A stretch of 60,728 bases of DNA, the filler included. It is 3 parts of 3 records of this genome, joined end to end, with 100 filler letters (N's around TTAATTAATTAA, not from the genome) between each part and the next. Parts side by side here need not be neighbours in the genome. Positions count along the whole stretch, not along the records: positions 13,657 to 36,301 come from DRR723986_6230; 2 more parts are not named here. One strand, given 5' to 3'. Every line of letters begins with the position of its first letter. Position 1 is the first letter of the stretch. Positions 1 through 60,728 of this stretch are shown here, one piece after another. The notes under the pieces are model-generated. The model was not told where the DNA came from and did no database searches. It worked only from the letters and a program-made list of their open reading frames with translations. Both the position numbers and the translations under genes were made by a program.

Positions 1-609
1 ATCGCCAAAGATGAAATGGCAATCACGGTCGCGCCATTCCAGATGGCCGCTGGTGATTTCGGGGTTCACCACAATCGCACAGCGCACGCTGCCTGCACGC
101 ACCATATCGGCCGCGGCCTGAATGCCAAATGTGGCCGAGGAACAGGCCACATTCATATCAAAGGCAAAACCGCCGGCGCCCAGGGCTTTTTGTATTTCGA
201 TCGCCACGGCGGGGTATGCGCGCTCGATATTCGAGGCGGCGCAAATCACCAGATCCACCTGATCGCCCTGAATACCCGCCTGGATCATGGCGGTTTCGCA
301 GGCCGCAAGGGCGATTTCGCTCATCAGCCCAGGCTCATCGTCGCTGCGCTGGCGAAAGCGTGGATACATGCGTGCAGGATCTAGCACGCCCTCTTTATCC
401 AGCACATAGCGCTGTTCTATGCCACTGGCCTTAAAGATAAAATCGGTCGAGGAATACTCTTTCGCCTCGATCTCGCCTGCCGCAATTGCCTGGGCATGCT
501 CGGCGTTGAAAAGATCGACATAGGCGTTGAAACTTTCCACCAGCTCTTGGTTGGTGATGATATGTTCAGGGGTGAAAACCCCGGTTCCGGAAATTACTGG
601 CTGATACAT
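1..609 (-). CDS. fabH: beta-ketoacyl-ACP synthase III, long PA3286-like type (3' end runs off the window)
   Basis: Absent from the ORF track. Manual translation from ATG 609 gives MYQPVISGTGVFTPEHIITNQELVESFNAYV...KASGIEQRYV...GFAFDMNVACSSATFG, which includes the catalytic Cys motif. Confidence 0.88.
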   Translation of the reverse strand, partial: MYQPVISGTGVFTPEHIITNQELVESFNAYVDLFNAEHAQAIAAGEIEAKEYSSTDFIFKASGIEQRYVLDKEGVLDPARMYPRFRQRSDDEPGLMSEIALAACETAMIQAGIQGDQVDLVICAASNIERAYPAVAIEIQKALGAGGFAFDMNVACSSATFGIQAAADMVRAGSVRCAIVVNPEITSGHLEWRDRDCHFIFGD

Positions 610-710
610 TGCCCCACCCCTTTTGCTGGGCACACAACACCCAAAAACCAACGAAAGATCAAGGCAATCTGTCCAGATATCACGGTATTTGCCCGCGCGG
701 GGCCGTGCCG

Positions 711-1049
711 CTAATGCATGCGCCCGCCAATGGGCACGGGCTGATCGGGGGCCAGCAACACAATACCGCCCTGGGCATCAGATACGCCCAAAACCAGCAC
801 CTCGGACATGAATTTACCGATTTGCCGGGGGGGGAAATTGACCACGGCCATCACCTGCCGCCCAACAAGGCTTTCAGGGGTGTAATGGGCCGTCACCTGC
901 GCGCTGGTGCGCTTTTCGCCGATCTCCGGGCCGAAATCGATCCACATCTTGATGGCGGGTTTGCGTGCCTCGGGGTAGGGTTCGGCGCGCAGCACCTGGC
1001 CCACGCGGATATCGACCTTTAGAAAATCGTCAAAGGAGATATCAGCCAT
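711..1049 (-). CDS. csaA: tRNA-binding / secretion chaperone CsaA
   Basis: MADISFDDFLKVDIRVG...VVNFPPRQIGKFMSEVLVLG, typical CsaA OB-fold sequence. Confidence 0.92.
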   Translation of the reverse strand: MADISFDDFLKVDIRVGQVLRAEPYPEARKPAIKMWIDFGPEIGEKRTSAQVTAHYTPESLVGRQVMAVVNFPPRQIGKFMSEVLVLGVSDAQGGIVLLAPDQPVPIGGRMH

Positions 1050-1857
1050 TGCGCAACTCGATACTGCGGTGGGTGGCGGCGGCAACCGTGGCGGCCACCA
1101 GCGGCGGCAGGCCGGTTTCAGGGTGCATCAACACCTCTAGCCCGGCCTGGGTGGTGCCATTGGGGCTGGTGACGTTTCGGCGCAGCTCTGCCGGGGTTTC
1201 GGCCGCGCTTTCGGCCAATGCGCCGGCCCCTGCAACGGTGGCTTTGGCCAGCTGCATGGCCATATCGGCCGGCAGGCCCATGGCCTGGCCCGCCGCTGCC
1301 ATGCATTCGATCAGGTGAAACACATAGGCCGGGCCCGAGCCAGACAGCCCTGTAACCGCATCCATCTGCGCCTCGTCTTGCAGGCGCACCACCTGGCCCA
1401 CAGCCGACAACAGCTGTTGCGACAAATCCAGATCTGCGGTGCTGGCATGGGCATTGCCGATCATTGCGGTGATGCCCTTGCCAATGGCTGCAGGCGTGTT
1501 GGGCATAGCCCGCACAATAGGGGTGCCCGCCCCCAAAACCTGCTCGAAATGCGCAATCGGGGTGCCGGCGGCCACCGACACAAACAGCGTGCCGCCCCCG
1601 CCCATGGCCGCCAGGCTGGGCAATGCGGCGCCCATCATTTGCGGCTTGACTGCAACCAGCACAATCGCCGGGGCGCTGGGCAGGTCTTGGTTCACGCGCA
1701 CGCCCGTAGACAGCACCCATTCCGAGGGGTTTGGATCGTTGACCCAAACACTGCTGGGGGGCAAACCGCCTGCCAGCCAGCCCTGCAGCATGGCGCCGCC
1801 CATTTTTCCGCAGCCCAGCAGCACCAAGCCCCGGGCCGCCACAGTTTCCATCGACAT
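1042..1857 (-). CDS. proC: pyrroline-5-carboxylate reductase
   Basis: GCGKMG Rossmann motif, AVKPQ, RAMPNTP, GLSGSGPAY, VTSPNGTT. Confidence 0.96.
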   Translation of the reverse strand: MSMETVAARGLVLLGCGKMGGAMLQGWLAGGLPPSSVWVNDPNPSEWVLSTGVRVNQDLPSAPAIVLVAVKPQMMGAALPSLAAMGGGGTLFVSVAAGTPIAHFEQVLGAGTPIVRAMPNTPAAIGKGITAMIGNAHASTADLDLSQQLLSAVGQVVRLQDEAQMDAVTGLSGSGPAYVFHLIECMAAAGQAMGLPADMAMQLAKATVAGAGALAESAAETPAELRRNVTSPNGTTQAGLEVLMHPETGLPPLVAATVAAATHRSIELRNG

Positions 1858-1893
1858 GTTGCCCCCTATTGCAGTTTGCGTTGGGGCGTAGTG

Positions 1894-2394
1894 TTACGCG
1901 CGGCCGTAGGCCTCTGCAATGGCGACCTGCAGCGCCTCTTGGGTTGGGCGATTGCCCCAAACCACCAGCTGAAACGCCGGGTAAAACCGCTCGGCGCTAA
2001 GCACGGCTGCATTGATCATCGTATCGATCTGCTCGGCGCTGGCCGATTGGCCGCCCGCCAGCACCAGACCATAGCGATAGACCATCAGCTTGTGATCATC
2101 CCAATAGGTAAAGGCGCCGGCCCAACATTGATCGTTGGTGGCATTCATACATTCATAAAGCGCAGGCAGCCTTTCGGCTGGCGGTTCCATCTCGAAGGTG
2201 CAAATCAAGCGCAATGTCTGGTCGTAATCTGACCAGGCCAAGGTGATCGAATAGGTGCGCCACTGCCCCTCGACGGCCATTGCGATCTGGTCGTCGTGGA
2301 TACGGTCGAAATCCCATTCATGGTGCTCGGCAATGTGCTCGACAATGTCGATCGGGTGCAAGTCGTCCTGGAGAAAATGCTCGGTCAGGGCCAT
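1894..2394 (-). CDS. YbjN-domain protein
   Basis: LHPIDIVEHIA...VEGQWRTYSITLAW...ERFYPAFQLVVW; the ybjN-proC-csaA order is common in alphaproteobacteria. Confidence 0.85.
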   Translation of the reverse strand: MALTEHFLQDDLHPIDIVEHIAEHHEWDFDRIHDDQIAMAVEGQWRTYSITLAWSDYDQTLRLICTFEMEPPAERLPALYECMNATNDQCWAGAFTYWDDHKLMVYRYGLVLAGGQSASAEQIDTMINAAVLSAERFYPAFQLVVWGNRPTQEALQVAIAEAYGRA

Positions 2395-2677
2395 GGTGCC
2401 ACCTTTCTGCTATGCTTAGCGCCGGGGCTTGGCAGCGCCCCAAGTGCTAGCTGCCTGCTCTAGAAAGCGGGGGGTTTGCCCTGCCTTCTACTAGATATGG
2501 TGCGCGGCAAACTCTGCCCTGTAAAGCAATAAATTGGGGATAACCCCTATATCTTGTGGATGATATCAAAAATTCATCAACCTAAGCGCCCATCCCCATG
2601 GCCCCAGGCACAGGCCAAGCGGCATGCCCCCCCTGAAACGGGCCCCTAGGGCTGCCAAGCTGGGATACTGGGTGAAT

Positions 2678-3196
2678 TCAGGCGGATTTTTTCACAAATT
2701 CGGTCAGAATCACGATGCGCTGGCCCTCGACGCGCCCCTCGATCTGGCCGCCATTATCGGGCACCAACGAGATATTGCGCACCGCAGTGCCGCGTTTGGC
2801 GGTAAAGCCCGCGCCCTTGACCACCAGATCTTTGATCAGATGCACGGTATCGCCCTGCGCCAAAACCGCACCGTTGCTGTCGCGGTGGATAACGTTACCG
2901 GGGCCGGCCAAACCTGCCTCGGCCCAGGCCCTTGTATCATCATCGAGATAGGCGATATCCAGCAGCTCTTGCGCCCAATGCGCGTTCAGGCCCGACAAAA
3001 GCCGAAACGCCAAAACCTGCGTTGCAGGCTCGGGCGCCCAGATAGCATCGTTGAGGCATTGCCAATGCGGCCCGTCTTGCAGCGTTCCCGTGGCACCGGC
3101 ATGGCAGGTGGGGCACAGCGCAACCGTGTCGCTGCGGGGCGCCAGGGCAAAATGATCCGTAGCGGTGGCGCCACACAGGCAGCAAATATCGGTCAT
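2678..3196 (-). CDS. PhnA/YjdM-domain protein with N-terminal Cys-rich Zn ribbon
   Basis: CCLC..LCPTC N-terminus; C-terminal DSNGAVLAQGDTVHLIKDLVVKGAGFTAKRGTAVRNI. Confidence 0.85.
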   Translation of the reverse strand: MTDICCLCGATATDHFALAPRSDTVALCPTCHAGATGTLQDGPHWQCLNDAIWAPEPATQVLAFRLLSGLNAHWAQELLDIAYLDDDTRAWAEAGLAGPGNVIHRDSNGAVLAQGDTVHLIKDLVVKGAGFTAKRGTAVRNISLVPDNGGQIEGRVEGQRIVILTEFVKKSA

Positions 3197-3327
3197 CTTT
3201 GGGCCCTTTCGTGGTTCTGCAGCAACTTATGGGCGCGAAGCGCGCATAAAGACAAGGCGAAAGCGCAAATAGGCTTGCAGCCATTGCCCCAGGCCATAGG
3301 GTGGCCGCGGTTTGGTAAAGGGTATGC

Positions 3328-4044
3328 GTGATGGCTGGTTTTTTTCCTGGTGTTTTTCCTGGGGTTTGGGGCCGTGTTTGGGTTTTTCTGCTGCTGGCCA
3401 CAACCCTGGCCGCCTGCAGCGCGCGCATTCCTGAAAACACGCAAACCCGCATCCTGCTGCTGGGCGATTCAATGATGGCGGCCAACAGAGATGAAAACGC
3501 GGGCGTGGCGGCCGCGTTGCAGCAACACATGGGCGAGCCGGTGCTAGACCGATCGGTCAGCGGCGCGCGCTATCTGGGCCTGGCCAAGCTGAGCGGCATT
3601 GGCCTGTATTTACCCAACCAATACCGCACCGGCAAATGGCAATGGGTGGTGTTGAATGGCGGCGGTAATGACCTGCTGCTGAACTGCGCCTGCCGCTGGT
3701 GCGCAGGCACGTTAGAGCGGCTGATTTCCCCCGATGGCAGCCGGGGTGCGGTGCCCGATTTCGTGGCCCAATTGCGCAGCACCGGCGCGCAGGTGCTATA
3801 TACCGGCTATCTGCGCACACCCGGCGTGACATCACCCATCGAGGGGTGCACCCAAATTGGCAACGAATTCGAAACGCGCCTGGCCCGTATGGCCGCCCGT
3901 GATGAAGGGGTGCGCTTTGTTGGGCTTACCGATCTGGTGCCGATGGGGGCGCGCAGCTATCACAACATCGATCTGATCCACCCGTCCGCCAAAGGCAGCA
4001 AAGCCATTGCTGGCCGTCTGGCGCAGGTGATGGCGGCGCGCTAG
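3328..4044 (+). CDS. SGNH/GDSL hydrolase, probable lipoprotein (start uncertain)
   Basis: Lipobox LAAC; block I GDSM; GGGND; DLIHP (DxxH). Confidence 0.85.
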   Translation: MMAGFFPGVFPGVWGRVWVFLLLATTLAACSARIPENTQTRILLLGDSMMAANRDENAGVAAALQQHMGEPVLDRSVSGARYLGLAKLSGIGLYLPNQYRTGKWQWVVLNGGGNDLLLNCACRWCAGTLERLISPDGSRGAVPDFVAQLRSTGAQVLYTGYLRTPGVTSPIEGCTQIGNEFETRLARMAARDEGVRFVGLTDLVPMGARSYHNIDLIHPSAKGSKAIAGRLAQVMAAR

Positions 4045-4049
4045 CGCAA

Positions 4050-5234
4050 TCAGGGCTCGCGGAAGGCCTCGCGCGATTTGTAAAGCGGCTTGAGCAAATA
4101 TTGCAGCACGGTCTTTTGGCCGGTGTTCAATTCTACCGTGGCCTGCATGCCCGGGCGCATTTCGACGCTGGCCTGCCGGTCGGTAAGATTGGCCATATCG
4201 ACGCGCAGCATCACCTTGTAATGCGCACTGCTGTCGGGATCGCGGGCGCGCTCGTCTTTGAATGTATCGGCGGAAATCACATCGACCCGGGCCTTTAGCG
4301 TGCCAAAAATCGTATAGTCATAGGCGGTTAGCTTGATTGTGGCCTCTTGGCCGCGGCGAATATTGGCAATATTTTCCGGCTTTACACGCGCCTCGACGAA
4401 CAGCTCTTCATCCAGCGGAATGATCTGCAAAATCTCTTCGCCCGGGCGCACCACCCCGCCAATGGTTGTGACCCCCAGTTGATTGACGATACCGCGCAAG
4501 GGGCTGGTCAGCACCGTGCGGTTTAGCTGGTCTTGCGCCGCCTTCATCGCCTGGCGCAGGCGCCCCAATTCGGCCAGGGTTTCTGAATATTCTTGCGCGC
4601 GCTGCAATTCTGCCTGGGTTTGCACCTCGTCATAGCGCACCTTGGCATCGGCATAGGCGCGGCGGGCACGGGTTACTTCGATTTCGGCCACGATCTTTTT
4701 GCGCAACAGGTTTTCCAGCAAATTGCGCTCGCGCTGGGCCTCTTCCATCACCAGCCGCGTGCCTTCGCTGCGGCTGGCATAATCGGTTTGGCGGGCGCGC
4801 AACAGCGCCCTTTCGCTGGCCACCATCGCCGGGGCCTGCGCCACCAAATCCGGGGGGGCCTGAAAATCGAACTGGCCGGCCAGCTCGGCCTCGAGGCGCA
4901 GGCGGCGCACCTCGAGCGCGGTGATCTGGTCTTTCAGATCATCCACCGCCGATTGAAACTGCGTGTCGTGCAAGCGTGCCAAAACATCGCCGCGCTGCAC
5001 CACATCGCCCTCTTTCACCAAAAGCGCCGCCAAAATGCCGCCCTCGAGGTTTTGAATGATCTGCGGGCGCGACGAGGAAATCAGCGCCCCGGGCGCGCGC
5101 ACAATTTCATCGATCCAGGCAAAAGCCGCCCAAATCACAAAAAACCACAGCGCCGCCGCCGATAGCCAGATTGTGGCCGAAGCCCCCCGCAAGGCCGCGA
5201 ATTGGGGCAGCGCTTTGTTTTCTGCCAGCGCCAT
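4050..5234 (-). CDS. HlyD-family type I secretion membrane-fusion protein
   Basis: N-terminal TM segment, IIQNLEGGIL..LLVKEGDVV, SPLRGIV, MRPGMQATVELNTGQKTVLQYLLKP. Confidence 0.95.
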   Translation of the reverse strand: MALAENKALPQFAALRGASATIWLSAAALWFFVIWAAFAWIDEIVRAPGALISSSRPQIIQNLEGGILAALLVKEGDVVQRGDVLARLHDTQFQSAVDDLKDQITALEVRRLRLEAELAGQFDFQAPPDLVAQAPAMVASERALLRARQTDYASRSEGTRLVMEEAQRERNLLENLLRKKIVAEIEVTRARRAYADAKVRYDEVQTQAELQRAQEYSETLAELGRLRQAMKAAQDQLNRTVLTSPLRGIVNQLGVTTIGGVVRPGEEILQIIPLDEELFVEARVKPENIANIRRGQEATIKLTAYDYTIFGTLKARVDVISADTFKDERARDPDSSAHYKVMLRVDMANLTDRQASVEMRPGMQATVELNTGQKTVLQYLLKPLYKSREAFREP

Positions 5235-7468
5235 TATGCCCCCTCTTTCTGCCGCGCCAATTGCGCCAAAACCTGTTCGCGCGGGCCATCAACCGCCAAG
5301 CGACCCGCATGCAGAATAAGCGTGCGTTCGGTCAGCGCCAAAATCGGCACGCGGTGGGTGGCAATGATGGCGGTGCGCCCCTCGAGCCAGCCATGCAAGC
5401 GACTGACCAAAGTTGTCTCTAGCGTCTGGTCCAGCGCTGCGGTTGGTTCATCCAACAGGCAGATGGGCGGGTTTTGCAGCCATAGCCGCGCCCAGCCGAT
5501 CGATTGGCGCTGCCCCACCGACAGGCCCACCCCGCCGTCGCGAATTTCCAAATCTAGCCCCTTGGGATGGGCGCGCAAAAACTGCCCAAGCCCAGCAAAA
5601 TCAAGCGCCGCCATCAGCCGTTCGTCATCGCGTTCTACCATCGTCAGATTTAGGTTGTCGCGCAAACTGCCTGAAAACAAGCGCACATCTTGGCCAACAT
5701 AGCCCACCAAACGGCGCAAATCGCGCGGGTCGATCTGGGCCATATCGGTGCCATCGATTAACACCGTGCCGCTTTCTGGCGCATAAAGCCCACAGAGCAG
5801 TTTCAACAGGCTGGATTTGCCCGAGCCGTTCACCCCCAGCACCGCCACCCGCTGCCCTGCCGGTATAATCAACCCCGGCACATCCAGGGCCGCGGCACTA
5901 TCGCGATCGTAGCGAAATTTAACCTCGCGCAGCTCGAAACTGCCAGCCAGCGTATCGCGGCGCAAATAACTGCGATCATCGGCCTGATCCTGGGGCGATT
6001 GGGCAATGTGATCCAACCCATCCAGGGCGTGTTTGACATTGCTCCAGCGGGCCATCGTGGCGGCCAGCTGGGTAAGCGGGCCCAAGGTGCGGCTGGTCAA
6101 AATACCCGTTGCAATAATGGCACCCACCGTGAATTCACCCGCAAACACCATATAGGCGCCCAAGATCACGGCAAAAACATAGGTGGCCTGCTGCAGCGCC
6201 TGGCTGACATAGGTCAAGCTGGAGGCAAGGCGCCGCTGCTGGCTGGCCTTATCTGCCGACAGCGCGCTCATATCCCCCCAAAGGCGCAAAACCTGCGCCT
6301 CGGCGCGCTGGGTTTTCACGGTTTCAGGGTCGGCCACCGCCTCGTGCAGCAGCCGCGCGGCCTGCACGCCGGCCCCTTGGGTTTCCTGGGTGAGGCGCAG
6401 CATGTGTTTTTGCAAAAAATAGCCGGGAAGCACCATCAAGACGCCCCCCAAAACCAGCACCCAAACGACATTTCCCGCAATCGTGGCAACCAGGGCCAAA
6501 AAGATGAAAACAAAGGGAATATCAGCCAAAGACGACACGGTAGAGGCGGTGAAAAATTCCCGCACCGCGCCAAATTCGCGGATCGAGGAAAAAATCTGCG
6601 AGGGCGCGCGCCCCGGTGCATCGGCCCGCATGCCCAAAACCCGGCGCATCAGCAGCGTTTGCACGCTGAGCTCTATCTGCCGCCCCGCCCCATCGATCAG
6701 CTGGGCGCGGGCGATTTTCAACAGTGCCTCCAGCGACAGCGCCAAAAACGCCCCCGCCGCCAGCACCCAAAGCGTGGCTTGCGATTGATGCGGGATCACC
6801 CGGTCGTAAACCTGCAGGCTGAACAGCGCCACCGATACCGCCAGCACATTGGCCACAAGCGAGCCCAATGCCACCTCGGCAAAGGCGCGGCGATGGCTGA
6901 AAAACGCCCCCCAAAACCAATGCGGCGCGGCCTGCAGCGTGGTGGGTTTGTCTGCCAGCTGCGGCGCGGCAATGGGCGCTGTCAGCAGATCGCCGGTGAA
7001 ATAGGGGGCAAATTCGGCCAGCGGCACATGGGCTTTTTGATCGCGGCAGCTGGGGTCGTGCAAAACCAGGGTGTTTTGCTCTTGGGCCATGACCAACACA
7101 TATTGCCCGCCGCTCATCCGCGCCAGGGCGGGCCATAGGCCGGCGTGGATATCGGGCGCATGGCTGTGGGTGGCCTCTACACCCAGATGGCCCAGCGCCT
7201 GGGCCATCTGCGCCATGCTGATGGGCGCTGTGGGGGCGGCGCCTGCGCAGGCCTGGGCCAGGGCAAGGGCTGCATCGTTTTGCGTGCTCGGGTGGCCCAG
7301 GGTTTGGGCAAAAACCACCAACAACCGCGCGCGCGCCTGCAGCTTATCTTCGGGGGGCGCGCTGGGGGGCGGGGCGGTTTGCGGGGCGGTTTGCGGGGTG
7401 GGCGCGGGCCGCAACACCGCCTTGCCCATGCGCACCGCTGTTAACGAAACCGGGGCGGGCCCGCTCAT
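5234..7468 (-). CDS. type I secretion ABC transporter (C39-like + TM + ATPase; LapB/BapC-like)
   Basis: VYDRVIP, Walker A GVNGSGKS, LSVGQRQ, LLDEPT; translationally coupled to its neighbours. Confidence 0.95.
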   Translation of the reverse strand: MSGPAPVSLTAVRMGKAVLRPAPTPQTAPQTAPPPSAPPEDKLQARARLLVVFAQTLGHPSTQNDAALALAQACAGAAPTAPISMAQMAQALGHLGVEATHSHAPDIHAGLWPALARMSGGQYVLVMAQEQNTLVLHDPSCRDQKAHVPLAEFAPYFTGDLLTAPIAAPQLADKPTTLQAAPHWFWGAFFSHRRAFAEVALGSLVANVLAVSVALFSLQVYDRVIPHQSQATLWVLAAGAFLALSLEALLKIARAQLIDGAGRQIELSVQTLLMRRVLGMRADAPGRAPSQIFSSIREFGAVREFFTASTVSSLADIPFVFIFLALVATIAGNVVWVLVLGGVLMVLPGYFLQKHMLRLTQETQGAGVQAARLLHEAVADPETVKTQRAEAQVLRLWGDMSALSADKASQQRRLASSLTYVSQALQQATYVFAVILGAYMVFAGEFTVGAIIATGILTSRTLGPLTQLAATMARWSNVKHALDGLDHIAQSPQDQADDRSYLRRDTLAGSFELREVKFRYDRDSAAALDVPGLIIPAGQRVAVLGVNGSGKSSLLKLLCGLYAPESGTVLIDGTDMAQIDPRDLRRLVGYVGQDVRLFSGSLRDNLNLTMVERDDERLMAALDFAGLGQFLRAHPKGLDLEIRDGGVGLSVGQRQSIGWARLWLQNPPICLLDEPTAALDQTLETTLVSRLHGWLEGRTAIIATHRVPILALTERTLILHAGRLAVDGPREQVLAQLARQKEGA

Positions 7469-8769
7469 ATACTGCCCCCATCGGCCAAGAGCCCCAGATC
7501 ACGGGCGATTTCCAATTGCCCCAGCACGGCGTTGTATTTCAAATCCACCTCATGGGCCTGTTGGCGGGCATAGGTTTCATAGACGCCAACCACATCCATC
7601 ACCTGGCGTTGGCCTGCATCATATTGGCTTTGGAACATGTCCAGGTTTTTGCGCGCAGCAATAGTCAGCTGGTGGGCCTCTTGCGCTTGGCGGGCGGCGG
7701 CGCGGGCCTCGGCGCGCAGGCGTTGCAAGCGGCGGCTGGCGGTTTCACGGGCTTGCACAAGGCGGCGATCGGCGGCCTCTTCTGCAGCACCCAAAGCGCG
7801 CAGGTTGTCGCCCGTGCCAAAGCCAAAAGGCGCCCCGCCACCACGCAAAACCGGGCCGGTGCTTTGATCCGAGGACAGCGTGGCGCTGGCGGTGATGGCC
7901 GGCAACAACCCCGCACGTTGCAGGCGCGCCTGCGCAATCTGGCGGGTCTTTTCCGCCTCGGCCTGCAGCACCGCCAAGGGCAGCGCCCCCTGCCCCGGCA
8001 CCACCTGTGGCACATCGGCACCTGCGGCTGCCAGATCATCTAATGGCCGCACAGACATGGCATTCAATTCCGCCAGGGCGGCGGTTGCAGCCTCGGCCTG
8101 GGCCAGGCGTTCGGCCCCGATTTCCGCCAGTTTCTGGCGCAAGATCGTCACATCCGACATATCTGCCACCCCGCCCTTGAACCGCTCTTCAGCGATCCAG
8201 GCAAAGCGGCGCATTTGGGTTTCAGCCTGGGCCGAGATCAGCGCCATTTCGCGCGCTTTCTTGGCCTCGGCAAACAGCGATAGCGCGGTAAACACCCGCG
8301 CGTTCGTGTCTTGGGCCAGCACCACCGCCGCCACCTCGACATCGGCTGCGGCATGGGCGCGTTCGGCTTTGCGGCGGCCATTGTCGAACAAAACCTGTTC
8401 CACCATCAGGCTGGTTACGATGTCTGACAGGCCGCTGAGGCTGATTTGCGGGCCCAAGCTGGGCAGCCAGTTTTTTTCCGCAGCCTTTGCGCGCAGCCGC
8501 GCCCCGCGCAATTCGGCCTCGGCCGCGCGGCTGTTGGCGGCCAAAACGGCCTGGGCCACTTCGGCATAAGCGCTACCTTCGGGCAAAATGCTGCGTCTTG
8601 CGCCCAGTTCGGCAATCAGGGCCGAGGTGGGGGCGCCATCGGCGGGGGCCGCCACAGCAGCTGCGGGGGCGGCACGTGTCACCGCACCCGGGTCGCCCGG
8701 CAGCATGCAGCCCGCCAGCGCCATCATTACCGCCAGCGGTGCCGCCGTTTTTATCGCCTTTTGCCCCAT
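7465..8769 (-). CDS. TolC-family outer-membrane efflux protein (lipoprotein signal)
   Basis: Lipobox LAGC, WLPSL, EQVLFDNG, QYDAGQRQVMDV; lies between adhesin and ABC genes. Confidence 0.88.
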   Translation of the reverse strand: MGQKAIKTAAPLAVMMALAGCMLPGDPGAVTRAAPAAAVAAPADGAPTSALIAELGARRSILPEGSAYAEVAQAVLAANSRAAEAELRGARLRAKAAEKNWLPSLGPQISLSGLSDIVTSLMVEQVLFDNGRRKAERAHAAADVEVAAVVLAQDTNARVFTALSLFAEAKKAREMALISAQAETQMRRFAWIAEERFKGGVADMSDVTILRQKLAEIGAERLAQAEAATAALAELNAMSVRPLDDLAAAGADVPQVVPGQGALPLAVLQAEAEKTRQIAQARLQRAGLLPAITASATLSSDQSTGPVLRGGGAPFGFGTGDNLRALGAAEEAADRRLVQARETASRRLQRLRAEARAAARQAQEAHQLTIAARKNLDMFQSQYDAGQRQVMDVVGVYETYARQQAHEVDLKYNAVLGQLEIARDLGLLADGGSI

Positions 8770-8847
8770 GGCCTGCCCTTTTATGCTGGCGGTTATGGCC
8801 CGCCTTTGTGCTGTGGCGGCGCCTGCACAGCGCCGCCAGGTGCGGTT

Positions 8848-11800
8848 TTACAAAATCACCCTGATATCTTCGTCCACCATCACGCTGGCCTCGGTGCCCA
8901 GGGCATAAACCGCGTGATCTTGGCCATCGATCTGCACGGTTTGCCCGGTGCGCACCGCGCCCTGAATGGTCAATGTGTCGTCAATACCACCAGTGACGAT
9001 CAAGCTGTTTGTATTGCCCGACAGCGCCACGATCTGCGCCTCGGTCAGGCTAAGCTGGCTGTCTTCGGCAAATTGCAGGTCGATGTTTTCGATATTGAAC
9101 GCGCCCAAGCCCGGGTGCGACAGATCCACGCTGGATGTTGCGGCCTCGTCCAGAACCAAATAGGTGCTGGAAAGGTTGCCCGCCGCATCGCGCCCTTGCA
9201 CAATAAGATGCGAGCCATCGGCAATAGCGGGGGTAAAGGAAAAGGTTTCCACCCCAAGCGGGGCCAGATCAACGCCTGCCCCCCCAACCTGCGCCGCGGG
9301 TTGGCCGTGGTTTACCTCGTAGACCGTGACATCATCGGCGCCCAAATCCACATCGATGCGGGAATAGCCCGCAAGCGTGCGGGTGTAGCTATCGACATGC
9401 GGCGCCTCGGGCGCCACCAGATCTAGCGCAAAGGTTTGGCTGATGGTGGCCTCGTTTTGCGCCGCATCGATCGCGGTGATCTGAACGGTCAGGCTGTCTT
9501 GGCCCGCCGGAATGGCCTCGGGGGGCAAGAGCAATGACCAATGGCCATCGGGCGTTACAACCGCCTCGTAGACCATGCCACCCACGGTAATCAGCACAGC
9601 CGAGCCAGGCTCGACCTGGCCATTCAGCGCCACACCTTGCGCCGCCTCGGCAATGTTGATCACATTATCGCCCGCCACCGGGGTTTGCTGCAGATCCAGC
9701 CGGTTGACGTAGGTGTCATAATCCAGCCAGCTGCTGGTTTCGCTGACATTGTTGAACCGATCTATTGCGCGCACAATCATCTGCACACGGCCCTCGCCCT
9801 GGGGCAGATCGCCGGGGGCAAATTGCACCGTCCAGCTGCCATCGGGCTGCACCACAGCGGGGCGCAGCACACCCCCCACGATGATTTCAACCCGCCCGCC
9901 GGTTTCAACGGTGCCCCCCAGCGCCAACCCGCCATCGCGCTCGGTGCCGCTGAGCAATGTGTCACCGCTTTGGGTGACTGCGCCCAGATCAAACTGGAAA
10001 TCGCGCACGACCGTATCAATCCCAATCTCGCGGCTGACCTGGCGCGCATTGCCCGCCTGATCTACCGTGCGGGCGGTGATCTGGGTGCTGGTTGTATCGG
10101 CGGGGATCTCAGCTGCGCCAAAGGGCTGCTGCCAGTTGCCAAACCGGTCGGCTTGGGTGGAATGGGTCAGATCGCCGATGCTGACATCAACCGTTGCAAA
10201 CGGGTCCGCGGTGCCGCGGATGACCACACCATCAAGATGTTCGTCATAGTTGATGACGTTATCGCCCTCGATCGGCTGCGGATCCAGCGCCAAACTGCCC
10301 GCTTGCGTATCGATGCGCAGCACTTGATCCAGGGTGCGCACGTTGCCTGCGGCGTCGGTTGCCGTGAGCTGCAGCGCATAAGCCTCGCCATTGCCCGATA
10401 GCGCGGCGGCAGGCAGCATGGCCTGCCATGTGCCATCATCAAACACCGTCACCGGGTAGGGCTGGCCGTTAAAGCGCAGCTGCAGCTGCGCGCCACGCTC
10501 GACCGTGCCATTCAGCGCCAAACCGCCGGCGGCCTCGGCGGCGTTGATAATGCCGTCCGCCCCACCCGCCTGCGAAAGGATGGCAAAGTTTTCAACCACG
10601 CTATCCACCACCAATACCGCCGAGGTAGATTGGCTGTTGCCGGCCATATCGGTTGCGCTGACCTGCAACTGCAGCGGCCCATCGGGCAGGCCTGCGCGGC
10701 CCAGATCCAACCACCACTGGCCCGCGCCATCGGTATTGGCCTGATAAGACTGGCCCGCCACCTGCACCACAACCGTGGCGCCCGGTTCTGCCGTGCCTTG
10801 CAGGCGCACGCCACCTGCCAGTTCTGTGGCGTTCACGGTGCCATCGCCGCCAACCGTGGCGGTCGAAAACCCAAGCTGGGTCGAGCTATCGAGCGTTACA
10901 GTGGTGCTGGTCGAGGCGCGGTTGCCCGCCATATCGGTGGCAGTGATATCCACGCGATGCGCCCCGTCTGCCAGACCGGCCACAGGGATATCGGCATGCC
11001 AGCTGCCATCGCTGGCCACTACCGCATCCCAGCTTTGGGTGCCAATCGTCAGCTGCACGCTGGCGCCGGGCTGGGCGGTGCCCGTCAGGCGCATGCCGTT
11101 TGCCAGCTCGGCCCCGTTGAACACACCATCCGCGCCCCCCAAACCGCCACCAACGCTGACGCTGGTTTCGGTGTCGATCACGATCTGGTCGGTATAGCTG
11201 CGGGTGTTGCCAAAACTGTCTTCGGTTTCGATGCGAATATCCACACTATATTCGCCCCCAGGCAAAACGCTGGGATCAATCACGATTTGCCAGTTCCCAT
11301 CGCCGCCAACCGTGGTTTCGTAGGTTTCGCCTTCGACAACCAGGCGAAGGCTGCTGCCCGGCTCGCCGGTGCCTGCCACCTCGATACCATTGGCGTGATC
11401 GGCGGCATTGGTGCTGTCGCCGGTCGAGGCGGCACCATCGCCCAGGGTGATTTCGGGCGCGGTCGTATCAATGGCCACGGTGGGGCCATCCAGCAAATAC
11501 TGCGCGCCATCGGGCCCATCAACAACAACCCCCACCTGATGGCTGCCGTCGCCAGGCAGGCTGCCGCCGCCAAATTCCACCTGCCAGGTGCCGCCCGCAT
11601 CCACCACCGTGGTTTGGCTGCTGCCCCCCGCCTCGACGGTGACGGTAGAGCCGGGCGCGCCGGTGCCTGCCACAACAAAGCTGGGCCCACCAGGCGCCGC
11701 GGGATCGCCGCCAATCACCACAGGTGCCAAAGTGTCAACCGTGGGCACGATAGGTGCCGGCACGGGCGCGGGTGCCGGTGCTGGTGCCTGGCTGGTGGGC

Positions 11801-12327
11801 TCGACAACCCCGCCAATCAGGGCCGCACCCCCCAGGGCCGCAGCGCCACCCCCCATCAGGCCAACGCCGCCGCCTGCCGCCAAAAGGCCTGCACCCAACA
11901 TGCTGACTTCGTTTTCATTTTCGCCATAAGGCGCAATCAAAACCGGGCTGTCTTGGGCGAAAATCAGCGCGTCCGAGGGGCTCCATTTGCCCCATTGTTC
12001 GGTGGGGCCATATTGCGCCATCAAGGTATCGGCGCCGCCATCAACCAGCACCACCTCGTTCAAAAACCCATCAGCGCTGATAAACAGGCGCGCGGCAGGC
12101 TGGGAGCCGGCGTAATACTGTTCAAGCAGCACCACCCGGCCATCGACCAAGAGCACCTCTAGGCTGTCACCCACCCGGGCATAAGATTGGATATCGATCT
12201 GGCGCAGGTTCAGCGATATTTCACTACCCTGGGGAACCGCTACCTTGGTTACAATTGCATCTACTGCAACGTGACCACGCTCAACCACGCCCGCACCTGT
12301 ACGGACGACGAAATTAATCGCCTGCAT
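8848..12327 (-). CDS. BapA-like large adhesin / biofilm protein with tandem bacterial Ig-like repeats (T1SS substrate)
   Basis: About 8 repeats of ~95-100 aa (GTAEPGA.V...DG.W...ATD.AGN...IDT), D..IN..E motifs, BapA-type N-terminus; no Sec signal; first gene before TolC/ABC/HlyD. Confidence 0.9.
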   Translation of the reverse strand: MQAINFVVRTGAGVVERGHVAVDAIVTKVAVPQGSEISLNLRQIDIQSYARVGDSLEVLLVDGRVVLLEQYYAGSQPAARLFISADGFLNEVVLVDGGADTLMAQYGPTEQWGKWSPSDALIFAQDSPVLIAPYGENENEVSMLGAGLLAAGGGVGLMGGGAAALGGAALIGGVVEPTSQAPAPAPAPVPAPIVPTVDTLAPVVIGGDPAAPGGPSFVVAGTGAPGSTVTVEAGGSSQTTVVDAGGTWQVEFGGGSLPGDGSHQVGVVVDGPDGAQYLLDGPTVAIDTTAPEITLGDGAASTGDSTNAADHANGIEVAGTGEPGSSLRLVVEGETYETTVGGDGNWQIVIDPSVLPGGEYSVDIRIETEDSFGNTRSYTDQIVIDTETSVSVGGGLGGADGVFNGAELANGMRLTGTAQPGASVQLTIGTQSWDAVVASDGSWHADIPVAGLADGAHRVDITATDMAGNRASTSTTVTLDSSTQLGFSTATVGGDGTVNATELAGGVRLQGTAEPGATVVVQVAGQSYQANTDGAGQWWLDLGRAGLPDGPLQLQVSATDMAGNSQSTSAVLVVDSVVENFAILSQAGGADGIINAAEAAGGLALNGTVERGAQLQLRFNGQPYPVTVFDDGTWQAMLPAAALSGNGEAYALQLTATDAAGNVRTLDQVLRIDTQAGSLALDPQPIEGDNVINYDEHLDGVVIRGTADPFATVDVSIGDLTHSTQADRFGNWQQPFGAAEIPADTTSTQITARTVDQAGNARQVSREIGIDTVVRDFQFDLGAVTQSGDTLLSGTERDGGLALGGTVETGGRVEIIVGGVLRPAVVQPDGSWTVQFAPGDLPQGEGRVQMIVRAIDRFNNVSETSSWLDYDTYVNRLDLQQTPVAGDNVINIAEAAQGVALNGQVEPGSAVLITVGGMVYEAVVTPDGHWSLLLPPEAIPAGQDSLTVQITAIDAAQNEATISQTFALDLVAPEAPHVDSYTRTLAGYSRIDVDLGADDVTVYEVNHGQPAAQVGGAGVDLAPLGVETFSFTPAIADGSHLIVQGRDAAGNLSSTYLVLDEAATSSVDLSHPGLGAFNIENIDLQFAEDSQLSLTEAQIVALSGNTNSLIVTGGIDDTLTIQGAVRTGQTVQIDGQDHAVYALGTEASVMVDEDIRVIL

Positions 12328-12423
12328 AACACCACCGCTCTAACCTCGACGTTCAGGTTTGCCCCGAACCTACTTTTTAATAGGCCCATCCTATACGAAA
12401 GAGATTATTGGCGCCAGAAGAAT

Positions 12424-13284
12424 TTAGGCTTGGGCGCCAAGGCCCGGATTGTGCAGGAAAATTGGGGCTTGCATCGTGTCTGGCGGGGTCAGGCCGAGGC
12501 GCGACAAAATGGTGGGGGCCAGTTGCAGTTGATCCAGCACAACATCGCTGTCGGGGCCGGTTGCCGGGCCGAAATAATAAAGCGCAAAATCTTGTTGCAA
12601 CGGGTCGCGCCCGCCATGGTGGCCACGCCCATCTTGGCCATGATCGGCGGTCACAATCACCTCGTAGCCCATCTGCTGCCAGCGCGGAATGAACGGCGCC
12701 AGCATTTCATCCATCACGAAACAGGCGTGATCCATTTCTGTGCTTTCATGGTGAAACCTGTGGCCCATACTATCTAGGGTGCAGCTGTGCAACATGCCGT
12801 AATTCAAGCCAAAACGCAGGCATAGGTTGGTCAGAGTGCCGAACAAATCAACATCCGAGGGTGTCATCTGGTTGGCGTGGCCATAGCCCGTCATGGTGTG
12901 AAAGCGGCCATGGTTGATGGTGGCGCTGTCTGGCTCGTCATATTCGATATCGCGCACAAAATCGAATGGGTGGCGGTTGAAAAACTGCGACCAAAACGAA
13001 TGCGCCACAGCCCCCGTCACACCGCCCGCCTGGCGCACACAAGAAAAGATATCGGGCTGCGACAGGCGAAACACATTGCCATTGCCGGTGCAGCCATGCA
13101 CCTGGGGGCTGACGCCTGTGTGAATAGAGGCATAGCACGAGGCCGAAATCGACGGCAACACCGAGCGCATGCGCCAGCGCTGCGCCTGCCCCGCCTGCAC
13201 CCAGCCCTCGAGATTGCCAAAAAGCCGCGTCCAGTTGCGCAACGGCACACCATCCAGAATGATCAACAGCAGTTTGCGATCCAT
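12424..13284 (-). CDS. alkaline phosphatase superfamily protein (nucleotide pyrophosphatase/phosphodiesterase-like)
   Basis: LIILDG, LPSISASCYASIHTG, LDSMGH, VTADHG, GHHGG metal-ligand motifs. Confidence 0.88.
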   Translation of the reverse strand: MDRKLLLIILDGVPLRNWTRLFGNLEGWVQAGQAQRWRMRSVLPSISASCYASIHTGVSPQVHGCTGNGNVFRLSQPDIFSCVRQAGGVTGAVAHSFWSQFFNRHPFDFVRDIEYDEPDSATINHGRFHTMTGYGHANQMTPSDVDLFGTLTNLCLRFGLNYGMLHSCTLDSMGHRFHHESTEMDHACFVMDEMLAPFIPRWQQMGYEVIVTADHGQDGRGHHGGRDPLQQDFALYYFGPATGPDSDVVLDQLQLAPTILSRLGLTPPDTMQAPIFLHNPGLGAQA

Positions 13285-13330
13285 CGCACGCCCTTTCCCG
13301 GCACAGCTTTCCAGCCCGGCGGCGCGGCCC

Positions 13331-13556
13331 CTAGTGGCCCGCGCTTTCCATTTTGCGGTTTGCAATCACATCTTCCAGCCAGCCCATGCGCATTTCCGGC
13401 ACCGAGCTGAGCAAAAGATCGGTATAATCGTCAAAGGGTGGCGCCAGCACATCAGATTTCGTGCCATAGCGCACCACCTCGCCCTTATACATCACCGCGA
13501 TACTATCGGCGATGGCGCGCACGGTGGCCAGATCGTGGGTGATGAACAAATAGGCC
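13331..13556 (-). CDS. peptide/opine ABC transporter ATP-binding protein, C-terminal fragment
   Basis: LFITHDLATVRAIADSIAVMYKGEVV...YTDLLLSSVP; truncated by contig end. Confidence 0.85.
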
Positions 13557-13656
13557 NNNNNNNNNNNNNNNNNNNNNNNNNNNNNNNNNNNNNNNNNNNN
13601 TTAATTAATTAANNNNNNNNNNNNNNNNNNNNNNNNNNNNNNNNNNNNNNNNNNNN
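13557..13656. other. artificial contig linker (N44-TTAATTAATTAA-N44)
   Basis: N-run with a six-frame stop spacer; genes on either side are unrelated. Confidence 0.99.
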
Positions 13657-13741
13657 AGCCAGAATCGCGTAATTTGGATTATGGAACATATTTAGCGCGG
13701 GCACATTTCGGAATGCCGCCCGCGCTTTTCTGGTCGTAATC

Positions 13742-14305
13742 TTAGTTTGCAGGCGTAACGTTTCTATCCGCTTCGGAATCAATCAGCTCCTCACGAGCTT
13801 TCTCCACCGGTGCATTGTTCAGATCCTCAGCGGTTGCCGGCCTGGTTTCATTCACGCTTTCATCAGCTGGAACGGGGCGATATGCGGCTTCCTCGAAAGG
13901 CTCCAGCGCATCCAGCTTTTCTGCGGTCGTTTCAACCACCAGAACCTCGCTATCGTTGCGATCTTCGAACTTCACAAGGCCGTACTCGATCGCGACGTTT
14001 TTCTCGCCCAGACCAAGAAAGCCTCCGACTCCGATCACGATTGCCTGAATCTGACCGTCAGGACCCACAGTGAAGTCGTTGACGTCGCCAATTGCTTCAG
14101 ACTCTTCGCTCGTACCGTTGTAGACCGTTCGGCCAAGGAGATCCGTGGCCAGATGTCCTTCTGCCTTTTTCACCATTTGAACGGGCTCAGGGGTGGCAGG
14201 AGTTGCCGGCACGGTAGTCGTCGGTACTTCAGTCGAGCTTTGCGCATACGCACCGCCGACCATGAACAGTCCGATTGCGGACGCAGTGACAAGTTCACGT
14301 AGCAT
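13742..14305 (-). CDS. exported PRC-barrel domain protein
   Basis: Signal peptide ending AYA; LATDLLGRTVYN...IGDVND...IVIGVGGFLGLGEKNVAI. Confidence 0.9.
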   Translation of the reverse strand: MLRELVTASAIGLFMVGGAYAQSSTEVPTTTVPATPATPEPVQMVKKAEGHLATDLLGRTVYNGTSEESEAIGDVNDFTVGPDGQIQAIVIGVGGFLGLGEKNVAIEYGLVKFEDRNDSEVLVVETTAEKLDALEPFEEAAYRPVPADESVNETRPATAEDLNNAPVEKAREELIDSEADRNVTPAN

Positions 14306-14366
14306 TGTAACTCTCCCAGATTGAAGTCGCCGGTATCTGACAGGGATGAGGCGACGATATGGGAGT

Positions 14367-14391
14367 AACGCTCCGGAAATCACCGAGTTCC
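14367..14391 (-). promoter_or_regulatory. EcfG/sigmaT (general stress response) promoter
   Basis: Minus strand GGAAC-N16-CGTT, ~60 nt upstream of the PRC-barrel ATG; matches the alphaproteobacterial ECF15 consensus. Confidence 0.75.
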
Positions 14392-14958
14392 GGCGCATTT
14401 CAAGATTGAAACAGAATGTGAATGTACTGCTCTCATTTGCAGCCATAAATTGAAACTGAGATCGGGAGTACTGAGCTTCCCAAGAACGCGTAGCTGTACC
14501 TGCAGGGCATTCTCTGTGAGCCGATCTTCAGTTTCCGAAGATTCTTCAGCGCCGTGAACGTCTTTCAAGACCAACGCAATTCCGGCGGAAAACGTGCTCA
14601 TTAACTTGCCGACAAACCTGGATTTGCAGAACAACCGAATGCCTGAAGCCGGATCCACAAAAGATAGCCACGTTGCAAGTCCGCGAGACGCAGTTCTTAT
14701 CAACCCGGCAGTTATGAAATCAGTGTATTTCCACAGCAAAAGTGGAACTCATTCCATACGTATTTCCATGTTCGCATGATCAGCGGAAGAGATATTAATT
14801 CAATCAACTCTGATACTTAGAGATATATATTTCGAAACCTAGGTAAATTTCGCAAGGTATCATTGGGTGCTGTTGCATTAACCTTTTCGGAATCAAGTTC
14901 ACTCAGTTTCATCACGTCAGACCGACAGCAAGCGACCTCAAGCTCTCGATAATAGAAC

Positions 14959-15660
14959 ATGCGCACACCGAGTTACCTACTGGCAGTTTCCGTAATCAAG
15001 GGCATAATCACAGGCACTGCGGCAGCGGCCTCCGCAACAGTCACGCCTGTTCACGCTGAGAATATCAAACCTTACGTCTGGTCTTTTTCAAAGCCATCTG
15101 AAAGTTCCTACAACATGACGGTAGGCGCTCAGCTTCCTGTTCCGGGCCGGCCTGCATTCGGATCGGATATCAACATGCCAGCAGCATTGCCCAGGCATGT
15201 GCTCAATGCGCCACGCAGCTACGTACCGAGTGGAACGCTATGGACACGACTGCGTTTCGAAGACGACTACAAATTGGCAGGAATGGACGAGACGGACCTG
15301 ACCTTGCGCTTTGACCCGGACAGCGACCTTGCATCGACCAGATTCACTGCAGGAAAGAAAATCAAACTCACAAGGCACGCCCATCTGATTTTGCGAGATT
15401 CCTATTCTTTCCGGACGCCCGGTTTCGAGACGAATGACATTGACTGGAACACCACCAAGAGCGTGGAAGTGTCTCTGGGCCCGACCGCAACAGTGCTGGC
15501 AGCGGAATTCAACAACTCAAAAGACGACGCCGTGTGGCACTCGAGCGTTTCGTTGCAACAACCCTTGACCAAAGCCTTCACGCTTCGGGCAAGCATCAGG
15601 GAAATACAGACACAAAATCCTAGTTCGGTTTTCAAGGCTCGGTATTCCCGTACCTGGTAA
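14959..15660 (+). CDS. hypothetical exported beta-rich protein (possible small outer-membrane barrel)
   Basis: 233-aa ORF, signal-like N-terminus, amphipathic strands, C-terminal FKARYSRTW. Confidence 0.65.
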   Translation: MRTPSYLLAVSVIKGIITGTAAAASATVTPVHAENIKPYVWSFSKPSESSYNMTVGAQLPVPGRPAFGSDINMPAALPRHVLNAPRSYVPSGTLWTRLRFEDDYKLAGMDETDLTLRFDPDSDLASTRFTAGKKIKLTRHAHLILRDSYSFRTPGFETNDIDWNTTKSVEVSLGPTATVLAAEFNNSKDDAVWHSSVSLQQPLTKAFTLRASIREIQTQNPSSVFKARYSRTW

Positions 15661-15685
15661 CTGTGCCCTTTGCGACACCGGGGAT

Positions 15686-17236
15686 TTATTCCAATTCCAA
15701 GTGCTCCGCTATCAATTGCCCGAGCCAGGTTTCACTCAGGACATCATCGCCGCCTTTCAGAAAAGCGCGCGCCTCCACCGGATCACGCCCGTCGATCTTG
15801 ACATCGAACGTCAAGCGCCAACGATCCGTACCGACGACAGGTTGAACGAAAAGATTTATTGGCTCGCCCTTGGAAAGCTCCACAACGGCCTCAACCTCAT
15901 CCTTCTTCTTCATCCCGTTCAAGGACTTGCCCTGGAATTCGACCACGACTTTCATCTGGTCCGTTGGTCGAGGTTGTCCTGGAATTCCTCCCTGGCCGAT
16001 ACGGGTTGCGAAAACCTGAGCACCTGACTGAGGCAGCGGATGCTGATCACGCCATGTCATCTGGTAGGAAAACGTACGTTCGTCACCCGCTTTCGGCAGT
16101 TCGTCCGGCAAAAAATAAGCGACTATGTTGTCATAGATCTCGTCGTCCGTCGGGATCTCCACCAGTTGAACCACGCCCTTTCCAAACGGTTCGTCAGGTT
16201 CGATCCAGACGGACGGCCGACGATCATAAAACACTCCGTCATCCTGAAAGTTCTCAAACTCCCGGTCTCGTTGTGCGAGGCCAAATCCTCTCACATTGTC
16301 CGCCCGAAAGGTGGACGTGCGAACCTCGGACGGGTTGTTGAGGGGTCGCCATATCATCTCTCCCGACTGGCTAATCATCGCAAGACCATCGGTATCGTGC
16401 ACTTCAGGGCGCCAATCCCGGCCTTTCAGGCGATTGGACTCAGAGTACCAGTACATGCTTGTGAGTGGCGCTATTCCCAGTCTTTCCACGGACTGTCGGA
16501 AGAATAGGTGGCTTGTCACATCCATGACCTGCCCACTGCCCTCCTCATTTTTCATGTGCATTCGATAGGCGCCGGCGACAGATGGGCTATCAAGAAGTGC
16601 ATAGACAACCAAACCGTCATCTGTCGATGCGGATGGTTCGAACCAGAATTCCGTAAATCTGGGAAATTCCTCCGGCATCGAAAGTCCGGTGTTAAGGGCA
16701 AGTCCGCGCGCCGACTGCCCATACTGGCGAGACTGGCCATCTGTCCTGAAATAGGATGCGCCCAGGAAGGAAACCCAGTCGGTTTTCAAATCCTCCCGCA
16801 TGACGCGAAACCCGGCAAATCCGAGATTTTCGGGCAACTTTCGCGCCGGACTGTCGTGCGGCATGTCGAAGTAGTCAGGTGAATAGAGAATTTCTCGGGA
16901 AACGCCATCAGCGACTTCGTTCAGCTTGACGGGTTGCTTGAAGAAGCGGCCCAGGTGAAAAAACTGAATTGGAACGCCTGGTACCAGCTCCAGGGTGGCC
17001 GACTTGCGAAAGCTGATCTTCCAATGCGCGTCGTAGTCAATTTCCTCCAGAAGATCTTCTGATCGCACTTCTTCCGCTTCATACGGTTTTGTCCCGAGTT
17101 CCCGAGCCTTCGCGATCACCGTCGCAAAACTGAACTCTTCAGGGTCTCCCCGGAGGTTCTTCAGGTCACTGGATTTCGCATAAGCGCTTTGGACAAATGC
17201 CATGAAAAAAAGTGCAATGAAAACAGATCTGTTCAT
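15686..17236 (-). CDS. periplasmic glucan biosynthesis protein OpgD/OpgG (MdoG family)
   Basis: FLGASYFR, QYGQSARGLA, EEFPRF, GIAPLTSMYW, RPEVHDTDGL, EIPTDDEIYDNIVA. Confidence 0.95.
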   Translation of the reverse strand: MNRSVFIALFFMAFVQSAYAKSSDLKNLRGDPEEFSFATVIAKARELGTKPYEAEEVRSEDLLEEIDYDAHWKISFRKSATLELVPGVPIQFFHLGRFFKQPVKLNEVADGVSREILYSPDYFDMPHDSPARKLPENLGFAGFRVMREDLKTDWVSFLGASYFRTDGQSRQYGQSARGLALNTGLSMPEEFPRFTEFWFEPSASTDDGLVVYALLDSPSVAGAYRMHMKNEEGSGQVMDVTSHLFFRQSVERLGIAPLTSMYWYSESNRLKGRDWRPEVHDTDGLAMISQSGEMIWRPLNNPSEVRTSTFRADNVRGFGLAQRDREFENFQDDGVFYDRRPSVWIEPDEPFGKGVVQLVEIPTDDEIYDNIVAYFLPDELPKAGDERTFSYQMTWRDQHPLPQSGAQVFATRIGQGGIPGQPRPTDQMKVVVEFQGKSLNGMKKKDEVEAVVELSKGEPINLFVQPVVGTDRWRLTFDVKIDGRDPVEARAFLKGGDDVLSETWLGQLIAEHLELE

Positions 17237-17551
17237 GAAGTTTCCAGTCGGTCTTGCTTCGTCGTCGTTGAAAGACGAACGAACGGACAAATTAGTTCAT
17301 GGTGCAAAACACCGGGCTTCCAGGTTGGGAACAGGATCGCAGGAATGAGGCGTCGTTTTGACAAAAGTCGGCCATGCGCAAGGCAAGTTTATGAAGGCTC
17401 GAATTCAACGCCACTGACGTGCCCACCGAGTTGGTGCAGGATCAGCACTCCCGGGAAGACCGCAAAGTTTCAAGATCCCCTCATTTTGGCGCTCCCCCCC
17501 TGCCCGGAAGCAGTACCCGCTCAAGCGGATCCCGCTCCCCGCGGCGCCCAA

Positions 17552-18826
17552 TCAGCGCGCAGCGAGGCCGAACAGGGATTTTGCCAGCGCAAGTTTGCCC
17601 TCGGTCGCCCGTTCACAACATGCCCGGAAGTAACCGCCGGGCGAGCTGATTTTTTCCGGATCTCGCAAGGCCTTTTCGGCCACCATCGCCAGAATTGCCG
17701 CCGCAACGTGCCTCCCCAGCCTTCCGCAGGCTTCGGTAAAGCCTTTTTCACTTAATCCGATGCCGATCCGCAGCACGTCGGTTGCGGCGATGAGATCCGG
17801 CCAGCTTTTAAGAGACAGCCCAAAATCGCCCTGGATCGACGTACATGCGCTTTCCAGCAAAGAGATCGAAACAGCATCCAGGGTTTCCGATCGGATAAAA
17901 TCCGCCTTACCGGAGCCTTTCTGCGGAGTATATCCCCTGTTGGAGCCCCCACCCCGCTCCGCTTGCTCCTTTTCAGGAGCTATTTCGGCGCCGTTGGCGA
18001 CGTTAGTCTTATTTTTGATTTCATCTGCGTGAGCAGATGTCCGGTTATTTGAACAAAAGTCTGGTGAGTTTGTATTAAATATAGGGGTGACATTGATGTC
18101 ATCTTCGCATGACGAATCCCCATTTTTATGGGCTGTTGACTGTGTATTTGAAGCCTCCTTCAGAGCTTCCATCACCAGGTCGTAAAGGTCCAGCAACGCC
18201 TGAGCTTTTGCCTGAACATCAGTCTCCGCGTCCAGAATGCCTGCCATCTGATCCAGGAAGTCTGTCAGGTCGACGTCTTTCGTTGCATCGACGATGTCGA
18301 CAATCGCCCTGGAGATCCTCATGACCGTCCGTTTGGCTTCCCTAACAGCATTGAGATGAGCCTGCCATTCGTCGGCCAGGCGCTTGATTTCGCGGTATCG
18401 CACTCTTGCCGGCGTGAAATCGAGACCATAGGCAAAGGTAATGTCGCCACTGTCGTTGCGGTGCACCCACCTGCGGCCGGTAGAACTGTCCCTGTAGGCG
18501 AGAATACGGGCCTCGACCAGCTGCTTGATGGCGCGAATGACCGTTCGTTCACTCTTGCCGACATATGAGGCAAGCTTCTCATTGGAGATGGCAACGACAG
18601 GCCTGTTGTCCCCTTTCCAGTCGTCCGGCTTTGACAGGCCAAGCAGGATGTCCAGGACATGGTAGGCAGTCGACGTGAGACCGATCGGCTGGGCCGCACG
18701 TTTCAAGGCAATAGCGACTTCGGATTTTCCAATATCGGGAATGTCGTTCGACATTGCCAGACGCTGGGACGCAAGTATCCCCGGCGTCACCTTTCGGAAG
18801 GAAGAGACGTTCGAAACAGCAGGCAT
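17552..18826 (-). CDS. repC: plasmid replication initiator RepC
   Basis: SFRKVT, PVVAISNEKLA, LAYRDSSTGRR, YGLDFTP, SPGGYFR; third gene of repABC. Confidence 0.95.
   Translation of the reverse strand: MPAVSNVSSFRKVTPGILASQRLAMSNDIPDIGKSEVAIALKRAAQPIGLTSTAYHVLDILLGLSKPDDWKGDNRPVVAISNEKLASYVGKSERTVIRAIKQLVEARILAYRDSSTGRRWVHRNDSGDITFAYGLDFTPARVRYREIKRLADEWQAHLNAVREAKRTVMRISRAIVDIVDATKDVDLTDFLDQMAGILDAETDVQAKAQALLDLYDLVMEALKEASNTQSTAHKNGDSSCEDDINVTPIFNTNSPDFCSNNRTSAHADEIKNKTNVANGAEIAPEKEQAERGGGSNRGYTPQKGSGKADFIRSETLDAVSISLLESACTSIQGDFGLSLKSWPDLIAATDVLRIGIGLSEKGFTEACGRLGRHVAAAILAMVAEKALRDPEKISSPGGYFRACCERATEGKLALAKSLFGLAAR
17995..18150. other. probable oriV (AT-rich segment inside repC)
   Basis: Locally AT-rich (ttatttttgattt, ttgtattaaatata) with a GANTC site; repABC origins lie within repC. 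Confidence 0.5.
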
Positions 18827-18930
18827 GACAACCTCCGTTCGCCGACACGAGCCAACGTGCGGCGTTATACGTTTCAGGAGGTTCAACTTCGGGAAATCGG
18901 CAGAAATCCACCGTTCACACAAGATGGATC

Positions 18931-18959
18931 TTGCGCGTGATTCGGAATTCGCCTAAAAC
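18931..18959 (+). promoter_or_regulatory. promoter of the repABC countertranscript
   Basis: TTGCGC-N17-TAAAAC with GATTC in the spacer, antisense to repABC in the repB-repC gap. Confidence 0.6.
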
Positions 18960-18964
18960 AGGAA

Positions 18965-19050
18965 AGTGTTGAGGTTCCTGTTTGGACGTTCCAAGTTGAA
19001 CCGTGATTAAAGAGACTGAACGGTTGCCGCCGTTTCGGTCTCTTTTCATT
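18965..19050 (+). ncRNA. repABC countertranscript RNA (ctRNA/RepE-like incompatibility RNA)
   Basis: Canonical position and orientation; ends in hairpin aaagagactgaacgg/ccgtttcggtctcttt followed by a U-rich tail. Confidence 0.72.
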
Positions 19051-19199
19051 TGGTCTCTATTTCTCTCGCACCGTCTCCTTCCTCACGGGGCCTGGCCGAA
19101 ATCCGGCCTCTTGCCGATATGCCCCGGGACGACACTTGAACACCTGCCCCGGATCATTGTGCGCTCGGCATACCCTTTCGAGGTATGCCGCGACCATCT

Positions 19200-20204
19200 T
19201 CAGCCCTTCGTACGTCCCGCGTCCTGCCGTTGCCGCAGATAATCGCGATAGACGTCCGGAAGGTTCTCCTCCAGCCAGTGACTGAATTCAGCTTCGGATT
19301 TCGGTATCGAGAACACGGTTGCCGCCGATGTTCTCTTCAGTTTTGCCAGTACCGTTCCGTTCGATGTGATTTCTGCTGCAGCCTGAGTTGCCGGTGCAGC
19401 CTTCTTTTGTTTGCCTCTTGCTGCCTGCGTTACCATGGACATTCTGTCCTGCGCAGCAGCCAGCCTGAAATCCTCACCGTCTATGACGGATCGAACGCGC
19501 TGTTCGGCGGCAGGGTCTTCAAACAGCTTCGCCAGTTCCATCCACGCCGGCCGGCCAACATTCCTGGCACGGCCAATCGCGCGAATGATATCGTGCGGGA
19601 TGCTGTCGGCGATCTTCCGCATATTGGAAATGACCGTTTGAACCTGGCCGAGCACCGGCTGCATCTCGCGCTGCTTGAGCCCTGCTTCGCGCAGCTGCAC
19701 AGCCCACAGGACCATCTCCGCGAAGGTCAGGTTTTCGCGGACGCCGTTTTCAAGCGACTGTTCCTTGATCAGCTCGGCATCGCTCAGCTTGCGAACGTAC
19801 GCCTTGACCTTGAACGTCTCCGGTTTGCCGGCTTCCGCCATCAATGTCTGAATGGCAAACAACCTGCGGTGTCCATAGGCCAGCTGATAGCGGTCCCGTT
19901 CCGTGGGGTGCGGGCGCACCAGAACGGGGATCCTCTGCCCCTCATCCTGGATCGAAAGCTTGAGTTCCTCGAGAGCCTCCTGCGCTTCGAGGTCTGTTTC
20001 GAAGCGATCGGAAAACGGGCTTGGGTCGATTTTCGACGGATCAAGGGCAACGATGCTGTCCTCGCGCATATGCGACAAGGCGCGCCCCATGGAATTCACG
20101 ACGGGTGCGGTTACCTTCTGGCCCGCAACCGGTTTGGGCGGCTCCTTCTTGTCGGCAGCTGCAGCCGCCGCGTCGGACATCATTTTGACGATCGACTTTT
20201 TCAT
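19200..20204 (-). CDS. repB: plasmid partitioning protein RepB (ParB family)
   Basis: GQRIPVLVRPHP, YQLAYGHRR, ENGVRENLTFAE, VGRPAW. Confidence 0.95.
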   Translation of the reverse strand: MKKSIVKMMSDAAAAAADKKEPPKPVAGQKVTAPVVNSMGRALSHMREDSIVALDPSKIDPSPFSDRFETDLEAQEALEELKLSIQDEGQRIPVLVRPHPTERDRYQLAYGHRRLFAIQTLMAEAGKPETFKVKAYVRKLSDAELIKEQSLENGVRENLTFAEMVLWAVQLREAGLKQREMQPVLGQVQTVISNMRKIADSIPHDIIRAIGRARNVGRPAWMELAKLFEDPAAEQRVRSVIDGEDFRLAAAQDRMSMVTQAARGKQKKAAPATQAAAEITSNGTVLAKLKRTSAATVFSIPKSEAEFSHWLEENLPDVYRDYLRQRQDAGRTKG

Positions 20205-20206
20205 CG

Positions 20207-21445
20207 TCAAACCTCCCTGCCCCATACACTCTTGATCAGATCGAGAATTTCGGCGTTGACGCGGTCTGCGCTTTCCAGCGCCCGCTTCAGGGTTTCCCGG
20301 CCGACTTCACCGGATTCGATCTCGTAGAGACTTTTCTTGGCAACGCCGGCAGATGCGATGGCGGTCGATTCAATCGCCTCGGCCACAAGGACGTCAGTCC
20401 CGAACAAGTCCCGCATGGTGCCGGACATGATCTTCTGCGGCCCGTCGTTGGGATTGACCCTGGTCAGCAGGAACTTGGTGAAGTCATGTTCAAAAACCGC
20501 ACCGCCTTCGGACAACGTGTGAGTCACATCCGAAATCATCTTCAGGAACTGGGAGCATGACGAAACGTCGAGCATGGCCGGGTGAACGGTGATGATCAGG
20601 CCCGTTGCCGCATAAAGGGCCGCCATCGTCGTGTAGCCGAGCGAAGGTGGCGTATCGAGGACAACGACGTCATAGTGCTCTTCAACCGACTGGATCACGG
20701 CATCGAGACGCTGGAAGAACAGGCCAAGCTCGTCGGTCGTCCTTTCGGCAAGCGCGGTCGGCGTATCGTATTCGAAATCCATCAGGCGCAGGTTGCCGCA
20801 GGCAAGGTGAATGCCCGGGAAGTAGGTCTCGCGTATGACCTCGGAGAACGGCACGCGGTAATTGTCATAGCGCAAAGCGTCGTAGGTCGTGTCGGTCCGT
20901 TCGTCATCGTCTTCGCCGGACCGAAGATCACGATCCGGCTGAATGCCGAAGGTCGTGGTCATGGAGGCCTGGGGATCCAGGTCGACACACAGCACCCGGT
21001 AGCCCTGGATAGCCAGGTAATGGGCCAGATGAACGGAGGTGGTCGTCTTAGAGCTGCCACCCTTGAAGTTCGCAGCAGCAACGACCTGCAGTTTTTCTCC
21101 CGGTCGACGATGAGGCACGAGGCGATGCGCATCGTCAGGCCTGAGTTCCGCGAGGAATGCCCTCAGTTCCCAAACCTGATCGACCGTATAGATCCGGCGG
21201 TTGTTTTCGGCGCGATGCGGCTGCGGGCCCTTGCCTTCCAGCGTCAGGGTGCGAAGCGTGCTTTCCGGCACGCCCAGCAGACGAACCAGATCCGTCGTGG
21301 AAAACGTCCGGCCGAAAACCTTGCGGGCTTCCGGCGGGTAGGTCATTTCGCGCATCGTCTGCAAACGGTCAGAAAGCTTCTGCGTGAAACTTTCGATTTT
21401 TGCGGTCGTATCGCGTCCACCGGAAAATTGTTCGGTAACGGCCAT
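20207..21445 (-). CDS. repA: plasmid partitioning ATPase RepA (ParA family)
   Basis: N-terminal HTH, NFKGGSSKTT, VDLDPQAS, DTPPSLG, HPAMLDV. Confidence 0.96.
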   Translation of the reverse strand: MAVTEQFSGGRDTTAKIESFTQKLSDRLQTMREMTYPPEARKVFGRTFSTTDLVRLLGVPESTLRTLTLEGKGPQPHRAENNRRIYTVDQVWELRAFLAELRPDDAHRLVPHRRPGEKLQVVAAANFKGGSSKTTTSVHLAHYLAIQGYRVLCVDLDPQASMTTTFGIQPDRDLRSGEDDDERTDTTYDALRYDNYRVPFSEVIRETYFPGIHLACGNLRLMDFEYDTPTALAERTTDELGLFFQRLDAVIQSVEEHYDVVVLDTPPSLGYTTMAALYAATGLIITVHPAMLDVSSCSQFLKMISDVTHTLSEGGAVFEHDFTKFLLTRVNPNDGPQKIMSGTMRDLFGTDVLVAEAIESTAIASAGVAKKSLYEIESGEVGRETLKRALESADRVNAEILDLIKSVWGREV

Positions 21446-21936
21446 TAATGCCCTCTGACGGTTTCGTGCCCGATATGAGCGGTAACTCCGTCATGGATGC
21501 AGGATTCCAGCAGATGGTGCAAGGAAATTTAAGTTAACGAAACCCTAACCCGGCCTGGTTGAACCGGCATTCCAGATGCCTCTACGAAACTTTCCGACCC
21601 GACGGGTGTGCCAATCTTTGCCAGTTCCAGAGCATCATTCTAGCCGATACTATTTTTTCCTTATTTATTTCAATTACTTAATTTGCCCTTGAATGCTACC
21701 GCGAGGTCTCCGGCGATGGACCGGCCACATTTTCAGAACACTGGCTGAAGTTAAACCCACGCAAAATCTTCCTTGAAACTTTTCCGGGTGTTTTGCCGGT
21801 TAAAAGCAGATTTTCTGATGTTTCAACAGAATCGGTACGGTCAGAACAGGCGATCAGAGCTCGCTCAGGACTGGCGCAAGGTTCACCACAGAACTGGCAA
21901 TCCGGCAAAATGAGAGCAGCTCACCAGAGGCAACTC

Positions 21937-24189
21937 CTACTTTTTCAACTCTCCATAGAGCCCAAGCAGAGCGCCAGGAAGCCTGGAAAGGTCCGCGAGC
22001 TTTCTGACATTCTTGCCGCCAAAAATCCTGCCGGAATAATCGTTGCGGTTGTCGCCGAGCGAGAAACAGAAAACATCGATGCCGGCCATCGCCAATTCGC
22101 GCAAGGCGAAACGGGCGTCCTCCAGGAGATAATCCGGATCATCGACGTCAATATCGGACGGCTCCCCGTCAGTCACCACCAGCAATACCTTTCGATATGC
22201 CGTCCTTTCGGCAAGCTCACGCCCACCGTGACGCATAACCGGGCCGAGCCGGGTCGAGAAAGCACTTTCCAGACCGGCCAAGCGTTCATACACGCCTTGG
22301 TCGACCGATTGGCCGAAGTCCTTGATCCGCGCATATCGGACTGTCTCCCGAGTGTCCGAGCAAAACCCTGCAAGTGCGCAATTGTCGCCGGTCGTCTCCA
22401 TCGCCCCGGCCATTATCGCAGCAGACAGGCGTTCAAGATCGAGAACGCTGGCGCCCCCTTCGCCTGCCGGCTCGCCGGTGGAGTGTGACTGGTCGATCAG
22501 CAACAGGATGTCCAGGTCCCGTCCCTTGCAACTCTTCCGGCCGAAGATCCTCGGATCGGGGATCTCCTGGTTGCGGCGACTTGCCTGGGCATCGATGCAT
22601 GCATCCAGATCGAGAAAGTCACCGGTTTCCAGCCGGCGCTCCCGCTGGAACGCATTTACATTGGCACCGGAGATCAGAGAGATGAGAGAACTCTGTATCC
22701 TGGTTTCTTGCGTGAGGCTCCGCAACAGACCGGTTGCCGCCTTTCGCGGCGCCTCAGTGACATGAACAGTGCACCAGTCCGGGCGCATGCGGCGGCTGAC
22801 ATGATCGTATTCGGGATAGGTGATCAGCCGGGTTACCGCGTCCTCATCTCGAAGCCGTAGCTTTTCCGCTGCCGCGGCCTCTTCCTCGCGCTTTTCGTCC
22901 TCTTCGGGCTCCTGCCGGTCGGCCTCGTCGCGTTCTTGTTGCTCCAGGCGCACACCTTCCGTTTCAACTGCAACATCCATCTCGATCAGGTCTGGTTCCT
23001 CGTCGAAGGTCCAGATACCGAGGTTGTCGTCCCTGTAGGCCGGCTGCACCACATAAGTGCGGGCGTCGAACTGCAGCCGCATCTGCCCCAGATCGTTGGC
23101 AAGCAGTCCGCCAATTCTCCGGCAGAAGGTCTGGTCGTTGGGGGTCGCGGCAAAGGCTTCCTCGAACAGGCGTTTTCCTTTCTCCACCCAACCGTTGGTA
23201 TCGCTGTATTCCGGATCTATCAGCGTGCGCGACAACCGTGCCATCAAGGTTGTCGCCAGGTCTGCGGAGCGTGCATCCATGGTGTGGAAGCTGCTCCAGA
23301 GAGACCTCAGTCCCGGCATCTTTTGCAGAGCGAGCCGTTCGACCCGCGCGTCTTCAAGCAAGGAGATAACGGCGACTTGCAAGGGTTTCAGGGACTTTCG
23401 CTCAAACACCTGCCGGGTGAAGGCAATGTGAGCGCCGACATGGGCAAGAGCCGCATGATAAAGCTTCAGGCTGTCCGCGCGGTCGAAACCCGGAAACCCC
23501 GACGGCAGACGAATGCCATCCCGCCCGAACCCGGCCCTGCGAAGCATTTGCTCCGGAGCTGTGGCCGGGGTCTCGACAATGGGCGGAAGCTGACCCCACA
23601 AGGCGGCATGAAACGTCTTCAACCGAAGCTCTTCATCGTCAAAACGCAAGACTGACGACTGCCGGTCAAGAAAGTGCCGCGCTTCCGGGTCTTCACCAGC
23701 GAGAAACAACCGCGCCTTTTCGCGGTTCGTCAGTCTGAGTGCCAACCCCATGCCGACGAATGTCCTGTAGCCGGACAAGCCGATTTCTGCCAGGGATCTG
23801 TCAGACGTCTCAAGCAGTGCTTCAACGGCTTCCGGCAAGTCGCGTCCGGTCCGTTCCAAAAGCGCGCACCACTCCGAAAAAGCAGGAAATGTCTTCAAGT
23901 GCTGCGCTGCGCGAGCCGCTGTATTCGGCACCCTTGCCGATGCGCGCCGGCCGGAACGAATGGCAATCCAGGAAACCAGGCGTCCGAGATCGGCTGCGGC
24001 TTCTTCCGAAACCGCCTCTGCAACCATCGGGCCACAAATACGATAGGCTTGCGTTACGGTTTCGCCGTAACCGGCCTGGGCAATCCGGGACAGGGCTTTA
24101 GTCCAGACGGCAGACATTTGCCGTTCATATTCGCGCGTCTCAACGGTGTTGGTCTTTGCCGTGGCAGCCTCGGTCATCGTCGCCGCCAT
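21937..24189 (-). CDS. cbbO: CbbO-type von Willebrand factor A adaptor (CbbO/NorD family), 750 aa
   Basis: AHVGAH, LEDARVE, YRDDN, YPEYD..RPDW, MIDAS DQSHS, STRLG, TDGEPSDIDV; length and motifs fit CbbO better than NorD. Confidence 0.85.
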   Translation of the reverse strand: MAATMTEAATAKTNTVETREYERQMSAVWTKALSRIAQAGYGETVTQAYRICGPMVAEAVSEEAAADLGRLVSWIAIRSGRRASARVPNTAARAAQHLKTFPAFSEWCALLERTGRDLPEAVEALLETSDRSLAEIGLSGYRTFVGMGLALRLTNREKARLFLAGEDPEARHFLDRQSSVLRFDDEELRLKTFHAALWGQLPPIVETPATAPEQMLRRAGFGRDGIRLPSGFPGFDRADSLKLYHAALAHVGAHIAFTRQVFERKSLKPLQVAVISLLEDARVERLALQKMPGLRSLWSSFHTMDARSADLATTLMARLSRTLIDPEYSDTNGWVEKGKRLFEEAFAATPNDQTFCRRIGGLLANDLGQMRLQFDARTYVVQPAYRDDNLGIWTFDEEPDLIEMDVAVETEGVRLEQQERDEADRQEPEEDEKREEEAAAAEKLRLRDEDAVTRLITYPEYDHVSRRMRPDWCTVHVTEAPRKAATGLLRSLTQETRIQSSLISLISGANVNAFQRERRLETGDFLDLDACIDAQASRRNQEIPDPRIFGRKSCKGRDLDILLLIDQSHSTGEPAGEGGASVLDLERLSAAIMAGAMETTGDNCALAGFCSDTRETVRYARIKDFGQSVDQGVYERLAGLESAFSTRLGPVMRHGGRELAERTAYRKVLLVVTDGEPSDIDVDDPDYLLEDARFALRELAMAGIDVFCFSLGDNRNDYSGRIFGGKNVRKLADLSRLPGALLGLYGELKK

Positions 24190-24192
24190 GTC

Positions 24193-25020
24193 TTACAGGC
24201 AGGCAGAAACAGCGGAGGACATCGCAGCGCGGATCTCCGGCTCATCCACGAGCGGCAGCACGATGGCAATCTGACAGGCCTCTTCCAGCGGCACGCCTTG
24301 CGCTGTCAGCTGACCGGCCGCAATCAACATGCGCGTCGATGCACCTTCGCGCAGTCCGTGACCCTTGAGGTTCCGGGATCTTTCCGCAACCCGGACAAGA
24401 ACCCTTGCTGTTTCAGGCTCGACACCGGCTTCGCGCGCCACGATTTCCGCTTCGATTGCCGCATCAGGATAGTCGAAGGAAATCGCGCAGAACCGCTGCC
24501 GGGTGGATTCCTTCAGATCTTTAAGCACACTCTGATAGCCGGGGTTGTAGGAGATCACGAGCTGGAAGTCCGGATGCGCTTGGACCAGTTCATTCTTCTT
24601 TTCCAGCGGCAAATGGCGGCGATGGTCGGTCAGGGAATGGATGACGACCGTCGTGTCCTGCCGCGCTTCCACCACTTCGTCGAGATAACAGATCGCACCG
24701 TTCCGGACGGCCGCCGTCAGCGGGCCGTCGTGCCAGACGGTACCGTCGGCATCCAGCAGAAACCGTCCGACCAGATCCGACGCCGTCATGTCCTCATGAC
24801 AGGACACCGTGACGAGAGGACGCTTCAGCCGCCAGGCCATGTGCTCGACAAACCGCGTTTTGCCGCATCCCGTCGGCCCCTTCAGAAGGATCGGCAACCG
24901 TGCGGCATAGGCGGCTTCATAATGGCCGACCTCCTGTGCAAAGGGGCGATAAAAGGGTTCGCTGACAATGCGATAGGCGTCAATCGGGTCCTCAATCGGA
25001 CCAGCTATCGGTGCATTCAT
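24193..25020 (-). CDS. cbbQ: CbbQ-type MoxR AAA+ ATPase (CbbQ/NirQ/NorQ family)
   Basis: [77 protein letters not shown]. Confidence 0.92.
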
Positions 25021-25209
25021 TCCTGGACTTCCTGTTGAAGACGCTGCAGCGGGGGAAATCGCTGCAGCGCCAGGAGGATGCGGCGCTGCGAACCGCATCG
25101 CTCGGGAGGATCGCTGGATCAGCGCGTGCCGCCAGGTTGCTGGCCTTCGGCAAGAGCTGATCGATTTCGAACCGGGCGAGAGACTTCCCGCCCGGACTGG
25201 ACCTGAGCC

Positions 25210-26247
25210 CTAGCGGTGGGTGCTTGCGCCGTTCGGGATGCCTTCCATCGGACATTCCTCGGTGCCGACCGTCGTGCGGGTCATGGCCTCGACCATCTCC
25301 CGCGTTCCTTCCGGATCGTTCACCCAGTTGGCGTAGAAGTTATAGGGGCAGGCTGCCTGGCCCTTGTCGCCGTCGCCGGAGTTGATCGTGCCGGTGTAGC
25401 CGCGGTGCAGCAGTTTGAAGAGGTGGTTCTGCGACTGCATGTTCTTGCGGGCATCGCGGATCCCCGACACCGACATCTGGGCATATTGAATGCCGTTTTC
25501 TTCGGTGCCGCATTCTCCCAGCGTCCGGCCGTCGAAACCGATCAGGGCCGAATGGCCGAAATAGGAATAGACGCCATCGAAGCCGGCGGCATTTGCAACC
25601 GCCACATAGCAGTTGTTCGCCCAAGCCATGGATTTGGAAATCTGGATCTGCTGCTCCTTGGCCGGATACATGTAGCCCTGGCAGCGGATGATGAGTTCCG
25701 CCCCGCGCATGGCGCAGTCACGCCAGATTTCCGGATAGTTGCCGTCGTCACAGATGATCAGGCTGATCTTCATCCCCTTCGGGCCTTCCGAGACGTAGGT
25801 GCAATCGCCCGGATACCAGCCTTCGATCGGCACCCAGGGCATGATCTTGCGGTATTTCTGGACGATCTCGCCCTTGTTGTTCATCAGGATGAGCGTGTTG
25901 TAAGGCGCCTTGTTTGGGTGATCCTCGTGTCGCTCGCCTGTCAGGGAGAACACGCCCCAGACGTTCGCCTTCTTGCAGGCTTCGGCGAAGATGGCCGTTT
26001 CCTCTCCAGGCACCTGGGAAGCGGTTTCGTACATCTCCTTGGGGTCATACATGATCCCGTGGGTGGAATATTCCGGGAAGATCACCAGGTCCATGCCCGG
26101 AAGGCCGACCTTCATTCCCGCGATCATGTCCGCGATGTTGCGGGCATTGGCCAGCACTTCCTCGCGGGTATGCAGACGCGGCATCTTGTAGTTGACCACC
26201 GCCACGCCGACGGTGTCGTTGCTGCTGGAAATATCACCGTGATACAT
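25210..26247 (-). CDS. amiE: aliphatic amidase (nitrilase superfamily)
   Basis: [25 protein letters not shown]; catalytic E (FPEYS), K (YRKI) and C (ICDDGNYPE); RBS GAAGGAGG. Confidence 0.97.
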
Positions 26248-26280
26248 CAATTCCTCCTTCTAGGAACGGGTTGCCGCGCC

Positions 26281-26976
26281 TCAGACCACGAGGTGTTCGT
26301 GGACAAGGTCGTCGGACAGTTGGGCAATGCCGGAAGTGACCGCGACGGTGCCGCGGTCGAGGATCGCGAACCGGTTCGAGGCCCGGCGTGCGAAAGTGAG
26401 GTTCTGCTCCACCAGAACGATGGTGAGGCCCCTGGTTCGGTTCAGGTCGATCAGGACATCCTCGATCTGCTCGACGATGTTGGGCTGGATGCCTTCCGTC
26501 GGCTCATCGAGCAGAAGCACCTTGGGCTGGGAAAGAAGCGCCCGACCGATTGCAAGCTGCTGCTGCTGACCTCCGGAAAGGTTGCCGCCCCGCCTGTTCA
26601 GGAACTCCTTCAGGATCGGAAACAGCTCCAGCACCCAGTCGGCGATCTCACCCTGGCCCGATTGGGCGGCAAAGGTGCCGATCATCAAGTTCTCGCGCAC
26701 GGTGAAGGCCGGCAGGATGCCGCGGCCTTGCGGGACATAGCCGATGCCAGCGAGCGCTCTTGCGTGCGTCGGCAGGCTGTTCAATTCCATTCCGTCCAGC
26801 TTGACCGAACCGGACGTGCGGCTCATCAACCCGAGGACACTGCGAAGAAGCGTCGTCTTGCCCACGCCGTTGCGGCCGAGAACGGAGAAAAAATCACCCT
26901 CGTCAATGTCCATGGAAACGGACTGGAGCGCACGGCTTCGGCCGTAGAAACCATCGAGACCGTTCAGCTCAAGCAT
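26281..26976 (-). CDS. amide/urea ABC transporter ATP-binding subunit (UrtE-like)
   Basis: GRNGVGKT, YVPQGR, LSGGQQQQLAI, LDEPTEGIQPNIV. Confidence 0.92.
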   Translation of the reverse strand: MLELNGLDGFYGRSRALQSVSMDIDEGDFFSVLGRNGVGKTTLLRSVLGLMSRTSGSVKLDGMELNSLPTHARALAGIGYVPQGRGILPAFTVRENLMIGTFAAQSGQGEIADWVLELFPILKEFLNRRGGNLSGGQQQQLAIGRALLSQPKVLLLDEPTEGIQPNIVEQIEDVLIDLNRTRGLTIVLVEQNLTFARRASNRFAILDRGTVAVTSGIAQLSDDLVHEHLVV

Positions 26977-27730
26977 GGCCGGCCTCCTTCGTTCCAAGAT
27001 ATGCTTCCTTCACCCGCGGGTCGCTGGAGACTTCCTCCAGCGAACCTTCGGCAAGCAGCTTGCCCTGGTGCATGACTGAAATGGTTTCAGCAATGTCGCG
27101 CACGAATCCCATGTCGTGCTCGACGACAATCAGCGTGTGCTCGCCCCGCAGCCTGTTGAACAGCTCGGCCGTCTTGCCGGTTTCCTGCGCGGTCATGCCG
27201 GCTGTCGGCTCGTCCATCAGGATGAGTGTCGGGTTCTGGGCCAGGATCAGCGCGATCTCCAGCCATTGCGTCTGACCGTGAGACAGATGTCCGGCAGCAA
27301 GATCGAGATCGTCCTGAAGGCCGACCAGAACCGCAAGACGTTCGATGTCCTCGTCGTCATGACTTGCACCGAAACGCACGAGGTTGGCCAGAACGCCGGT
27401 GTTTCCTGATTGACCGATATTCAGGTTTTCCCGAACGGACAGTTCGCGGAAGACACTCGGCACCTGGAACTTGCGCCCGATACCGACACGGGCGATCTGA
27501 TATTCCTTCAGGGTATGGATCGCCTCGCCCTTGAAACGGATCTCGCCGGAGGTCACACGGGTCTTGCCGCAGATCAGGTCGAGTGCCGTGGTCTTGCCAG
27601 CACCGTTCGGTCCGATCAGGCACCGCAGTTCGCCGCTGTTCACATCCAACGACAGTCCTGAGATCGCCTGGAAACCGCCAAAGGACACACTGACGTCCCG
27701 AAGGCTGAGGTGGTCGGTTGCCGTCTTCAT
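26969..27730 (-). CDS. amide/urea ABC transporter ATP-binding subunit (UrtD-like)
   Basis: GPNGAGKT, GIGRKFQ, LSHGQTQWLEI, MDEPTAGM, VVEHDM. Confidence 0.92.
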   Translation of the reverse strand: MKTATDHLSLRDVSVSFGGFQAISGLSLDVNSGELRCLIGPNGAGKTTALDLICGKTRVTSGEIRFKGEAIHTLKEYQIARVGIGRKFQVPSVFRELSVRENLNIGQSGNTGVLANLVRFGASHDDEDIERLAVLVGLQDDLDLAAGHLSHGQTQWLEIALILAQNPTLILMDEPTAGMTAQETGKTAELFNRLRGEHTLIVVEHDMGFVRDIAETISVMHQGKLLAEGSLEEVSSDPRVKEAYLGTKEAGHA

Positions 27731-28845
27731 GACGCCGCCTCCGTGGTTTTCATGACATTGCTCGCGGATTTCCTGGCGCTGCCGGCGAAAAAGGGCAGCC
27801 GGTCGACGGCCATCGAGACGGCACCTGCAATGCCTTTCGGCAGAAACAGGACAGCGAGTACGAACAGCCCCCCCATGATCAGCATCCAGCTTTCCAGGAA
27901 GACTTCGGATTCCGACAGGGCCCCCTGGACGCCGGTCACGATCAGGGCTCCGATGGCAGCCCCCAGAAGGCTCTGCCGGCCGCCCACGGCGACCCAGATC
28001 ACCACAGAAAGACTGAGCGGCACGCTAAGGAATGTCGGCGAGGCGAATTCCATCACGATCGTGTAGAGCATGCCCGCCAGACCGGCGATGCCGGCCGACA
28101 GCGAGAAGACGAAGATCTGATAGAGCGCGACGTCGTAGCCGAAGAAACGCACCCGGTTTTCCTGATCGCGGATCGCTTGCAGGATCATGCCGGTCTTGCT
28201 GCGGGTAACCGCGAGCGACAGAAGCAGCACGGCACACAGGCACAGCGCAACCAGGTAATAGGTTGTCGCGGAATAGGCGTCGAAGAAGAAACCGGCCACT
28301 TCGAACTGGGCGAGATCCGTGATGCCGTTGAAGCCGCCGGTGTAGCGCTGCTGATCGATGATCAGGAGATTGACCACCACCAGAACGGCCAGAGTGATGA
28401 TCGACGCATAGACACCGGTGATGCGCCCACGAAACATGAACCAGCCGAGCAGTGCAGCAAAGGCGGCAGGGATCAGGAGCCCCGCCAGAATGGCGAAGGT
28501 CATGGAGTGAAACGGCGCCCAGAACCAGGGCAGTTCGGTGACATTGTTCCAGACCATGAAGTCCGGAAGCCCTTCGCTGCCGGTGTGCACCGGCACGGTG
28601 CGAAGCTTGAGGCCCATGGCCATGGCATAGGACCCCAGGCCAAAGGTGGCTGCCTGGCCGAGATTGAGAATTCCGGCGTAGCCCCAGGAGAGGCTGAGCG
28701 AGACTGCCAGGATGGCAAAGACCAGGTAGCGGGAATATTTGTTCAGGAGAAACGCATCGTCCAGCACGGACGGCACGAGCAAGATGGCTGCACAAAACGC
28801 CAGATAGAGCACCAGCCGAGCTGTTGATTTTCCAGTCAGGTTCAT
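27727..28845 (-). CDS. amide/urea ABC transporter permease (UrtC-like)
   Basis: WGYAGILNLGQ, LPDFMVWN, AIRDQENRVRFFGY, IWVAVGGR. Confidence 0.92.
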   Translation of the reverse strand: MNLTGKSTARLVLYLAFCAAILLVPSVLDDAFLLNKYSRYLVFAILAVSLSLSWGYAGILNLGQAATFGLGSYAMAMGLKLRTVPVHTGSEGLPDFMVWNNVTELPWFWAPFHSMTFAILAGLLIPAAFAALLGWFMFRGRITGVYASIITLAVLVVVNLLIIDQQRYTGGFNGITDLAQFEVAGFFFDAYSATTYYLVALCLCAVLLLSLAVTRSKTGMILQAIRDQENRVRFFGYDVALYQIFVFSLSAGIAGLAGMLYTIVMEFASPTFLSVPLSLSVVIWVAVGGRQSLLGAAIGALIVTGVQGALSESEVFLESWMLIMGGLFVLAVLFLPKGIAGAVSMAVDRLPFFAGSARKSASNVMKTTEAAS

Positions 28846-28873
28846 TGAATTGCGATCCTTTTTCCGGCCGTGA

Positions 28874-29743
28874 TCACGAGCGCACACGGGTCGAGAACAG
28901 GCCTTCGGGCCGAAAGCGGATGAGGATGACGATCGCCAGCAGGACCAGCGCCTTGGCCAGGGTGTCGTTGCTGTGGAAGGCCAGGAAACCCGAAAGTTCA
29001 CCCAGGATCCCGGAGCTTGCGACAGTGCCGAGCAGGCTCTGGGCACCACCAAGGACAACCACCATGAAGGCGTCGACGACGTAGGTCGTCCCCATTTCCG
29101 GAGAGACGCTCTTCAGCGGCGACACGAGCGCACCGGCGAGACCGGCGATGCCGGCGCCATAGGCGAAGGTCGATCGATAGATGCGGGCGGAATTTATGCC
29201 GAAGCTGGAGGCGATCTCCCGGTTCTGGGTAATCGCACGCAGTTTCAGCCCGAAGCTGGTGCGACGGTAGATAACCCAGGTGAGCCCGAAGAGGACAAGC
29301 GCAAGACCGAGGATGAACAGCCGGTAGGCGGACTCGCTTGCACCGAACAGGGACACGCTGCCACTGAGGAACGCCGGGATCTCGACATAACGCAGCTCGC
29401 CGCCGGCAATCAGCCGGATCGCCTGCTGCGCCATCACGCCAATGCCCCAGGTCGCCAGGATAGTGTCGAGCGGCCGGTCGTAGAGATGGCGGATGACCAG
29501 GGCTTCCACGGCCCAACCGAACACCGCAAGAATGAAAAAGATCGGGATCAGGCTTTCCAGCAATCCCATGCCAAGCTGGGACTGCAGAAACCAGGCGCAA
29601 TAGGCGCCCAGCATGACGAATTCGCCATGCGCGAGATTGATGACCCCGGTCACGCCGTAAATGACGGCGAGGCCAAGGGCGACCAGCATCAGGATCGAAG
29701 CGATACTGAGACCGGTCAGGAGTTGGGAGACGACAAGTTCCAT
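28874..29743 (-). CDS. amide/urea ABC transporter permease (short UrtB-like)
   Basis: GVINLAHGEFVMLGAY, RPLDTILATWG, DAFMVVVLGG. Confidence 0.92.
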   Translation of the reverse strand: MELVVSQLLTGLSIASILMLVALGLAVIYGVTGVINLAHGEFVMLGAYCAWFLQSQLGMGLLESLIPIFFILAVFGWAVEALVIRHLYDRPLDTILATWGIGVMAQQAIRLIAGGELRYVEIPAFLSGSVSLFGASESAYRLFILGLALVLFGLTWVIYRRTSFGLKLRAITQNREIASSFGINSARIYRSTFAYGAGIAGLAGALVSPLKSVSPEMGTTYVVDAFMVVVLGGAQSLLGTVASSGILGELSGFLAFHSNDTLAKALVLLAIVILIRFRPEGLFSTRVRS

Positions 29744-29823
29744 CTGCAAGCCTTCAAGGTCTGGAAAACATCAGGTCACGGAAAAGCCGGGCGGCGTGAC
29801 GACACGCCGCCCGTTTGCGCGTG

Positions 29824-31071
29824 TCAGCTGCTCTTCAGACCGTCAGCGGTGCAGACTTGACCGTCGTAGGCCTTGTAGGGAATGGGCTCGAGCCAGTCGG
29901 CGGACTGTTGCAGGATCTCGAACTGGCCATCCGACTTGCACTGGCCGATCTTCGGTCTCAGCCAGGTATGAAGGTTCTCGCCCTCGATCTTGACCAGTCC
30001 CTGCGGCGCGTTGAACTGCTCGCCCTTGACGGCCTCGCGGATGGTGGTGGGATCGATATCGTCCGGCGACAGTTTCTCGACGGCCTGCTTGAACAGATGC
30101 ACCTGGAAATAGGACGGCTCGGAGACGAAATGCGTGACCTTGTCGCCGCCCCAGCGGGACTTGTAGGCCTCGACGAATTTCTGGTTTTCCGGTGAATCCC
30201 AGACCATGAAATATGGTGCGGAGGTGAAATGCCCCGCGGCTGCCGCACCGCCCATCGCCGCCACTTCGTTTTCCGAGGTGGTCAGGCTGGCCATCGGCAT
30301 CTTTTCCGGGTCGAGACCGGCGGCATGATACTGCCGGTGCAGGGCGACAACGGAATCGCCGACCACCGTCGAAAAGATCACATCCGGCTTTTCCGCCTTC
30401 AGCTTGTTGATGACGGATGAGAATTCCGAATGACCGAGCGGCACATATTCCTCATGAACCACTTCGGCGCCAAGTTCGGCCAGCAACTTCTTGCAGTAGT
30501 TGTTCTCTTCCTTCGGATAGATGTAATTCGACCCGATCAGGTACCAGCGCTTGCCGAAATTCTTCACCAGCCAGGGCACGAACTCGTCCTGCTGCTGATT
30601 GGGGACAGCACCTGTGTAAATGACATTCTTCGAGCACTCGCGCCCCTCGTAGAGGGTAGGATACCAATAGAGATTGTCCCGCTTTTCGAACACGGGCAGC
30701 ACGGCCTTCCGGCTGGCCGAGGTATAGGAGCCGAAGACCGAAACGCATTTGTCCTGGAGGACAAGCTTGCGCGCCTTTTCCGCGAAAGTCGCCGGATCAG
30801 AAGCCGGGTCCTCAACCACCGGAACGATCTCCATGCCGTTGACACCGCCGGCGGCGTTGATTTCCTCGATCGCCATGATCGTCGCCTTGTTGAGCGACTC
30901 TTCGATAATCGCAGTCGTCCCGGTCAGGGAGAACAGAACCCCCACCTTGATCTGGCCGCCGGCGGCGCGCGCCAGCCCGCTGTTCTTGCTCCAGATATGC
31001 GGGAAGGTGCCGAGACCGGCTGCCCCGAAAGCGGCCGACCCGAGAAGAAAATTGCGCCTGTTGGTTTTCAC
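29824..31071 (-). CDS. amide/urea ABC substrate-binding protein (UrtA/FmdD/AmiC-like), Tat-exported
   Basis: GTG start with RBS GGAG; twin-arginine NRRNFL; IKVGVLFSLTG, YTSASRKAVLP, YPTLYEG, PNQQ. Confidence 0.92.
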   Translation of the reverse strand: MKTNRRNFLLGSAAFGAAGLGTFPHIWSKNSGLARAAGGQIKVGVLFSLTGTTAIIEESLNKATIMAIEEINAAGGVNGMEIVPVVEDPASDPATFAEKARKLVLQDKCVSVFGSYTSASRKAVLPVFEKRDNLYWYPTLYEGRECSKNVIYTGAVPNQQQDEFVPWLVKNFGKRWYLIGSNYIYPKEENNYCKKLLAELGAEVVHEEYVPLGHSEFSSVINKLKAEKPDVIFSTVVGDSVVALHRQYHAAGLDPEKMPMASLTTSENEVAAMGGAAAAGHFTSAPYFMVWDSPENQKFVEAYKSRWGGDKVTHFVSEPSYFQVHLFKQAVEKLSPDDIDPTTIREAVKGEQFNAPQGLVKIEGENLHTWLRPKIGQCKSDGQFEILQQSADWLEPIPYKAYDGQVCTADGLKSS

Positions 31072-31084
31072 GTTGCTGCTCCAT

Positions 31085-31174
31085 AAACAAAAAAAGCCCC
31101 GTCCGCCCTGCCTTGCGGCAGCTCGTTCGGGGCATCGTCGCCTCTGATTTTTGTGAACGCGGCTATGGTGCCGC
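31085..31174 (-). promoter_or_regulatory. ANTAR attenuator (dual hairpin + terminator), proximal to the SBP gene
   Basis: P1 gcggc-ACCATA-gccgc (31159-31174). P2 ggc-GACGAT-gcc (31131-31142) overlaps terminator gccccg...cggggc-TTTTTTT. Confidence 0.72.
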
Positions 31175-31199
31175 TGAGGGAAATGTCTGAATTTCAGAC

Positions 31200-31275
31200 A
31201 ACAAAAAACCCCACGTTCCGCCAAGACGAAAACCGTGGGGCTCTTTTACCCGGATGTACGTGGCGCTGTTGCCAC
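31200..31275 (-). promoter_or_regulatory. ANTAR attenuator (dual hairpin + terminator), distal
   Basis: P1 gtggc-AACAGC-gccac (31260-31275). P2 gggt-AAAAGA-gccc (31238-31251) overlaps terminator ccccacg...cgtgggg-TTTTTT. Confidence 0.78.
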
Positions 31276-31288
31276 AAATAACTCTGAA

Positions 31289-31317
31289 AGATTAGCTAAG
31301 AAGTTCGTGCGAGTCAA
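31289..31317 (-). promoter_or_regulatory. sigma70 promoter embedded in the amiR 3' end
   Basis: TTGACT-N17-TAATCT; the -10 box includes the amiR stop codon and lies ~14 nt before ANTAR P1. Confidence 0.65.
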
Positions 31318-31945
31318 TTATCGCATTTGCAACTGCGCCAATAGTTACACGCCGTTCCATCGCCTGTCGGCGCAAATAGTTGTAAGCTTCCTCTTCGCTT
31401 ACATTCTTGACGCGAACCAACAGAGACTTTGCACGCTCAACAAGGCGCATTGTTCTGAGATTTTCATCAAGTTTATCGATCCGGTTTCTTAGTCGACGTT
31501 CGTAAAGAAAGTGCTCGCGCGCCAGAGCGACACAAGTCTGGACCGCGCGCTGGACGACCGGATAGTGCAGCACGCCATGGGCGGCGCAATTATGGATCAG
31601 CTTGAGATCCAGATTGCTGACACCGCGATCCACCAACACCAGACCGGCTTCCGGCTCTCCCGGCAACCAGGGGATACGTTTGGGCATGTCCTCGACCAGC
31701 GTGCAGAACACAAGATCGCAATCGACAGGCAACTGCGGCGGGATCGGCCAGATATGGCGCACCTCGCAACGCAGGCGCTGCAACTCCCGGATCAGGCGTT
31801 CGCCATCCGCATCGGGTTCGACGATAACCGCGATCCTGAGGTTCTGATGCGGAGTTGTCGCGGTGGCGTTCTTGCGCATGGCAGCCGCAGCCGACGTTCG
31901 TTGCGAAAGCGGACGCTTGGTCTTGGCCGCCGCGTTTGTGTCCAT
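31292..31945 (-). CDS. amiR: ANTAR-domain antiterminator AmiR (pseudo-receiver + ANTAR; start uncertain)
   Basis: ELQRLRCEVRHIWP; LVERAKSLL...SEEEAYNYLRRQAMERRVTI; follows amiC. Confidence 0.9.
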   Translation of the reverse strand: MDTNAAAKTKRPLSQRTSAAAAMRKNATATTPHQNLRIAVIVEPDADGERLIRELQRLRCEVRHIWPIPPQLPVDCDLVFCTLVEDMPKRIPWLPGEPEAGLVLVDRGVSNLDLKLIHNCAAHGVLHYPVVQRAVQTCVALAREHFLYERRLRNRIDKLDENLRTMRLVERAKSLLVRVKNVSEEEAYNYLRRQAMERRVTIGAVANAIIDSHELLS

Positions 31946-32001
31946 TTCCAGTGTCTCCCCGGTTGTCTGCTTGTTTGTCCAGGTTCTTCGGGAGGTTTGT
32001 G

Positions 32002-33144
32002 TCAGCTGTATTCGAGGCATCGGCCGTACCCAATCAAGTAAGGATCCGCCTTCACGCTGGAGGGCGATTCAAAAACGATATCGAACTGGCCGCTGCGGTT
32101 CGCGCGGCCGATGCGGGTCCACAGGTCGGCATGGCCCCAAACGGGGTTGATGGAAACTTCGCCCTGCGGGGCATCGAATTCCGATCCCATGACCGACTGG
32201 CGGATCATCGAGGTGTCCATCGAGTTGGTCTCGGCAAGGGTCTTGGCGAAGACATTCACCTGGAAATAGGACGCCTCCAGACACATGTTGGTCGGCTCGT
32301 CCTCTCCGTAGCGCTTCTTGTAACGGTCGATGAAGGTCGCATTGCGGTCATTGCCGACGCCCTGGAAATAGGAAGCGGCGGTCAGATGGCCGTCGCCGAC
32401 ATCATATCCCATCGCCCGGATCTCGGCCTCGGTTGTCGTCAGGCTGGCGATCGGCATCACCCTCGGGTCGATGCCGAGATCGGCATAGGCCTGGTAGAGA
32501 TATGTGGTCGTGTTTCCGACCACCGTGGAGAAGATCACGTCCGGCTGCAGCTGCCGGATTTCGCGCATGATCGGTACGAAGGAGTTCCTGTCCGCTCCCA
32601 GCCGGACATAACTCTCGCCGACGACACTGCCGCCGTTGTTGCGGATCAGCTCCCGCATGATGCGATTGGATTCGCGCGGATAGATGTAGTCCGACCCCAC
32701 GAAATAGAACCGCGTTCCATAGAGCTCCATCAGGATCCGGCACAGCTGGACGCTGTTCTGGTTGGGCGTTGCTCCCGTGTAGATCACGTTGGAGGAAAAC
32801 TCGAAGCCCTCGTAAAGCGTCGGATACCACAAAAGGCCGTTCAGTCTTTCAACCACAGGCAGAACGGCCTTGCGGCTGGACGAGGTATAACAGCCGAATA
32901 TCGTGCTGCAGCCGTCCTCGACCATAAGCTTCTTTGCAAGAAGCCCGTAGTTGCGCGAGTCCGAACCCGGGTCATAGATAATCGGCTCGATGGGCCGTCC
33001 GTTGATCCCGCCGCTATCATTGATTTCATCGATCGCCGTCAACGTCCCGCGCAACTGGGTTTCCTCGATCACCGACATGTAGCCGGATTGCGAGAACAGC
33101 ACACCGACGCGCCACGGTTCGGAAGTTTTGCATGAACTGGTCAA
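32002..33144 (-). CDS. amiC: amide-sensing negative regulator AmiC (cytoplasmic PBP fold)
   Basis: No signal peptide; VGVLFSQSG, GCYTSSSRKAVLPVVER, YEGFEFS, PNQNS, SDYIYPRESN, ASLTTTEAE. Confidence 0.9.
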   Translation of the reverse strand: MTSSCKTSEPWRVGVLFSQSGYMSVIEETQLRGTLTAIDEINDSGGINGRPIEPIIYDPGSDSRNYGLLAKKLMVEDGCSTIFGCYTSSSRKAVLPVVERLNGLLWYPTLYEGFEFSSNVIYTGATPNQNSVQLCRILMELYGTRFYFVGSDYIYPRESNRIMRELIRNNGGSVVGESYVRLGADRNSFVPIMREIRQLQPDVIFSTVVGNTTTYLYQAYADLGIDPRVMPIASLTTTEAEIRAMGYDVGDGHLTAASYFQGVGNDRNATFIDRYKKRYGEDEPTNMCLEASYFQVNVFAKTLAETNSMDTSMIRQSVMGSEFDAPQGEVSINPVWGHADLWTRIGRANRSGQFDIVFESPSSVKADPYLIGYGRCLEYS

Positions 33145-33209
33145 CCCAAACTCTCCCCTTTCAGTCCTGCGCCGGCCGCCAAGGCGGCCGGCCGGGCTGG
33201 CCTTGCCTG

Positions 33210-34232
33210 TCAGGCACTACCCGCAAGTATTTCCTTCAGCTTCCCGTCCAGAAACGCCACATCAACCGGGCTGGTGCCCGGCCCACCTGCAAAATGTCCC
33301 CAAATGGATTCAATCGGAACCAACGTCGCGTTCGGCATGTTTGCGACTTCGATTTCGCTGTCTTCCGGCGGGAAGTATAGATCCGTTCGGCCGGGCATCA
33401 CATATGCCTTCGATTGTATTGCCCCCAGCGCCTTCTTGTAATCGCCATGGTAGATGTCGTTGGCGCTGATATCGCCGTTCTGCCAGGTCCAGAGCATGGC
33501 CAGCAGGTTGTTGGCGTCCTTGGGCAGGAAAAATCCTTCCCAGAACGCAACCAGGAAATCTTCCAGCGAGGAATATCCAAGCGTCTTCAGGTCCAGTTCT
33601 TCCCGGTAGAATGATTGCGAGAAACCCCAACCGGCATAGACACGCGCCATCGCCCGAAGCCCTCGTTCCGGCTTTTTCTCGTACCAGCCTTCCAGAAAGG
33701 CGGCATCGGCTGTCAGGGCCGCTTTCACCCCTTCCAGGAACACGAAGTTGTGCCGGGAGCATTTGGCGGACCCGCAAAACGGCACGATCCTCTCGACCAT
33801 GTCGGGATACATCGCGCCCCAGTGGAAGGTCTGCAGAGCCCCCATGGACCAGCCCGTGACCATCTTGATACGCTCGACACCGAACTTCTGTGTCATGAGC
33901 TGGTGCTGTGCGCGGACGTTGTCATAGGCGGTCACTTTCGGAAACCGCGCCGCGTTGTAGGGCTCGGGCGTATTGGACGGCGAAGATGACAAGCCGTTGC
34001 CGAACATGTTCGGAATCACGATGAAATACTCATCGGGATCCAGCGCCATGCCCTTGCCGACCAGCCATTCGTTGTCGACGTGCTGACCGGAATACCAGGT
34101 CGGGTAAACGATGACGTTGTCCTTCGCAGCGTTGAGTTTGCCGAAGGTCTTGTAGGCGAGCTTGCACTCGCGAAGCGTTGCGCCACTCTGAAAGGTGAAG
34201 TCGCCCAGTTCGTAAATTTCGTAGTCTGCCAT
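33210..34232 (-). CDS. homoserine-transacetylase-fold alpha/beta hydrolase (MekB/CgHle-like acetyl hydrolase)
   Basis: PTWYSG, LDP..YFIV.PNMFGNGLSSSPSN, nucleophile GWSMG, acid DLYF, IWGH. Confidence 0.8.
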   Translation of the reverse strand: MADYEIYELGDFTFQSGATLRECKLAYKTFGKLNAAKDNVIVYPTWYSGQHVDNEWLVGKGMALDPDEYFIVIPNMFGNGLSSSPSNTPEPYNAARFPKVTAYDNVRAQHQLMTQKFGVERIKMVTGWSMGALQTFHWGAMYPDMVERIVPFCGSAKCSRHNFVFLEGVKAALTADAAFLEGWYEKKPERGLRAMARVYAGWGFSQSFYREELDLKTLGYSSLEDFLVAFWEGFFLPKDANNLLAMLWTWQNGDISANDIYHGDYKKALGAIQSKAYVMPGRTDLYFPPEDSEIEVANMPNATLVPIESIWGHFAGGPGTSPVDVAFLDGKLKEILAGSA

Positions 34233-34289
34233 GGAAGGCTATCCTCTGGTTTTTGGTATTGTCCGGCGGCCTGAGCCGCCGGAAATGGG

Positions 34290-35606
34290 TCAGGCACCGG
34301 CCCTTGCGGCCTCTGGCATCCTGTTGAACAGGAGGTAGGCAACCCCACCGGCAAGCCCTGCGGAAATTGCCGTCGAAAACTGCGGCGCATAGAACTCGAC
34401 GATCACCGCAACGATGGAACCTGCCGCCCAGGCAGCGAATGCGGTCGGGCGCCAGTCACGGTCGATCGTGGCGTTGCGGCGCTGCAGATACTGGTCAACC
34501 AGAATGATCGCGCCGATCGGCGGAACAAGGATGCCGAGCAGGGAAAGCCACTGGATGAAGAACGCCCAGACGTTGCCGGCGGCAATGACGATACCGATGA
34601 CACCCAGGACAACTGCCATCAACCGCATGCGGCTGTTGAGAATACGCGACCAGCCGGTTGCGGCATTGTAAAGGCAATGAGCGCAGACAGAGCCGAGATT
34701 GCAGTAGAGAAAGAGGAAAGCAAGGACACTGAGAAAGGTCAGCTGCTTGCCGTTCATGTAGCCGAACATGTTGTCCGTGCCGAAGGGATTGGCATCGGGA
34801 ACCGCAAGGGCTGCCGTCATGATGCCCCCGACCAGCATGGCGCACATGTTGGCGAACGGAAAGGCGCTGAACGTTGCGATGACGGATGCCTTGGTATCCT
34901 TTGCCCAACGGTTGAAGTCCGCCGTCACTGTCCCGGCATCGATGAACAGGGCGATGACCACTGTCAGTCCGACACCCATCGACATGGTCGCCGCGCCGTT
35001 GTTGCCGGGATAAGCCGCGATTTCCGCCCAGCTTGTCGTCGACAGGCTGTCGGCAACCACCCAGCCGCCAAGCAGCACGAACAAGGGCACCGACACCAGC
35101 CCGATCAGGTGAAGCCCGTGTACCCCGACGAAGGTGATGCCGATGTAAAGCAGGCCGGCGATCACGGTCATCGCGACATAGTTCAGCTCGTAGGCGGAGC
35201 TGATCAAGGATCCCGTGATGCCGGTTTGCACCGCGTACCAGCCGAGCAGCAGGGTCGACAGCAGGCCGGAGGCAAGCATGTATCCCTTCCGTCCGAAGAC
35301 CACACTGGCAAGAAGTGCGAAATTCATGCCCCTGCGCGTGCCCAGAACCCCCAGCAGGCCGACATAGGCAAACATGATCAGATTGCCCAGGAGCATCGCC
35401 CAGACCGCATTTGTGAAGCCCATGCCCAGAACCAGGAGAGACCCGGTCATGGCGCCGGTGATGATCATCGGGAAACCTATCCAGACAGTCGTGACCGAAA
35501 AGGTGCTCCTGCGGGCCGACATCGGGACCGGCGTGTGTTCATATTCTTCTCCAAGAACATGATCCACTTCGTCCAAGGCTTCCGCCTCGCCGTGTAACTT
35601 GCTCAT
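34290..35606 (-). CDS. NCS1 / cytosine-permease (CodB-like) transporter
   Basis: EYEHTPVP..ARRS, FGRKG, GWYAVQ, ADFNRWAK, LGILVPPIGAIILVD; ~12 hydrophobic segments. Confidence 0.88.
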   Translation of the reverse strand: MSKLHGEAEALDEVDHVLGEEYEHTPVPMSARRSTFSVTTVWIGFPMIITGAMTGSLLVLGMGFTNAVWAMLLGNLIMFAYVGLLGVLGTRRGMNFALLASVVFGRKGYMLASGLLSTLLLGWYAVQTGITGSLISSAYELNYVAMTVIAGLLYIGITFVGVHGLHLIGLVSVPLFVLLGGWVVADSLSTTSWAEIAAYPGNNGAATMSMGVGLTVVIALFIDAGTVTADFNRWAKDTKASVIATFSAFPFANMCAMLVGGIMTAALAVPDANPFGTDNMFGYMNGKQLTFLSVLAFLFLYCNLGSVCAHCLYNAATGWSRILNSRMRLMAVVLGVIGIVIAAGNVWAFFIQWLSLLGILVPPIGAIILVDQYLQRRNATIDRDWRPTAFAAWAAGSIVAVIVEFYAPQFSTAISAGLAGGVAYLLFNRMPEAARAGA

Positions 35607-35682
35607 TTTTACCCCTCATTTTTATTGTTCTGCCGCGCCCCGGCAGTTGTTCGGGGTTTCTCTCGCGGCACGTCGCTGAGCG

Positions 35683-35769
35683 CAAAAGAAAAGGCCTCCC
35701 TACAGCTTCGTTTCCGAAGACATAGAGAGGCCTTTTCGCCTGCGAATTTTAAAGTGGCCCCGTTGCCAC
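35683..35769 (-). promoter_or_regulatory. ANTAR attenuator in the leader of the permease-hydrolase-amiC-amiR unit
   Basis: P1 gtggc-AACGGG-gccac (35754-35769; A1/G4 loop). P2 aggc-GAAAAG-gcct (35728-35741) overlaps terminator aggcctctcta...tagggaggcc-TTTTCTTTT. Confidence 0.82.
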
Positions 35770-35792
35770 GTTCCAATCACTTGGAGATTGAA

Positions 35793-35821
35793 ACGTTATC
35801 GAGAGGTTTTACTTCTGTCAA
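35793..35821 (-). promoter_or_regulatory. sigma70 promoter
   Basis: TTGACA-N17-TAACGT just upstream of the ANTAR leader. Confidence 0.72.
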
Positions 35822-36088
35822 CAAAATCGGCACACGGCCTCTGCCAAATTTTTGACCAGCCACCTAAACGATTTTTCTTATTAATTTCAATTAATTACAG
35901 ACATGCTTCACATAGGCGCCTGTCAGGCAAACATCAAAGCACTCTATTCGGGCTGCTGTTTCGCGATGTCAGGGGTTGGAATTTTCTTTCGCCACGACCT
36001 GACACCGATTTCCGAAAATGGCGCAACCTCGGCCTCTTCAATTGCGTAATCAGCCTGCTGTGACGCACTTCTGCGTTTGTCTCGAAGA

Positions 36089-36301
36089 CTATTCCTGGGT
36101 CAGATGCTCGAAGAAGGTCGAGCCTGAATAGTCCTTCCGGAAAAGGCCCAGATCACCCAATGCAGGAACCACCTGTTCCAGGAGCAAGCGCACCGCGTCC
36201 AGAGATCCACCCGGAAAGGCGACGAAACCGTCGATCGCACCTGCCGCTGCCCAATCCTTGATTTGTGCGACCGCATCGGAAGGTGTGCCGACGACGAGCC
36301 A
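36089..36301 (-). CDS. NtaA/DmoA-family flavin monooxygenase (LLM class), C-terminal fragment
   Basis: Absent from the ORF track. Manual translation: WLVVGTPSDAVAQIKDWAAAGAIDGFVAFP...QVVPALGDLGLFRKDYSGSTFFEHLTQE*. Confidence 0.78.
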   Translation of the reverse strand, partial: WLVVGTPSDAVAQIKDWAAAGAIDGFVAFPGGSLDAVRLLLEQVVPALGDLGLFRKDYSGSTFFEHLTQE

Positions 36302-36401
36302 NNNNNNNNNNNNNNNNNNNNNNNNNNNNNNNNNNNNNNNNNNNNTTAATTAATTAANNNNNNNNNNNNNNNNNNNNNNNNNNNNNNNNNNNNNNNNNNN
36401 N
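36302..36401. other. artificial contig linker
   Basis: N44-TTAATTAATTAA-N44. Confidence 0.99.
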
Positions 36402-36858
36402 CCACGCCGGCAACTCCTCCGGCATTGTCGATGGAGCTGCCGCCGTTCTGATCGGTTCCAGCACCGCAGGCCGTTCCTCCGGCCTGAAGCCGCGTGCCCG
36501 CATCAAGGCTTTCGCCAATATCGGTTCCGAACCGGCCCTGATGTTGACCGGCCCGGTGGATGTTACCGAAAAGCTTCTGAAAAACGCCAAGATGGACATC
36601 AAGGACATTGATCTCATCGAGATCAACGAAGCCTTTGCCTCCGTCGTCCTGCGTTACCAGCAAGCCTTCGATCTTGATCCGGCAACGGTCAACGTCAACG
36701 GCGGCGCGATTGCCATGGGCCATCCTCTCGGCGCCACCGGCGCCATGATACTTGGCACCGTGCTCGACGAACTGGAACGCCGCGATCTCAACACCGCCCT
36801 CGTCACGCTGTGTATCGGCGCGGGCATGGGAACAGCGACCATCATCGAACGGGTCTGA
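36402..36858 (+). CDS. acetyl-CoA C-acyltransferase (thiolase), 3' part
   Basis: [40 protein letters not shown]. Confidence 0.95.
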
Positions 36859-36860
36859 TC

Positions 36861-37244
36861 ATGATCAGCAACATCGACAGGGAATTCGCCCAGATCACTG
36901 ACTACTGGTCGCCGCGTGTGGTGGCCGACGTCAACGACCAGAGCGTCAAGCTTGCGAAGCTGAAAGGCGAGTTCGTCTGGCACGACCACCAGGACGAGGA
37001 CGAGCTCTTCTTCATCATCAAGGGCAGCCTCACCATCCGCTACCGCGACCGGGACGATGTCGTCCTGAACGCCGGCGACATGCACGTCGTGCCCAAGGGC
37101 GTCGAGCACAATCCGCTCGCAGAAGACGAATGCTGGGTGATGCTGTTCGAACCCGCAGAGACCAAACACACCGGCGACGTTGTCGTCGACGGCACGAAGA
37201 CGGCTGCGCAACAGCGCGCCCATCTGCAGTCGACCGGCGCCTGA
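36861..37244 (+). CDS. cupin domain protein
   Basis: [29 protein letters not shown]. Confidence 0.9.
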
Positions 37245-37262
37245 CCCGAGGAGGACCATCAA

Positions 37263-39473
37263 ATGAGCTACAAGAATTTCACCGTTGAAACCGATGAGGA
37301 CGGTTTTGCCCTGATCACCTGGGACATGCCGGAAAAATCGATGAACGTCATCGATCTGTCGGTCATGGACGAGCTGGGTGCGATTGTCGACCAGGTGGCA
37401 AGTGACGACGCCATCAAGGGGGCCGTGATCACGTCCGGCAAGTCCGCCTTTTCCGGTGGTGCCGACCTGACCATGCTGGAAGGGCTTCTGAAGGACTTCC
37501 ACATCAAGCGCGGTAACGACGCGGAAGCTGCGGCCAAGGCTCTGTTCGAAGGATCGCGCAAGCTGTCTCAGGTCTACCGCAAGCTGGAAACCTGCGGCAA
37601 ACCCTTCGTCGCCGCCGTTGCCGGCACCTGCATGGGCGGCGGTACCGAGCTGGCACTGGCCTGTCATGGCCGCGTCGTTGACGAAGGCCTGAAAATGGGT
37701 CTGCCGGAAGTCAAGGTAGGCCTCTTTCCGGGCGCCGGTGGCACCCAGCGTGTCATGCGCATGACGGACGGACAGCAGGGCATGCAGTTCCTGCTCCAGG
37801 GCCGCACCCTGCGGGCACCCCAGGCCAAACAGATGAAACTGGTGGATGAAGTCGCCCCGACCAAGAAACTGGTCGCCGCCGCCAAGAAGATGCTGAAGGC
37901 AGGCCTCGACCCGGTCAAGGACTGGGACAAGAAGGGTTACAAGCTGCCAAACGGCAAGGTCTATTCCCCTGCCGGTTTCCAGTTCTGGCCGGCCGCCAAC
38001 GCGATCTACCGCCGCGAGACCTATGACAACTATCCGGGTGCCCGCTACCTGCTGCGCTCCGTCGTCGAAGGTCTGCAGCTGCCGATGGATCTCGCGCTTC
38101 AGGTGGAAAGCCGCTACTTCGCCAAGGTGCTGCAGGCCCCGGAAGCCGCCAACATGATCCGCTCGCTGTTCGTCTCCATGCAGGAGCTGAACAAGCTGGC
38201 TCGCCGCCCGGTGGATCAGCGTCCAAACAAGATCCGCAAGATCGGCATTCTCGGCGCAGGCTTCATGGGTGCAGGCATTGCCTATGTTACGGCACAGGCG
38301 GGCATCGACGTCGTCCTGATCGACCGCGACCAGGAAGCCGCCGACAAGGGCAAGGCTCATTCCGAAGAGCTGATCACCAAGGCGATCAAGCGTGGCCGGG
38401 CGAGCGAAGAACAGAAGGATAAGCTTCTGTCGAAGATCACCTCCACCGTCGATTATGAAGCCCTGACAGATTGCGATCTGGTGATTGAAGCCGTCTTCGA
38501 AGATCGCGAGATCAAGAAGGCGGTGACGGAGAAGGCCGAGGCGGTGATGAAGTCTCGTGCCATCTATGCTTCCAACACCTCGACCCTGCCGATCACCTCG
38601 CTGGCGCAGGCGTCCAAGCGACCGAAGAACTTCATCGGCATTCACTTCTTCTCGCCGGTCGACAAGATGATGCTGGTGGAAGTGATCCTCGGCAAGCGCA
38701 CTTCCGACCGCGCCCTTGCCATGGCGCTCGACTATATCAAGGCCATCAAGAAGACCCCGATCGTCGTCAATGACAGCCGCGGCTTCTATACCTCGCGTGT
38801 CGTCATGACCTATATTCGCGAAGGCCTGATGATGCTGGCGGACGGCGTTCCGGCGGCCATGATCGAGAATGCGGGCAAGATGGCCGGCATGCCGGTCGGA
38901 CCGCTGTCGCTTGGCGATGAAGTGGCGCTGGATCTTGCCTGGAAGATCGTTTCCGCCACCCGCAAGGACCTCGGCGTCAAATATGTCGAAGGCCCGCTCG
39001 ACAACATCCTGGAAGAGATGGTGGTGAAGCAGGAGCGTTTCGGCCGCAAGAACGGCAAGGGCTTCTACGACTACAAGGGCAAGGACAAGAGCCTGTGGCC
39101 CGGCATTCCGGAAGTCACCGGTCAACCGAAGCCTGCAGAGAGCTTCAACATCGAGGAACTCAAGCAGCGTCTCCTGGTGATGCAGGCGCTCGAAACCGCC
39201 CGCATCTTCGAGGAAAAGTGCCTGACGGATGTGCGTGAAGCCGATGTCGGCTCCATTCTTGGTTTCGGCTTCGCACCCTATACCGGCGGTACGCTCAGCT
39301 ATATCGACATGATGGGCACGCCGGCCTTTGTCGACTTGTGCAAGAAGTTCACCCGCAAGTGGGGACCGCGCTTCAAGCCGAACAAGCTGCTGAAGGATAT
39401 GGCCAAGGAAAACGAGACGTTCTACGGCAAATTCCCGCCGAAAGCCGAAGCGAAGGTCAAGGACGCAGCCTGA
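37263..39473 (+). CDS. fadJ: fatty-acid oxidation complex alpha subunit (enoyl-CoA hydratase / 3-hydroxyacyl-CoA dehydrogenase)
   Basis: [44 protein letters not shown]. Confidence 0.93.
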
Positions 39474-39601
39474 TCGACAACCGATGCCGCTTCCGGACGG
39501 GAGCGGCATCGCCCTATCGCATTCGCCAGCAATTGTTAGCATTTTACGACAAAACTTGATCCGGCGTGACTTGTCATGCACAGTTCTGCTTGGAATTAAG
39601 C

Positions 39602-40744
39602 ATGGGCAGGCTGGAGATACGAATGCCGCTAGATGGCGAATGGGCGCGCTCGGATGTCTTCCGCGTTCTGCGCGACATTTGTTCGAACGCCAATCTGCAC
39701 TGGCCTCAAATGGCCAGGGACTATGAATTCGATCTCGCCAGCCTGGACGATCCTCAGGGCACCGTGCCGATAGCCGCTTGGCATGCCGTTTTTGAACATA
39801 TCGCCAATGTTCTGGGCGATGACGCCGTCATGTTCGATCTGTTCAACACGATCGACATCGGCTGCTTTTCAATCTTCGACTATCTGTTTGCCTGCGCTCC
39901 GGCACTCAGGGAAGCCTGTCAGGCCTGGGCGAAGTTCAGTCCGATCAGAACCAATGCCTATCGGGTAATTTTCGAGGAAGACCAAACCGGCGGCTTCGTG
40001 GAATGGCCTATTCTTGAAGGACGCGGTGAATGGCGACAGAACGTGTTCGGACGCATCGGCTGGGCGACCCAGCAGATTGAACATGCACTCGACATGAAAG
40101 CGCCGCCAATCCTTATCGAGCTCGCGACCTCACAACCAAATTGCACGTCCAATTTTCAGAAGAAATATCAGGGCCGGATCAAGTTCGGCGCGACCCGCAA
40201 CAGGATTTCGTTTCCGAAAACGTTGCTCTCCCGCCCGCTCCGGCGCCACGACGCCCACCTTTACGAGATCATCCTGACGTCTGCGAATTCGGAACTGGAA
40301 AGGTTCGGCCAGTTTGAATCTCCGCTGTCGCGCATTGCCAATGAAGTTTCCGCCAGCCTGTCGACCGGGACATGCACCCTGCCGCTCATTTCAGCGAAAC
40401 TTGGCATGTCGCAGAGGGCGGTGCAGAGGCTTCTGGAAAAGGAAGGCACCAGCTTCCGTCAGCTAAGCGAGGAAGTTCGGCGTTCCGCAGCCGAACGATA
40501 TCTTCTGGGAACGGACCTTCCGATGAAGGAGATCGCCTATCTCCTCGGCTTTTCGGAACTGAGCACCTTTTCGCGCGCCGTGAAGACATGGTTTGGCGTC
40601 TCCCCCAAGAAGGTTCGGGATGCACCCCGCTCCAGATCTCCTGCTGCTGCTAATTCCACGACGGGGCGCAAGCAACCGATGCAGCGCTCCAAGGTCACGG
40701 TGGCGACACCCTCCGCTGTTCGGCAATCCGCTGCCACAAAATGA
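39602..40744 (+). CDS. AraC-family transcriptional regulator (OruR-like N-domain)
   Basis: [45 protein letters not shown]. Confidence 0.92.
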
Positions 40745-41305
40745 TTTCGTTTCCAGCCCTGGACAGGGCTTGGTCACCGCGAAGCTGTGATGGTTTGAGA
40801 ATTGCGGCACGGCGGTTACGGGCTTGTCACCACCGTGCCAGAGATCATTCTTGTTGCCGGCGGTTCCGTCGAGAACACTCGACTGAACCCGCCAATACCG
40901 CTATCGGCTGCTCTTTCATTTGCATGAAGAACAGGACGGGTCGATGGCGGCTGGCCCATCCTGCAGTGTGTGCGCCTTTTCTGCCGGTTCAGCACTTGTG
41001 CCAGTCCGGCGGCTGTCTTTCACCGCAGGTAGAGGAAGGCAGACCGTCGCGGTTGTGGGTGGCCGCAAACAATCTAGATGCACATTCCTGAAAGTTTAAT
41101 ACGCCAACAGGGCCGCTGCGTCTTTGGCAGGAAGCGAACAGAACTTTACGAATTACGACACCAAACTTAATTAATAAGAAATTTTACAAACGGCCTTCGC
41201 ACGAGCTGGAGTTGCCGCCGTGCTTGCCAGGCCTCATTGTAATCGGCACCGAATATTCCTAACTTCTGGCCAGGAATGGTAAGCAACGTCACGCAGGAGA
41301 CACAT

Positions 41306-41581
41306 ATGTCCGACACCGGCCTGAGCCGTTTTCTGGGAGGTTCACCAGCCCAGGTGCTTTTGCGGCTTGTGTTCCTGTCCTTCGTTGTCGGCATTATCCT
41401 GTCCGCGCTGAACCTCGACCCGCTTGACCTGATCACCATGTCGATCGATTTTGTCGAACGCCTGTGGAACATGGGTTTCAACGCCCTTGGACGCCTGGGC
41501 AAGTATCTGGTTATCGGCGCAATGGTGGTTGTCCCGATCTGGCTGGTTACTCGCATTCTGGCCATGGGTCGAAACCGCTAG
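41306..41581 (+). CDS. small conserved alphaproteobacterial membrane protein (DUF6460-like)
   Basis: RFLGGSP..VLLRLVFLSFVVG...IGAMVVVPIWL; RBS AGGAGA. Confidence 0.8.
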   Translation: MSDTGLSRFLGGSPAQVLLRLVFLSFVVGIILSALNLDPLDLITMSIDFVERLWNMGFNALGRLGKYLVIGAMVVVPIWLVTRILAMGRNR

Positions 41582-41637
41582 TCCCGGCACAGGCCTGCGT
41601 TTGTCACTTAAGGCAAGCACGCAACCCTTGCGGGAAA

Positions 41638-41663
41638 TTAACCCTTTCTTAATCATAATTAAC
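41638..41663 (+). promoter_or_regulatory. CtrA-type binding site
   Basis: TTAA-ccctttc-TTAA (N7) followed by an extra TTAAC half-site, 40 nt upstream of ORF 41704. Confidence 0.6.
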
Positions 41664-41703
41664 TGAAACTGGCGGAACCTCCCGAGCCTTAAGGGGCCCT
41701 TGC

Positions 41704-42750
41704 ATGTCCGCCATCGCAACATCGAAATTTGCTGCCTCCTACCAGGCCTACGCCCGCGCGGGTTCTGGTGCGGGCAATCGCTCAGGTTCGCTTGCTGCCG
41801 CACAAACGCTCACCACGTTTCTGGGGGCCAACGGTTCGGCCGACGACGAGGACAAGGCAAAATCCCTCTTCGAAACCTACAAGGATTCTGTTGAGCTCAG
41901 CGACGGCCTCGCCCGGTCGGTGGAGAACAACAAGGATGCGATGCGCAGGCAAAAGATCGAGATGGTCCAGAAGCGCATCGAACGGCTCAAGGAAATGCTG
42001 CGGTTCGCAACGCCGGAGCAGGCCAAGCGTCTGCTCAAGGAGCTGAAACAGATCTCCAAGGAGTTCAAGTCCGCCTCCCAGGACCTCAAGTCGGCAGGCC
42101 AGAGCTTGAGCGGTGGAGGCGTCGGTACGGGTGTTCTTTCAGGCGCTTCAAACATTGCCACCACAGCAGATATCATAACCGGTCCCGGGACGCAGGTTAA
42201 TGCAACCTCCGCATTGGTCGAGACGGTGTCTGCGGCAGCGAGCAGTCCCGAGACACAAATTCCGGTATCCGGATCTGAAACGGGTGCCGCGACTTCGGGA
42301 CCGGAGAGCCAGGCGACGGGTCAGGCTCAGACCGGAGCGGAGCAGGATGGTTCTTCCGCAGGCGCACAGGATCCGGACAGCTGGCGGGAAGACCTGAAAG
42401 CGGCTGTCCTGACCTACACGGAACAGCAACAGGAAACGAACAAGGCAATCGCCGCAAGCCGCAGGTCCGGGCTGCAGGGCGACAAGGAAGCCCTCGCCAA
42501 GATGGCTGAGGACATCAAGTCTCTTGCCCAACAGATAGAACGCCTGCTCAAGCGCGATGAGCGCGACACAAAAAAAGATCTGAAAGACGTCCGTGCAGAT
42601 CTCAAGGACGGCGTCAAGGCACTGAGGGCCTCAGACTTCAGCGCGCAGCCAGGCCCAGCTTCCACCGCGAGCCCTGCGGGTACGGACGGGGTTTCGACCG
42701 CAACAGGTTCGACATCGGTCTCCCTGCAGGTGTCCGATATCCTGGTGTGA
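41704..42750 (+). CDS. hypothetical coiled-coil protein
   Basis: 348-aa ORF with host-like codon usage; two helical blocks joined by a Ser/Thr/Gly-rich linker. Confidence 0.75.
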   Translation: MSAIATSKFAASYQAYARAGSGAGNRSGSLAAAQTLTTFLGANGSADDEDKAKSLFETYKDSVELSDGLARSVENNKDAMRRQKIEMVQKRIERLKEMLRFATPEQAKRLLKELKQISKEFKSASQDLKSAGQSLSGGGVGTGVLSGASNIATTADIITGPGTQVNATSALVETVSAAASSPETQIPVSGSETGAATSGPESQATGQAQTGAEQDGSSAGAQDPDSWREDLKAAVLTYTEQQQETNKAIAASRRSGLQGDKEALAKMAEDIKSLAQQIERLLKRDERDTKKDLKDVRADLKDGVKALRASDFSAQPGPASTASPAGTDGVSTATGSTSVSLQVSDILV

Positions 42751-42761
42751 ACCGGCTGGCT

Positions 42762-43709
42762 TTAGCCGGCCACCTGTTCATTGGCGGCGACCATAGTGAA
42801 ATCTTCAGCCATAACGGCCTTGGCTGTTCGATGCAGTGTCACATGGCGATCGGCCAGTTCGTCGATGTCCGTCGAATAGCCTCCGCCCAGAACACCCGCC
42901 AGCGGCACGTCCGCCTTTCGCACCGTTTCGATGACATAGCGGTCACGCCTGCAAAGACCGTCGCGTGAAAGCGACAGTCTGCCGAGACGATCACCGGCAT
43001 AGGGATCGACGCCGGCATTGAAGAAAACGATGTCCCAGGGCCCCTGGCGCAGCAGATCAGGCAGAACCTCTTCCAGAACAGCAAGATAGACTTCGTCACT
43101 CGTCCCATCGGCAAGACCTATATCGAGATGGGAGGGGACCTTGCGCACGGGGTAGTTCTTTTCCGAGTGAAGCGAGAAAGTGAAGACATCCGGGTCGCCC
43201 TGAAAGATGTCCGCGGTGCCGTCTCCCTGATGCACGTCCAGGTCGACCACCAGCGCCTTGCGGATGGCGCCGTCCGCCTGCAACACCTTGATGGCAACTG
43301 CGACGTCATTGAAGACGCAGAACCCGGCTCCGTGTACACGCCGGGCATGATGACTGCCGCCGGCGGTGTTGCAGGCAATGCCGTGTTCCAACGCCAGATA
43401 TCCCGTCAACACGGTCCCACCCGTTGCACAGCGTGCCCGCAGGGCGATGTCCTCGCGCATCGGAAAACCGATTTCCCGCGCCACCTTTTCCGGCACCCGG
43501 GCATTGAAGACCTGATCCACATAGGCCGGCTCATGTGCGAGTGCGACCCACTCGAAGGGGGCGGGACGAGGCCTGAAAAAGGCGTTGTCGCCGAGAAGCC
43601 CATCCTGCCGTATCAACTCGGCGACGGCACGGAACTTGTCCATCGGGAACCGGTGATTGGCGGGAAGATCGGCGCAGTAGGCCGGATGGTGAACGATAGG
43701 CAGGGTCAT
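42762..43709 (-). CDS. histone deacetylase family protein
   Basis: HRFPMDKF, GGSHHA, GFCVFND, DLDVHQGDGT, AGVD...D.LG, GGGY. Confidence 0.94.
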   Translation of the reverse strand: MTLPIVHHPAYCADLPANHRFPMDKFRAVAELIRQDGLLGDNAFFRPRPAPFEWVALAHEPAYVDQVFNARVPEKVAREIGFPMREDIALRARCATGGTVLTGYLALEHGIACNTAGGSHHARRVHGAGFCVFNDVAVAIKVLQADGAIRKALVVDLDVHQGDGTADIFQGDPDVFTFSLHSEKNYPVRKVPSHLDIGLADGTSDEVYLAVLEEVLPDLLRQGPWDIVFFNAGVDPYAGDRLGRLSLSRDGLCRRDRYVIETVRKADVPLAGVLGGGYSTDIDELADRHVTLHRTAKAVMAEDFTMVAANEQVAG

Positions 43710-43891
43710 CTGTGCGCAATATAAGGCGCGCCGGCGCTACGGGCACCCCTTTGAACGACACAGCAGATCCGAATTTTACGGCTCAGTGCAAATTCGGCTG
43801 CCATGTCCGTGAATACCCGGTATGTGCCGAAATGAATTGACGTGCCGAGGCAAGGCAGACATGAAGGTCTTCCTCTCGAAGCGAGCCATCG

Positions 43892-45244
43892 ATGTCCCAA
43901 CTTTCAGCAACCGGCGAGCGGCCGAAACTGGCGTTTGCGGTTACCCACCGCACTGTTCTTGCCATCGCCATTCCGATGACGCTCGCCTATCTGTCGACGC
44001 CCCTGCTCGGCATCGTCGACATGGCCGTGATCGGCCGCCTTGGCGACCCGGCTCTGCTTGGCGGGATTGCCATAGGCGGGATCATCTTCGACCTGGTGTT
44101 CACGACCTTCAACTTCTTGAGGTCCGGGACGACAGGCCTGACAGCCCAGGCTTTCGGTGCCCAGAACGAAGAAGAAGTCAGGGCAACACTGCTGCGCGCC
44201 TTCGTGATTGCGGCCATCGGCGGGCTCCTGGTCATCTTCTTGCAAGCTCCCTTACGGGAAATCGGGCTCTGGTTCCTGGGAGGCAGTGCGGATGTGCAGG
44301 CCGCAACGAGCCGCTACTTTGACATCCGCGTCTATAGTGCCCCTTTTCTCCTTGCAAACTATGCCATGCTCGGCTGGTTCATCGGCCTCGGGCGTGCGGG
44401 AACAGGGCTGGTGCTTCAGCTCGTTCTGAACGGGCTCAACATCGGCCTCAGTGTCTGGTTCGTCATCGGTTTCGGCTGGAGCGTGGAAGGTGTCGCGCTG
44501 GCAACTGTCCTGAGTGAAATCGCGGCAACGGCACTGGGCGTCTGCCTGGTCGTCTTCACCACCGGCAAGACGTCCTGGCCGGCTTTTCAGGTGATTTTCG
44601 ACCGCCGCCTGCTGGTGCGGATGATGGCCGTCAACAGAGACATCATGATCCGCTCCTTCACCCTTCTCTTCGCCTTCGCGTTTTTCACGGCGCGTTCGGC
44701 AGACCAGGGTGACACAGTATTGGCCGCAAACGCTCTGCTTGAGAAGTTCATCATGCTGGCTGCATTCTTTCTGGATGGCCTGGCAACCGCGGCGGAACAG
44801 CTTGCCGGCCGGGCGGTCGGGGCAAGATACCGGCCCGCCTTCGACCGCGCATTGAAACTGACAGCACTGTGGAGCTTCGCCCTGGCGGGGATCCTGTCGA
44901 CGCTGTTCTGGTTTTTCGGGCAGTACATGATCGATTTCATGACAACGGCAGAAGATGTCCGTCAGGTAACGTCGACCTATCTTGTGTGGGCGATACTGAC
45001 CCCGGTCTTCGGCGTGCTGGCATTCCAGATGGACGGGGTCTTTATCGGCGCTACGTGGTCATCGACCATGCGCAACAAGATGCTGTTGTCGCTCGTCGTT
45101 TACCTGGCTGCCTATTACCTTCTGTTTCCTATCCTGGGGAACCACGGTCTTTGGCTCGCCTTCCTGCTGTTCTTCGGAACGCGTGGCCTGACATTGCTGG
45201 CCGCCTGCAGAAAGCGGGCAGCCGAGACGTTCGGCAACGCATAA
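43892..45244 (+). CDS. dinF: MATE family efflux transporter (DinF-like)
   Basis: PLLGIVD.AVIGRL, FLRSGTTGLTAQ, DIMIRS, FQMDGVFIGAT. Confidence 0.9.
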   Translation: MSQLSATGERPKLAFAVTHRTVLAIAIPMTLAYLSTPLLGIVDMAVIGRLGDPALLGGIAIGGIIFDLVFTTFNFLRSGTTGLTAQAFGAQNEEEVRATLLRAFVIAAIGGLLVIFLQAPLREIGLWFLGGSADVQAATSRYFDIRVYSAPFLLANYAMLGWFIGLGRAGTGLVLQLVLNGLNIGLSVWFVIGFGWSVEGVALATVLSEIAATALGVCLVVFTTGKTSWPAFQVIFDRRLLVRMMAVNRDIMIRSFTLLFAFAFFTARSADQGDTVLAANALLEKFIMLAAFFLDGLATAAEQLAGRAVGARYRPAFDRALKLTALWSFALAGILSTLFWFFGQYMIDFMTTAEDVRQVTSTYLVWAILTPVFGVLAFQMDGVFIGATWSSTMRNKMLLSLVVYLAAYYLLFPILGNHGLWLAFLLFFGTRGLTLLAACRKRAAETFGNA

Positions 45245-45256
45245 GAACAGCTGTAT

Positions 45257-46351
45257 CTAGGCCGTTTCCGATGCCCAAGCATCGACATTGGCATCCCGCG
45301 CGTCGCGCAGCGACGCAATCCCGTGCTGGTCCAGTTTTGCAGAAAGGCCGCTCAGGATCTCGTCAATCAGCCCCGCGCCCTTGAACACAAGGGCAGAATA
45401 GAGCTGCAACAGGTCCGCCCCCGCCGTGATCTTGGTCCAGGCGGTTTCCGCACTGTCGATACCGCCGACACCGATGATCGGCAGGTCCGGTCCGGCCAGT
45501 TTGCGTGCGCGCGCCAGCATGATGGTCGATTTCCGGAACAGGGGCTTGCCCGACAAGCCTCCGGTTTCCTGTGCCGGCCCCTTGCCGATCAGGCCGTCTC
45601 GTCCGATCGTCGTGTTGGAGACGATCAGGCCGTCGACGCTCTTGGCGAGCACTTCCACGACGATATCCTGCAGGTCCTCATCAGCAACGTCCGGCGCGAT
45701 CTTCAAGAGCACAGGAACCTTGCGCCCAAACGTCTGCGTGCATTCGTCCCGCGCCGTGATCACGGCGGTCAGCAGATCGGCAAGTGCGGACCGGGCCTGC
45801 AGGTCGCGCAGTCCCGGTGTGTTGGGTGAAGAAATGTTGACGGTAAAATAAGACGCCAAGTCGGCGAATGCGGTGATGCCGGCGACGTAGTCGGCAATCC
45901 GGTCGGTTGCGTCCTTGTTGGCACCAACATTGATGCCGACAATTCCTGTCAACCGCCGGCGGGCTTCAAGCCGCTGGCGCAAGGCTGCGTGGCCTTCGTT
46001 GTTGAATCCATAGCGGTTGATCACGCCTTCGTCTGCGGGCAAGCGGAACACCCTCGGCCGCGGATTGCCGGGTTGCGGCTTCGGGGTAACCGACCCTGCC
46101 TCGGTATATCCGAACCCCAGCTTCAGCAGCGCATCGGGCACTTCGCCGTTCTTGTCGAACCCTGCAGCCATTCCGAGCGGATTGGGAAAGGTCAGATCCC
46201 AGAGCTTCACTGCAAGGCGCGGGTCAGACACCTTCCGGCGCGGCGGCATCAGACCGGATTTCAAAGCCACAACAGTCGCACGGTGCGCGGTTTCGGCGTC
46301 CAGGCACTGCAGGCCTCTCAGCGCAACGTTTTCAAGGAAAGGCGGTATCAT
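45257..46351 (-). CDS. pyrD: quinone-dependent dihydroorotate dehydrogenase
   Basis: NPLGMAAGFDKN, NISSPNTPGLR, LKIAPD, GGLSGKPL. Confidence 0.97.
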   Translation of the reverse strand: MIPPFLENVALRGLQCLDAETAHRATVVALKSGLMPPRRKVSDPRLAVKLWDLTFPNPLGMAAGFDKNGEVPDALLKLGFGYTEAGSVTPKPQPGNPRPRVFRLPADEGVINRYGFNNEGHAALRQRLEARRRLTGIVGINVGANKDATDRIADYVAGITAFADLASYFTVNISSPNTPGLRDLQARSALADLLTAVITARDECTQTFGRKVPVLLKIAPDVADEDLQDIVVEVLAKSVDGLIVSNTTIGRDGLIGKGPAQETGGLSGKPLFRKSTIMLARARKLAGPDLPIIGVGGIDSAETAWTKITAGADLLQLYSALVFKGAGLIDEILSGLSAKLDQHGIASLRDARDANVDAWASETA

Positions 46352-46692
46352 TGATCCAGCTCCGGAAAGTCATGTGACCCGTCCGGTGAAAGCGGCAGTT
46401 CCTTCACCCAGAGTGCGACCTTCGGGTCCAGCGAGCCATAGAGATGGGGAAACAGGGCCCCGCCCCGGGAAGTTTCCCATTTCAACAAGTCGCCAAACCC
46501 ATCAGCATCAAAGGCGGCCAGCAACAGACCCTGATGGCCCGCGAAATGCTTTGCAGCGGTTTCCCGGACCTGATCCTCGGCGGAAAAATGAATGAAGCCG
46601 TCCTGAAGGTCCACCGGCGCGCCCTTGAAGACGCCTTGGTCGGTTGCCTCCTGCCACATGGATTTCGGGACGATCTTGAAAATCAGGGTCAT
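46348..46692 (-). CDS. DUF952 family protein
   Basis: DLQDGFIHFS, LKWETSRGGALFPHLYG; coupled to pyrD. Confidence 0.92.
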   Translation of the reverse strand: MTLIFKIVPKSMWQEATDQGVFKGAPVDLQDGFIHFSAEDQVRETAAKHFAGHQGLLLAAFDADGFGDLLKWETSRGGALFPHLYGSLDPKVALWVKELPLSPDGSHDFPELDQ

Positions 46693-46895
46693 CTGTCTGC
46701 CTTGCCTCTTGCCGGGGATGGCATGGCAGGCAAAGGCCCGGCGCATGCTCAGCCGGTCGGGACACTACTCATCCGAACCGTAGCGAACAAGCGGCACAAG
46801 GGACTCCAGCCTGTTTCTTTTGAATTTTGGTCGGGAAAACCCATATGAGCGAAAGGTATTTATTCCTGTCGCGTCAATACGGAGAAACGGCAGCC

Positions 46896-47528
46896 GTGCT
46901 CTCACATGAAAAGGTCTGGGCGGCCATTGATGCCCTCGCCTCGCAGAACGGGCTTTCGCCGTCCGGCCTGGCTCGGCGTGCCGGACTGGATCCGACCGCT
47001 TTCAACCCGTCGAAACGCGTTGCGGGCGACGGACGCCCACGGTGGCCATCGACAGAGTCGCTTGCCAAGGTGCTGGCCGCCACCGGCGAAGCCTTGAACA
47101 CGTTTGCCGCCAGAGTTGAAACCCCGGGCGGGCCAAACGACGCTGCGCCAGCTTTGGTGCCCCTTGCAGGGTTTGATGCTGCCTCGGACCGAAATGCCTT
47201 CGACAGTGCCGGCCGGCCAGCCGGCGCGACGTGGCAAAGTCTCAGCTTTCCCCAAATCGGCGCTGCGTTTGCGCTGCAGGTCAGCACCGAAGACTTCCAT
47301 CCCCTTTACAGAAACGGCGATATCGTCGTGGTTGCTCCCGGCGCGCCCCTTCGCACCGGTGACAGGCTTGCCATCAAGCTCAACAGTGGCCGGTTGTCGC
47401 TTTACACGTTGCAGGAGACAGGCGACGAAGACCTGGCGGTTTGCACAATCGGGGACAATTCACAGTCAGTGCGCTTTCAGCACTCGGCAATCGAGTGGAC
47501 AGCCCGTATTATCTGGGCGAGCCAATAA
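46896..47528 (+). CDS. XRE/CI-like HTH regulator with degenerate S24 domain
   Basis: LSHEKVWAAIDALA..GLSPSGLARRAGLDPTAFNPSKR..GRPRWPSTES; C-terminal PLYRNGD...WTARIIWASQ. Confidence 0.88.
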   Translation: MLSHEKVWAAIDALASQNGLSPSGLARRAGLDPTAFNPSKRVAGDGRPRWPSTESLAKVLAATGEALNTFAARVETPGGPNDAAPALVPLAGFDAASDRNAFDSAGRPAGATWQSLSFPQIGAAFALQVSTEDFHPLYRNGDIVVVAPGAPLRTGDRLAIKLNSGRLSLYTLQETGDEDLAVCTIGDNSQSVRFQHSAIEWTARIIWASQ

Positions 47529-47546
47529 CCTGCGAGCACACATTTG

Positions 47547-48488
47547 ATGAAGCTTCGGCCTCTCATAACGCCAGCAATCGTGCTGACCACCGCAGGTGGT
47601 CTGCTCGCCTGGCTGCTCCTGGCAGACCCGCCGTCCGTACAGGACGAGCCGGTAGCGGCAGGCAGCATCACCAGCACCGCCGAGGAAACAAGCGAGCCGG
47701 CAGAGACGCCCGAGCCCGCTCCGCAATCGTCCCCTCCCCAAGCCCAGACGCAGAAACCTGCACAGACACAAAGTGAACCCGTCGTCGTTGCCGCTGCGCC
47801 TTTGCCGAACGACATTCGCAACGTTTCGCCGGAGGGGGTATCGGCACCGCAGGTACAAGGTGACCTCAAACGTATCGAACCTTCCAAACGCTACCTGGAA
47901 CTGAAGGATCCGCCGATTGAACCGGTTCCGGACGGCCCACTGGAGCTGATGCGCGTGCAGGTTCTCGACGGCGGACGCATCAAGTCGGACCGGTTGACAG
48001 TAACGCTTGCCCATATCGTTCCGCTGAAATCGGACGAAACCTGTGTTTCCCGTCTCGGTGGCACCTGGCCCTGCGGCGCAAGGGCGCGCACTTTCCTGAG
48101 AGGACTGGTGCGGCAATTGAAGGTGGTATGCGAAAAGATCGAGGAGACCGGGCCGCAACAGATTCTGGCAACCTGCACCCGCGGATCGATGGACCTCAGC
48201 AAGCGTCTTGTCCGCTATGGCTGGGCGGATCCGGCGCCGGACGCACCTGCCGATTTCATGGAACTTGCCGAAAAGGCCAGAGACAGAAAAGTCGGCAAGT
48301 GGCAATCGGAATGGCTGACCGAGTTGCCGACGAGCGAACTGGAAACAGAAGTGCCGTCTGCCTTGCCAGGCCTTGAGGAACTTGCCCCGGAAATCGTCGA
48401 ATGGAGCCTGAGGACTGAACCGGAACAGCCGGGGCACGGTCAACCGGCAATCGAGGATTACCCGCAAGTAGAACGGCCGGTGCAGTAG
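47547..48488 (+). CDS. thermonuclease (SNase-like) family exported protein
   Basis: N-terminal TM, Pro-rich linker, VLDGG, C..GGTWPCG..AR, LVRYGWA, A.DRKVGKW. Confidence 0.75.
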   Translation: MKLRPLITPAIVLTTAGGLLAWLLLADPPSVQDEPVAAGSITSTAEETSEPAETPEPAPQSSPPQAQTQKPAQTQSEPVVVAAAPLPNDIRNVSPEGVSAPQVQGDLKRIEPSKRYLELKDPPIEPVPDGPLELMRVQVLDGGRIKSDRLTVTLAHIVPLKSDETCVSRLGGTWPCGARARTFLRGLVRQLKVVCEKIEETGPQQILATCTRGSMDLSKRLVRYGWADPAPDAPADFMELAEKARDRKVGKWQSEWLTELPTSELETEVPSALPGLEELAPEIVEWSLRTEPEQPGHGQPAIEDYPQVERPVQ

Positions 48489-48673
48489 GGCTGGAGCGGC
48501 ACCGCTTCGCGTTGAAGCAAGCCTTTGTTTCTCCTCCTCAACCGACCGCCTCTCACTGCTGCTGAAAAATCCTTGCGAGCGCCTCGAAGCAGCTCATACC
48601 TTCGGCGAATAGGGTTAATACATAGACAAATCAATCAGTACAATTAGTTCAATATTTACGCCCTTAAGGGAAA

Positions 48674-50692
48674 GTGGCTCAAACATTATCAGTCCGTGAC
48701 GAGGACCAAAGAAATATGAGCACATCTGCCCCCAAGAACACTGTCGAAACTGACAATATCGCAAAATATATCAAGTTCATGTCCAGTTCCGGAAGCAATA
48801 CAGCTTCTGCGCAGACGGCTTGGAACACCCTTCAAAAACACCTTCCGGCCATTCTGGATCGCTTCTACGTAGAGCTCCTTTCGCAAGAAGAGCTGCGCCA
48901 GAAAATGGGAACGCATGAGAAGAACACCGTTCCTCTCAAAAACGCGCAAACCAAACACTGGGAATACATCTTCAATCACGACCCGGACCTGGAGTTCATC
49001 GGACAGGCTGCGCGTATCGGTCAGGCTCACGTAAAGATCGGGCTGAAGGCCGAATGGCTGATGTCCGCGTTTGGACGGCTGTTGAACGAAATCCTTCCCG
49101 TCATCGTCAAGAAGCACCGGTTCTCGCAAAAGGCCATGATTGCCGAGATGCAGGCCGTGGTGACACGGTTCTTTCTGGACATGATCCTTGCACAACGCGC
49201 GTTCGAAACGGAACAGCGCCGCATTGAAGACGCTGAAATGCGGGATACGATCGGTCTGGAGAACCTGCGCACGACCGCGAACACCATCAGCGAGCTGAAC
49301 GAAATCGTGATGTCGATGGCGTTGTTGTCGCGCAATACCCAGGAAGCCAACGCGAACGGCCAGTCGATTTCCGCCGCGGCGGACCAGCTTGTCGCCTCCA
49401 TCGGCCAGATTTCCGAAAACAGCGAAGGCGCGGCCAACGAAGCCGTTCAAACAAACAACGCCGCCAAGGATGGCTTGGACAAGATGTCGGCCGTGTCGAG
49501 TGCTATCGGCGATATTTCCTCAACGTCCCGGCAAACCGCGCAGAGCCTGTCAGACCTCAGCGAAGCTGCATCGCAGATCGGCGAATTCCTATCGGTCATT
49601 CAATCCATCGCAGACCAGACCAATCTTCTGGCGCTGAATGCCACCATTGAAGCCGCCCGTGCAGGGGAAGCCGGCAAAGGCTTTGCCGTCGTTGCTTCGG
49701 AAGTCAAAACCCTCGCCTCGCAGACCGGCAAGGCGACGGAAGACATCGCGCAGCGGATCGAAGCACTGACCGCGGGCATGGAAACAATCCAGACAGCCAT
49801 CCAGAGCTCCGAAGGCGCCATCCAGAATGGCGAGGATGCCATTGCGGCCGCCAACGAACTGATGCAATCCATCGACGGGATGGTTGGCAATGTCTCCGAA
49901 CGGGTTACCCAGATAACGGGCATCCTGCACCAGCAGAAAGAAGCCAGCCACGAAATCGCTCGCAATGTCGCCAATGTCGCTGAATCGAACCGGAATACGG
50001 ATCAGCAACTCGGGGCCATGCAGCGCGTTCTGAAGCAGAGCAACGACAGTTTCAGCGGAGCAGCGAAAAACTTCTTTGATGCCAATTCTGACAAGTCCTT
50101 GCTGGAAATGGCTCGGATCGACCACGTTCTGTTCAAGAAACGTGTCGTCGATACGGTGACCGGCCACGACGACTGGGCGACTTCCGGCATGCCCGACCAT
50201 CATCATTGCCGTCTTGGCAAATGGTACGACTCGATCAAGAACGAGAAGATCAAATCACATCCAGCGTTCCGCAACCTGATCGCTCCTCATAAGGCGGTTC
50301 ACGAAGCGGGTCACCGGGCGCTGCATGCCACTGAACAAGGCAATTCCACGGAAGCTTTCGCGGCACTCGTTGACCTGGACAAGGCCAGCAAGGAAGTTCT
50401 CAAGGGCCTTACAGTTCTTGCCGCCGCCATGGAAACCGATCTGGCGGATGCAGAACCCCGCAAGTCGCCAAGACAGGACGTCGGCAAGAAGGCCGAAGTT
50501 CTGCTAGACGGGGGAGCCCAGACAGTTGAGCTGGAAAACGTGTCCGTGACCGGTGTCGGCTTGAAGGGCATAAGGGATGCCAAGGCAGGCAAGACCGTTT
50601 GCATCCGATGCGATGGCACGGAGCGCCTTGGCCATATCATCTGGGTGGATGGCACCAGGGCAGGCGTCCAGTTCTTCGACGAAAACAAATGA
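48674..50692 (+). CDS. soluble chemoreceptor: sensor globin + MCP signalling + CZB + PilZ (alternative ATG 48716)
   Basis: LKNAQTKHW / [10 protein letters not shown] (globin); [61 protein letters not shown]. Confidence 0.92.
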
Positions 50693-50917
50693 TCTTCGCG
50701 GGAAACGCCTGCAGACAACCCTGATAAGGTGCCCATGGGCACCTTTTCCAGCTTTATCGCCATGCACGTTTGAATGAACGGCTGCTACAGCCATTCACAC
50801 CACTGGATGCAGGCAGACCTGCTGACAGACCTCTGCTTAATTGCGATCCGCCGGTTTCTTATTTGCCCTGATTGGTATTAGGCTTCGGACTTCGGAAGTC
50901 CCGGATCTGGAGTTTTC

Positions 50918-51721
50918 ATGACTGGAGAAATCAAGGTCGGCATTGTTGGTGGAACCGGGCAACTCGGCAGCGCCATCGCAACGGCTTGGCTGGAAAGCGG
51001 CTGTGTCAAACCTCTCCAGCTCTGGATATCCAATCGATCCGGAACGGCCGCAGGCTTCGAAAGCTGGCCGGAGATCACCTTCACCGCATCCAATCAGCTT
51101 CTGGCTGACACCTGTGATGTCATCCTTCTGTCCGTTCCGCCAGCGCTTGTCGAAACGGTCAGCATTTCGGCGCCCGGCAAACTGGTCCTCTCGGTCATGG
51201 CGGGTGTCTCGCGTGAGAGGCTCAAAGCCCTCACAGGCTCGGAAAAGGTCGTTCGTGCCATGTCGAGCCCCGCGGCGGGCAAGCAGCTGGCCTACTCCCC
51301 ATGGTGTGCGGCTTCGTCGCTTTCGCAGGAAGACAGGGACCTCGTCCAGTCGTTGTTGTCGACCTGCGGGCCGAGTGATGAAGTCCAGGACGAACAGCAG
51401 ATCGAGGTCTTCACCGCCATAACCGGTCCGGTACCGGGATTTGCGGCCTTCTTCGCCGACTGCATTGTTGACTATGCAAGGTCAAACGGTGTCGACAGGC
51501 ACATTGCCGAGCGCGCTGCAAAACAGCTGATCCTGTCGGCAGGGCAAATCATGGCCGGAGACACCAGATCTCCGGCGGAACATGTTCAGGAGATGGTCGA
51601 CTACGCAGGAACGACTGCCGCCGGTCTCGTCAAGCTGAAGGAACTGGGTGTTTCGGATCTGATCAGTGAAGGGCTGGACGCCAGTACGGAGCGCGTCAGA
51701 ACTATTGCCGGCAAAGACTGA
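50918..51721 (+). CDS. pyrroline-5-carboxylate reductase family protein (divergent)
   Basis: GGTGQLG, SVMAGV, RAMSSP, TGPVPGF, YAGTTAAGL. Confidence 0.8.
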   Translation: MTGEIKVGIVGGTGQLGSAIATAWLESGCVKPLQLWISNRSGTAAGFESWPEITFTASNQLLADTCDVILLSVPPALVETVSISAPGKLVLSVMAGVSRERLKALTGSEKVVRAMSSPAAGKQLAYSPWCAASSLSQEDRDLVQSLLSTCGPSDEVQDEQQIEVFTAITGPVPGFAAFFADCIVDYARSNGVDRHIAERAAKQLILSAGQIMAGDTRSPAEHVQEMVDYAGTTAAGLVKLKELGVSDLISEGLDASTERVRTIAGKD

Positions 51722-51758
51722 TACCGCGCTTCTTCCGCCGGAGAGCACAGCTGGAAAC

Positions 51759-51788
51759 AAAAAAAGCGGCGCTGATGCGCCGCTTTTT
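51759..51788. terminator. bidirectional intrinsic terminator
   Basis: aaaaaaagcggcgc-tgat-gcgccgcttttt between convergent genes. Confidence 0.88.
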
Positions 51789-51803
51789 CCTGAAGTCTGA
51801 TCA

Positions 51804-53462
51804 TCAGGCTGTCAGTTCGCCAGCCAGTGCCTTGCGGATCATCTCACGCGTTTCGGCAATGCCGTAAAGAGCAACGAAAGACCCGAAACGCGGTCCCTTT
51901 TCCTGCCCGAGCAGAAGCTGGTAAAGCGCAGAGAACCAGACGACGGACACGCCAGGACCACCATCGGGACCCTTTTTGGACGGGTCCTGATAACGCTCGA
52001 TGGACCGGGCGACGTCCAGCACGGCATCCTGGATGGCACCGCCATCCGCACCGGCCGGCAGGGCGGCCAGTGTTTCGTCCAGTTTTTCCAGCGCAGTGCG
52101 CTCGACATCGTCCGGCACCTTGAACGACTTGGTTGGTTTGACGAAATCGTCGAAGTAGCGGATCGCATAGCCGACAAGCGCATCCAGTTCCGGATGGGTC
52201 GACGCCGTCACGCCCGGAGCGTAGCGGGAGATGAACGCCCACAGCACGTCCTTGTTTTCCGCGTTGGAGGCGGACACAAGGTTCAGCAGCATGGCAAAGG
52301 GCACCGGCATGTCGATCTTCGGAATGTTGCCCGAATGGATGTGCCAGACCGGGTTCTGAAGCTTCTGCTCCACCGGCATCTGCTCGTACTTCTGGACGAA
52401 GGTGTAATATTCGTCGACCGCCTTCGGAATGACGTCGAAATAGAGCTTCTTGGCCGTCTTCGGCTTCTGGAAATTGTAGAGCGCAAGGCTCTCCGGTGCA
52501 GCGTAGGTCAACCACTCGTCAATGGTCAGACCGTTGCCCTTGGACTTGGAGATCTTCTCGCCCTTTTCGTCCAGGAACAGTTCGTAGACGAAGTGTTCCG
52601 GAGCGGTCCCGCCCAGGATGTTGCAGATCTTGTCGTAGATCGGCGCATTGGTCATATGATCCTTGCCGAACATCTCGAAATCGACGTCAAGCGCAGCCCA
52701 GCGCATGCCGAAGTCGGGCTTCCACTGCAGCTTCACCTTGCCGCCGGTGACCGGCAGCGTGATGTCCTCGCCCGTCTCGTCCGCAAAGGTGATGGTGCCG
52801 TCCTTCGAATTGACGTCCTTCATGGGCACATAGAGCACGCGGCCGGACGTCGGCGAGATCGGCAGGAAGGGCGAATAGGTCGCCTGACGTTCCGCGCCGA
52901 GCGTCGGCAGCATCACGTCCATGATCTTCTGGTACTTCTCGGTCGCCCGGATCAGCACGTCATCGAACTTGCCGGCTTTGTAGTATTCGGTCGCGCTGGC
53001 AAATTCATAATCGAAGCCGAAGGTATCCAGGAACCGGCGCAGCATGGCGTTGTTGTGCTCGGCAAAGCTTTCATAGTCGCCGCCGAAGGGGTTCGGCACC
53101 GCCGTCAGAGGCATCTGCAGATATGGCTCAAGCGCTGCGCGGTCCGGCACGTTTTCCGGGATCTTGCGCATGCCGTCCATGTCGTCGGAGAAGCAAAGCA
53201 ACCGCGTCGGGATCTTGTCTTCGGTCAGCAGCCGAAACGCCGTGCGCACCATGGTGGTGCGCAGAACTTCGCCGAAGGTGCCGATGTGCGGGAGACCGGA
53301 CGGGCCATAGCCCGTTTCGAACAGAACCGGTTTGTCCGTTCCCCGTTTCTCGATCCGTTTGACCAGTTTTCGCGCTTCTTCGAACGGCCACGCTTTCGAT
53401 TTCGTGGCCGCCTCGACAAACTCTTGCGAAAGGTCAAGCGGAGGCAGGGATTGATCGGTCAT
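51804..53462 (-). CDS. lysS: class I lysyl-tRNA synthetase
   Basis: [37 protein letters not shown]. Confidence 0.97.
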
Positions 53463-53784
53463 TTTTCAAGTCGTTCTGTTCATGAGAATGGATGGAATGC
53501 AACCCGGTCGTTTTTTTGACTTTTCGGCCGGTTGCTGCGGCGCGACACTAGATCAACGCGCCTCTATGTGCAATCACATGAACACAGCTAAGTTGACCGA
53601 AATCTCGGGCTTTGCGCACTCTTTCCGCCTGAGGACATATCGCGCCGGAAAAAAGCGGATCACGCCGGTCAATCGATTGTCTCATACCGGTGACTTGAAG
53701 CTTGTCTTCCAACCCGTTACATCGGGCGCACGATCAAGAAGAAATTTTCCGTCTTTTGGCGCTACGGGAGAATGAATAGTGTCT

Positions 53785-54198
53785 ATGAACGAGCCGATCA
53801 GCGTACAGGAAGCCCTTATCTACGTGATGGTTATCGTCTCGGCGTCGGACAACCAGATGACCGACAACGAACTGGCCACCATCGGCGACATGATCAAGAT
53901 GCTGCCCGTTTTCAATGGCTATGACGGCAACCGGATCATCCCGGCAGCCCAGCGCTGCGGCGACATCCTGCAGGAAGACAACGGCTTGCAGCTGGTGCTG
54001 GAGCTGGTTGGCGACGTCCTGCCGGCAAAGCTTTACGACACTGCATATGCGCTTGGGGTTGAAGTCGCGGCTGCCGATCTCCACGTCGAGAAGGAAGAAT
54101 TGCGCATCCTTCAGCTTCTGCGTGACCGCTTCAAACTCGACAAACTCACCGTTGCCGCAATCGAGCGTGGTGCGATTGCCCGTCATCGGACCATCTGA
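53785..54198 (+). CDS. TerB-family protein
   Basis: ALIYVMVIVSASD..MTDNEL...TAYALGVEVAAAD...AIERGAIAR. Confidence 0.85.
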   Translation: MNEPISVQEALIYVMVIVSASDNQMTDNELATIGDMIKMLPVFNGYDGNRIIPAAQRCGDILQEDNGLQLVLELVGDVLPAKLYDTAYALGVEVAAADLHVEKEELRILQLLRDRFKLDKLTVAAIERGAIARHRTI

Positions 54199-54216
54199 TC
54201 CTCACGGAGCAGGTAT

Positions 54217-55317
54217 TTGAAAGCAACGAAGGCCCTCGCCTGGGCCGGGGCGGTATCGATAGCCGTCCTGGCAGGTGTTTTCCTGATCTTCCAGGGCCTT
54301 CAGGATTTCGATCTTTCTGAATACGAAAGCCGGCCGATTGCCTTTTCCTTCGACGGACATTCCGTTGCCGGAACGTTGCATCTGCCCCACCTGCAAGATC
54401 CTGGGCACGCAAACCCGCCTCTGGTCCTGATCGTTCACGGGGACGGGCCAGCGGACCGCTATTCCGGCGGTGGGTACATGCCTCTCATCAGCCGTCTTCT
54501 GGACAGCGGTCTTGCCGTCTATTCCTGGGACAAGCCTGGCGTCGGCGAAAGCCAGGGCAACTGGCTTTCCTTTTCCATGGAAGAGCGAGCCCGCCTCGCG
54601 GCAACGGCCCTTGCGGCCGCCAAAGAACAGCCCGAATTGAAGACGTCTCCAGCCGGATTTCTCGGCTTTTCCCAGGCGGGGTGGGTTTTGCCCATTCTGG
54701 CGGAAGAGCCAGCACAGGGCGATTTCTTCGTGATTGTCGGCGGAGCTGTCAACTGGTTGCGGCAGGCTGGTTATTATACCCGGCGCAGGCTGGAGCTTGC
54801 AGGTGCAGACAGCAAGGCGATCGACAAGGCCTTGGCGCAGGACGCAAAAGACGGACAAAAGTTTCTAGACCGGGATTTTTCCTATCAGGACTATCTCGAC
54901 AGCGGCATGGACAGGGTTCCGATGCCGGAAGATCGCTTCACCTTCGCGCGCCAGAATGCGGCCTCCGACTCCACCGCCTCCCTTGCCCGTATCTCCTCGC
55001 CCGTTCTGACACTGCACGGAGCAGAGGACCTCAACGTGGATCCTCATTTCAATTCCGGCATCTATCGAAAGATGCTGACGGACAACAATCCCGCCAACCG
55101 CTTCGTGATCGTCCCGGAAGCAACCCATGCGCTGTTGCGGGCGGAAGCCTTCAACTACCAGCTCAAGGGGCAAATGCCTTCCTGGTCGAAGGCCTTGTTC
55201 ATGGTCCTGGGACGCCGTGCCTACGCACCGGGCGCACTGGACACCATAACAATCTGGATCAAGGAACAGGCCTCAACAGCAAACAGCCTTTCAACTTCAC
55301 CAGATCGATCAAATTGA
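54217..55317 (+). CDS. membrane-anchored alpha/beta serine hydrolase
   Basis: N-terminal TM, VHGDG, WDKPGVGES, GFSQAG, GAEDLNV, ATH. Confidence 0.88.
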   Translation: MKATKALAWAGAVSIAVLAGVFLIFQGLQDFDLSEYESRPIAFSFDGHSVAGTLHLPHLQDPGHANPPLVLIVHGDGPADRYSGGGYMPLISRLLDSGLAVYSWDKPGVGESQGNWLSFSMEERARLAATALAAAKEQPELKTSPAGFLGFSQAGWVLPILAEEPAQGDFFVIVGGAVNWLRQAGYYTRRRLELAGADSKAIDKALAQDAKDGQKFLDRDFSYQDYLDSGMDRVPMPEDRFTFARQNAASDSTASLARISSPVLTLHGAEDLNVDPHFNSGIYRKMLTDNNPANRFVIVPEATHALLRAEAFNYQLKGQMPSWSKALFMVLGRRAYAPGALDTITIWIKEQASTANSLSTSPDRSN

Positions 55318-55426
55318 ACCCTTTTTGTTTTCGGTCCTTCAATCCGCAGCACCTTATCACCGGAGCGGGGACAGCACGCTTGTGGGCTGCCGGGACCTGC
55401 GGGTCCTTCAGTGCGGAGACGGGGAC

Positions 55427-55831
55427 ATGAGCAATCAGGCAATCGGAGAGCGGACAAGTGTGCGCTATCCACTGAGGCGACGCCGCCAGAGGCTGCGCGT
55501 ACAGCGCCCCATGCCTTATGCTGTCCGGTACGTGCAGGTTCGCACCGCTCCAAAGCAGGCGAACTGGGGCACGCGAATGATGCTTGCCTTTGCAGGCTTT
55601 GTCTGCGGCCTTGCAGCCGACGCGCTGGTGATGTTTGCCGAAGACCATTTCCATCTGGCAAAGAACCGGGATCCGGATCTTTTCGCATGGGTGCTCGGCA
55701 CCGGCTTTGCCGGCCATATCCTCTATCTGATCTTCGGAATACTAGCGGTCACGTTGCTGACGGCCTTCAACCGCCGCAAGTGGATCTTGTGGCTGCTGAT
55801 CGGCTTTGTCGGCGGACTGCTGAGTATCTGA
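55427..55831 (+). CDS. hypothetical membrane protein
   Basis: Basic N-terminus followed by three hydrophobic segments; purine-rich RBS. Confidence 0.6.
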   Translation: MSNQAIGERTSVRYPLRRRRQRLRVQRPMPYAVRYVQVRTAPKQANWGTRMMLAFAGFVCGLAADALVMFAEDHFHLAKNRDPDLFAWVLGTGFAGHILYLIFGILAVTLLTAFNRRKWILWLLIGFVGGLLSI

Positions 55832-55844
55832 TCGGCTGATAGCC

Positions 55845-56246
55845 TCAATTCAGGCTGTGGATCGCATCCGGCAGATCGAGTGAAAACGCCGGAATGACGA
55901 CGTCGAACATGGAGCCGTCCGGACGTTCCATCGAGTAGGACCCGGCCATGATGCCGCTGTCGGTCGAAAGCGGGCAGTGCGACGAATACTCATAGGTCTC
56001 GCCAGGCTCTATCACCGGCTGTTCGCCGACCACGCCCTCGCCGCTGACTTCTTCCTGGCGCCCTCTGGCATCGGTTATCTGCCAGTAACGCGTCTTCAGC
56101 TGCACCGGTTCGCTGCCACCGTTGTGGATCTCGACCATATACGCCCAGATATATTCGCTCTCTTCCGGACGCGATTCATCGTCCAGATAAAACGGCTCGA
56201 CGGAGACTTCGATCCCTTGGGTGATGGCGGTGTAACTGCCAGACAC
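55845..56246 (-). CDS. apaG: ApaG (Co2+/Mg2+ efflux-associated)
   Basis: RYWQITD, GEGVVGEQPVI.PG, IPAFSLD. Confidence 0.95.
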   Translation of the reverse strand: MSGSYTAITQGIEVSVEPFYLDDESRPEESEYIWAYMVEIHNGGSEPVQLKTRYWQITDARGRQEEVSGEGVVGEQPVIEPGETYEYSSHCPLSTDSGIMAGSYSMERPDGSMFDVVIPAFSLDLPDAIHSLN

Positions 56247-56456
56247 GGCTTTTCCTTAATTTCAGAACTGCGAACCTTGAAATAGACCGGTCCGAAGCGA
56301 CTTCCACGGGTGGTGCCCGCTCGTTCAGGAGGGGCTTATAGGGCGAATGACGCAAGCGTGAAAGAGGGTTGTGACATATGAGGCCGGAATTGCTTGAGAT
56401 TTGAGGCCGGATTTTGCAAGAACACCATCTGTCAGACCCAAAACAGTGATCTCTTC

Positions 56457-57074
56457 ATGTTCGATGCCCACCTGCGCCCGCTGATCGACCCGCCGCTGAA
56501 CCGGCTGGGCCTGATCCTTGCCGGCACGGGGCTTACCGCCAACAGCGTGACGCTGGCGGGCTTTGCCGCCGGTATGGGGGCAGCCATCGCTATCGCAACG
56601 GGTCATACCCTGATCGGCTTGTTCCTGATCGCGGTCAACCGATTTGCAGACGGTCTCGATGGCGCGTTGGCCCGGGCAACGGCCAAGACGGATCTCGGCG
56701 GCTACCTCGACATCACACTGGATTTCTTCTTCTACAGCGCAATCCCTCTGGCCTTTGCCATACAGGACCCGGCCCGCAACGCTTTGCCGGCGGTGGCACT
56801 TCTTGCCAGCTTCTACGCGAACGGCTCGGCCTTTCTGGCCTTTGCTATCATGGCGGAGAAGAACAAGCTGACCACCGACGCTCAGGGCTCCAAATCGCTC
56901 TATTACATAGGCGGGCTGGCCGAAGGCACCGAGACCATCGCGCTATTCCTGCTGATGGCCCTGGTCCCCGCCTGGTTTCCTGCGCTTGCCTACGGTTTTG
57001 CCGCGATATGCGTCGTGTCCGCCGGCGCCCGGGTGCTCATTGGCGTGAAGGCGCTGCGGCAGACAGGCCGTTAG
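56457..57074 (+). CDS. CDP-alcohol phosphatidyltransferase family (YnjF-like)
   Basis: ANSVT, DGLDGALAR, GGYLDITLD, GLAEGTET. Confidence 0.9.
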   Translation: MFDAHLRPLIDPPLNRLGLILAGTGLTANSVTLAGFAAGMGAAIAIATGHTLIGLFLIAVNRFADGLDGALARATAKTDLGGYLDITLDFFFYSAIPLAFAIQDPARNALPAVALLASFYANGSAFLAFAIMAEKNKLTTDAQGSKSLYYIGGLAEGTETIALFLLMALVPAWFPALAYGFAAICVVSAGARVLIGVKALRQTGR

Positions 57075-58270
57075 ATCGCCTGGAGCGCCTTCTCGATATC
57101 TTCCAGCAGATCCTGCGGATCCTCCAGACCGATTGAAAGCCGCAGGATACCATCGGTGATACCGAGTTCCGCGCGCGCTTCCTCGCCAATCGACTGGTGC
57201 GTGGTCGTCGCCGGATGGGTGATCAGGCTCTTGGCGTCGCCCAGGTTGTTGGAGATCTTGACGATTTCCAGCGCGTTTGTGAAACGGAACGCGGCTTCCT
57301 TGCCGCCCTCGATTTCCATCGCCAGCATAGTGGATCCGCCGCTCATCTGGCGTTTGGCAACATCGGCCTGCGGGTGGTCGTCCCGGCCCGGATAGATCAG
57401 CCGCGCGACCTTGGACTGGCTTGCCAGATAGTCGGCAATCCTGCCCGCCGTTTCCGTCTGGCGCGCAACGCGCAGCGGCAGCGTTTCCAGGCCCTTCAAC
57501 AGGACCCAGGCACTGAACGGGCTCATGTGCGGACCGGTATGCTTGATGAAGGGCATGACCTCGTCGTTGATCCATTCCTCGTCCGACAGGATCACACCGC
57601 CGAGGCACCGGCCCTGGCCATCGATGTGCTTGGTGGCCGAATAGACGACCACATCGGCACCGAGCTGAAACGGCGACTGATACAGCGGGGTCGCAAACAC
57701 GTTGTCGACGATCAGACGGGCACCGGCTTCCTTGGCGATCTGTGCCACGGCCTCGATGTCGATGACTTCCAGCGTCGGGTTGGTCGGGCTTTCCAGGAAC
57801 AGGGCCTTGGTGTTCGGCCGGACAGCCGCCTTCCACTGCTCGATGTCCGTTCCGTCTACCAGCGTGCTTTCAACGCCGAAGCGCGGCAACAGTGTTTCGC
57901 AAATATAGCGGCAGGAGCCGAACAGGGCCTTGGCGGCAATCACGTGATCGCCTGCCCTTACCGCTGCCATCAGCGCCAGATTGACGGCCGCCATGCCGCT
58001 GGCGGTTGCCCGCGCGGCCTCGGCCCCTTCAAGCGCCTTGATACGGTCCTCGAACATGGTGACGGTCGGGTTGGCATAGCGCGAATAGACATAACCCGGG
58101 TCCTCGCCATTGAACCTGGCCTCGGCAGCTTCGGCACCGCTGTAGGTGAAGCCCTGGGTCAGGTAGATGGTCTCCGAGGTCTCACCAAACGGTGACCGCA
58201 TGGTGCCGCCATGAACCAGAGTGGTTGCAGGGCGCCAGTTTTTGTTTCCGGTCTTGGTGGTCTCAGTCAT
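57071..58270 (-). CDS. metZ: O-succinylhomoserine sulfhydrylase
   Basis: YSRYANPTV, ASGMAA, VDNVFATP, YSATKHIDGQGR, NNLGDAKS; SAM riboswitch upstream. Confidence 0.95.
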   Translation of the reverse strand: MTETTKTGNKNWRPATTLVHGGTMRSPFGETSETIYLTQGFTYSGAEAAEARFNGEDPGYVYSRYANPTVTMFEDRIKALEGAEAARATASGMAAVNLALMAAVRAGDHVIAAKALFGSCRYICETLLPRFGVESTLVDGTDIEQWKAAVRPNTKALFLESPTNPTLEVIDIEAVAQIAKEAGARLIVDNVFATPLYQSPFQLGADVVVYSATKHIDGQGRCLGGVILSDEEWINDEVMPFIKHTGPHMSPFSAWVLLKGLETLPLRVARQTETAGRIADYLASQSKVARLIYPGRDDHPQADVAKRQMSGGSTMLAMEIEGGKEAAFRFTNALEIVKISNNLGDAKSLITHPATTTHQSIGEEARAELGITDGILRLSIGLEDPQDLLEDIEKALQAI

Positions 58271-58292
58271 GTCTTTCATTCGCTCCAAACGC

Positions 58293-58320
58293 AAAAAACC
58301 CCAGCCTCAAGACCGGGGTT
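58293..58320 (-). terminator. intrinsic terminator (riboswitch expression platform)
   Basis: aaccccggtc-ttga-ggctggggtttttt between the aptamer and the metZ start. Confidence 0.8.
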
Positions 58321-58332
58321 CTCACCTCCGGC

Positions 58333-58390
58333 CTTTTTAGCAACTTGTTTAACGTGGCTGCAAGCCGGCCGGCCCAAATCACCACGAAGT
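58333..58390 (-). ncRNA. SAM-II (SAM-alpha) riboswitch
   Basis: CGTGGTGATTTG-ggccggccggc-TTGCAGCCACG-TTAAACAAGTTGCTAAA matches the SAM-II pseudoknot consensus; lies upstream of metZ. Confidence 0.92.
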
Positions 58391-58533
58391 GAGCCTGTCC
58401 TACGGGAAAAGCAGGCACAGGTCAATTGTCTTGCGCACGTTCGCCTCAAAAGCCCCGTTCTGCCAGAATGCCTGTTGGCGCGGGCGGCCCGATCCTTTAA
58501 TGACCATAGACCAGCATAATGCGGAACATCTTC

Positions 58534-59670
58534 ATGAACGTCACAGCGGGTCAGGTCTTGAACGGAAGCGCACTTCTCACAGCAAATGGCATTCTGCCGG
58601 AACGGGTAATCCAGGCCATGTTCGCCGCCGGAGAGATTTCAGCGGACGTGCCGCCTGTCACCGGTCAGATACAGCCTGCCAGCCTCGACCTGCGTCTGGG
58701 CAAGGAAGCCTACCGGGTGCGTGCCAGCTTCCTGCCGGGCCCCGACATCCAGGTCGCGGCTCGGCTTGAGCAGATGAAACTGCACACGGTCGACCTGAGC
58801 GAAGGTGCCGTCCTTGAAACAGGCTGCGTCTATATCGTGCCGCTGCAGGAAAGCCTCGCCCTGGCTCCCGATATTTCGGCAACCGCCAACCCGAAAAGCT
58901 CGACCGGCCGCCTGGATGTCTTCACCCGCGTCATCACAGACAACGGTCTTGCCTTCGACACCATTCCGGCCGGCTACACCGGTCCGCTTTATGCGGAAAT
59001 CTCGCCGCTGACCTTTCCGATCCTCGTGCGGTCCGGGTCCCGCCTCAGCCAGATCCGCTTCCGGCGCGGTCAATCGCTCATTCCCGATGCGGAACTGGAA
59101 GAGGTGCACAAGGCCCAGACATTGATGAGCGGCGGCAACGAGCGCATCGGCAACGGTGTGCAGCTCTCCATCGATCTGGAAGGGACCGGACCCAACAGCC
59201 TGATCGGATATCGCGCCAAGCAACACTCCGGACTGATCGATGTGGATGTCGTCGGCGCGCAGGACGTTCTGGATTTCTGGGAACCTATCTATCGCCGCCA
59301 GCGGGCGGAACTTATCCTCGATCCGGATGCATTCTATATTCTGGTCAGCCAGGAAGCAGTGCATGTGCCGCCGGACTATGCGGCCGAAATGGTGCCGTTC
59401 GATCCGCTCGTCGGCGAATTCCGCGTCCATTATGCAGGCTTCTTCGATCCCGGTTTTGGCCACGCCAGTGCCGGTGGTGTCGGCTCGCGCGCGGTTCTTG
59501 AAGTCCGCTCACATGATGTCCCGTTCATCGTGGAACACGGCCAGACCATCGGGCGTCTGGTCTATGAACACATGGCGGAGCGCCCGGCGACACTTTACGG
59601 TGAAGGCATCGGCTCCAACTATCAGGGCCAGGCACTCAAGCTGTCCAAGCACTTCAAGGCACCCGCCTGA
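58534..59670 (+). CDS. dcd: dCTP deaminase (long alphaproteobacterial type; start uncertain)
   Basis: QPASLDLRLG, ANPKSSTGRLDVFTR, RVHYAGFFDPGFG, SNYQGQ.LKLSKHF. Confidence 0.93.
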   Translation: MNVTAGQVLNGSALLTANGILPERVIQAMFAAGEISADVPPVTGQIQPASLDLRLGKEAYRVRASFLPGPDIQVAARLEQMKLHTVDLSEGAVLETGCVYIVPLQESLALAPDISATANPKSSTGRLDVFTRVITDNGLAFDTIPAGYTGPLYAEISPLTFPILVRSGSRLSQIRFRRGQSLIPDAELEEVHKAQTLMSGGNERIGNGVQLSIDLEGTGPNSLIGYRAKQHSGLIDVDVVGAQDVLDFWEPIYRRQRAELILDPDAFYILVSQEAVHVPPDYAAEMVPFDPLVGEFRVHYAGFFDPGFGHASAGGVGSRAVLEVRSHDVPFIVEHGQTIGRLVYEHMAERPATLYGEGIGSNYQGQALKLSKHFKAPA

Positions 59671-59676
59671 CCGCCG

Positions 59677-60225
59677 ATGGCCCTGAAAACCGTCACCCGT
59701 GAGTTTGAAGGATTTCTGGAAGACCGGAAGTCCCGCTTTCTGGCGCATCTGGTGCCGGTGGACATGTTCGACCAGCGGATGGAAGAGCTGCGCAAGGAGC
59801 ACAAGAAGGCCAATCACATCGTCACGGCGCACCGGAGACTTCTGGAAGACGACCGGATTGAGGAGAGCGGCAAGGACGACGGTGAACCGGCTGGCACCTC
59901 CGGCATGCCGACGTTGCGTGTGCTGCAAGGCGCCGAACTTATCAACTGCGCTGTTCTGATCGTGCGTTATTTCGGCGGTACGAAACTCGGCGGTGGGGGC
60001 CTCGCCCGAGCCTATTCAGGCGCAGCGCAGGATGCGATCAACAACGCCGACCTGGTACCGTTTCAAAAGATACTGTCGAAAACAGTTCGCGCAGATTTTG
60101 CGTCCGGATCGGAACTGGAACGGCGGATCGAGACCCTCGGCCTCGCCGTCATGGCGCGCGACTACACCGAAGACGGAGTGACGCTGACCGTCGAAGGGCC
60201 GGAAGAGGTTCTGGCTGAACTTTAG
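59677..60225 (+). CDS. yigZ: YigZ/IMPACT family protein
   Basis: KSRF, DDGEPAGTSG.P, RYFGGTKLG.GGL.RAY. Confidence 0.92.
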   Translation: MALKTVTREFEGFLEDRKSRFLAHLVPVDMFDQRMEELRKEHKKANHIVTAHRRLLEDDRIEESGKDDGEPAGTSGMPTLRVLQGAELINCAVLIVRYFGGTKLGGGGLARAYSGAAQDAINNADLVPFQKILSKTVRADFASGSELERRIETLGLAVMARDYTEDGVTLTVEGPEEVLAEL

Positions 60226-60283
60226 AGAGCGTCGACGTCCCGTCACTCCTTCCAAGTCACCAGGGCCGGCCTCTCCCCCGGTC

Positions 60284-60393
60284 GTCATTGCCGGGCTTGA
60301 TCCGGCAATCCATACGGGGATCTTCGTCACAAAGAGACAATTGGGTCAGGAGACGGAGTGTCCTGGTTCCCACGGCTCAGCCAAGGGACGACG
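60284..60393. repeat. alphaproteobacterial palindromic intergenic repeat (REP/RPE-like) with degenerate second arm
   Basis: GTCATTGCCGGGCTTGATCCGGCAATCCA at 60284-60312; decayed partner near 60363-60393; lies between convergent genes. Confidence 0.65.
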
Positions 60394-60457
60394 TCTCGGA
60401 TAGTCTATAGCTCTCGGTTCATCGGCTGATGCCTCTGCTTCAGTCCACCGCGCCGCC

Positions 60458-60728
60458 TTACGTCCGCGTCTTGCCGGCTTCCGCCTTCAGCTCTTTCAGT
60501 TCTGCTCGAAGCGCCCTGACCTCTTCCAGGATCAGCCCTGTGTCGTCATGGATGGCCTGACGGTTGGCGTCGGCTTCAGCCTCGTGTTCCTCCTGCATGG
60601 CGGAGACGATGATACCGATAAAGAGGTTCAGCACCGTGAAGGCCGTGCACAGGATGAAGGGGACAAAGAACAGCCAGGAATAGGGATAGACATCCATGAC
60701 CGGACGCACGATGCCCATGGACCAGCTT
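60458..60728 (-). CDS. bacterial voltage-gated sodium channel (BacNav), C-terminal part
   Basis: Filter remnant [10 protein letters not shown]6 [14 protein letters not shown]-terminal coiled coil; 5' part lies outside the window. Confidence 0.88.

Follow-up and report, generated by a model that had tools for sequence, protein, structure and literature searches.

A CbbQO-type MoxR-VWA gene pair following amiE, probably a repair or activation system for aliphatic amidase

An amide operon ending in amiE and a CbbQ/CbbO-like gene pair

The window, by which we mean the whole stretch of DNA analysed (60,728 bases), contains an AmiC/AmiR-controlled amide-uptake operon which ends with three consecutive open reading frames, all running in the same direction on the minus strand: amiE (25210–26250), an ATPase gene here called Q (24193–25098) and an adaptor gene here called O (21937–24189). 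Beyond O, also on the minus strand, lies repABC, a module for plasmid replication and partition which marks the boundary of the operon (17552–21445; RepA matches TIGR03453 at 515 bits, and RepB and RP-C were identified as well). ORF and domain analysis therefore confirmed the layout given by the initial annotation, namely co-directional amiE-cbbQ-cbbO at the end of an amide operon with repABC on the far side.

On the 5' side of amiE, and on the same strand, are the genes for UrtE, UrtD, UrtC, UrtB and a substrate-binding protein, which together encode a putative ABC transporter of Urt type that would take up amides or urea (26281–31224). UrtB to UrtE score above the cut-offs of their NCBIfam equivalogs; the binding protein of this locus, at 426, is below the UrtA cut-off of 493. 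Further to the 5' side are the genes for an AmiR-like antiterminator (31292–32020; ANTAR and AmiR_N domains), an AmiC-like binding protein as candidate amide sensor (32002–33144; Peripla_BP_5), and an alpha/beta hydrolase and a cytosine/purine-type permease (33210–35606; Pfam). The last two genes recur in ami clusters, lying between amiE and Q in a Bradyrhizobium locus (L010) and adjoining amiE in another locus (L089). Searches of the whole 60.7-kb window by tblastn with RbcL, NorB, NorC, NirS and an AmiB-type ATPase gave zero matches, in agreement with the earlier statement that Rubisco, nor and nirS genes are missing from the vicinity.

The product of amiE (346 aa) matches the NCBIfam aliphatic amidase equivalog NF009802 at 716 bits (cut-off 427), contains a CN_hydrolase domain and matches the solved amidase 2plq at 668 bits. 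Its catalytic Cys sits in a conserved SLIICDDG context, and C167, E60, K135 and E143, whose catalytic roles are known from structures of the P. aeruginosa and Geobacillus enzymes, do not vary across 43 sequences. The protein ends in ...STHR, the last two codons (25213–25218, minus strand, reading ...ACC CAC CGC TAG) encoding His345 and Arg346. Translation of Q most likely starts at M27 (25020), which is preceded by AGGAAGTCCAGGA and gives a protein of 275 aa (24193–25020, within a frame open to 25098); this start agrees with a 275-aa cluster representative (P0004) and with the CDS annotation of a plasmid of 98.6% identity. With this start, the spacer between amiE and Q is 189 nt long (25021–25209), and no terminator-like site was called in it on the minus strand. 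As a separate observation, and a weak hint, contigs of one RNA library break at 25217–25246.

Affiliation of Q and O with CbbQ and CbbO

Q consists of an AAA_5 domain (PF07728, 121 bits) followed by CbbQ_C (PF08406, 101 bits), with intact Walker A (GPTGCGKT) and Walker B (LDEV, within CYLDEV) motifs, and the strings that had been quoted as CbbQ-like signatures were all found in its translation. Among solved structures, CbbQ scored highest (5c3c, 396 bits; 6l1q, 372 bits), ahead of NorQ (9qh4, 316 bits; another NorQ, 300 bits), and identity was 60–69% to Rubisco-linked CbbQ and 54–59% to norB-linked NorQ. In a quick maximum-likelihood tree of 105 rows, the 14 norB-linked Q formed one separate NorQ clade (support 94), and amiE-linked and Rubisco-linked Q were intermixed on the other side, a single alignment column distinguishing the amiE type from the Rubisco type. 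By sequence, Q belongs to the CbbQ branch and not to the NorQ branch.

The only Pfam match of O (750 aa) is VWA, at residues 560–717. The AF2 model (mean pLDDT 86) predicts a helical domain at the N-terminus, then a middle domain, a disordered acidic linker (403–450), a hairpin (454–479) and the VWA domain, which spans residues ~555–750 (21940–22527, with the DxSxS codons at 22480–22494) and whose fold the model and a Foldseek search confirm. The best Foldseek matches were the VWA domains of NorD in the NorQD complexes 9qh6 and 9qhd, with a TM-score of 0.75–0.78 (on target). The MIDAS (metal ion-dependent adhesion site) is complete, comprising DQSHS (D566, S568 and S570), T646 and D674, and its columns are kept in 48–49 of 50 amiE-linked O. 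In CbbO and in NorD, MIDAS mutants lose client activation (PMC4660213 and PMC9976466, respectively).

Nine motif residues (H250, H254, E279, D280, R282, Y385, D387, D388 and W393) are invariant in the 50 amiE-linked O; among 15 O that are Rubisco-linked or fall in the CbbO clade, nearly all have them as the majority residue, but 11 NorD do not. The 750-aa partner with CbbO motifs and an intact MIDAS that the initial annotation had described was thus recovered in full. The O tree separated amiE-linked O and CbbO from NorD and others (support 93). Within the former group, Rubisco-linked CbbO formed a clade of their own (support 100) and the alpha-type amiE-linked O, including that of the window, a separate clade of 39 rows (support 100), so that amiE-linked O lie in clades of their own beside, rather than inside, the Rubisco-linked clade. 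Betaproteobacterial amiE-linked O lack ~200 N-terminal residues. Judging from its length class, its full MIDAS and a region before the VWA domain that is unlike NorD, O is a CbbO-type adaptor. Both trees, the scores against solved structures and the middle-domain motifs therefore bear out the earlier classification of the pair as CbbQ/CbbO-like rather than NorQ/NorD-like.

The pair can accordingly be compared with several known systems. The CbbQO Rubisco activases of Acidithiobacillus ferrooxidans (Q1O1 and Q2O2) and Halothiobacillus (CsoCbbQ/O), described in PMC4660213, are the same two-gene module, and O resembles their adaptor in its length class (745–780 aa), in having a perfect MIDAS and in carrying the middle-domain motifs specific to CbbO. 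In both cases the two genes lie directly 3' of the presumed client gene and the client ends in H-K/R; the client is Rubisco there and, presumably, a nitrilase-superfamily amidase, AmiE, here. NorQ/NorD of the Paracoccus denitrificans cytochrome c-dependent NO reductase are likewise a MoxR AAA+ hexamer and a VWA partner (PMC9976466 and PMC13036017), and the hairpin preceding the VWA domain of O resembles the NorD 'finger'. However, NorD is without the middle-domain motifs of O, and NorB is without an H[KR] end. RavA-ViaA and other MoxR-VWA pairs also combine a MoxR ATPase with a VWA adaptor which targets a metabolic or respiratory enzyme (PMC4660213 and PMC9976466), but they belong, as judged by Pfam, to other MoxR subfamilies.

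Linkage of Q/O to amiE and the AmiE C-terminus

The linkage is not peculiar to this plasmid. Among 80 alpha- and betaproteobacterial amiE loci, 62 have Q/O no more than 8 kb away from amiE, and amiE lay within ~5 kb of O in all 16 plasmid records in which O matched over at least 69% of the query (Roseibium records excepted). Q is placed relative to amiE in three ways, directly following it, with two genes between, or convergent; no gene other than amiE accompanies Q/O in all three, and many loci have the direct amiE-Q-O order without the hydrolase or the permease. AmiE was present in 24 of 401 evenly sampled genomes, with Q/O within 8 kb in seven (12–214 bp after amiE), an AmiB-type gene in seven and neither in ten. 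Nine of these last ten have no Q homologue genome-wide (E ≤ 1e-30), and AmiE in general is not dependent on Q/O.

The P. aeruginosa amiEBCRS operon offers a further parallel, with an AAA+ gene, amiB, placed between amiE and amiC/amiR, whose role is still unexplained (PMC12591593). The Q-O pair of Paraburkholderia occupies exactly the same slot (amiE-Q-O-amiC-amiR), and a gene for a ClpB-D2-type ATPase comes after amiE, or faces it, in Rhodococcus and 7 of the 24 sampled genomes, which agrees with the proposal that CbbQO fills the amiB position. AmiB nevertheless belongs to a different AAA+ clade, with AAA_2 and ClpB_D2-small domains and no VWA partner (Rhodococcus and seven sampled genomes), and matches Q around the P-loop only. 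Wilson et al. reportedly found in 1995 that deletion of amiB in P. aeruginosa left inducible amidase expression unaffected.

The terminus of AmiE is perfectly associated with Q/O linkage. H[KR] is the C-terminal pair in every one of the 72 AmiE linked to Q/O (HR in 69, HK in 3), compared with 0 of 8 AmiB-linked AmiE, which have a tail type of their own with small residues after a KEK-like stretch, and 5 of 29 AmiE whose flank has no Q; all five of the latter come from genomes that have Q/O elsewhere. In the even sample the corresponding values were 7/7 for Q/O-linked, 0/7 for AmiB-linked and 0/10 for the remaining AmiE. As a control, 14 of 16 RbcL adjoining CbbQ end in HK or HR, as against 0 of 14 NorB; the other two RbcL end in HA, so the motif is not absolute even for Rubisco. 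Within the window, only 1 of 102 ORFs of at least 150 aa has such an end, and AmiE is the only one among 13 products in or beside the operon. The trait changes six times on the AmiE tree, and few independent events lie behind the association: five independent pairs on well-supported branches gave ~3 concordant, 0 opposite and ~2 without difference, which is not significant in a sign test (p ~0.25). In Tsai et al. 2015 (PMC4660213), the C-terminal HK/R motif is described solely on Rubisco large subunits linked to cbbQO, and removal of one or two residues from that tail, or addition of one Ala, abolished both activation and ATPase stimulation.

Client and possible mode of action

In order to look for other clients, the nearest genome, G001, was searched for Rubisco and Nor as a proxy for the window strain. 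It has its own norCBQD, plus nirS, and no true Rubisco; its sole RuBisCO_large match is an OiaX-like Rubisco-like protein (239 bits, ending in ...ARK), whose gene adjoins one of sugar-kinase type. Rubisco elsewhere in the window strain is thus excluded only by proxy, via this genome.

We rejected Q/O as a Rubisco-linked CbbQO system, as the window has no RbcL, the neighbour is amiE and O lies outside the Rubisco-linked CbbO clade, and as NorQD, as NorB and NorC are likewise missing from the window, the nor cluster of the proxy genome is separate and O lies outside the NorD clade. Q was also rejected as a Clp-type AmiB, having neither AAA_2 nor ClpB_D2-small, with a BLASTP match to the Rhodococcus AmiB-type protein of 22 residues around the P-loop.

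Because the two genes follow amiE and AmiE carries a Rubisco-type recognition tail, Q/O are probably a system, so far unstudied, that repairs or activates a second enzyme, AmiE. Comparative genomics makes it reasonably likely that Q/O would act directly on AmiE via its tail; that they specifically repair an inhibited AmiE is a more tentative proposal, about which we have considerable doubt. Each checkable part of the initial annotation held, and its central reading, CbbQO as a candidate amidase activase, is supported by comparative genomics, the client-type H-K/R tag of AmiE included. It was not wholly unpublished, however, since a 2026 paper (PMC13209695) notes this gene pair in the ami operon of a Pseudomonas plasmid and suggests in one sentence, with no data, a role in 'assembly/activation of aliphatic amidase'.

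The proposed machine would be a CbbQO-type MoxR-VWA remodeller with AmiE, encoded just upstream, as its client and, by analogy with CbbQO and NorQD, would consist of a Q hexamer with one O adaptor. O may dock on the AmiE hexamer, its MIDAS binding a surface carboxylate, and the Q/O complex may then grip the C-terminal His-Arg tag. ATP hydrolysis by Q would pull on the long C-terminal arm of AmiE, briefly loosening the active site, so that a dead-end state would be cleared and activity regained, reactivation rather than assembly being the presumed outcome. Such a state could be an amide or urea analogue tightly bound to, or covalently trapped on, the catalytic Cys. AmiE is slowly inhibited by urea or hydroxyurea; our literature search found no documented dead-end inhibited AmiE state needing ATP-driven repair.

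Alternatively, Q/O could serve AmiE in biogenesis, folding or assembling its interlocked hexamer much as NorQD matures NO reductase, which we consider unlikely. In the case of NorQD, the second well-studied family member, the target is an assembly intermediate (PMC9976466 and PMC13036017), and the suggestion printed in 2026 included assembly (PMC13209695). Q/O and the Clp-D2 type, the two kinds of AAA+ that adjoin amiE, are moreover generic remodellers; however, since AmiE of 83–86% identity works in genomes without Q or AmiB, its assembly is not intrinsically chaperone-dependent. In addition, AmiE to our knowledge has no metal cofactor to insert, Fe_B-like or other, Q/O lie on the CbbQO branch, whose known task is repair of the mature enzyme, and a tag made of the very last residues is not there until the chain is complete.

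It is improbable that amiE is a mere neighbour and that the client is instead a Rubisco or NO reductase encoded elsewhere, or the alpha/beta hydrolase, the transporter or AmiC/AmiR. The search for Rubisco and Nor did cover the proxy genome rather than that of the window strain, the hydrolase and permease also recur with ami clusters, and chance proximity occurs, as in one genome (G137) where 2.5 kb separate a true cbbLS-QO cluster from an operon with amiE and amiB. Nevertheless, the proxy genome has norQD beside norCB and no true Rubisco, and it is amiE that accompanies Q/O in every arrangement, and AmiE whose tail tracks their presence and alone among the 13 products has the H[KR] end. We likewise give very little credence to a negative or regulatory role, in which Q/O would disassemble or turn over the hexamer when amides run out, or tune the AmiC/AmiR signal. 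C-terminal tags are classic handles of AAA+ unfoldases, the AmiE linked to AmiB carry a distinct tail of their own and amiB of P. aeruginosa neighbours the regulators amiC and amiR (PMC12591593), but no protease partner is encoded nearby, the known outcome of CbbQO and NorQD is activation, and co-inducing a destroyer with its target in one operon would be wasteful.

If Q/O do act on AmiE as a repair or activation system, CbbQO may not be restricted to Rubisco, but may be one case of a repair machine directed by a tail tag, a sister lineage having been recruited to an entirely unrelated enzyme, aliphatic amidase, and reading the same C-terminal His-Lys/Arg tag together with a MIDAS contact; we put this forward as a speculative generalisation. 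Amidases, like Rubisco, would then enter dead-end inhibited states in vivo that are cleared with ATP, and the Clp-type AmiB, unexplained since 1995, would be a non-homologous answer to this problem, recognising another kind of AmiE tail, which would offer a first concrete hypothesis for AmiB in the classic amidase operon of Pseudomonas. Dedicated ATP-driven repair has its textbook example in the Rubisco activases, and a sister machine acting on a simple hydrolase with the same tag would make this strategy more general. AmiE, being small, soluble and easy to assay, would also give the CbbQO field a second client for working out how the H-K/R tail and the MIDAS contact are read. Finally, aliphatic amidases are industrial biocatalysts which lose activity in use, and co-expressing Q and O with them could affect how stable they are.

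Gene order around amiE

The genes from a cytosine-type permease to O form a single long co-directional row on the minus strand, followed by repA, repB and repC, and plasmids of Roseibium aggregatum, R. algicola and Labrenzia are 97–99% identical to the window across this stretch. The row encodes the permease (34290–35606), an alpha/beta hydrolase (33210–34232), an AmiC-like binding protein (32002–33144), an AmiR-like ANTAR antiterminator (31292–32020), an Urt-type ABC transporter (substrate-binding protein, UrtB, UrtC, UrtD and UrtE; 26281–31224), the amidase AmiE (25210–26250), which scores 716 bits with the aliphatic amidase equivalog (cut-off 427), the CbbQ-type AAA+ ATPase Q (24193–25020/25098; AAA_5 and CbbQ_C) and its CbbO-like partner O (21937–24189), a 750-aa protein with a C-terminal VWA domain. 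As described in the initial annotation, amiE, cbbQ and cbbO are consecutive and co-directional, with repABC beyond. The motifs it cited for Q and O were found in the translations, and the MIDAS of O, said to be intact, has all five residues (D566, S568, S570, T646 and D674). Rubisco, nor and nirS genes, reported as absent nearby, are missing from the entire 60.7-kb window, in which tblastn detected no RbcL, NorB, NorC, NirS or AmiB-type gene.

The pairing of a cytosine/purine-type permease with an alpha/beta hydrolase recurs with amiE clusters in Roseibium (window 33210–35606), Bradyrhizobium (L010, 9096–11508), where the pair sits between amiE and Q, and Paraburkholderia (L089, 7375–9801). 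On a Rhizobium etli plasmid (L149, 9206–11155) the acetyl-CoA synthetase gene acs directly follows O, which fits an acetamide-to-acetyl-CoA route within a single operon.

A scan of 21500–26600 for consensus terminators and promoters returned fewer sites than shuffled sequences, and none in the amiE-Q spacer. RNA-library contigs from four studies include the stretch; such contigs could derive from DNA and do not demonstrate one transcript. Single contigs span amiE-Q-O in two metatranscriptomes, again of a kind that cannot show transcripts or levels. The amiE stop codon (25217–25246) is the exact junction of two contigs in RNA library X3, with a mean depth of 554 for the amiE-side contig versus 187 for the other, figures that cannot be read as levels. 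The RNA contigs do not contradict the operon reading and add no further weight to it.

Kinship of Q and O

In order to place Q, we built a quick maximum likelihood tree of 105 sequences (SH-aLRT support only), labelled by the genes found within 7 kb (amiE 63, form I RbcL 9, form II RbcL 6, norB 14, none 13). The norB-linked NorQ proteins form one clade (support 94) and a clade of unknown context has support 96, while the remainder is common to amiE-linked and Rubisco-linked Q, the latter nested beside betaproteobacterial amiE-linked sequences (support 98). The amiE and Rubisco types are told apart by a single alignment column. The O tree (86 of 95 sequences after removal of near-duplicates, LG+G4, with one NorD on a very long branch) splits amiE-linked O and CbbO from NorD and the sequences of unknown context (support 93). 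Rubisco-linked CbbO form one clade, the window O lies inside a 39-sequence alpha-type amiE clade, and betaproteobacterial amiE-linked O, which are 560–690 aa long and lack the N-terminal ~200 residues, form a third (support 100 for each). Nine middle-domain residues (H250, H254, E279, D280, R282, Y385, D387, D388 and W393) are invariant in 50 amiE-linked O and are shared by CbbO, whereas NorD lacks them; in the window, H250, H254, E279, D280, R282 and a YRDD..W motif lie in O residues ~200–400 (23000–23600). Q itself scores 396 bits against the solved CbbQ 5c3c and 316 against NorQ 9qh4. Together, the trees, the middle-domain residues and these scores place Q/O as a sister lineage of CbbQO and not as a NorQD, which bears out the CbbQ/CbbO-like assignment of the initial annotation.

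In the AlphaFold2 model of O (pLDDT 86), a helical N-domain and a middle domain are followed by a disordered acidic linker (403–450), a hairpin (454–479) and the VWA domain. The closest structural matches to the model are the NorD VWA domains of the 2026 NorQD complexes; the top Foldseek matches all fall on the VWA part, and neither search of solved structures found a CbbO chain. Searching protein representatives with Q returned mostly fragments and midasin-like giants without gene context, unsuited to a labelled tree, and the best 120 homologues listed were all 70–99% identical to Q, with no CbbQ or NorQ outgroups among them and generic source names ('CbbQ/NirQ/NorQ/GvpN family', 'NorQ').

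Other Q/O clusters were observed in the fetched loci. Two LysR-Q-O clusters (L106, G137:C1, 7801–11849; L117, G318:C1), which lack a Rubisco gene, amiE and norB within 7 kb, group inside the form II CbbO/CbbQ clade as 'orphan' cbbR-cbbQ-cbbO. A well-supported clade sister to NorQD (L114, L116, L119, L120, L121, L123 and L139–L142; O of ~700 aa) has no norB nearby (for example L119, 3955–11730, where Q/O are preceded by two NIR_SIR sulfite/nitrite reductase-like proteins and a GltD/DsrL-like Fe-S flavoprotein), and may represent another client class.

Linkage to amiE and the AmiE C-terminus

The initial annotation proposed a survey of gene neighbourhoods, in which linkage of Q/O to amiE proved widespread. 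We inspected ±8 kb around the 80 closest of at least 585 AmiE relatives, on contigs from one genome per species spanning Mesorhizobium, Bradyrhizobium, Ancylobacter, Rhodobacterales, Rhodospirillales, a Pelagibacter MAG, Hydrogenophaga, Delftia, Comamonas, Variovorax, Achromobacter and others, and found Q at 62 of these 80 loci. Three arrangements occur, namely amiE-Q-O directly, amiE-permease-hydrolase-Q-O (Bradyrhizobium) and O-Q convergent on amiE (Ancylobacter and others), and this persistence through rearrangement argues for function. From the side of O, tblastn matched 34 records among 72,556 plasmids: 11 are Roseibium or Labrenzia, 16 more cover at least 69% of O and all have amiE within ~5 kb, and the last seven, covering at most 65%, are Cereibacter, Nitrobacter or NorD-annotated (the one inspected carries cbbL-cbbS-Q-O). 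An even sample of 401 genomes of the phylum contained a true AmiE in 24, with Q/O 12–214 bp after amiE in seven, a Clp-type ATPase directly after it in seven and neither within 8 kb in ten; nine of these ten genomes lack any Q homologue at E ≤ 1e-30.

Rubisco large subunits associated with cbbQ/cbbO carry an HK/R motif at the extreme C-terminus that other form I and II sequences lack (Tsai et al. 2015, PMC4660213). In that report, loss of one or two residues, or addition of a single alanine, abolished activation and ATPase stimulation, the penultimate His was the critical residue, and a C-terminal 11-mer stimulated the ATPase (PMC4660213). The window AmiE ends in HR. When each AmiE match was extended to its stop codon, all 72 AmiE with Q within 8 kb (including the window and a near-identical plasmid) ended in HK or HR (69 HR, 3 HK), the preceding residues varying freely, compared with none of eight AmiB-linked AmiE (ending, for example, in ...KEKSAD, ...KEKTA or ...EKTAEA) and five of 29 without Q in the flank, 18 of the remainder ending in NY. 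Q/O were found after all for each of these five, at the edge of the flank (L080), ~9–13 kb away on the same contig (L047 and L061) or on other contigs (L028 and L040, the genome of the latter having a partner ORF without VWA match). The even sample gave 7/7 for Q/O-linked, 0/7 for AmiB-linked and 0/10 for the remaining AmiE. As controls from the loci of this analysis, RbcL next to CbbQ ended in HK or HR in 14 of 16 cases (HA in two) and NorB in none of 14. Within the window, AmiE is the sole such product among 13 of the operon and its neighbours, and among 102 ORFs of at least 150 aa.

These counts need caution because related sequences tend to carry the same traits. An AmiE tree from which the last six residues were left out shows six changes of the tail, and among five independent contrasts on well-supported branches about three were concordant with Q/O linkage, none discordant and about two uninformative, so that a sign test was not significant.

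AmiB-linked AmiE (L088, L097–L100, L103, L104 and L107) have a tail of their own, a (G)KEK-like stretch followed by small end residues (A/G/D), so the AmiE tail co-varies with the type of neighbouring AAA+ protein; Bradyrhizobium AmiE without an ATPase end in NY. One apparent Q/O-linked locus, in genome G137, was rejected, as its Q/O belong to a Rubisco cluster: there (L107, G137:C10:130000–149000) an amiC-amiR-SBP-urtBCDE-amiE-amiB (Clp type) operon directly adjoins cbbR-cbbL-cbbQ-cbbO, AmiE ending in ...EETA (AmiB type) and RbcL in HR, so that within 8 kb the two AAA+ systems each retain a tagged client of their own. In the L040 genome, the gene after a 65% identical Q (L158, G403:C17, 9356–12745) is an ORF of 769 aa that has neither a Pfam match (VWA or other) nor a tblastn match to O; it could be either a spurious high-GC ORF or a partner that has diverged. 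In an Acetobacteraceae MAG (L160, G404:C1, 12450–16468), a nitrilase-like CN-hydrolase ~25% identical to AmiE and ending in ...HYTA lies directly upstream of Q-O, with an HR-ended amiE ~11 kb away.

Possible role of Q/O

Regarding Rubisco or NO reductase as alternative clients, the nearest available genome to the window (G001) has 53% of the window's words in common and its own amiE-Q-O at 99%. It carries a separate norC-norB-norQ-norD cluster beside nirS, whose NorQ is 54% identical to Q, and its single RuBisCO_large match (239 bits), next to a sugar-kinase-type gene and ending in ...ARK, is an OiaX-like Rubisco-like protein, not a carboxylase.

By analogy with CbbQO and NorQD, a Q hexamer would bear one O, the MIDAS of which would bind a client carboxylate, a specific pocket would accept the H-R end of AmiE, and ATP hydrolysis would pass force to the client. 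In the solved structures of AmiE the last ~70 residues presumably form an arm wrapping the neighbouring subunit, and a pull at its tip might loosen the region around the active site. A predicted complex of AmiE with O residues 200–750 gave no answer (score 0.00 in both runs) and speaks neither for nor against binding. We infer from the analogy that Q/O would reactivate a dead-end state of AmiE; on amidase inhibition by urea, nothing usable was found in the open-access and bioRxiv literature. The main rival is that Q/O help AmiE to assemble. Many AmiE live without Q/O or AmiB, just as many Rubiscos do without CbbQO, which fits an accessory repair role better than obligatory maturation.

The AmiB loci offer a parallel. 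On a Rhodococcus plasmid the ATPase beside amiE is of the AAA_2 and ClpB_D2-small type and aligns with Q only around the P-loop; relatives at 41–46% identity follow amiE in seven sampled genomes. A Paraburkholderia plasmid has the order amiE-Q-O-amiC-amiR, the same as the amiE-amiB-amiC-amiR of P. aeruginosa (PMC12591593) with Q-O replacing amiB, in agreement with the earlier proposal that Q/O occupy the amiB position. AmiB is 'poorly described' and a hypothesised chaperone according to that review (PMC12591593). Q/O and AmiB look like two unrelated AAA+ remodellers in the amiE slot, a pattern of non-orthologous displacement.

The initial annotation knew of no characterised example, and none was found in the accessible open-access and bioRxiv texts, although the gene pair had already been mentioned in one sentence, on a Pseudomonas veronii plasmid whose ami operon has the same two extra genes, for which a part in 'assembly/activation of aliphatic amidase' was suggested (PMC13209695, 2026). 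The section of that paper on the ami operon holds no survey, tree, tail analysis or experiment on Q/O, and the word 'amidase' does not occur in the available text of the CbbQO and NorQD papers searched. We conclude that the amiE-linked Q/O are a genuine variant of the CbbQO system, conserved and essentially unstudied, the function of which is open to concrete and cheap experimental test.

Follow-up and report, generated by a model that had tools for sequence, protein, structure and literature searches.

The window, the whole 60.7 kb stretch of DNA that was analysed, carries on its minus strand an aliphatic amidase gene, amiE (25210..26250), with an open reading frame (ORF) of 346 codons counted from a TTG and a TAG stop codon at 25210-25212; the ATG one codon after this TTG is the likely start codon. 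The AmiE ORF scored 716 bits against NCBIfam NF009802, above the cut-off of 427 for a full-length aliphatic amidase, and Pfam assigned it a CN_hydrolase domain (PF00795). Its solved homologues are 2plq and 2uxy, and the 80 genomic homologues ranking highest among at least 585 matches were 80-90% identical to the window protein. E59, K134, E142 and C166, which we take to be the catalytic residues, were invariant in an alignment of 45 homologues.

Upstream of amiE lies a five-gene set for a Urt-like (urea/short-chain amide) ABC transporter (26281..31224, minus strand), made up of two ATPases, two permeases and a binding protein (Pfam ABC_tran, BPD_transp_2 and Peripla_BP_5); on named plasmids, the corresponding transporter genes are annotated urtABCDE beside amiE-Q-O. 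A pair of amidase operon regulators is encoded at 31292..33144, also on the minus strand, namely AmiR, an ANTAR antiterminator (31292-32020; PF03861 and PF21332), and an AmiC-like ligand sensor (32002-33144; PF13433). No homologue of RbcL, CbbM, NorB or AmiB was detected within the window.

Downstream of amiE, two further minus-strand genes, here termed Q and O, encode an AAA+ ATPase and a candidate adaptor. Q (24193..25098) is a CbbQ-type MoxR AAA+ ATPase with AAA_5 and CbbQ_C domains (PF07728, 4e-35; PF08406, 3e-29), and its Walker A (GPTGCGKT, 24856-24879) and Walker B (YLDE, 24676-24687) motifs are intact. Since homologue alignments begin at about residue 31-45, the true start of Q is likely the ATG at 25020. 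O (21937..24189) is a CbbO-type VWA adaptor of 750 aa with a C-terminal VWA domain (PF00092, residues 560-717), and its region 448-748 matches the solved VWA of NorD. The MIDAS of O is complete, with DQSHS at 22480-22494 and TDGEP at 22159-22173; the DxSxS motif and the downstream Asp of TDGEP were invariant in 45 homologues. Betaproteobacterial versions of O are shorter, at about 560-600 aa.

The spacer between amiE and Q occupies 25099..25209, or extends as far as 25021 should the internal ATG be the start of Q, so that Q begins, on the same strand, approximately 110-190 nt past the stop codon of amiE. Several stable hairpins were predicted in the spacer RNA, one of them formed by a repeated palindrome, CGCTGCAGCG. 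Folding of the minus-strand segment 25015-25215 gave -97.2 kcal/mol (z -4.3), and none of 200 shuffled sequences was equally stable. Contigs assembled from RNA libraries in four studies covered amiE, Q and O, and single contigs crossed the amiE-Q junction. Because such contigs show neither a transcript nor its level, this coverage is simply compatible with co-expression of amiE, Q and O.

The minus strand at 25213-25260 encodes the last 16 residues of AmiE and runs directly into the TAG, in agreement with the first-pass annotation, in which the protein was read as ending in -His-Arg. The last two codons, CAC CGC (25213..25218), specify this pair, the proposed client tag, and a variable spacer, N-G-A-S-T (25219..25233), separates it from a conserved G-I-P motif. 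The accompanying claim that no other protein of the island ends in His-Lys/Arg held across the entire window, where AmiE alone among 176 ORFs of at least 100 aa had such an end. The premise behind the claim was found in the literature as well: Rubisco large subunits associated with Q/O carry a C-terminal HK/R motif, as described in PMC4660213, which is cited, like the other papers here, from the available portion of its text. In that system, neither activation nor ATPase stimulation survived the deletion of one or two tail residues or the addition of one Ala, with the penultimate His as the critical position (PMC4660213). Carboxysomal Rubisco forms use NR instead, and the site that reads the tail is described as "as yet unidentified" (PMC8718961).

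The distribution of the tag was followed across 128 AmiE loci: the window, the 80 nearest genomic homologues (a non-random sample, being the best 80 of at least 585 matches), 24 loci from an even draw of 401 genomes of a single phylum, Pseudomonadota, and 23 of 66 plasmid records picked for taxonomic spread. An H[KR] end was present at 84 of the 128 loci, and Q and/or O lay inside the fetched locus in 80 of these 84. At the other four tagged loci, Q/O were located 9-13 kb away on the same contig (two loci) or on another contig (two loci); in the latter two, Q shared 95-96% identity with the Q that adjoins AmiE in the nearest relative. Q/O were found at none of the 44 loci with untagged AmiE. 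Terminal H[KR] thus co-segregated with Q/O, occurring in 84/84 cases in which the locus or genome holds Q/O and in 0/44 cases without them. H[KR] ends were neither equally common in AmiE lacking cbbQO nor poorly conserved in cbbQO-linked AmiE, which upholds the link drawn in the first-pass annotation.

A positive control run through the same pipeline recovered H[KR] on 15 of 16 Q/O-linked Rubisco large subunits. The exception, a form II Rubisco, ends in KHA; in Rubisco, too, the tag has exceptions. An apparent counter-example among the amidases, an untagged AmiE 4.4 kb from Q/O, was rejected because a form I Rubisco ending in ...VSHR lies next to this Q/O pair, which belongs to it. Among seven sampled genomes with tagged AmiE, RuBisCO_large had no match in three and only distant or untagged matches in four. 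On these sequence data, no Rubisco client is available.

An alternative is that AmiE is a bystander and that Q/O act on some other product of the island, for which urease, the Urt transporter, acetyl-CoA synthetase and a second amidohydrolase would be examples. Some gene orders would suit this explanation: a urease cluster lies between amiE and Q/O in Ancylobacter polymorphus, a permease plus a hydrolase do so in Roseateles, and in one genome Q/O directly follow another CN-hydrolase and a 458-aa ORF. However, the genes between amiE and Q/O vary by locus, whereas AmiE alone was constant among the neighbours of Q/O and alone recurred there as an ORF with an H[KR] end (76/76 loci); the next H[KR]-ended cluster, of 6 loci, was an ORF antisense over amiE. 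The short same-strand spacer in the window also argues against a bystander role. We regard a different client as very improbable.

The tail itself was then compared among tagged and untagged proteins. In 45 Q/O-linked AmiE sequences, the terminal His was invariant and the Arg nearly so. Only two alignment columns separated the tagged from the untagged class, the terminal H (0.99) and R (0.92), the next best column reaching 0.59. The tail preceding the tag varied in both sequence and length, with 5 to 10 residues after G[IL]P, tag included, in 81 unique tagged AmiE and 7 residues in 57 of the 81. Untagged AmiE had diverse, unrelated ends, among them NY, AAK, PRN, DPR, HEG and WTR. In an AlphaFold2 model of an AmiE homologue (mean pLDDT 72), the last 23 residues formed coil with a pLDDT of about 50-57. 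No AmiE structure paper was among those listed by a literature search on the structure of the AmiE C-terminus.

Across the 84 tagged genes, the His codon was CAT in 42 and CAC in 42, and the Arg was encoded by five kinds of codon. This mixture of synonymous codons indicates that conservation acts on the amino acids His and Arg. A constraint at the nucleotide level, whether from RNA structure or gene overlap, was considered as the cause of the conserved pair and was rejected because the genes use synonymous codons and each of the three stop codons and because Q/O lie at variable distance and on either strand.

Shared ancestry was addressed with trees. The AmiE protein tree was poorly resolved (15 of 105 inner branches starred, 4 usable pairs and 2 changes forced), too much so for a formal test, and the amiE DNA tree, built with the last 25 codons left out, was used instead. 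On this tree, which includes 11 rows with deviant base composition as a possible source of false groupings, the tag requires 11 changes, at least 9 of them forced by well-supported branches. All nine independent pairs that differ in Q/O also differ in the tag, in the same direction (9/9; sign test p 0.004). When the locus-level states were left uncorrected, 8-9 pairs went the same way, none went the opposite way and 3-4 were unchanged.

These trees bear on the explanation that His-Arg is a neutral lineage marker, carried along by shared ancestry and linked loss, with a tail that is never read. The two changes forced by well-supported branches of the protein tree would suit such a marker, as would the many close relatives from Bradyrhizobium and Mesorhizobium among the 84 tagged rows. 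So would an Acidithiobacillus caldus plasmid, on which AmiE retains ...HK beside a broken O with Q absent. However, the changes forced on the DNA tree are all matched by Q/O, and a lineage marker should be accompanied by further fixed differences, whereas the two classes are separated by no column besides those of the tag. The free variation of the residues before the tag, the retention of His through both of its codons and of Arg through five, and the many unrelated kinds of untagged end likewise argue against neutrality. Moreover, the motif is identical to one that is experimentally read by the sister system (PMC4660213). We consider a neutral marker improbable.

The relationships of Q point to the same machine. 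The best solved relatives of the window Q were CbbQ structures (5c3c, 396 bits; 6l1q, 375 bits), with NorQ behind (315 and 299 bits). In the tree, 97 Q rows formed an AmiE/Rubisco clade with a support of 95 from which NorQ was excluded; it comprised 77 AmiE-type Q, 16 Rubisco-linked Q and 4 Q without a client gene in the fetched stretch. Monophyly of the AmiE-type Q was absent from the best tree, yet was not rejected (p-AU 0.44). Since the AmiE- and Rubisco-linked CbbQ share one clade, the site that reads the tag was most likely inherited and the client switched. Q/O beside amiE should be annotated neither as NorQ/NorD nor as a Rubisco activase.

With Q placed in the Rubisco CbbQ clade, the economical reading is that one recognition code is used on unrelated folds, as the first-pass annotation had proposed. 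The part of that proposal concerning the tail is supported by the co-occurrence of tag and Q/O and by the shared Q clade. The part concerning a surface acidic residue bound by the MIDAS of CbbO gained no such support: the alignment contained no acidic column specific to tagged AmiE that would mark a counterpart to the MIDAS half of the Rubisco code, although a residue common to every AmiE might still fill this role. A complex prediction for AmiE and O of Delftia acidovorans (full-length chains of 345 and 576 residues, a 45-row alignment for each, Mg included) reached scores of 0.08 and 0.13, where the mark was 0.32, and speaks neither for nor against binding.

Collectively, the comparative evidence makes it likely that AmiE is the client of a CbbQ/CbbO-type pair and that its HR tail is the recognition tag, the two taken as one claim. 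A marine bacterial plasmid amidase with a Rubisco-type tail suggests a second, unrelated client of this machine. In the proposed model, the free C-terminal His-Arg of AmiE, presented at the end of a short variable spacer after G-I-P, would be the tag read by the CbbQ hexamer with its CbbO adaptor. By analogy with CbbQO and NorQD, O may hold AmiE at two points, by its tail and by a carboxylate on the MIDAS metal, while Q would pull the enzyme open with ATP. The tag-reading site would have been inherited as the client switched between two unrelated folds. The purpose most likely served would be that of an "amidase activase", freeing a dead-end adduct or a tight inhibitor from the buried pocket of the catalytic cysteine. 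Urea may slowly inactivate the amidase of P. aeruginosa. An inhibited state of AmiE (with urea or hydroxyurea) was not found in the searchable literature.

That last result would suit a different role for Q/O, in which AmiE is indeed the client and HR the tag and the pair assembles or matures the AmiE hexamer or switches the enzyme on or off. AmiE is not known to have a metal or other cofactor needing insertion, which argues against such a role. The nearest non-Rubisco relatives, NorQD, are maturation factors (PMC13036017), and the adjacency of amiE and Q/O was noted in a 2026 paper that suggests "assembly/activation" and, in its available text, does not mention the tag (PMC13209695). Among the main texts searched, this was the sole paper found to link an amidase to a CbbQO-type machine. 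However, Q groups apart from NorQ and within the CbbQ clade, in which the members characterised so far repair an enzyme that is already mature. In addition, an adjacent AAA+ gene was absent at 32 of the 44 untagged loci; thus AmiE is not generally in need of a helper, for its assembly included. We judge assembly or control unlikely as the role of Q/O. If AmiE is the client and HR the tag, we lean towards repair as the purpose.

A broader reading is that the whole CbbQ/CbbO clade recognises its clients by a portable C-terminal His-Lys/Arg tag, inherited through a client switch; we advance it tentatively, at somewhat below even probability. If it were true, the aliphatic amidase would join Rubisco as an enzyme whose active site needs repair driven by ATP, the tag-reading site would be mappable on a small soluble homo-oligomer, and other enzymes might become clients through an added tail. 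For amidases, which are in use for biocatalysis and for the removal of acetamide and acrylamide, the finding raises the question of whether they possess a dead-end state that is repaired with ATP. CbbQO has so far been known solely as a Rubisco activase. A second client that is unrelated, bears an identical tag, and is soluble and easily assayed would allow general features of the machine (tag reading and two-point pulling) to be separated from Rubisco-specific ones.

Among known systems, the closest to the window pair is the CbbQO Rubisco activase of Acidithiobacillus ferrooxidans and Halothiobacillus neapolitanus, a hexamer of the MoxR AAA+ protein CbbQ with the VWA adaptor CbbO. The window Q has the same domain architecture and falls in the same clade, and the window O resembles CbbO (about 750-780 aa) in its length, C-terminal VWA and complete MIDAS. 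In both systems, the genes adjoin the presumed client, which ends in His-Lys/Arg, a motif present only alongside Q/O. In contrast to CbbQO, the putative client is an amidase of the nitrilase superfamily, and Rubisco is absent from the window; for the MIDAS-bound Rubisco residues Asp82/Glu75, no AmiE counterpart specific to the tagged class was found.

NorQ/NorD likewise pair a MoxR AAA+ protein with a VWA protein. NorQD acts once, during maturation of nitric oxide reductase. It inserts the non-haem iron (FeB) into that enzyme, and its finger-in-pore, two-point pulling mechanism is probably common to the window Q/O (PMC13036017). However, NorQ is more distant from the window Q than is CbbQ (315 versus 396 bits) and forms a separate clade, and NorD is shorter than the window O, with open frames of about 600-660 aa. 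The norCBQD sets of the sampled genomes are separate loci, with Q 54-59% identical to the window Q (tblastn/blastp), and NorB and NorC beside NorQD have no H[KR] ends. The red-type activase CbbX is unrelated to the window genes. Working without an adaptor and with little sequence specificity, CbbX threads the tail through its pore. It is an AAA+ protein that also works via the C-terminus of its client (PMC4660213).

The ami operon of P. aeruginosa, amiE-amiB-amiC-amiR-amiS, places the ATPase AmiB, a hypothesised chaperone, beside amiE (PMC12591593). The first-pass annotation gave the P. aeruginosa AmiE as one lacking the His-Arg type of end. The window has an AmiC-like protein and AmiR in common with this operon and carries Q/O in the place of AmiB. 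AmiB-like proteins belong to a different AAA+ branch (AAA_2 plus ClpB_D2-small) and have no VWA partner, and AmiE linked to AmiB, the operon type described in PMC12591593, ends in ...GKEKxAx or similar and never in H[KR]. An AmiB-like gene was found beside 12 of the 44 untagged AmiE and beside none of the 84 tagged ones; thus, the two ATPase types appear mutually exclusive beside amiE. If the portable-tag reading were true, amidases would have recruited two AAA+ machines across lineages, the CbbQO type and the ClpB-D2-type AmiB. For Rubisco, at least three AAA+ activase classes have evolved (bioRxiv 10.1101/2020.06.14.151407), and the two alternative AAA+ helpers at amiE resemble these several classes.

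The aliphatic amidase AmiE of the window ends in His-Arg, its C-terminal 16 residues being encoded on the minus strand at 25213-25260 and followed by a TAG stop codon at 25210-25212. The ORF matched the aliphatic amidase model NCBIfam NF009802 (716 bits; cut-off, 427) and Pfam CN_hydrolase. Downstream on the same strand lie Q, a 301-codon ORF (24193-25098) with AAA_5 and CbbQ_C domains, and O (21937-24189; 750 amino acids), which carries a C-terminal VWA domain. Since homologues align only from about residue 31-45 of the Q ORF, its true start is likely the internal ATG at 25020. Read from the first ATG, the ORF begins with about 26 Ala/Pro-rich residues matched by no homologue. Walker A and Walker B are both intact in Q, and the MIDAS metal site of O (DxSxS...TDGEP) was invariant across 45 homologues. 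The first-pass annotation had described the His-Arg end as unique within the island, and this held more widely: AmiE was the only one of 176 ORFs of at least 100 amino acids in the whole window to end in H[KR] (hereafter, the tag). No homologues of RbcL, CbbM, NorB, or AmiB were found in the window.

That annotation read the AmiE end as the code by which CbbQO, the Rubisco activase, recognizes large subunits through a terminal H(K/R) and a surface acidic residue bound by the CbbO MIDAS. For Rubisco, this description agrees with the available portions of PMC4660213, in which cbbQ/cbbO-associated large subunits carry a C-terminal HK/R missing in other form I/II enzymes, and a surface Asp/Glu is required along with the CbbO MIDAS. 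As reported there, removal of one or two tail residues, or addition of one Ala, abolishes activation and ATPase stimulation; the penultimate His is critical, the last residue tolerates substitution, and an 11-residue tail peptide stimulates the ATPase. In the available portions of PMC8718961, specificity between paralogous Q/O pairs is set by Rubisco tail residues, and the tail-binding site in CbbQO is described as "as yet unidentified."

Co-segregation of the tag with adjacent Q/O was examined in three sets of AmiE loci. Among the best 80 of at least 585 genomic AmiE relatives (set A; 8-kb flanks each), 66 ended in H[KR] (64 HR, 2 HK) and 14 in NY; Q and/or O was present in 62 of the 66 tagged loci versus 0 of the 14 NY-ended loci. 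An even draw of 401 Pseudomonadota genomes (set B; 1.5-kb flanks) yielded 24 with AmiE over the cut-off. Seven ended in HR, all with Q and O beside amiE, and 17 ended otherwise, with AmiE-associated Q/O in none. In 23 plasmid records, picked for taxonomic spread from 66 matching records (set C), Q and O accompanied 9 of 10 AmiE ending in H[KR] and 0 of 13 ending otherwise. With the window, these sets comprised 128 AmiE loci (125 distinct proteins), not a random sample, in which Q/O was found in the locus for 80 of 84 tagged and 0 of 44 untagged AmiE. Thus, the tag co-segregates with adjacent Q/O. In two of the four exceptions, Q/O was on the same contig at a distance of 9-13 kb. In the other two, a Q on another contig shared 95-96% identity with the Q next to AmiE in the nearest relatives. 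Beyond Pseudomonadota, four Rhodococcus and one Bacillus plasmid AmiE loci were all untagged and without Q/O.

One genome, G137, was considered as a counter-example because its untagged AmiE lies 4.4 kb from Q/O, and was rejected: this Q/O directly follows a form I Rubisco ending ...KLDVSHR, and an AmiB-like ATPase follows AmiE instead. On an Acidithiobacillus caldus megaplasmid (L149, 8004-13109), the tenth tagged record of set C, AmiE ends ...CRHK, O is split into two ORFs, Q is absent, and two IS5 transposases come next, an arrangement that suggests recent decay of the helper behind a retained tag. In genome G404 (L122, 13950-19220), Q/O lies 11 kb from a tagged AmiE. It comes directly after two genes: another CN-hydrolase paralogue, which shares 27% identity with AmiE and ends ...HYTA, and a 458-amino-acid ORF.

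Shared ancestry could also produce such an association. Because AmiE is highly conserved (mean column identity, 89%), its protein tree was poorly resolved; the tag needed 8 changes on the best tree, only 2 of them forced by well-supported branches. The amiE DNA tree (coding sequence minus the last 25 codons; 126 rows, 963 columns) was better resolved, though base composition deviated in 11 rows, a feature that can distort such trees; here the tag needed 11 changes, with at least 9 forced by starred branches. This tree gave 9 independent pairs contrasting in Q/O, and the tag differed concordantly in all of them (sign test, p 0.004). Using uncorrected locus-level states, 8-9 pairs went the same way, none went the opposite way, and 3-4 were unchanged, these last being the four tagged loci whose Q/O lies farther away or on another contig. 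Of all alignment columns, just the terminal His and Arg told tagged and untagged AmiE apart (differences, 0.99 and 0.92; next best, 0.59), so the tagged class has no other fixed differences, unlike a mere lineage marker. The stretch before the tag was variable, both in its residues and in its length (from G[IL]P to the end, 5-10 residues with the tag counted). In the 84 tagged genes, His was split evenly between CAT (42) and CAC (42), Arg used five different codons, and each of the three stop codons occurred, so selection is on the amino acids. Untagged ends were of many unrelated kinds, and tagged/untagged contrasts occurred inside Azospirillum (sp. TSH58 versus A. oryzae), Burkholderia (B. 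arboris versus B. cenocepacia and B. vietnamiensis), and Bradyrhizobium (two classes). Collectively, the separating columns, the variable pre-tag stretch, and the mixed codons point the same way, suggesting that the association is more than shared ancestry.

Neighboring proteins were also considered as the client. In 76 tagged loci, 100 of 3,872 ORFs of at least 100 amino acids ended in H[KR]. AmiE was the only recurrent one (76/76); the next cluster, in six loci, was an ORF antisense to amiE. Genes sometimes found between amiE and Q/O (urease cluster; permease and hydrolase) varied by locus. Complete urease clusters lie beside, or between, amiE and Q/O on plasmids of Shinella sumterensis (L139) and Ancylobacter polymorphus (L141), and most tagged loci have Urt "urea" transporters ahead of amiE; a single module seems to serve both urea and short amides. 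On plasmids of Rhizobium etli (L134) and Brucella anthropi (L135), an acetyl-CoA synthetase gene (acs) follows O on the same strand at about 12200-14160, completing the route from acetamide through acetate to acetyl-CoA.

In the window, a five-gene Urt-like ABC transporter, AmiR (ANTAR), and an AmiC-like sensor lie 5' of amiE, as do an alpha/beta hydrolase and a cytosine/purine-family permease. On the downstream side, O is immediately followed by a repABC-type replication/partition module (17552-21445, minus; ParA-like protein with a MerR domain, RepB/ParB, and RepC), which places the amidase island next to a plasmid replication origin region. Several Roseibium and Labrenzia plasmids encode an AmiE 100% identical to that of the window, indicating that the window belongs to a repABC-type megaplasmid from these bacteria. 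The amiE-Q spacer (25015-25215, minus) was predicted to form several strong hairpins (-97 kcal/mol, z -4.3), one made of the palindrome CGCTGCAGCG, present twice. In one RNA-library run, two contigs with depths of 554 and 187 abutted exactly at the amiE stop. These hairpins may be a partial terminator giving Q/O a lower level than AmiE. Contigs from RNA libraries of four studies, which cannot show a transcript, covered amiE, Q, and O.

Window Q matched the solved CbbQ structures 5c3c and 6l1q at 396 and 375 bits, versus 315 and 299 bits for NorQ, and the match of O to solved NorD was confined to the VWA region. Of 20 further Q loci from the even draw, 11 had Q/O beside form I or form II Rubisco. 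Fifteen of 16 Rubisco large subunits beside Q/O, including that of G137, ended in H[KR] and one in KHA, so the same pipeline reproduced the published tag rule. The exception, a form II Rubisco in G165 (L160, 7082-9627), ends ...GKHA, and its Q is reported with two in-frame TGA codons; this system may be decaying, or its tag may be a variant. No H[KR] ending was found on NorB or NorC beside NorQD. Rooting a 109-row Q tree on NorQ placed every AmiE-type and Rubisco-type Q in a single clade (support, 95). Within it, Rubisco-type Q formed a subclade (support, 89) that branched from among the AmiE-type lineages, and monophyly of AmiE-type Q was not rejected (p-AU 0.44). The two types are mutual closest relatives, and the tree is compatible with either direction of client switch. 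Four loci (L123, L163, L164, and L166) hold Q/O of the Rubisco subclade without Rubisco within 7 kb, L123 with a divergent LysR-type regulator gene. No RuBisCO_large match was found in 3 of the 7 set B genomes with tagged AmiE, and in the other 4 the matches were to distant Rubisco-like proteins or, at a remote position, to a form I enzyme lacking the tag; the Q/O pairs of these genomes cannot be Rubisco activases.

An AAA_2 plus ClpB_D2-small ATPase, the AmiB type of the P. aeruginosa operon, lay beside 12 of 44 untagged AmiE (L084, L088, L089, L091, L094, L100, L101, L130, L145, L146, L150, and L152) and 0 of 84 tagged AmiE, the 1.5-kb flanks of set B missing farther copies. This distribution indicates that the two AAA+ partners of AmiE are mutually exclusive. 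AmiB is poorly described and hypothesized to be a chaperone in the available portions of PMC12591593. As judged from gene content, AmiE occurs in three contexts: tagged AmiE has Q/O, AmiE with another kind of tail may have AmiB, and the rest have no AAA+ gene next to them.

The support for AmiE as the Q/O client is comparative throughout. By analogy with CbbQO biochemistry and NorQD structures, one O would dock on a hexamer of Q and insert its VWA finger into the pore. The free ...His-Arg end of a single AmiE subunit would be read by either O or Q, and a surface carboxylate would be bound by the MIDAS metal of O. ATP-driven rotation would then strain AmiE between the tail and carboxylate contacts. 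The AmiE tail is a low-confidence coil in the predicted model. In Rubisco, strain by CbbQO opens a closed, inhibitor-bound active site; in AmiE, it might clear a dead-end adduct or inhibitor out of the buried pocket of the catalytic cysteine. Slow inactivation of the P. aeruginosa amidase by urea and related compounds would be in keeping with the Urt transporter and urease neighbors. Assembly or regulatory remodelling of AmiE by Q/O is a live alternative to such reactivation. Among the main texts searched, none linked the tag to a non-Rubisco client. In the one paper found to mention the arrangement (PMC13209695, 2026), a CbbQ/NirQ/NorQ-family ATPase and a NorD-like protein accompany amiE on a Pseudomonas veronii plasmid, and a role in "assembly/activation" is suggested. 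The gene arrangement was thus already mentioned; what appears to be new, from sequence comparison, is the pairing of a CbbQO-type machine with a putative client of unrelated fold that bears the same tag as Rubisco.
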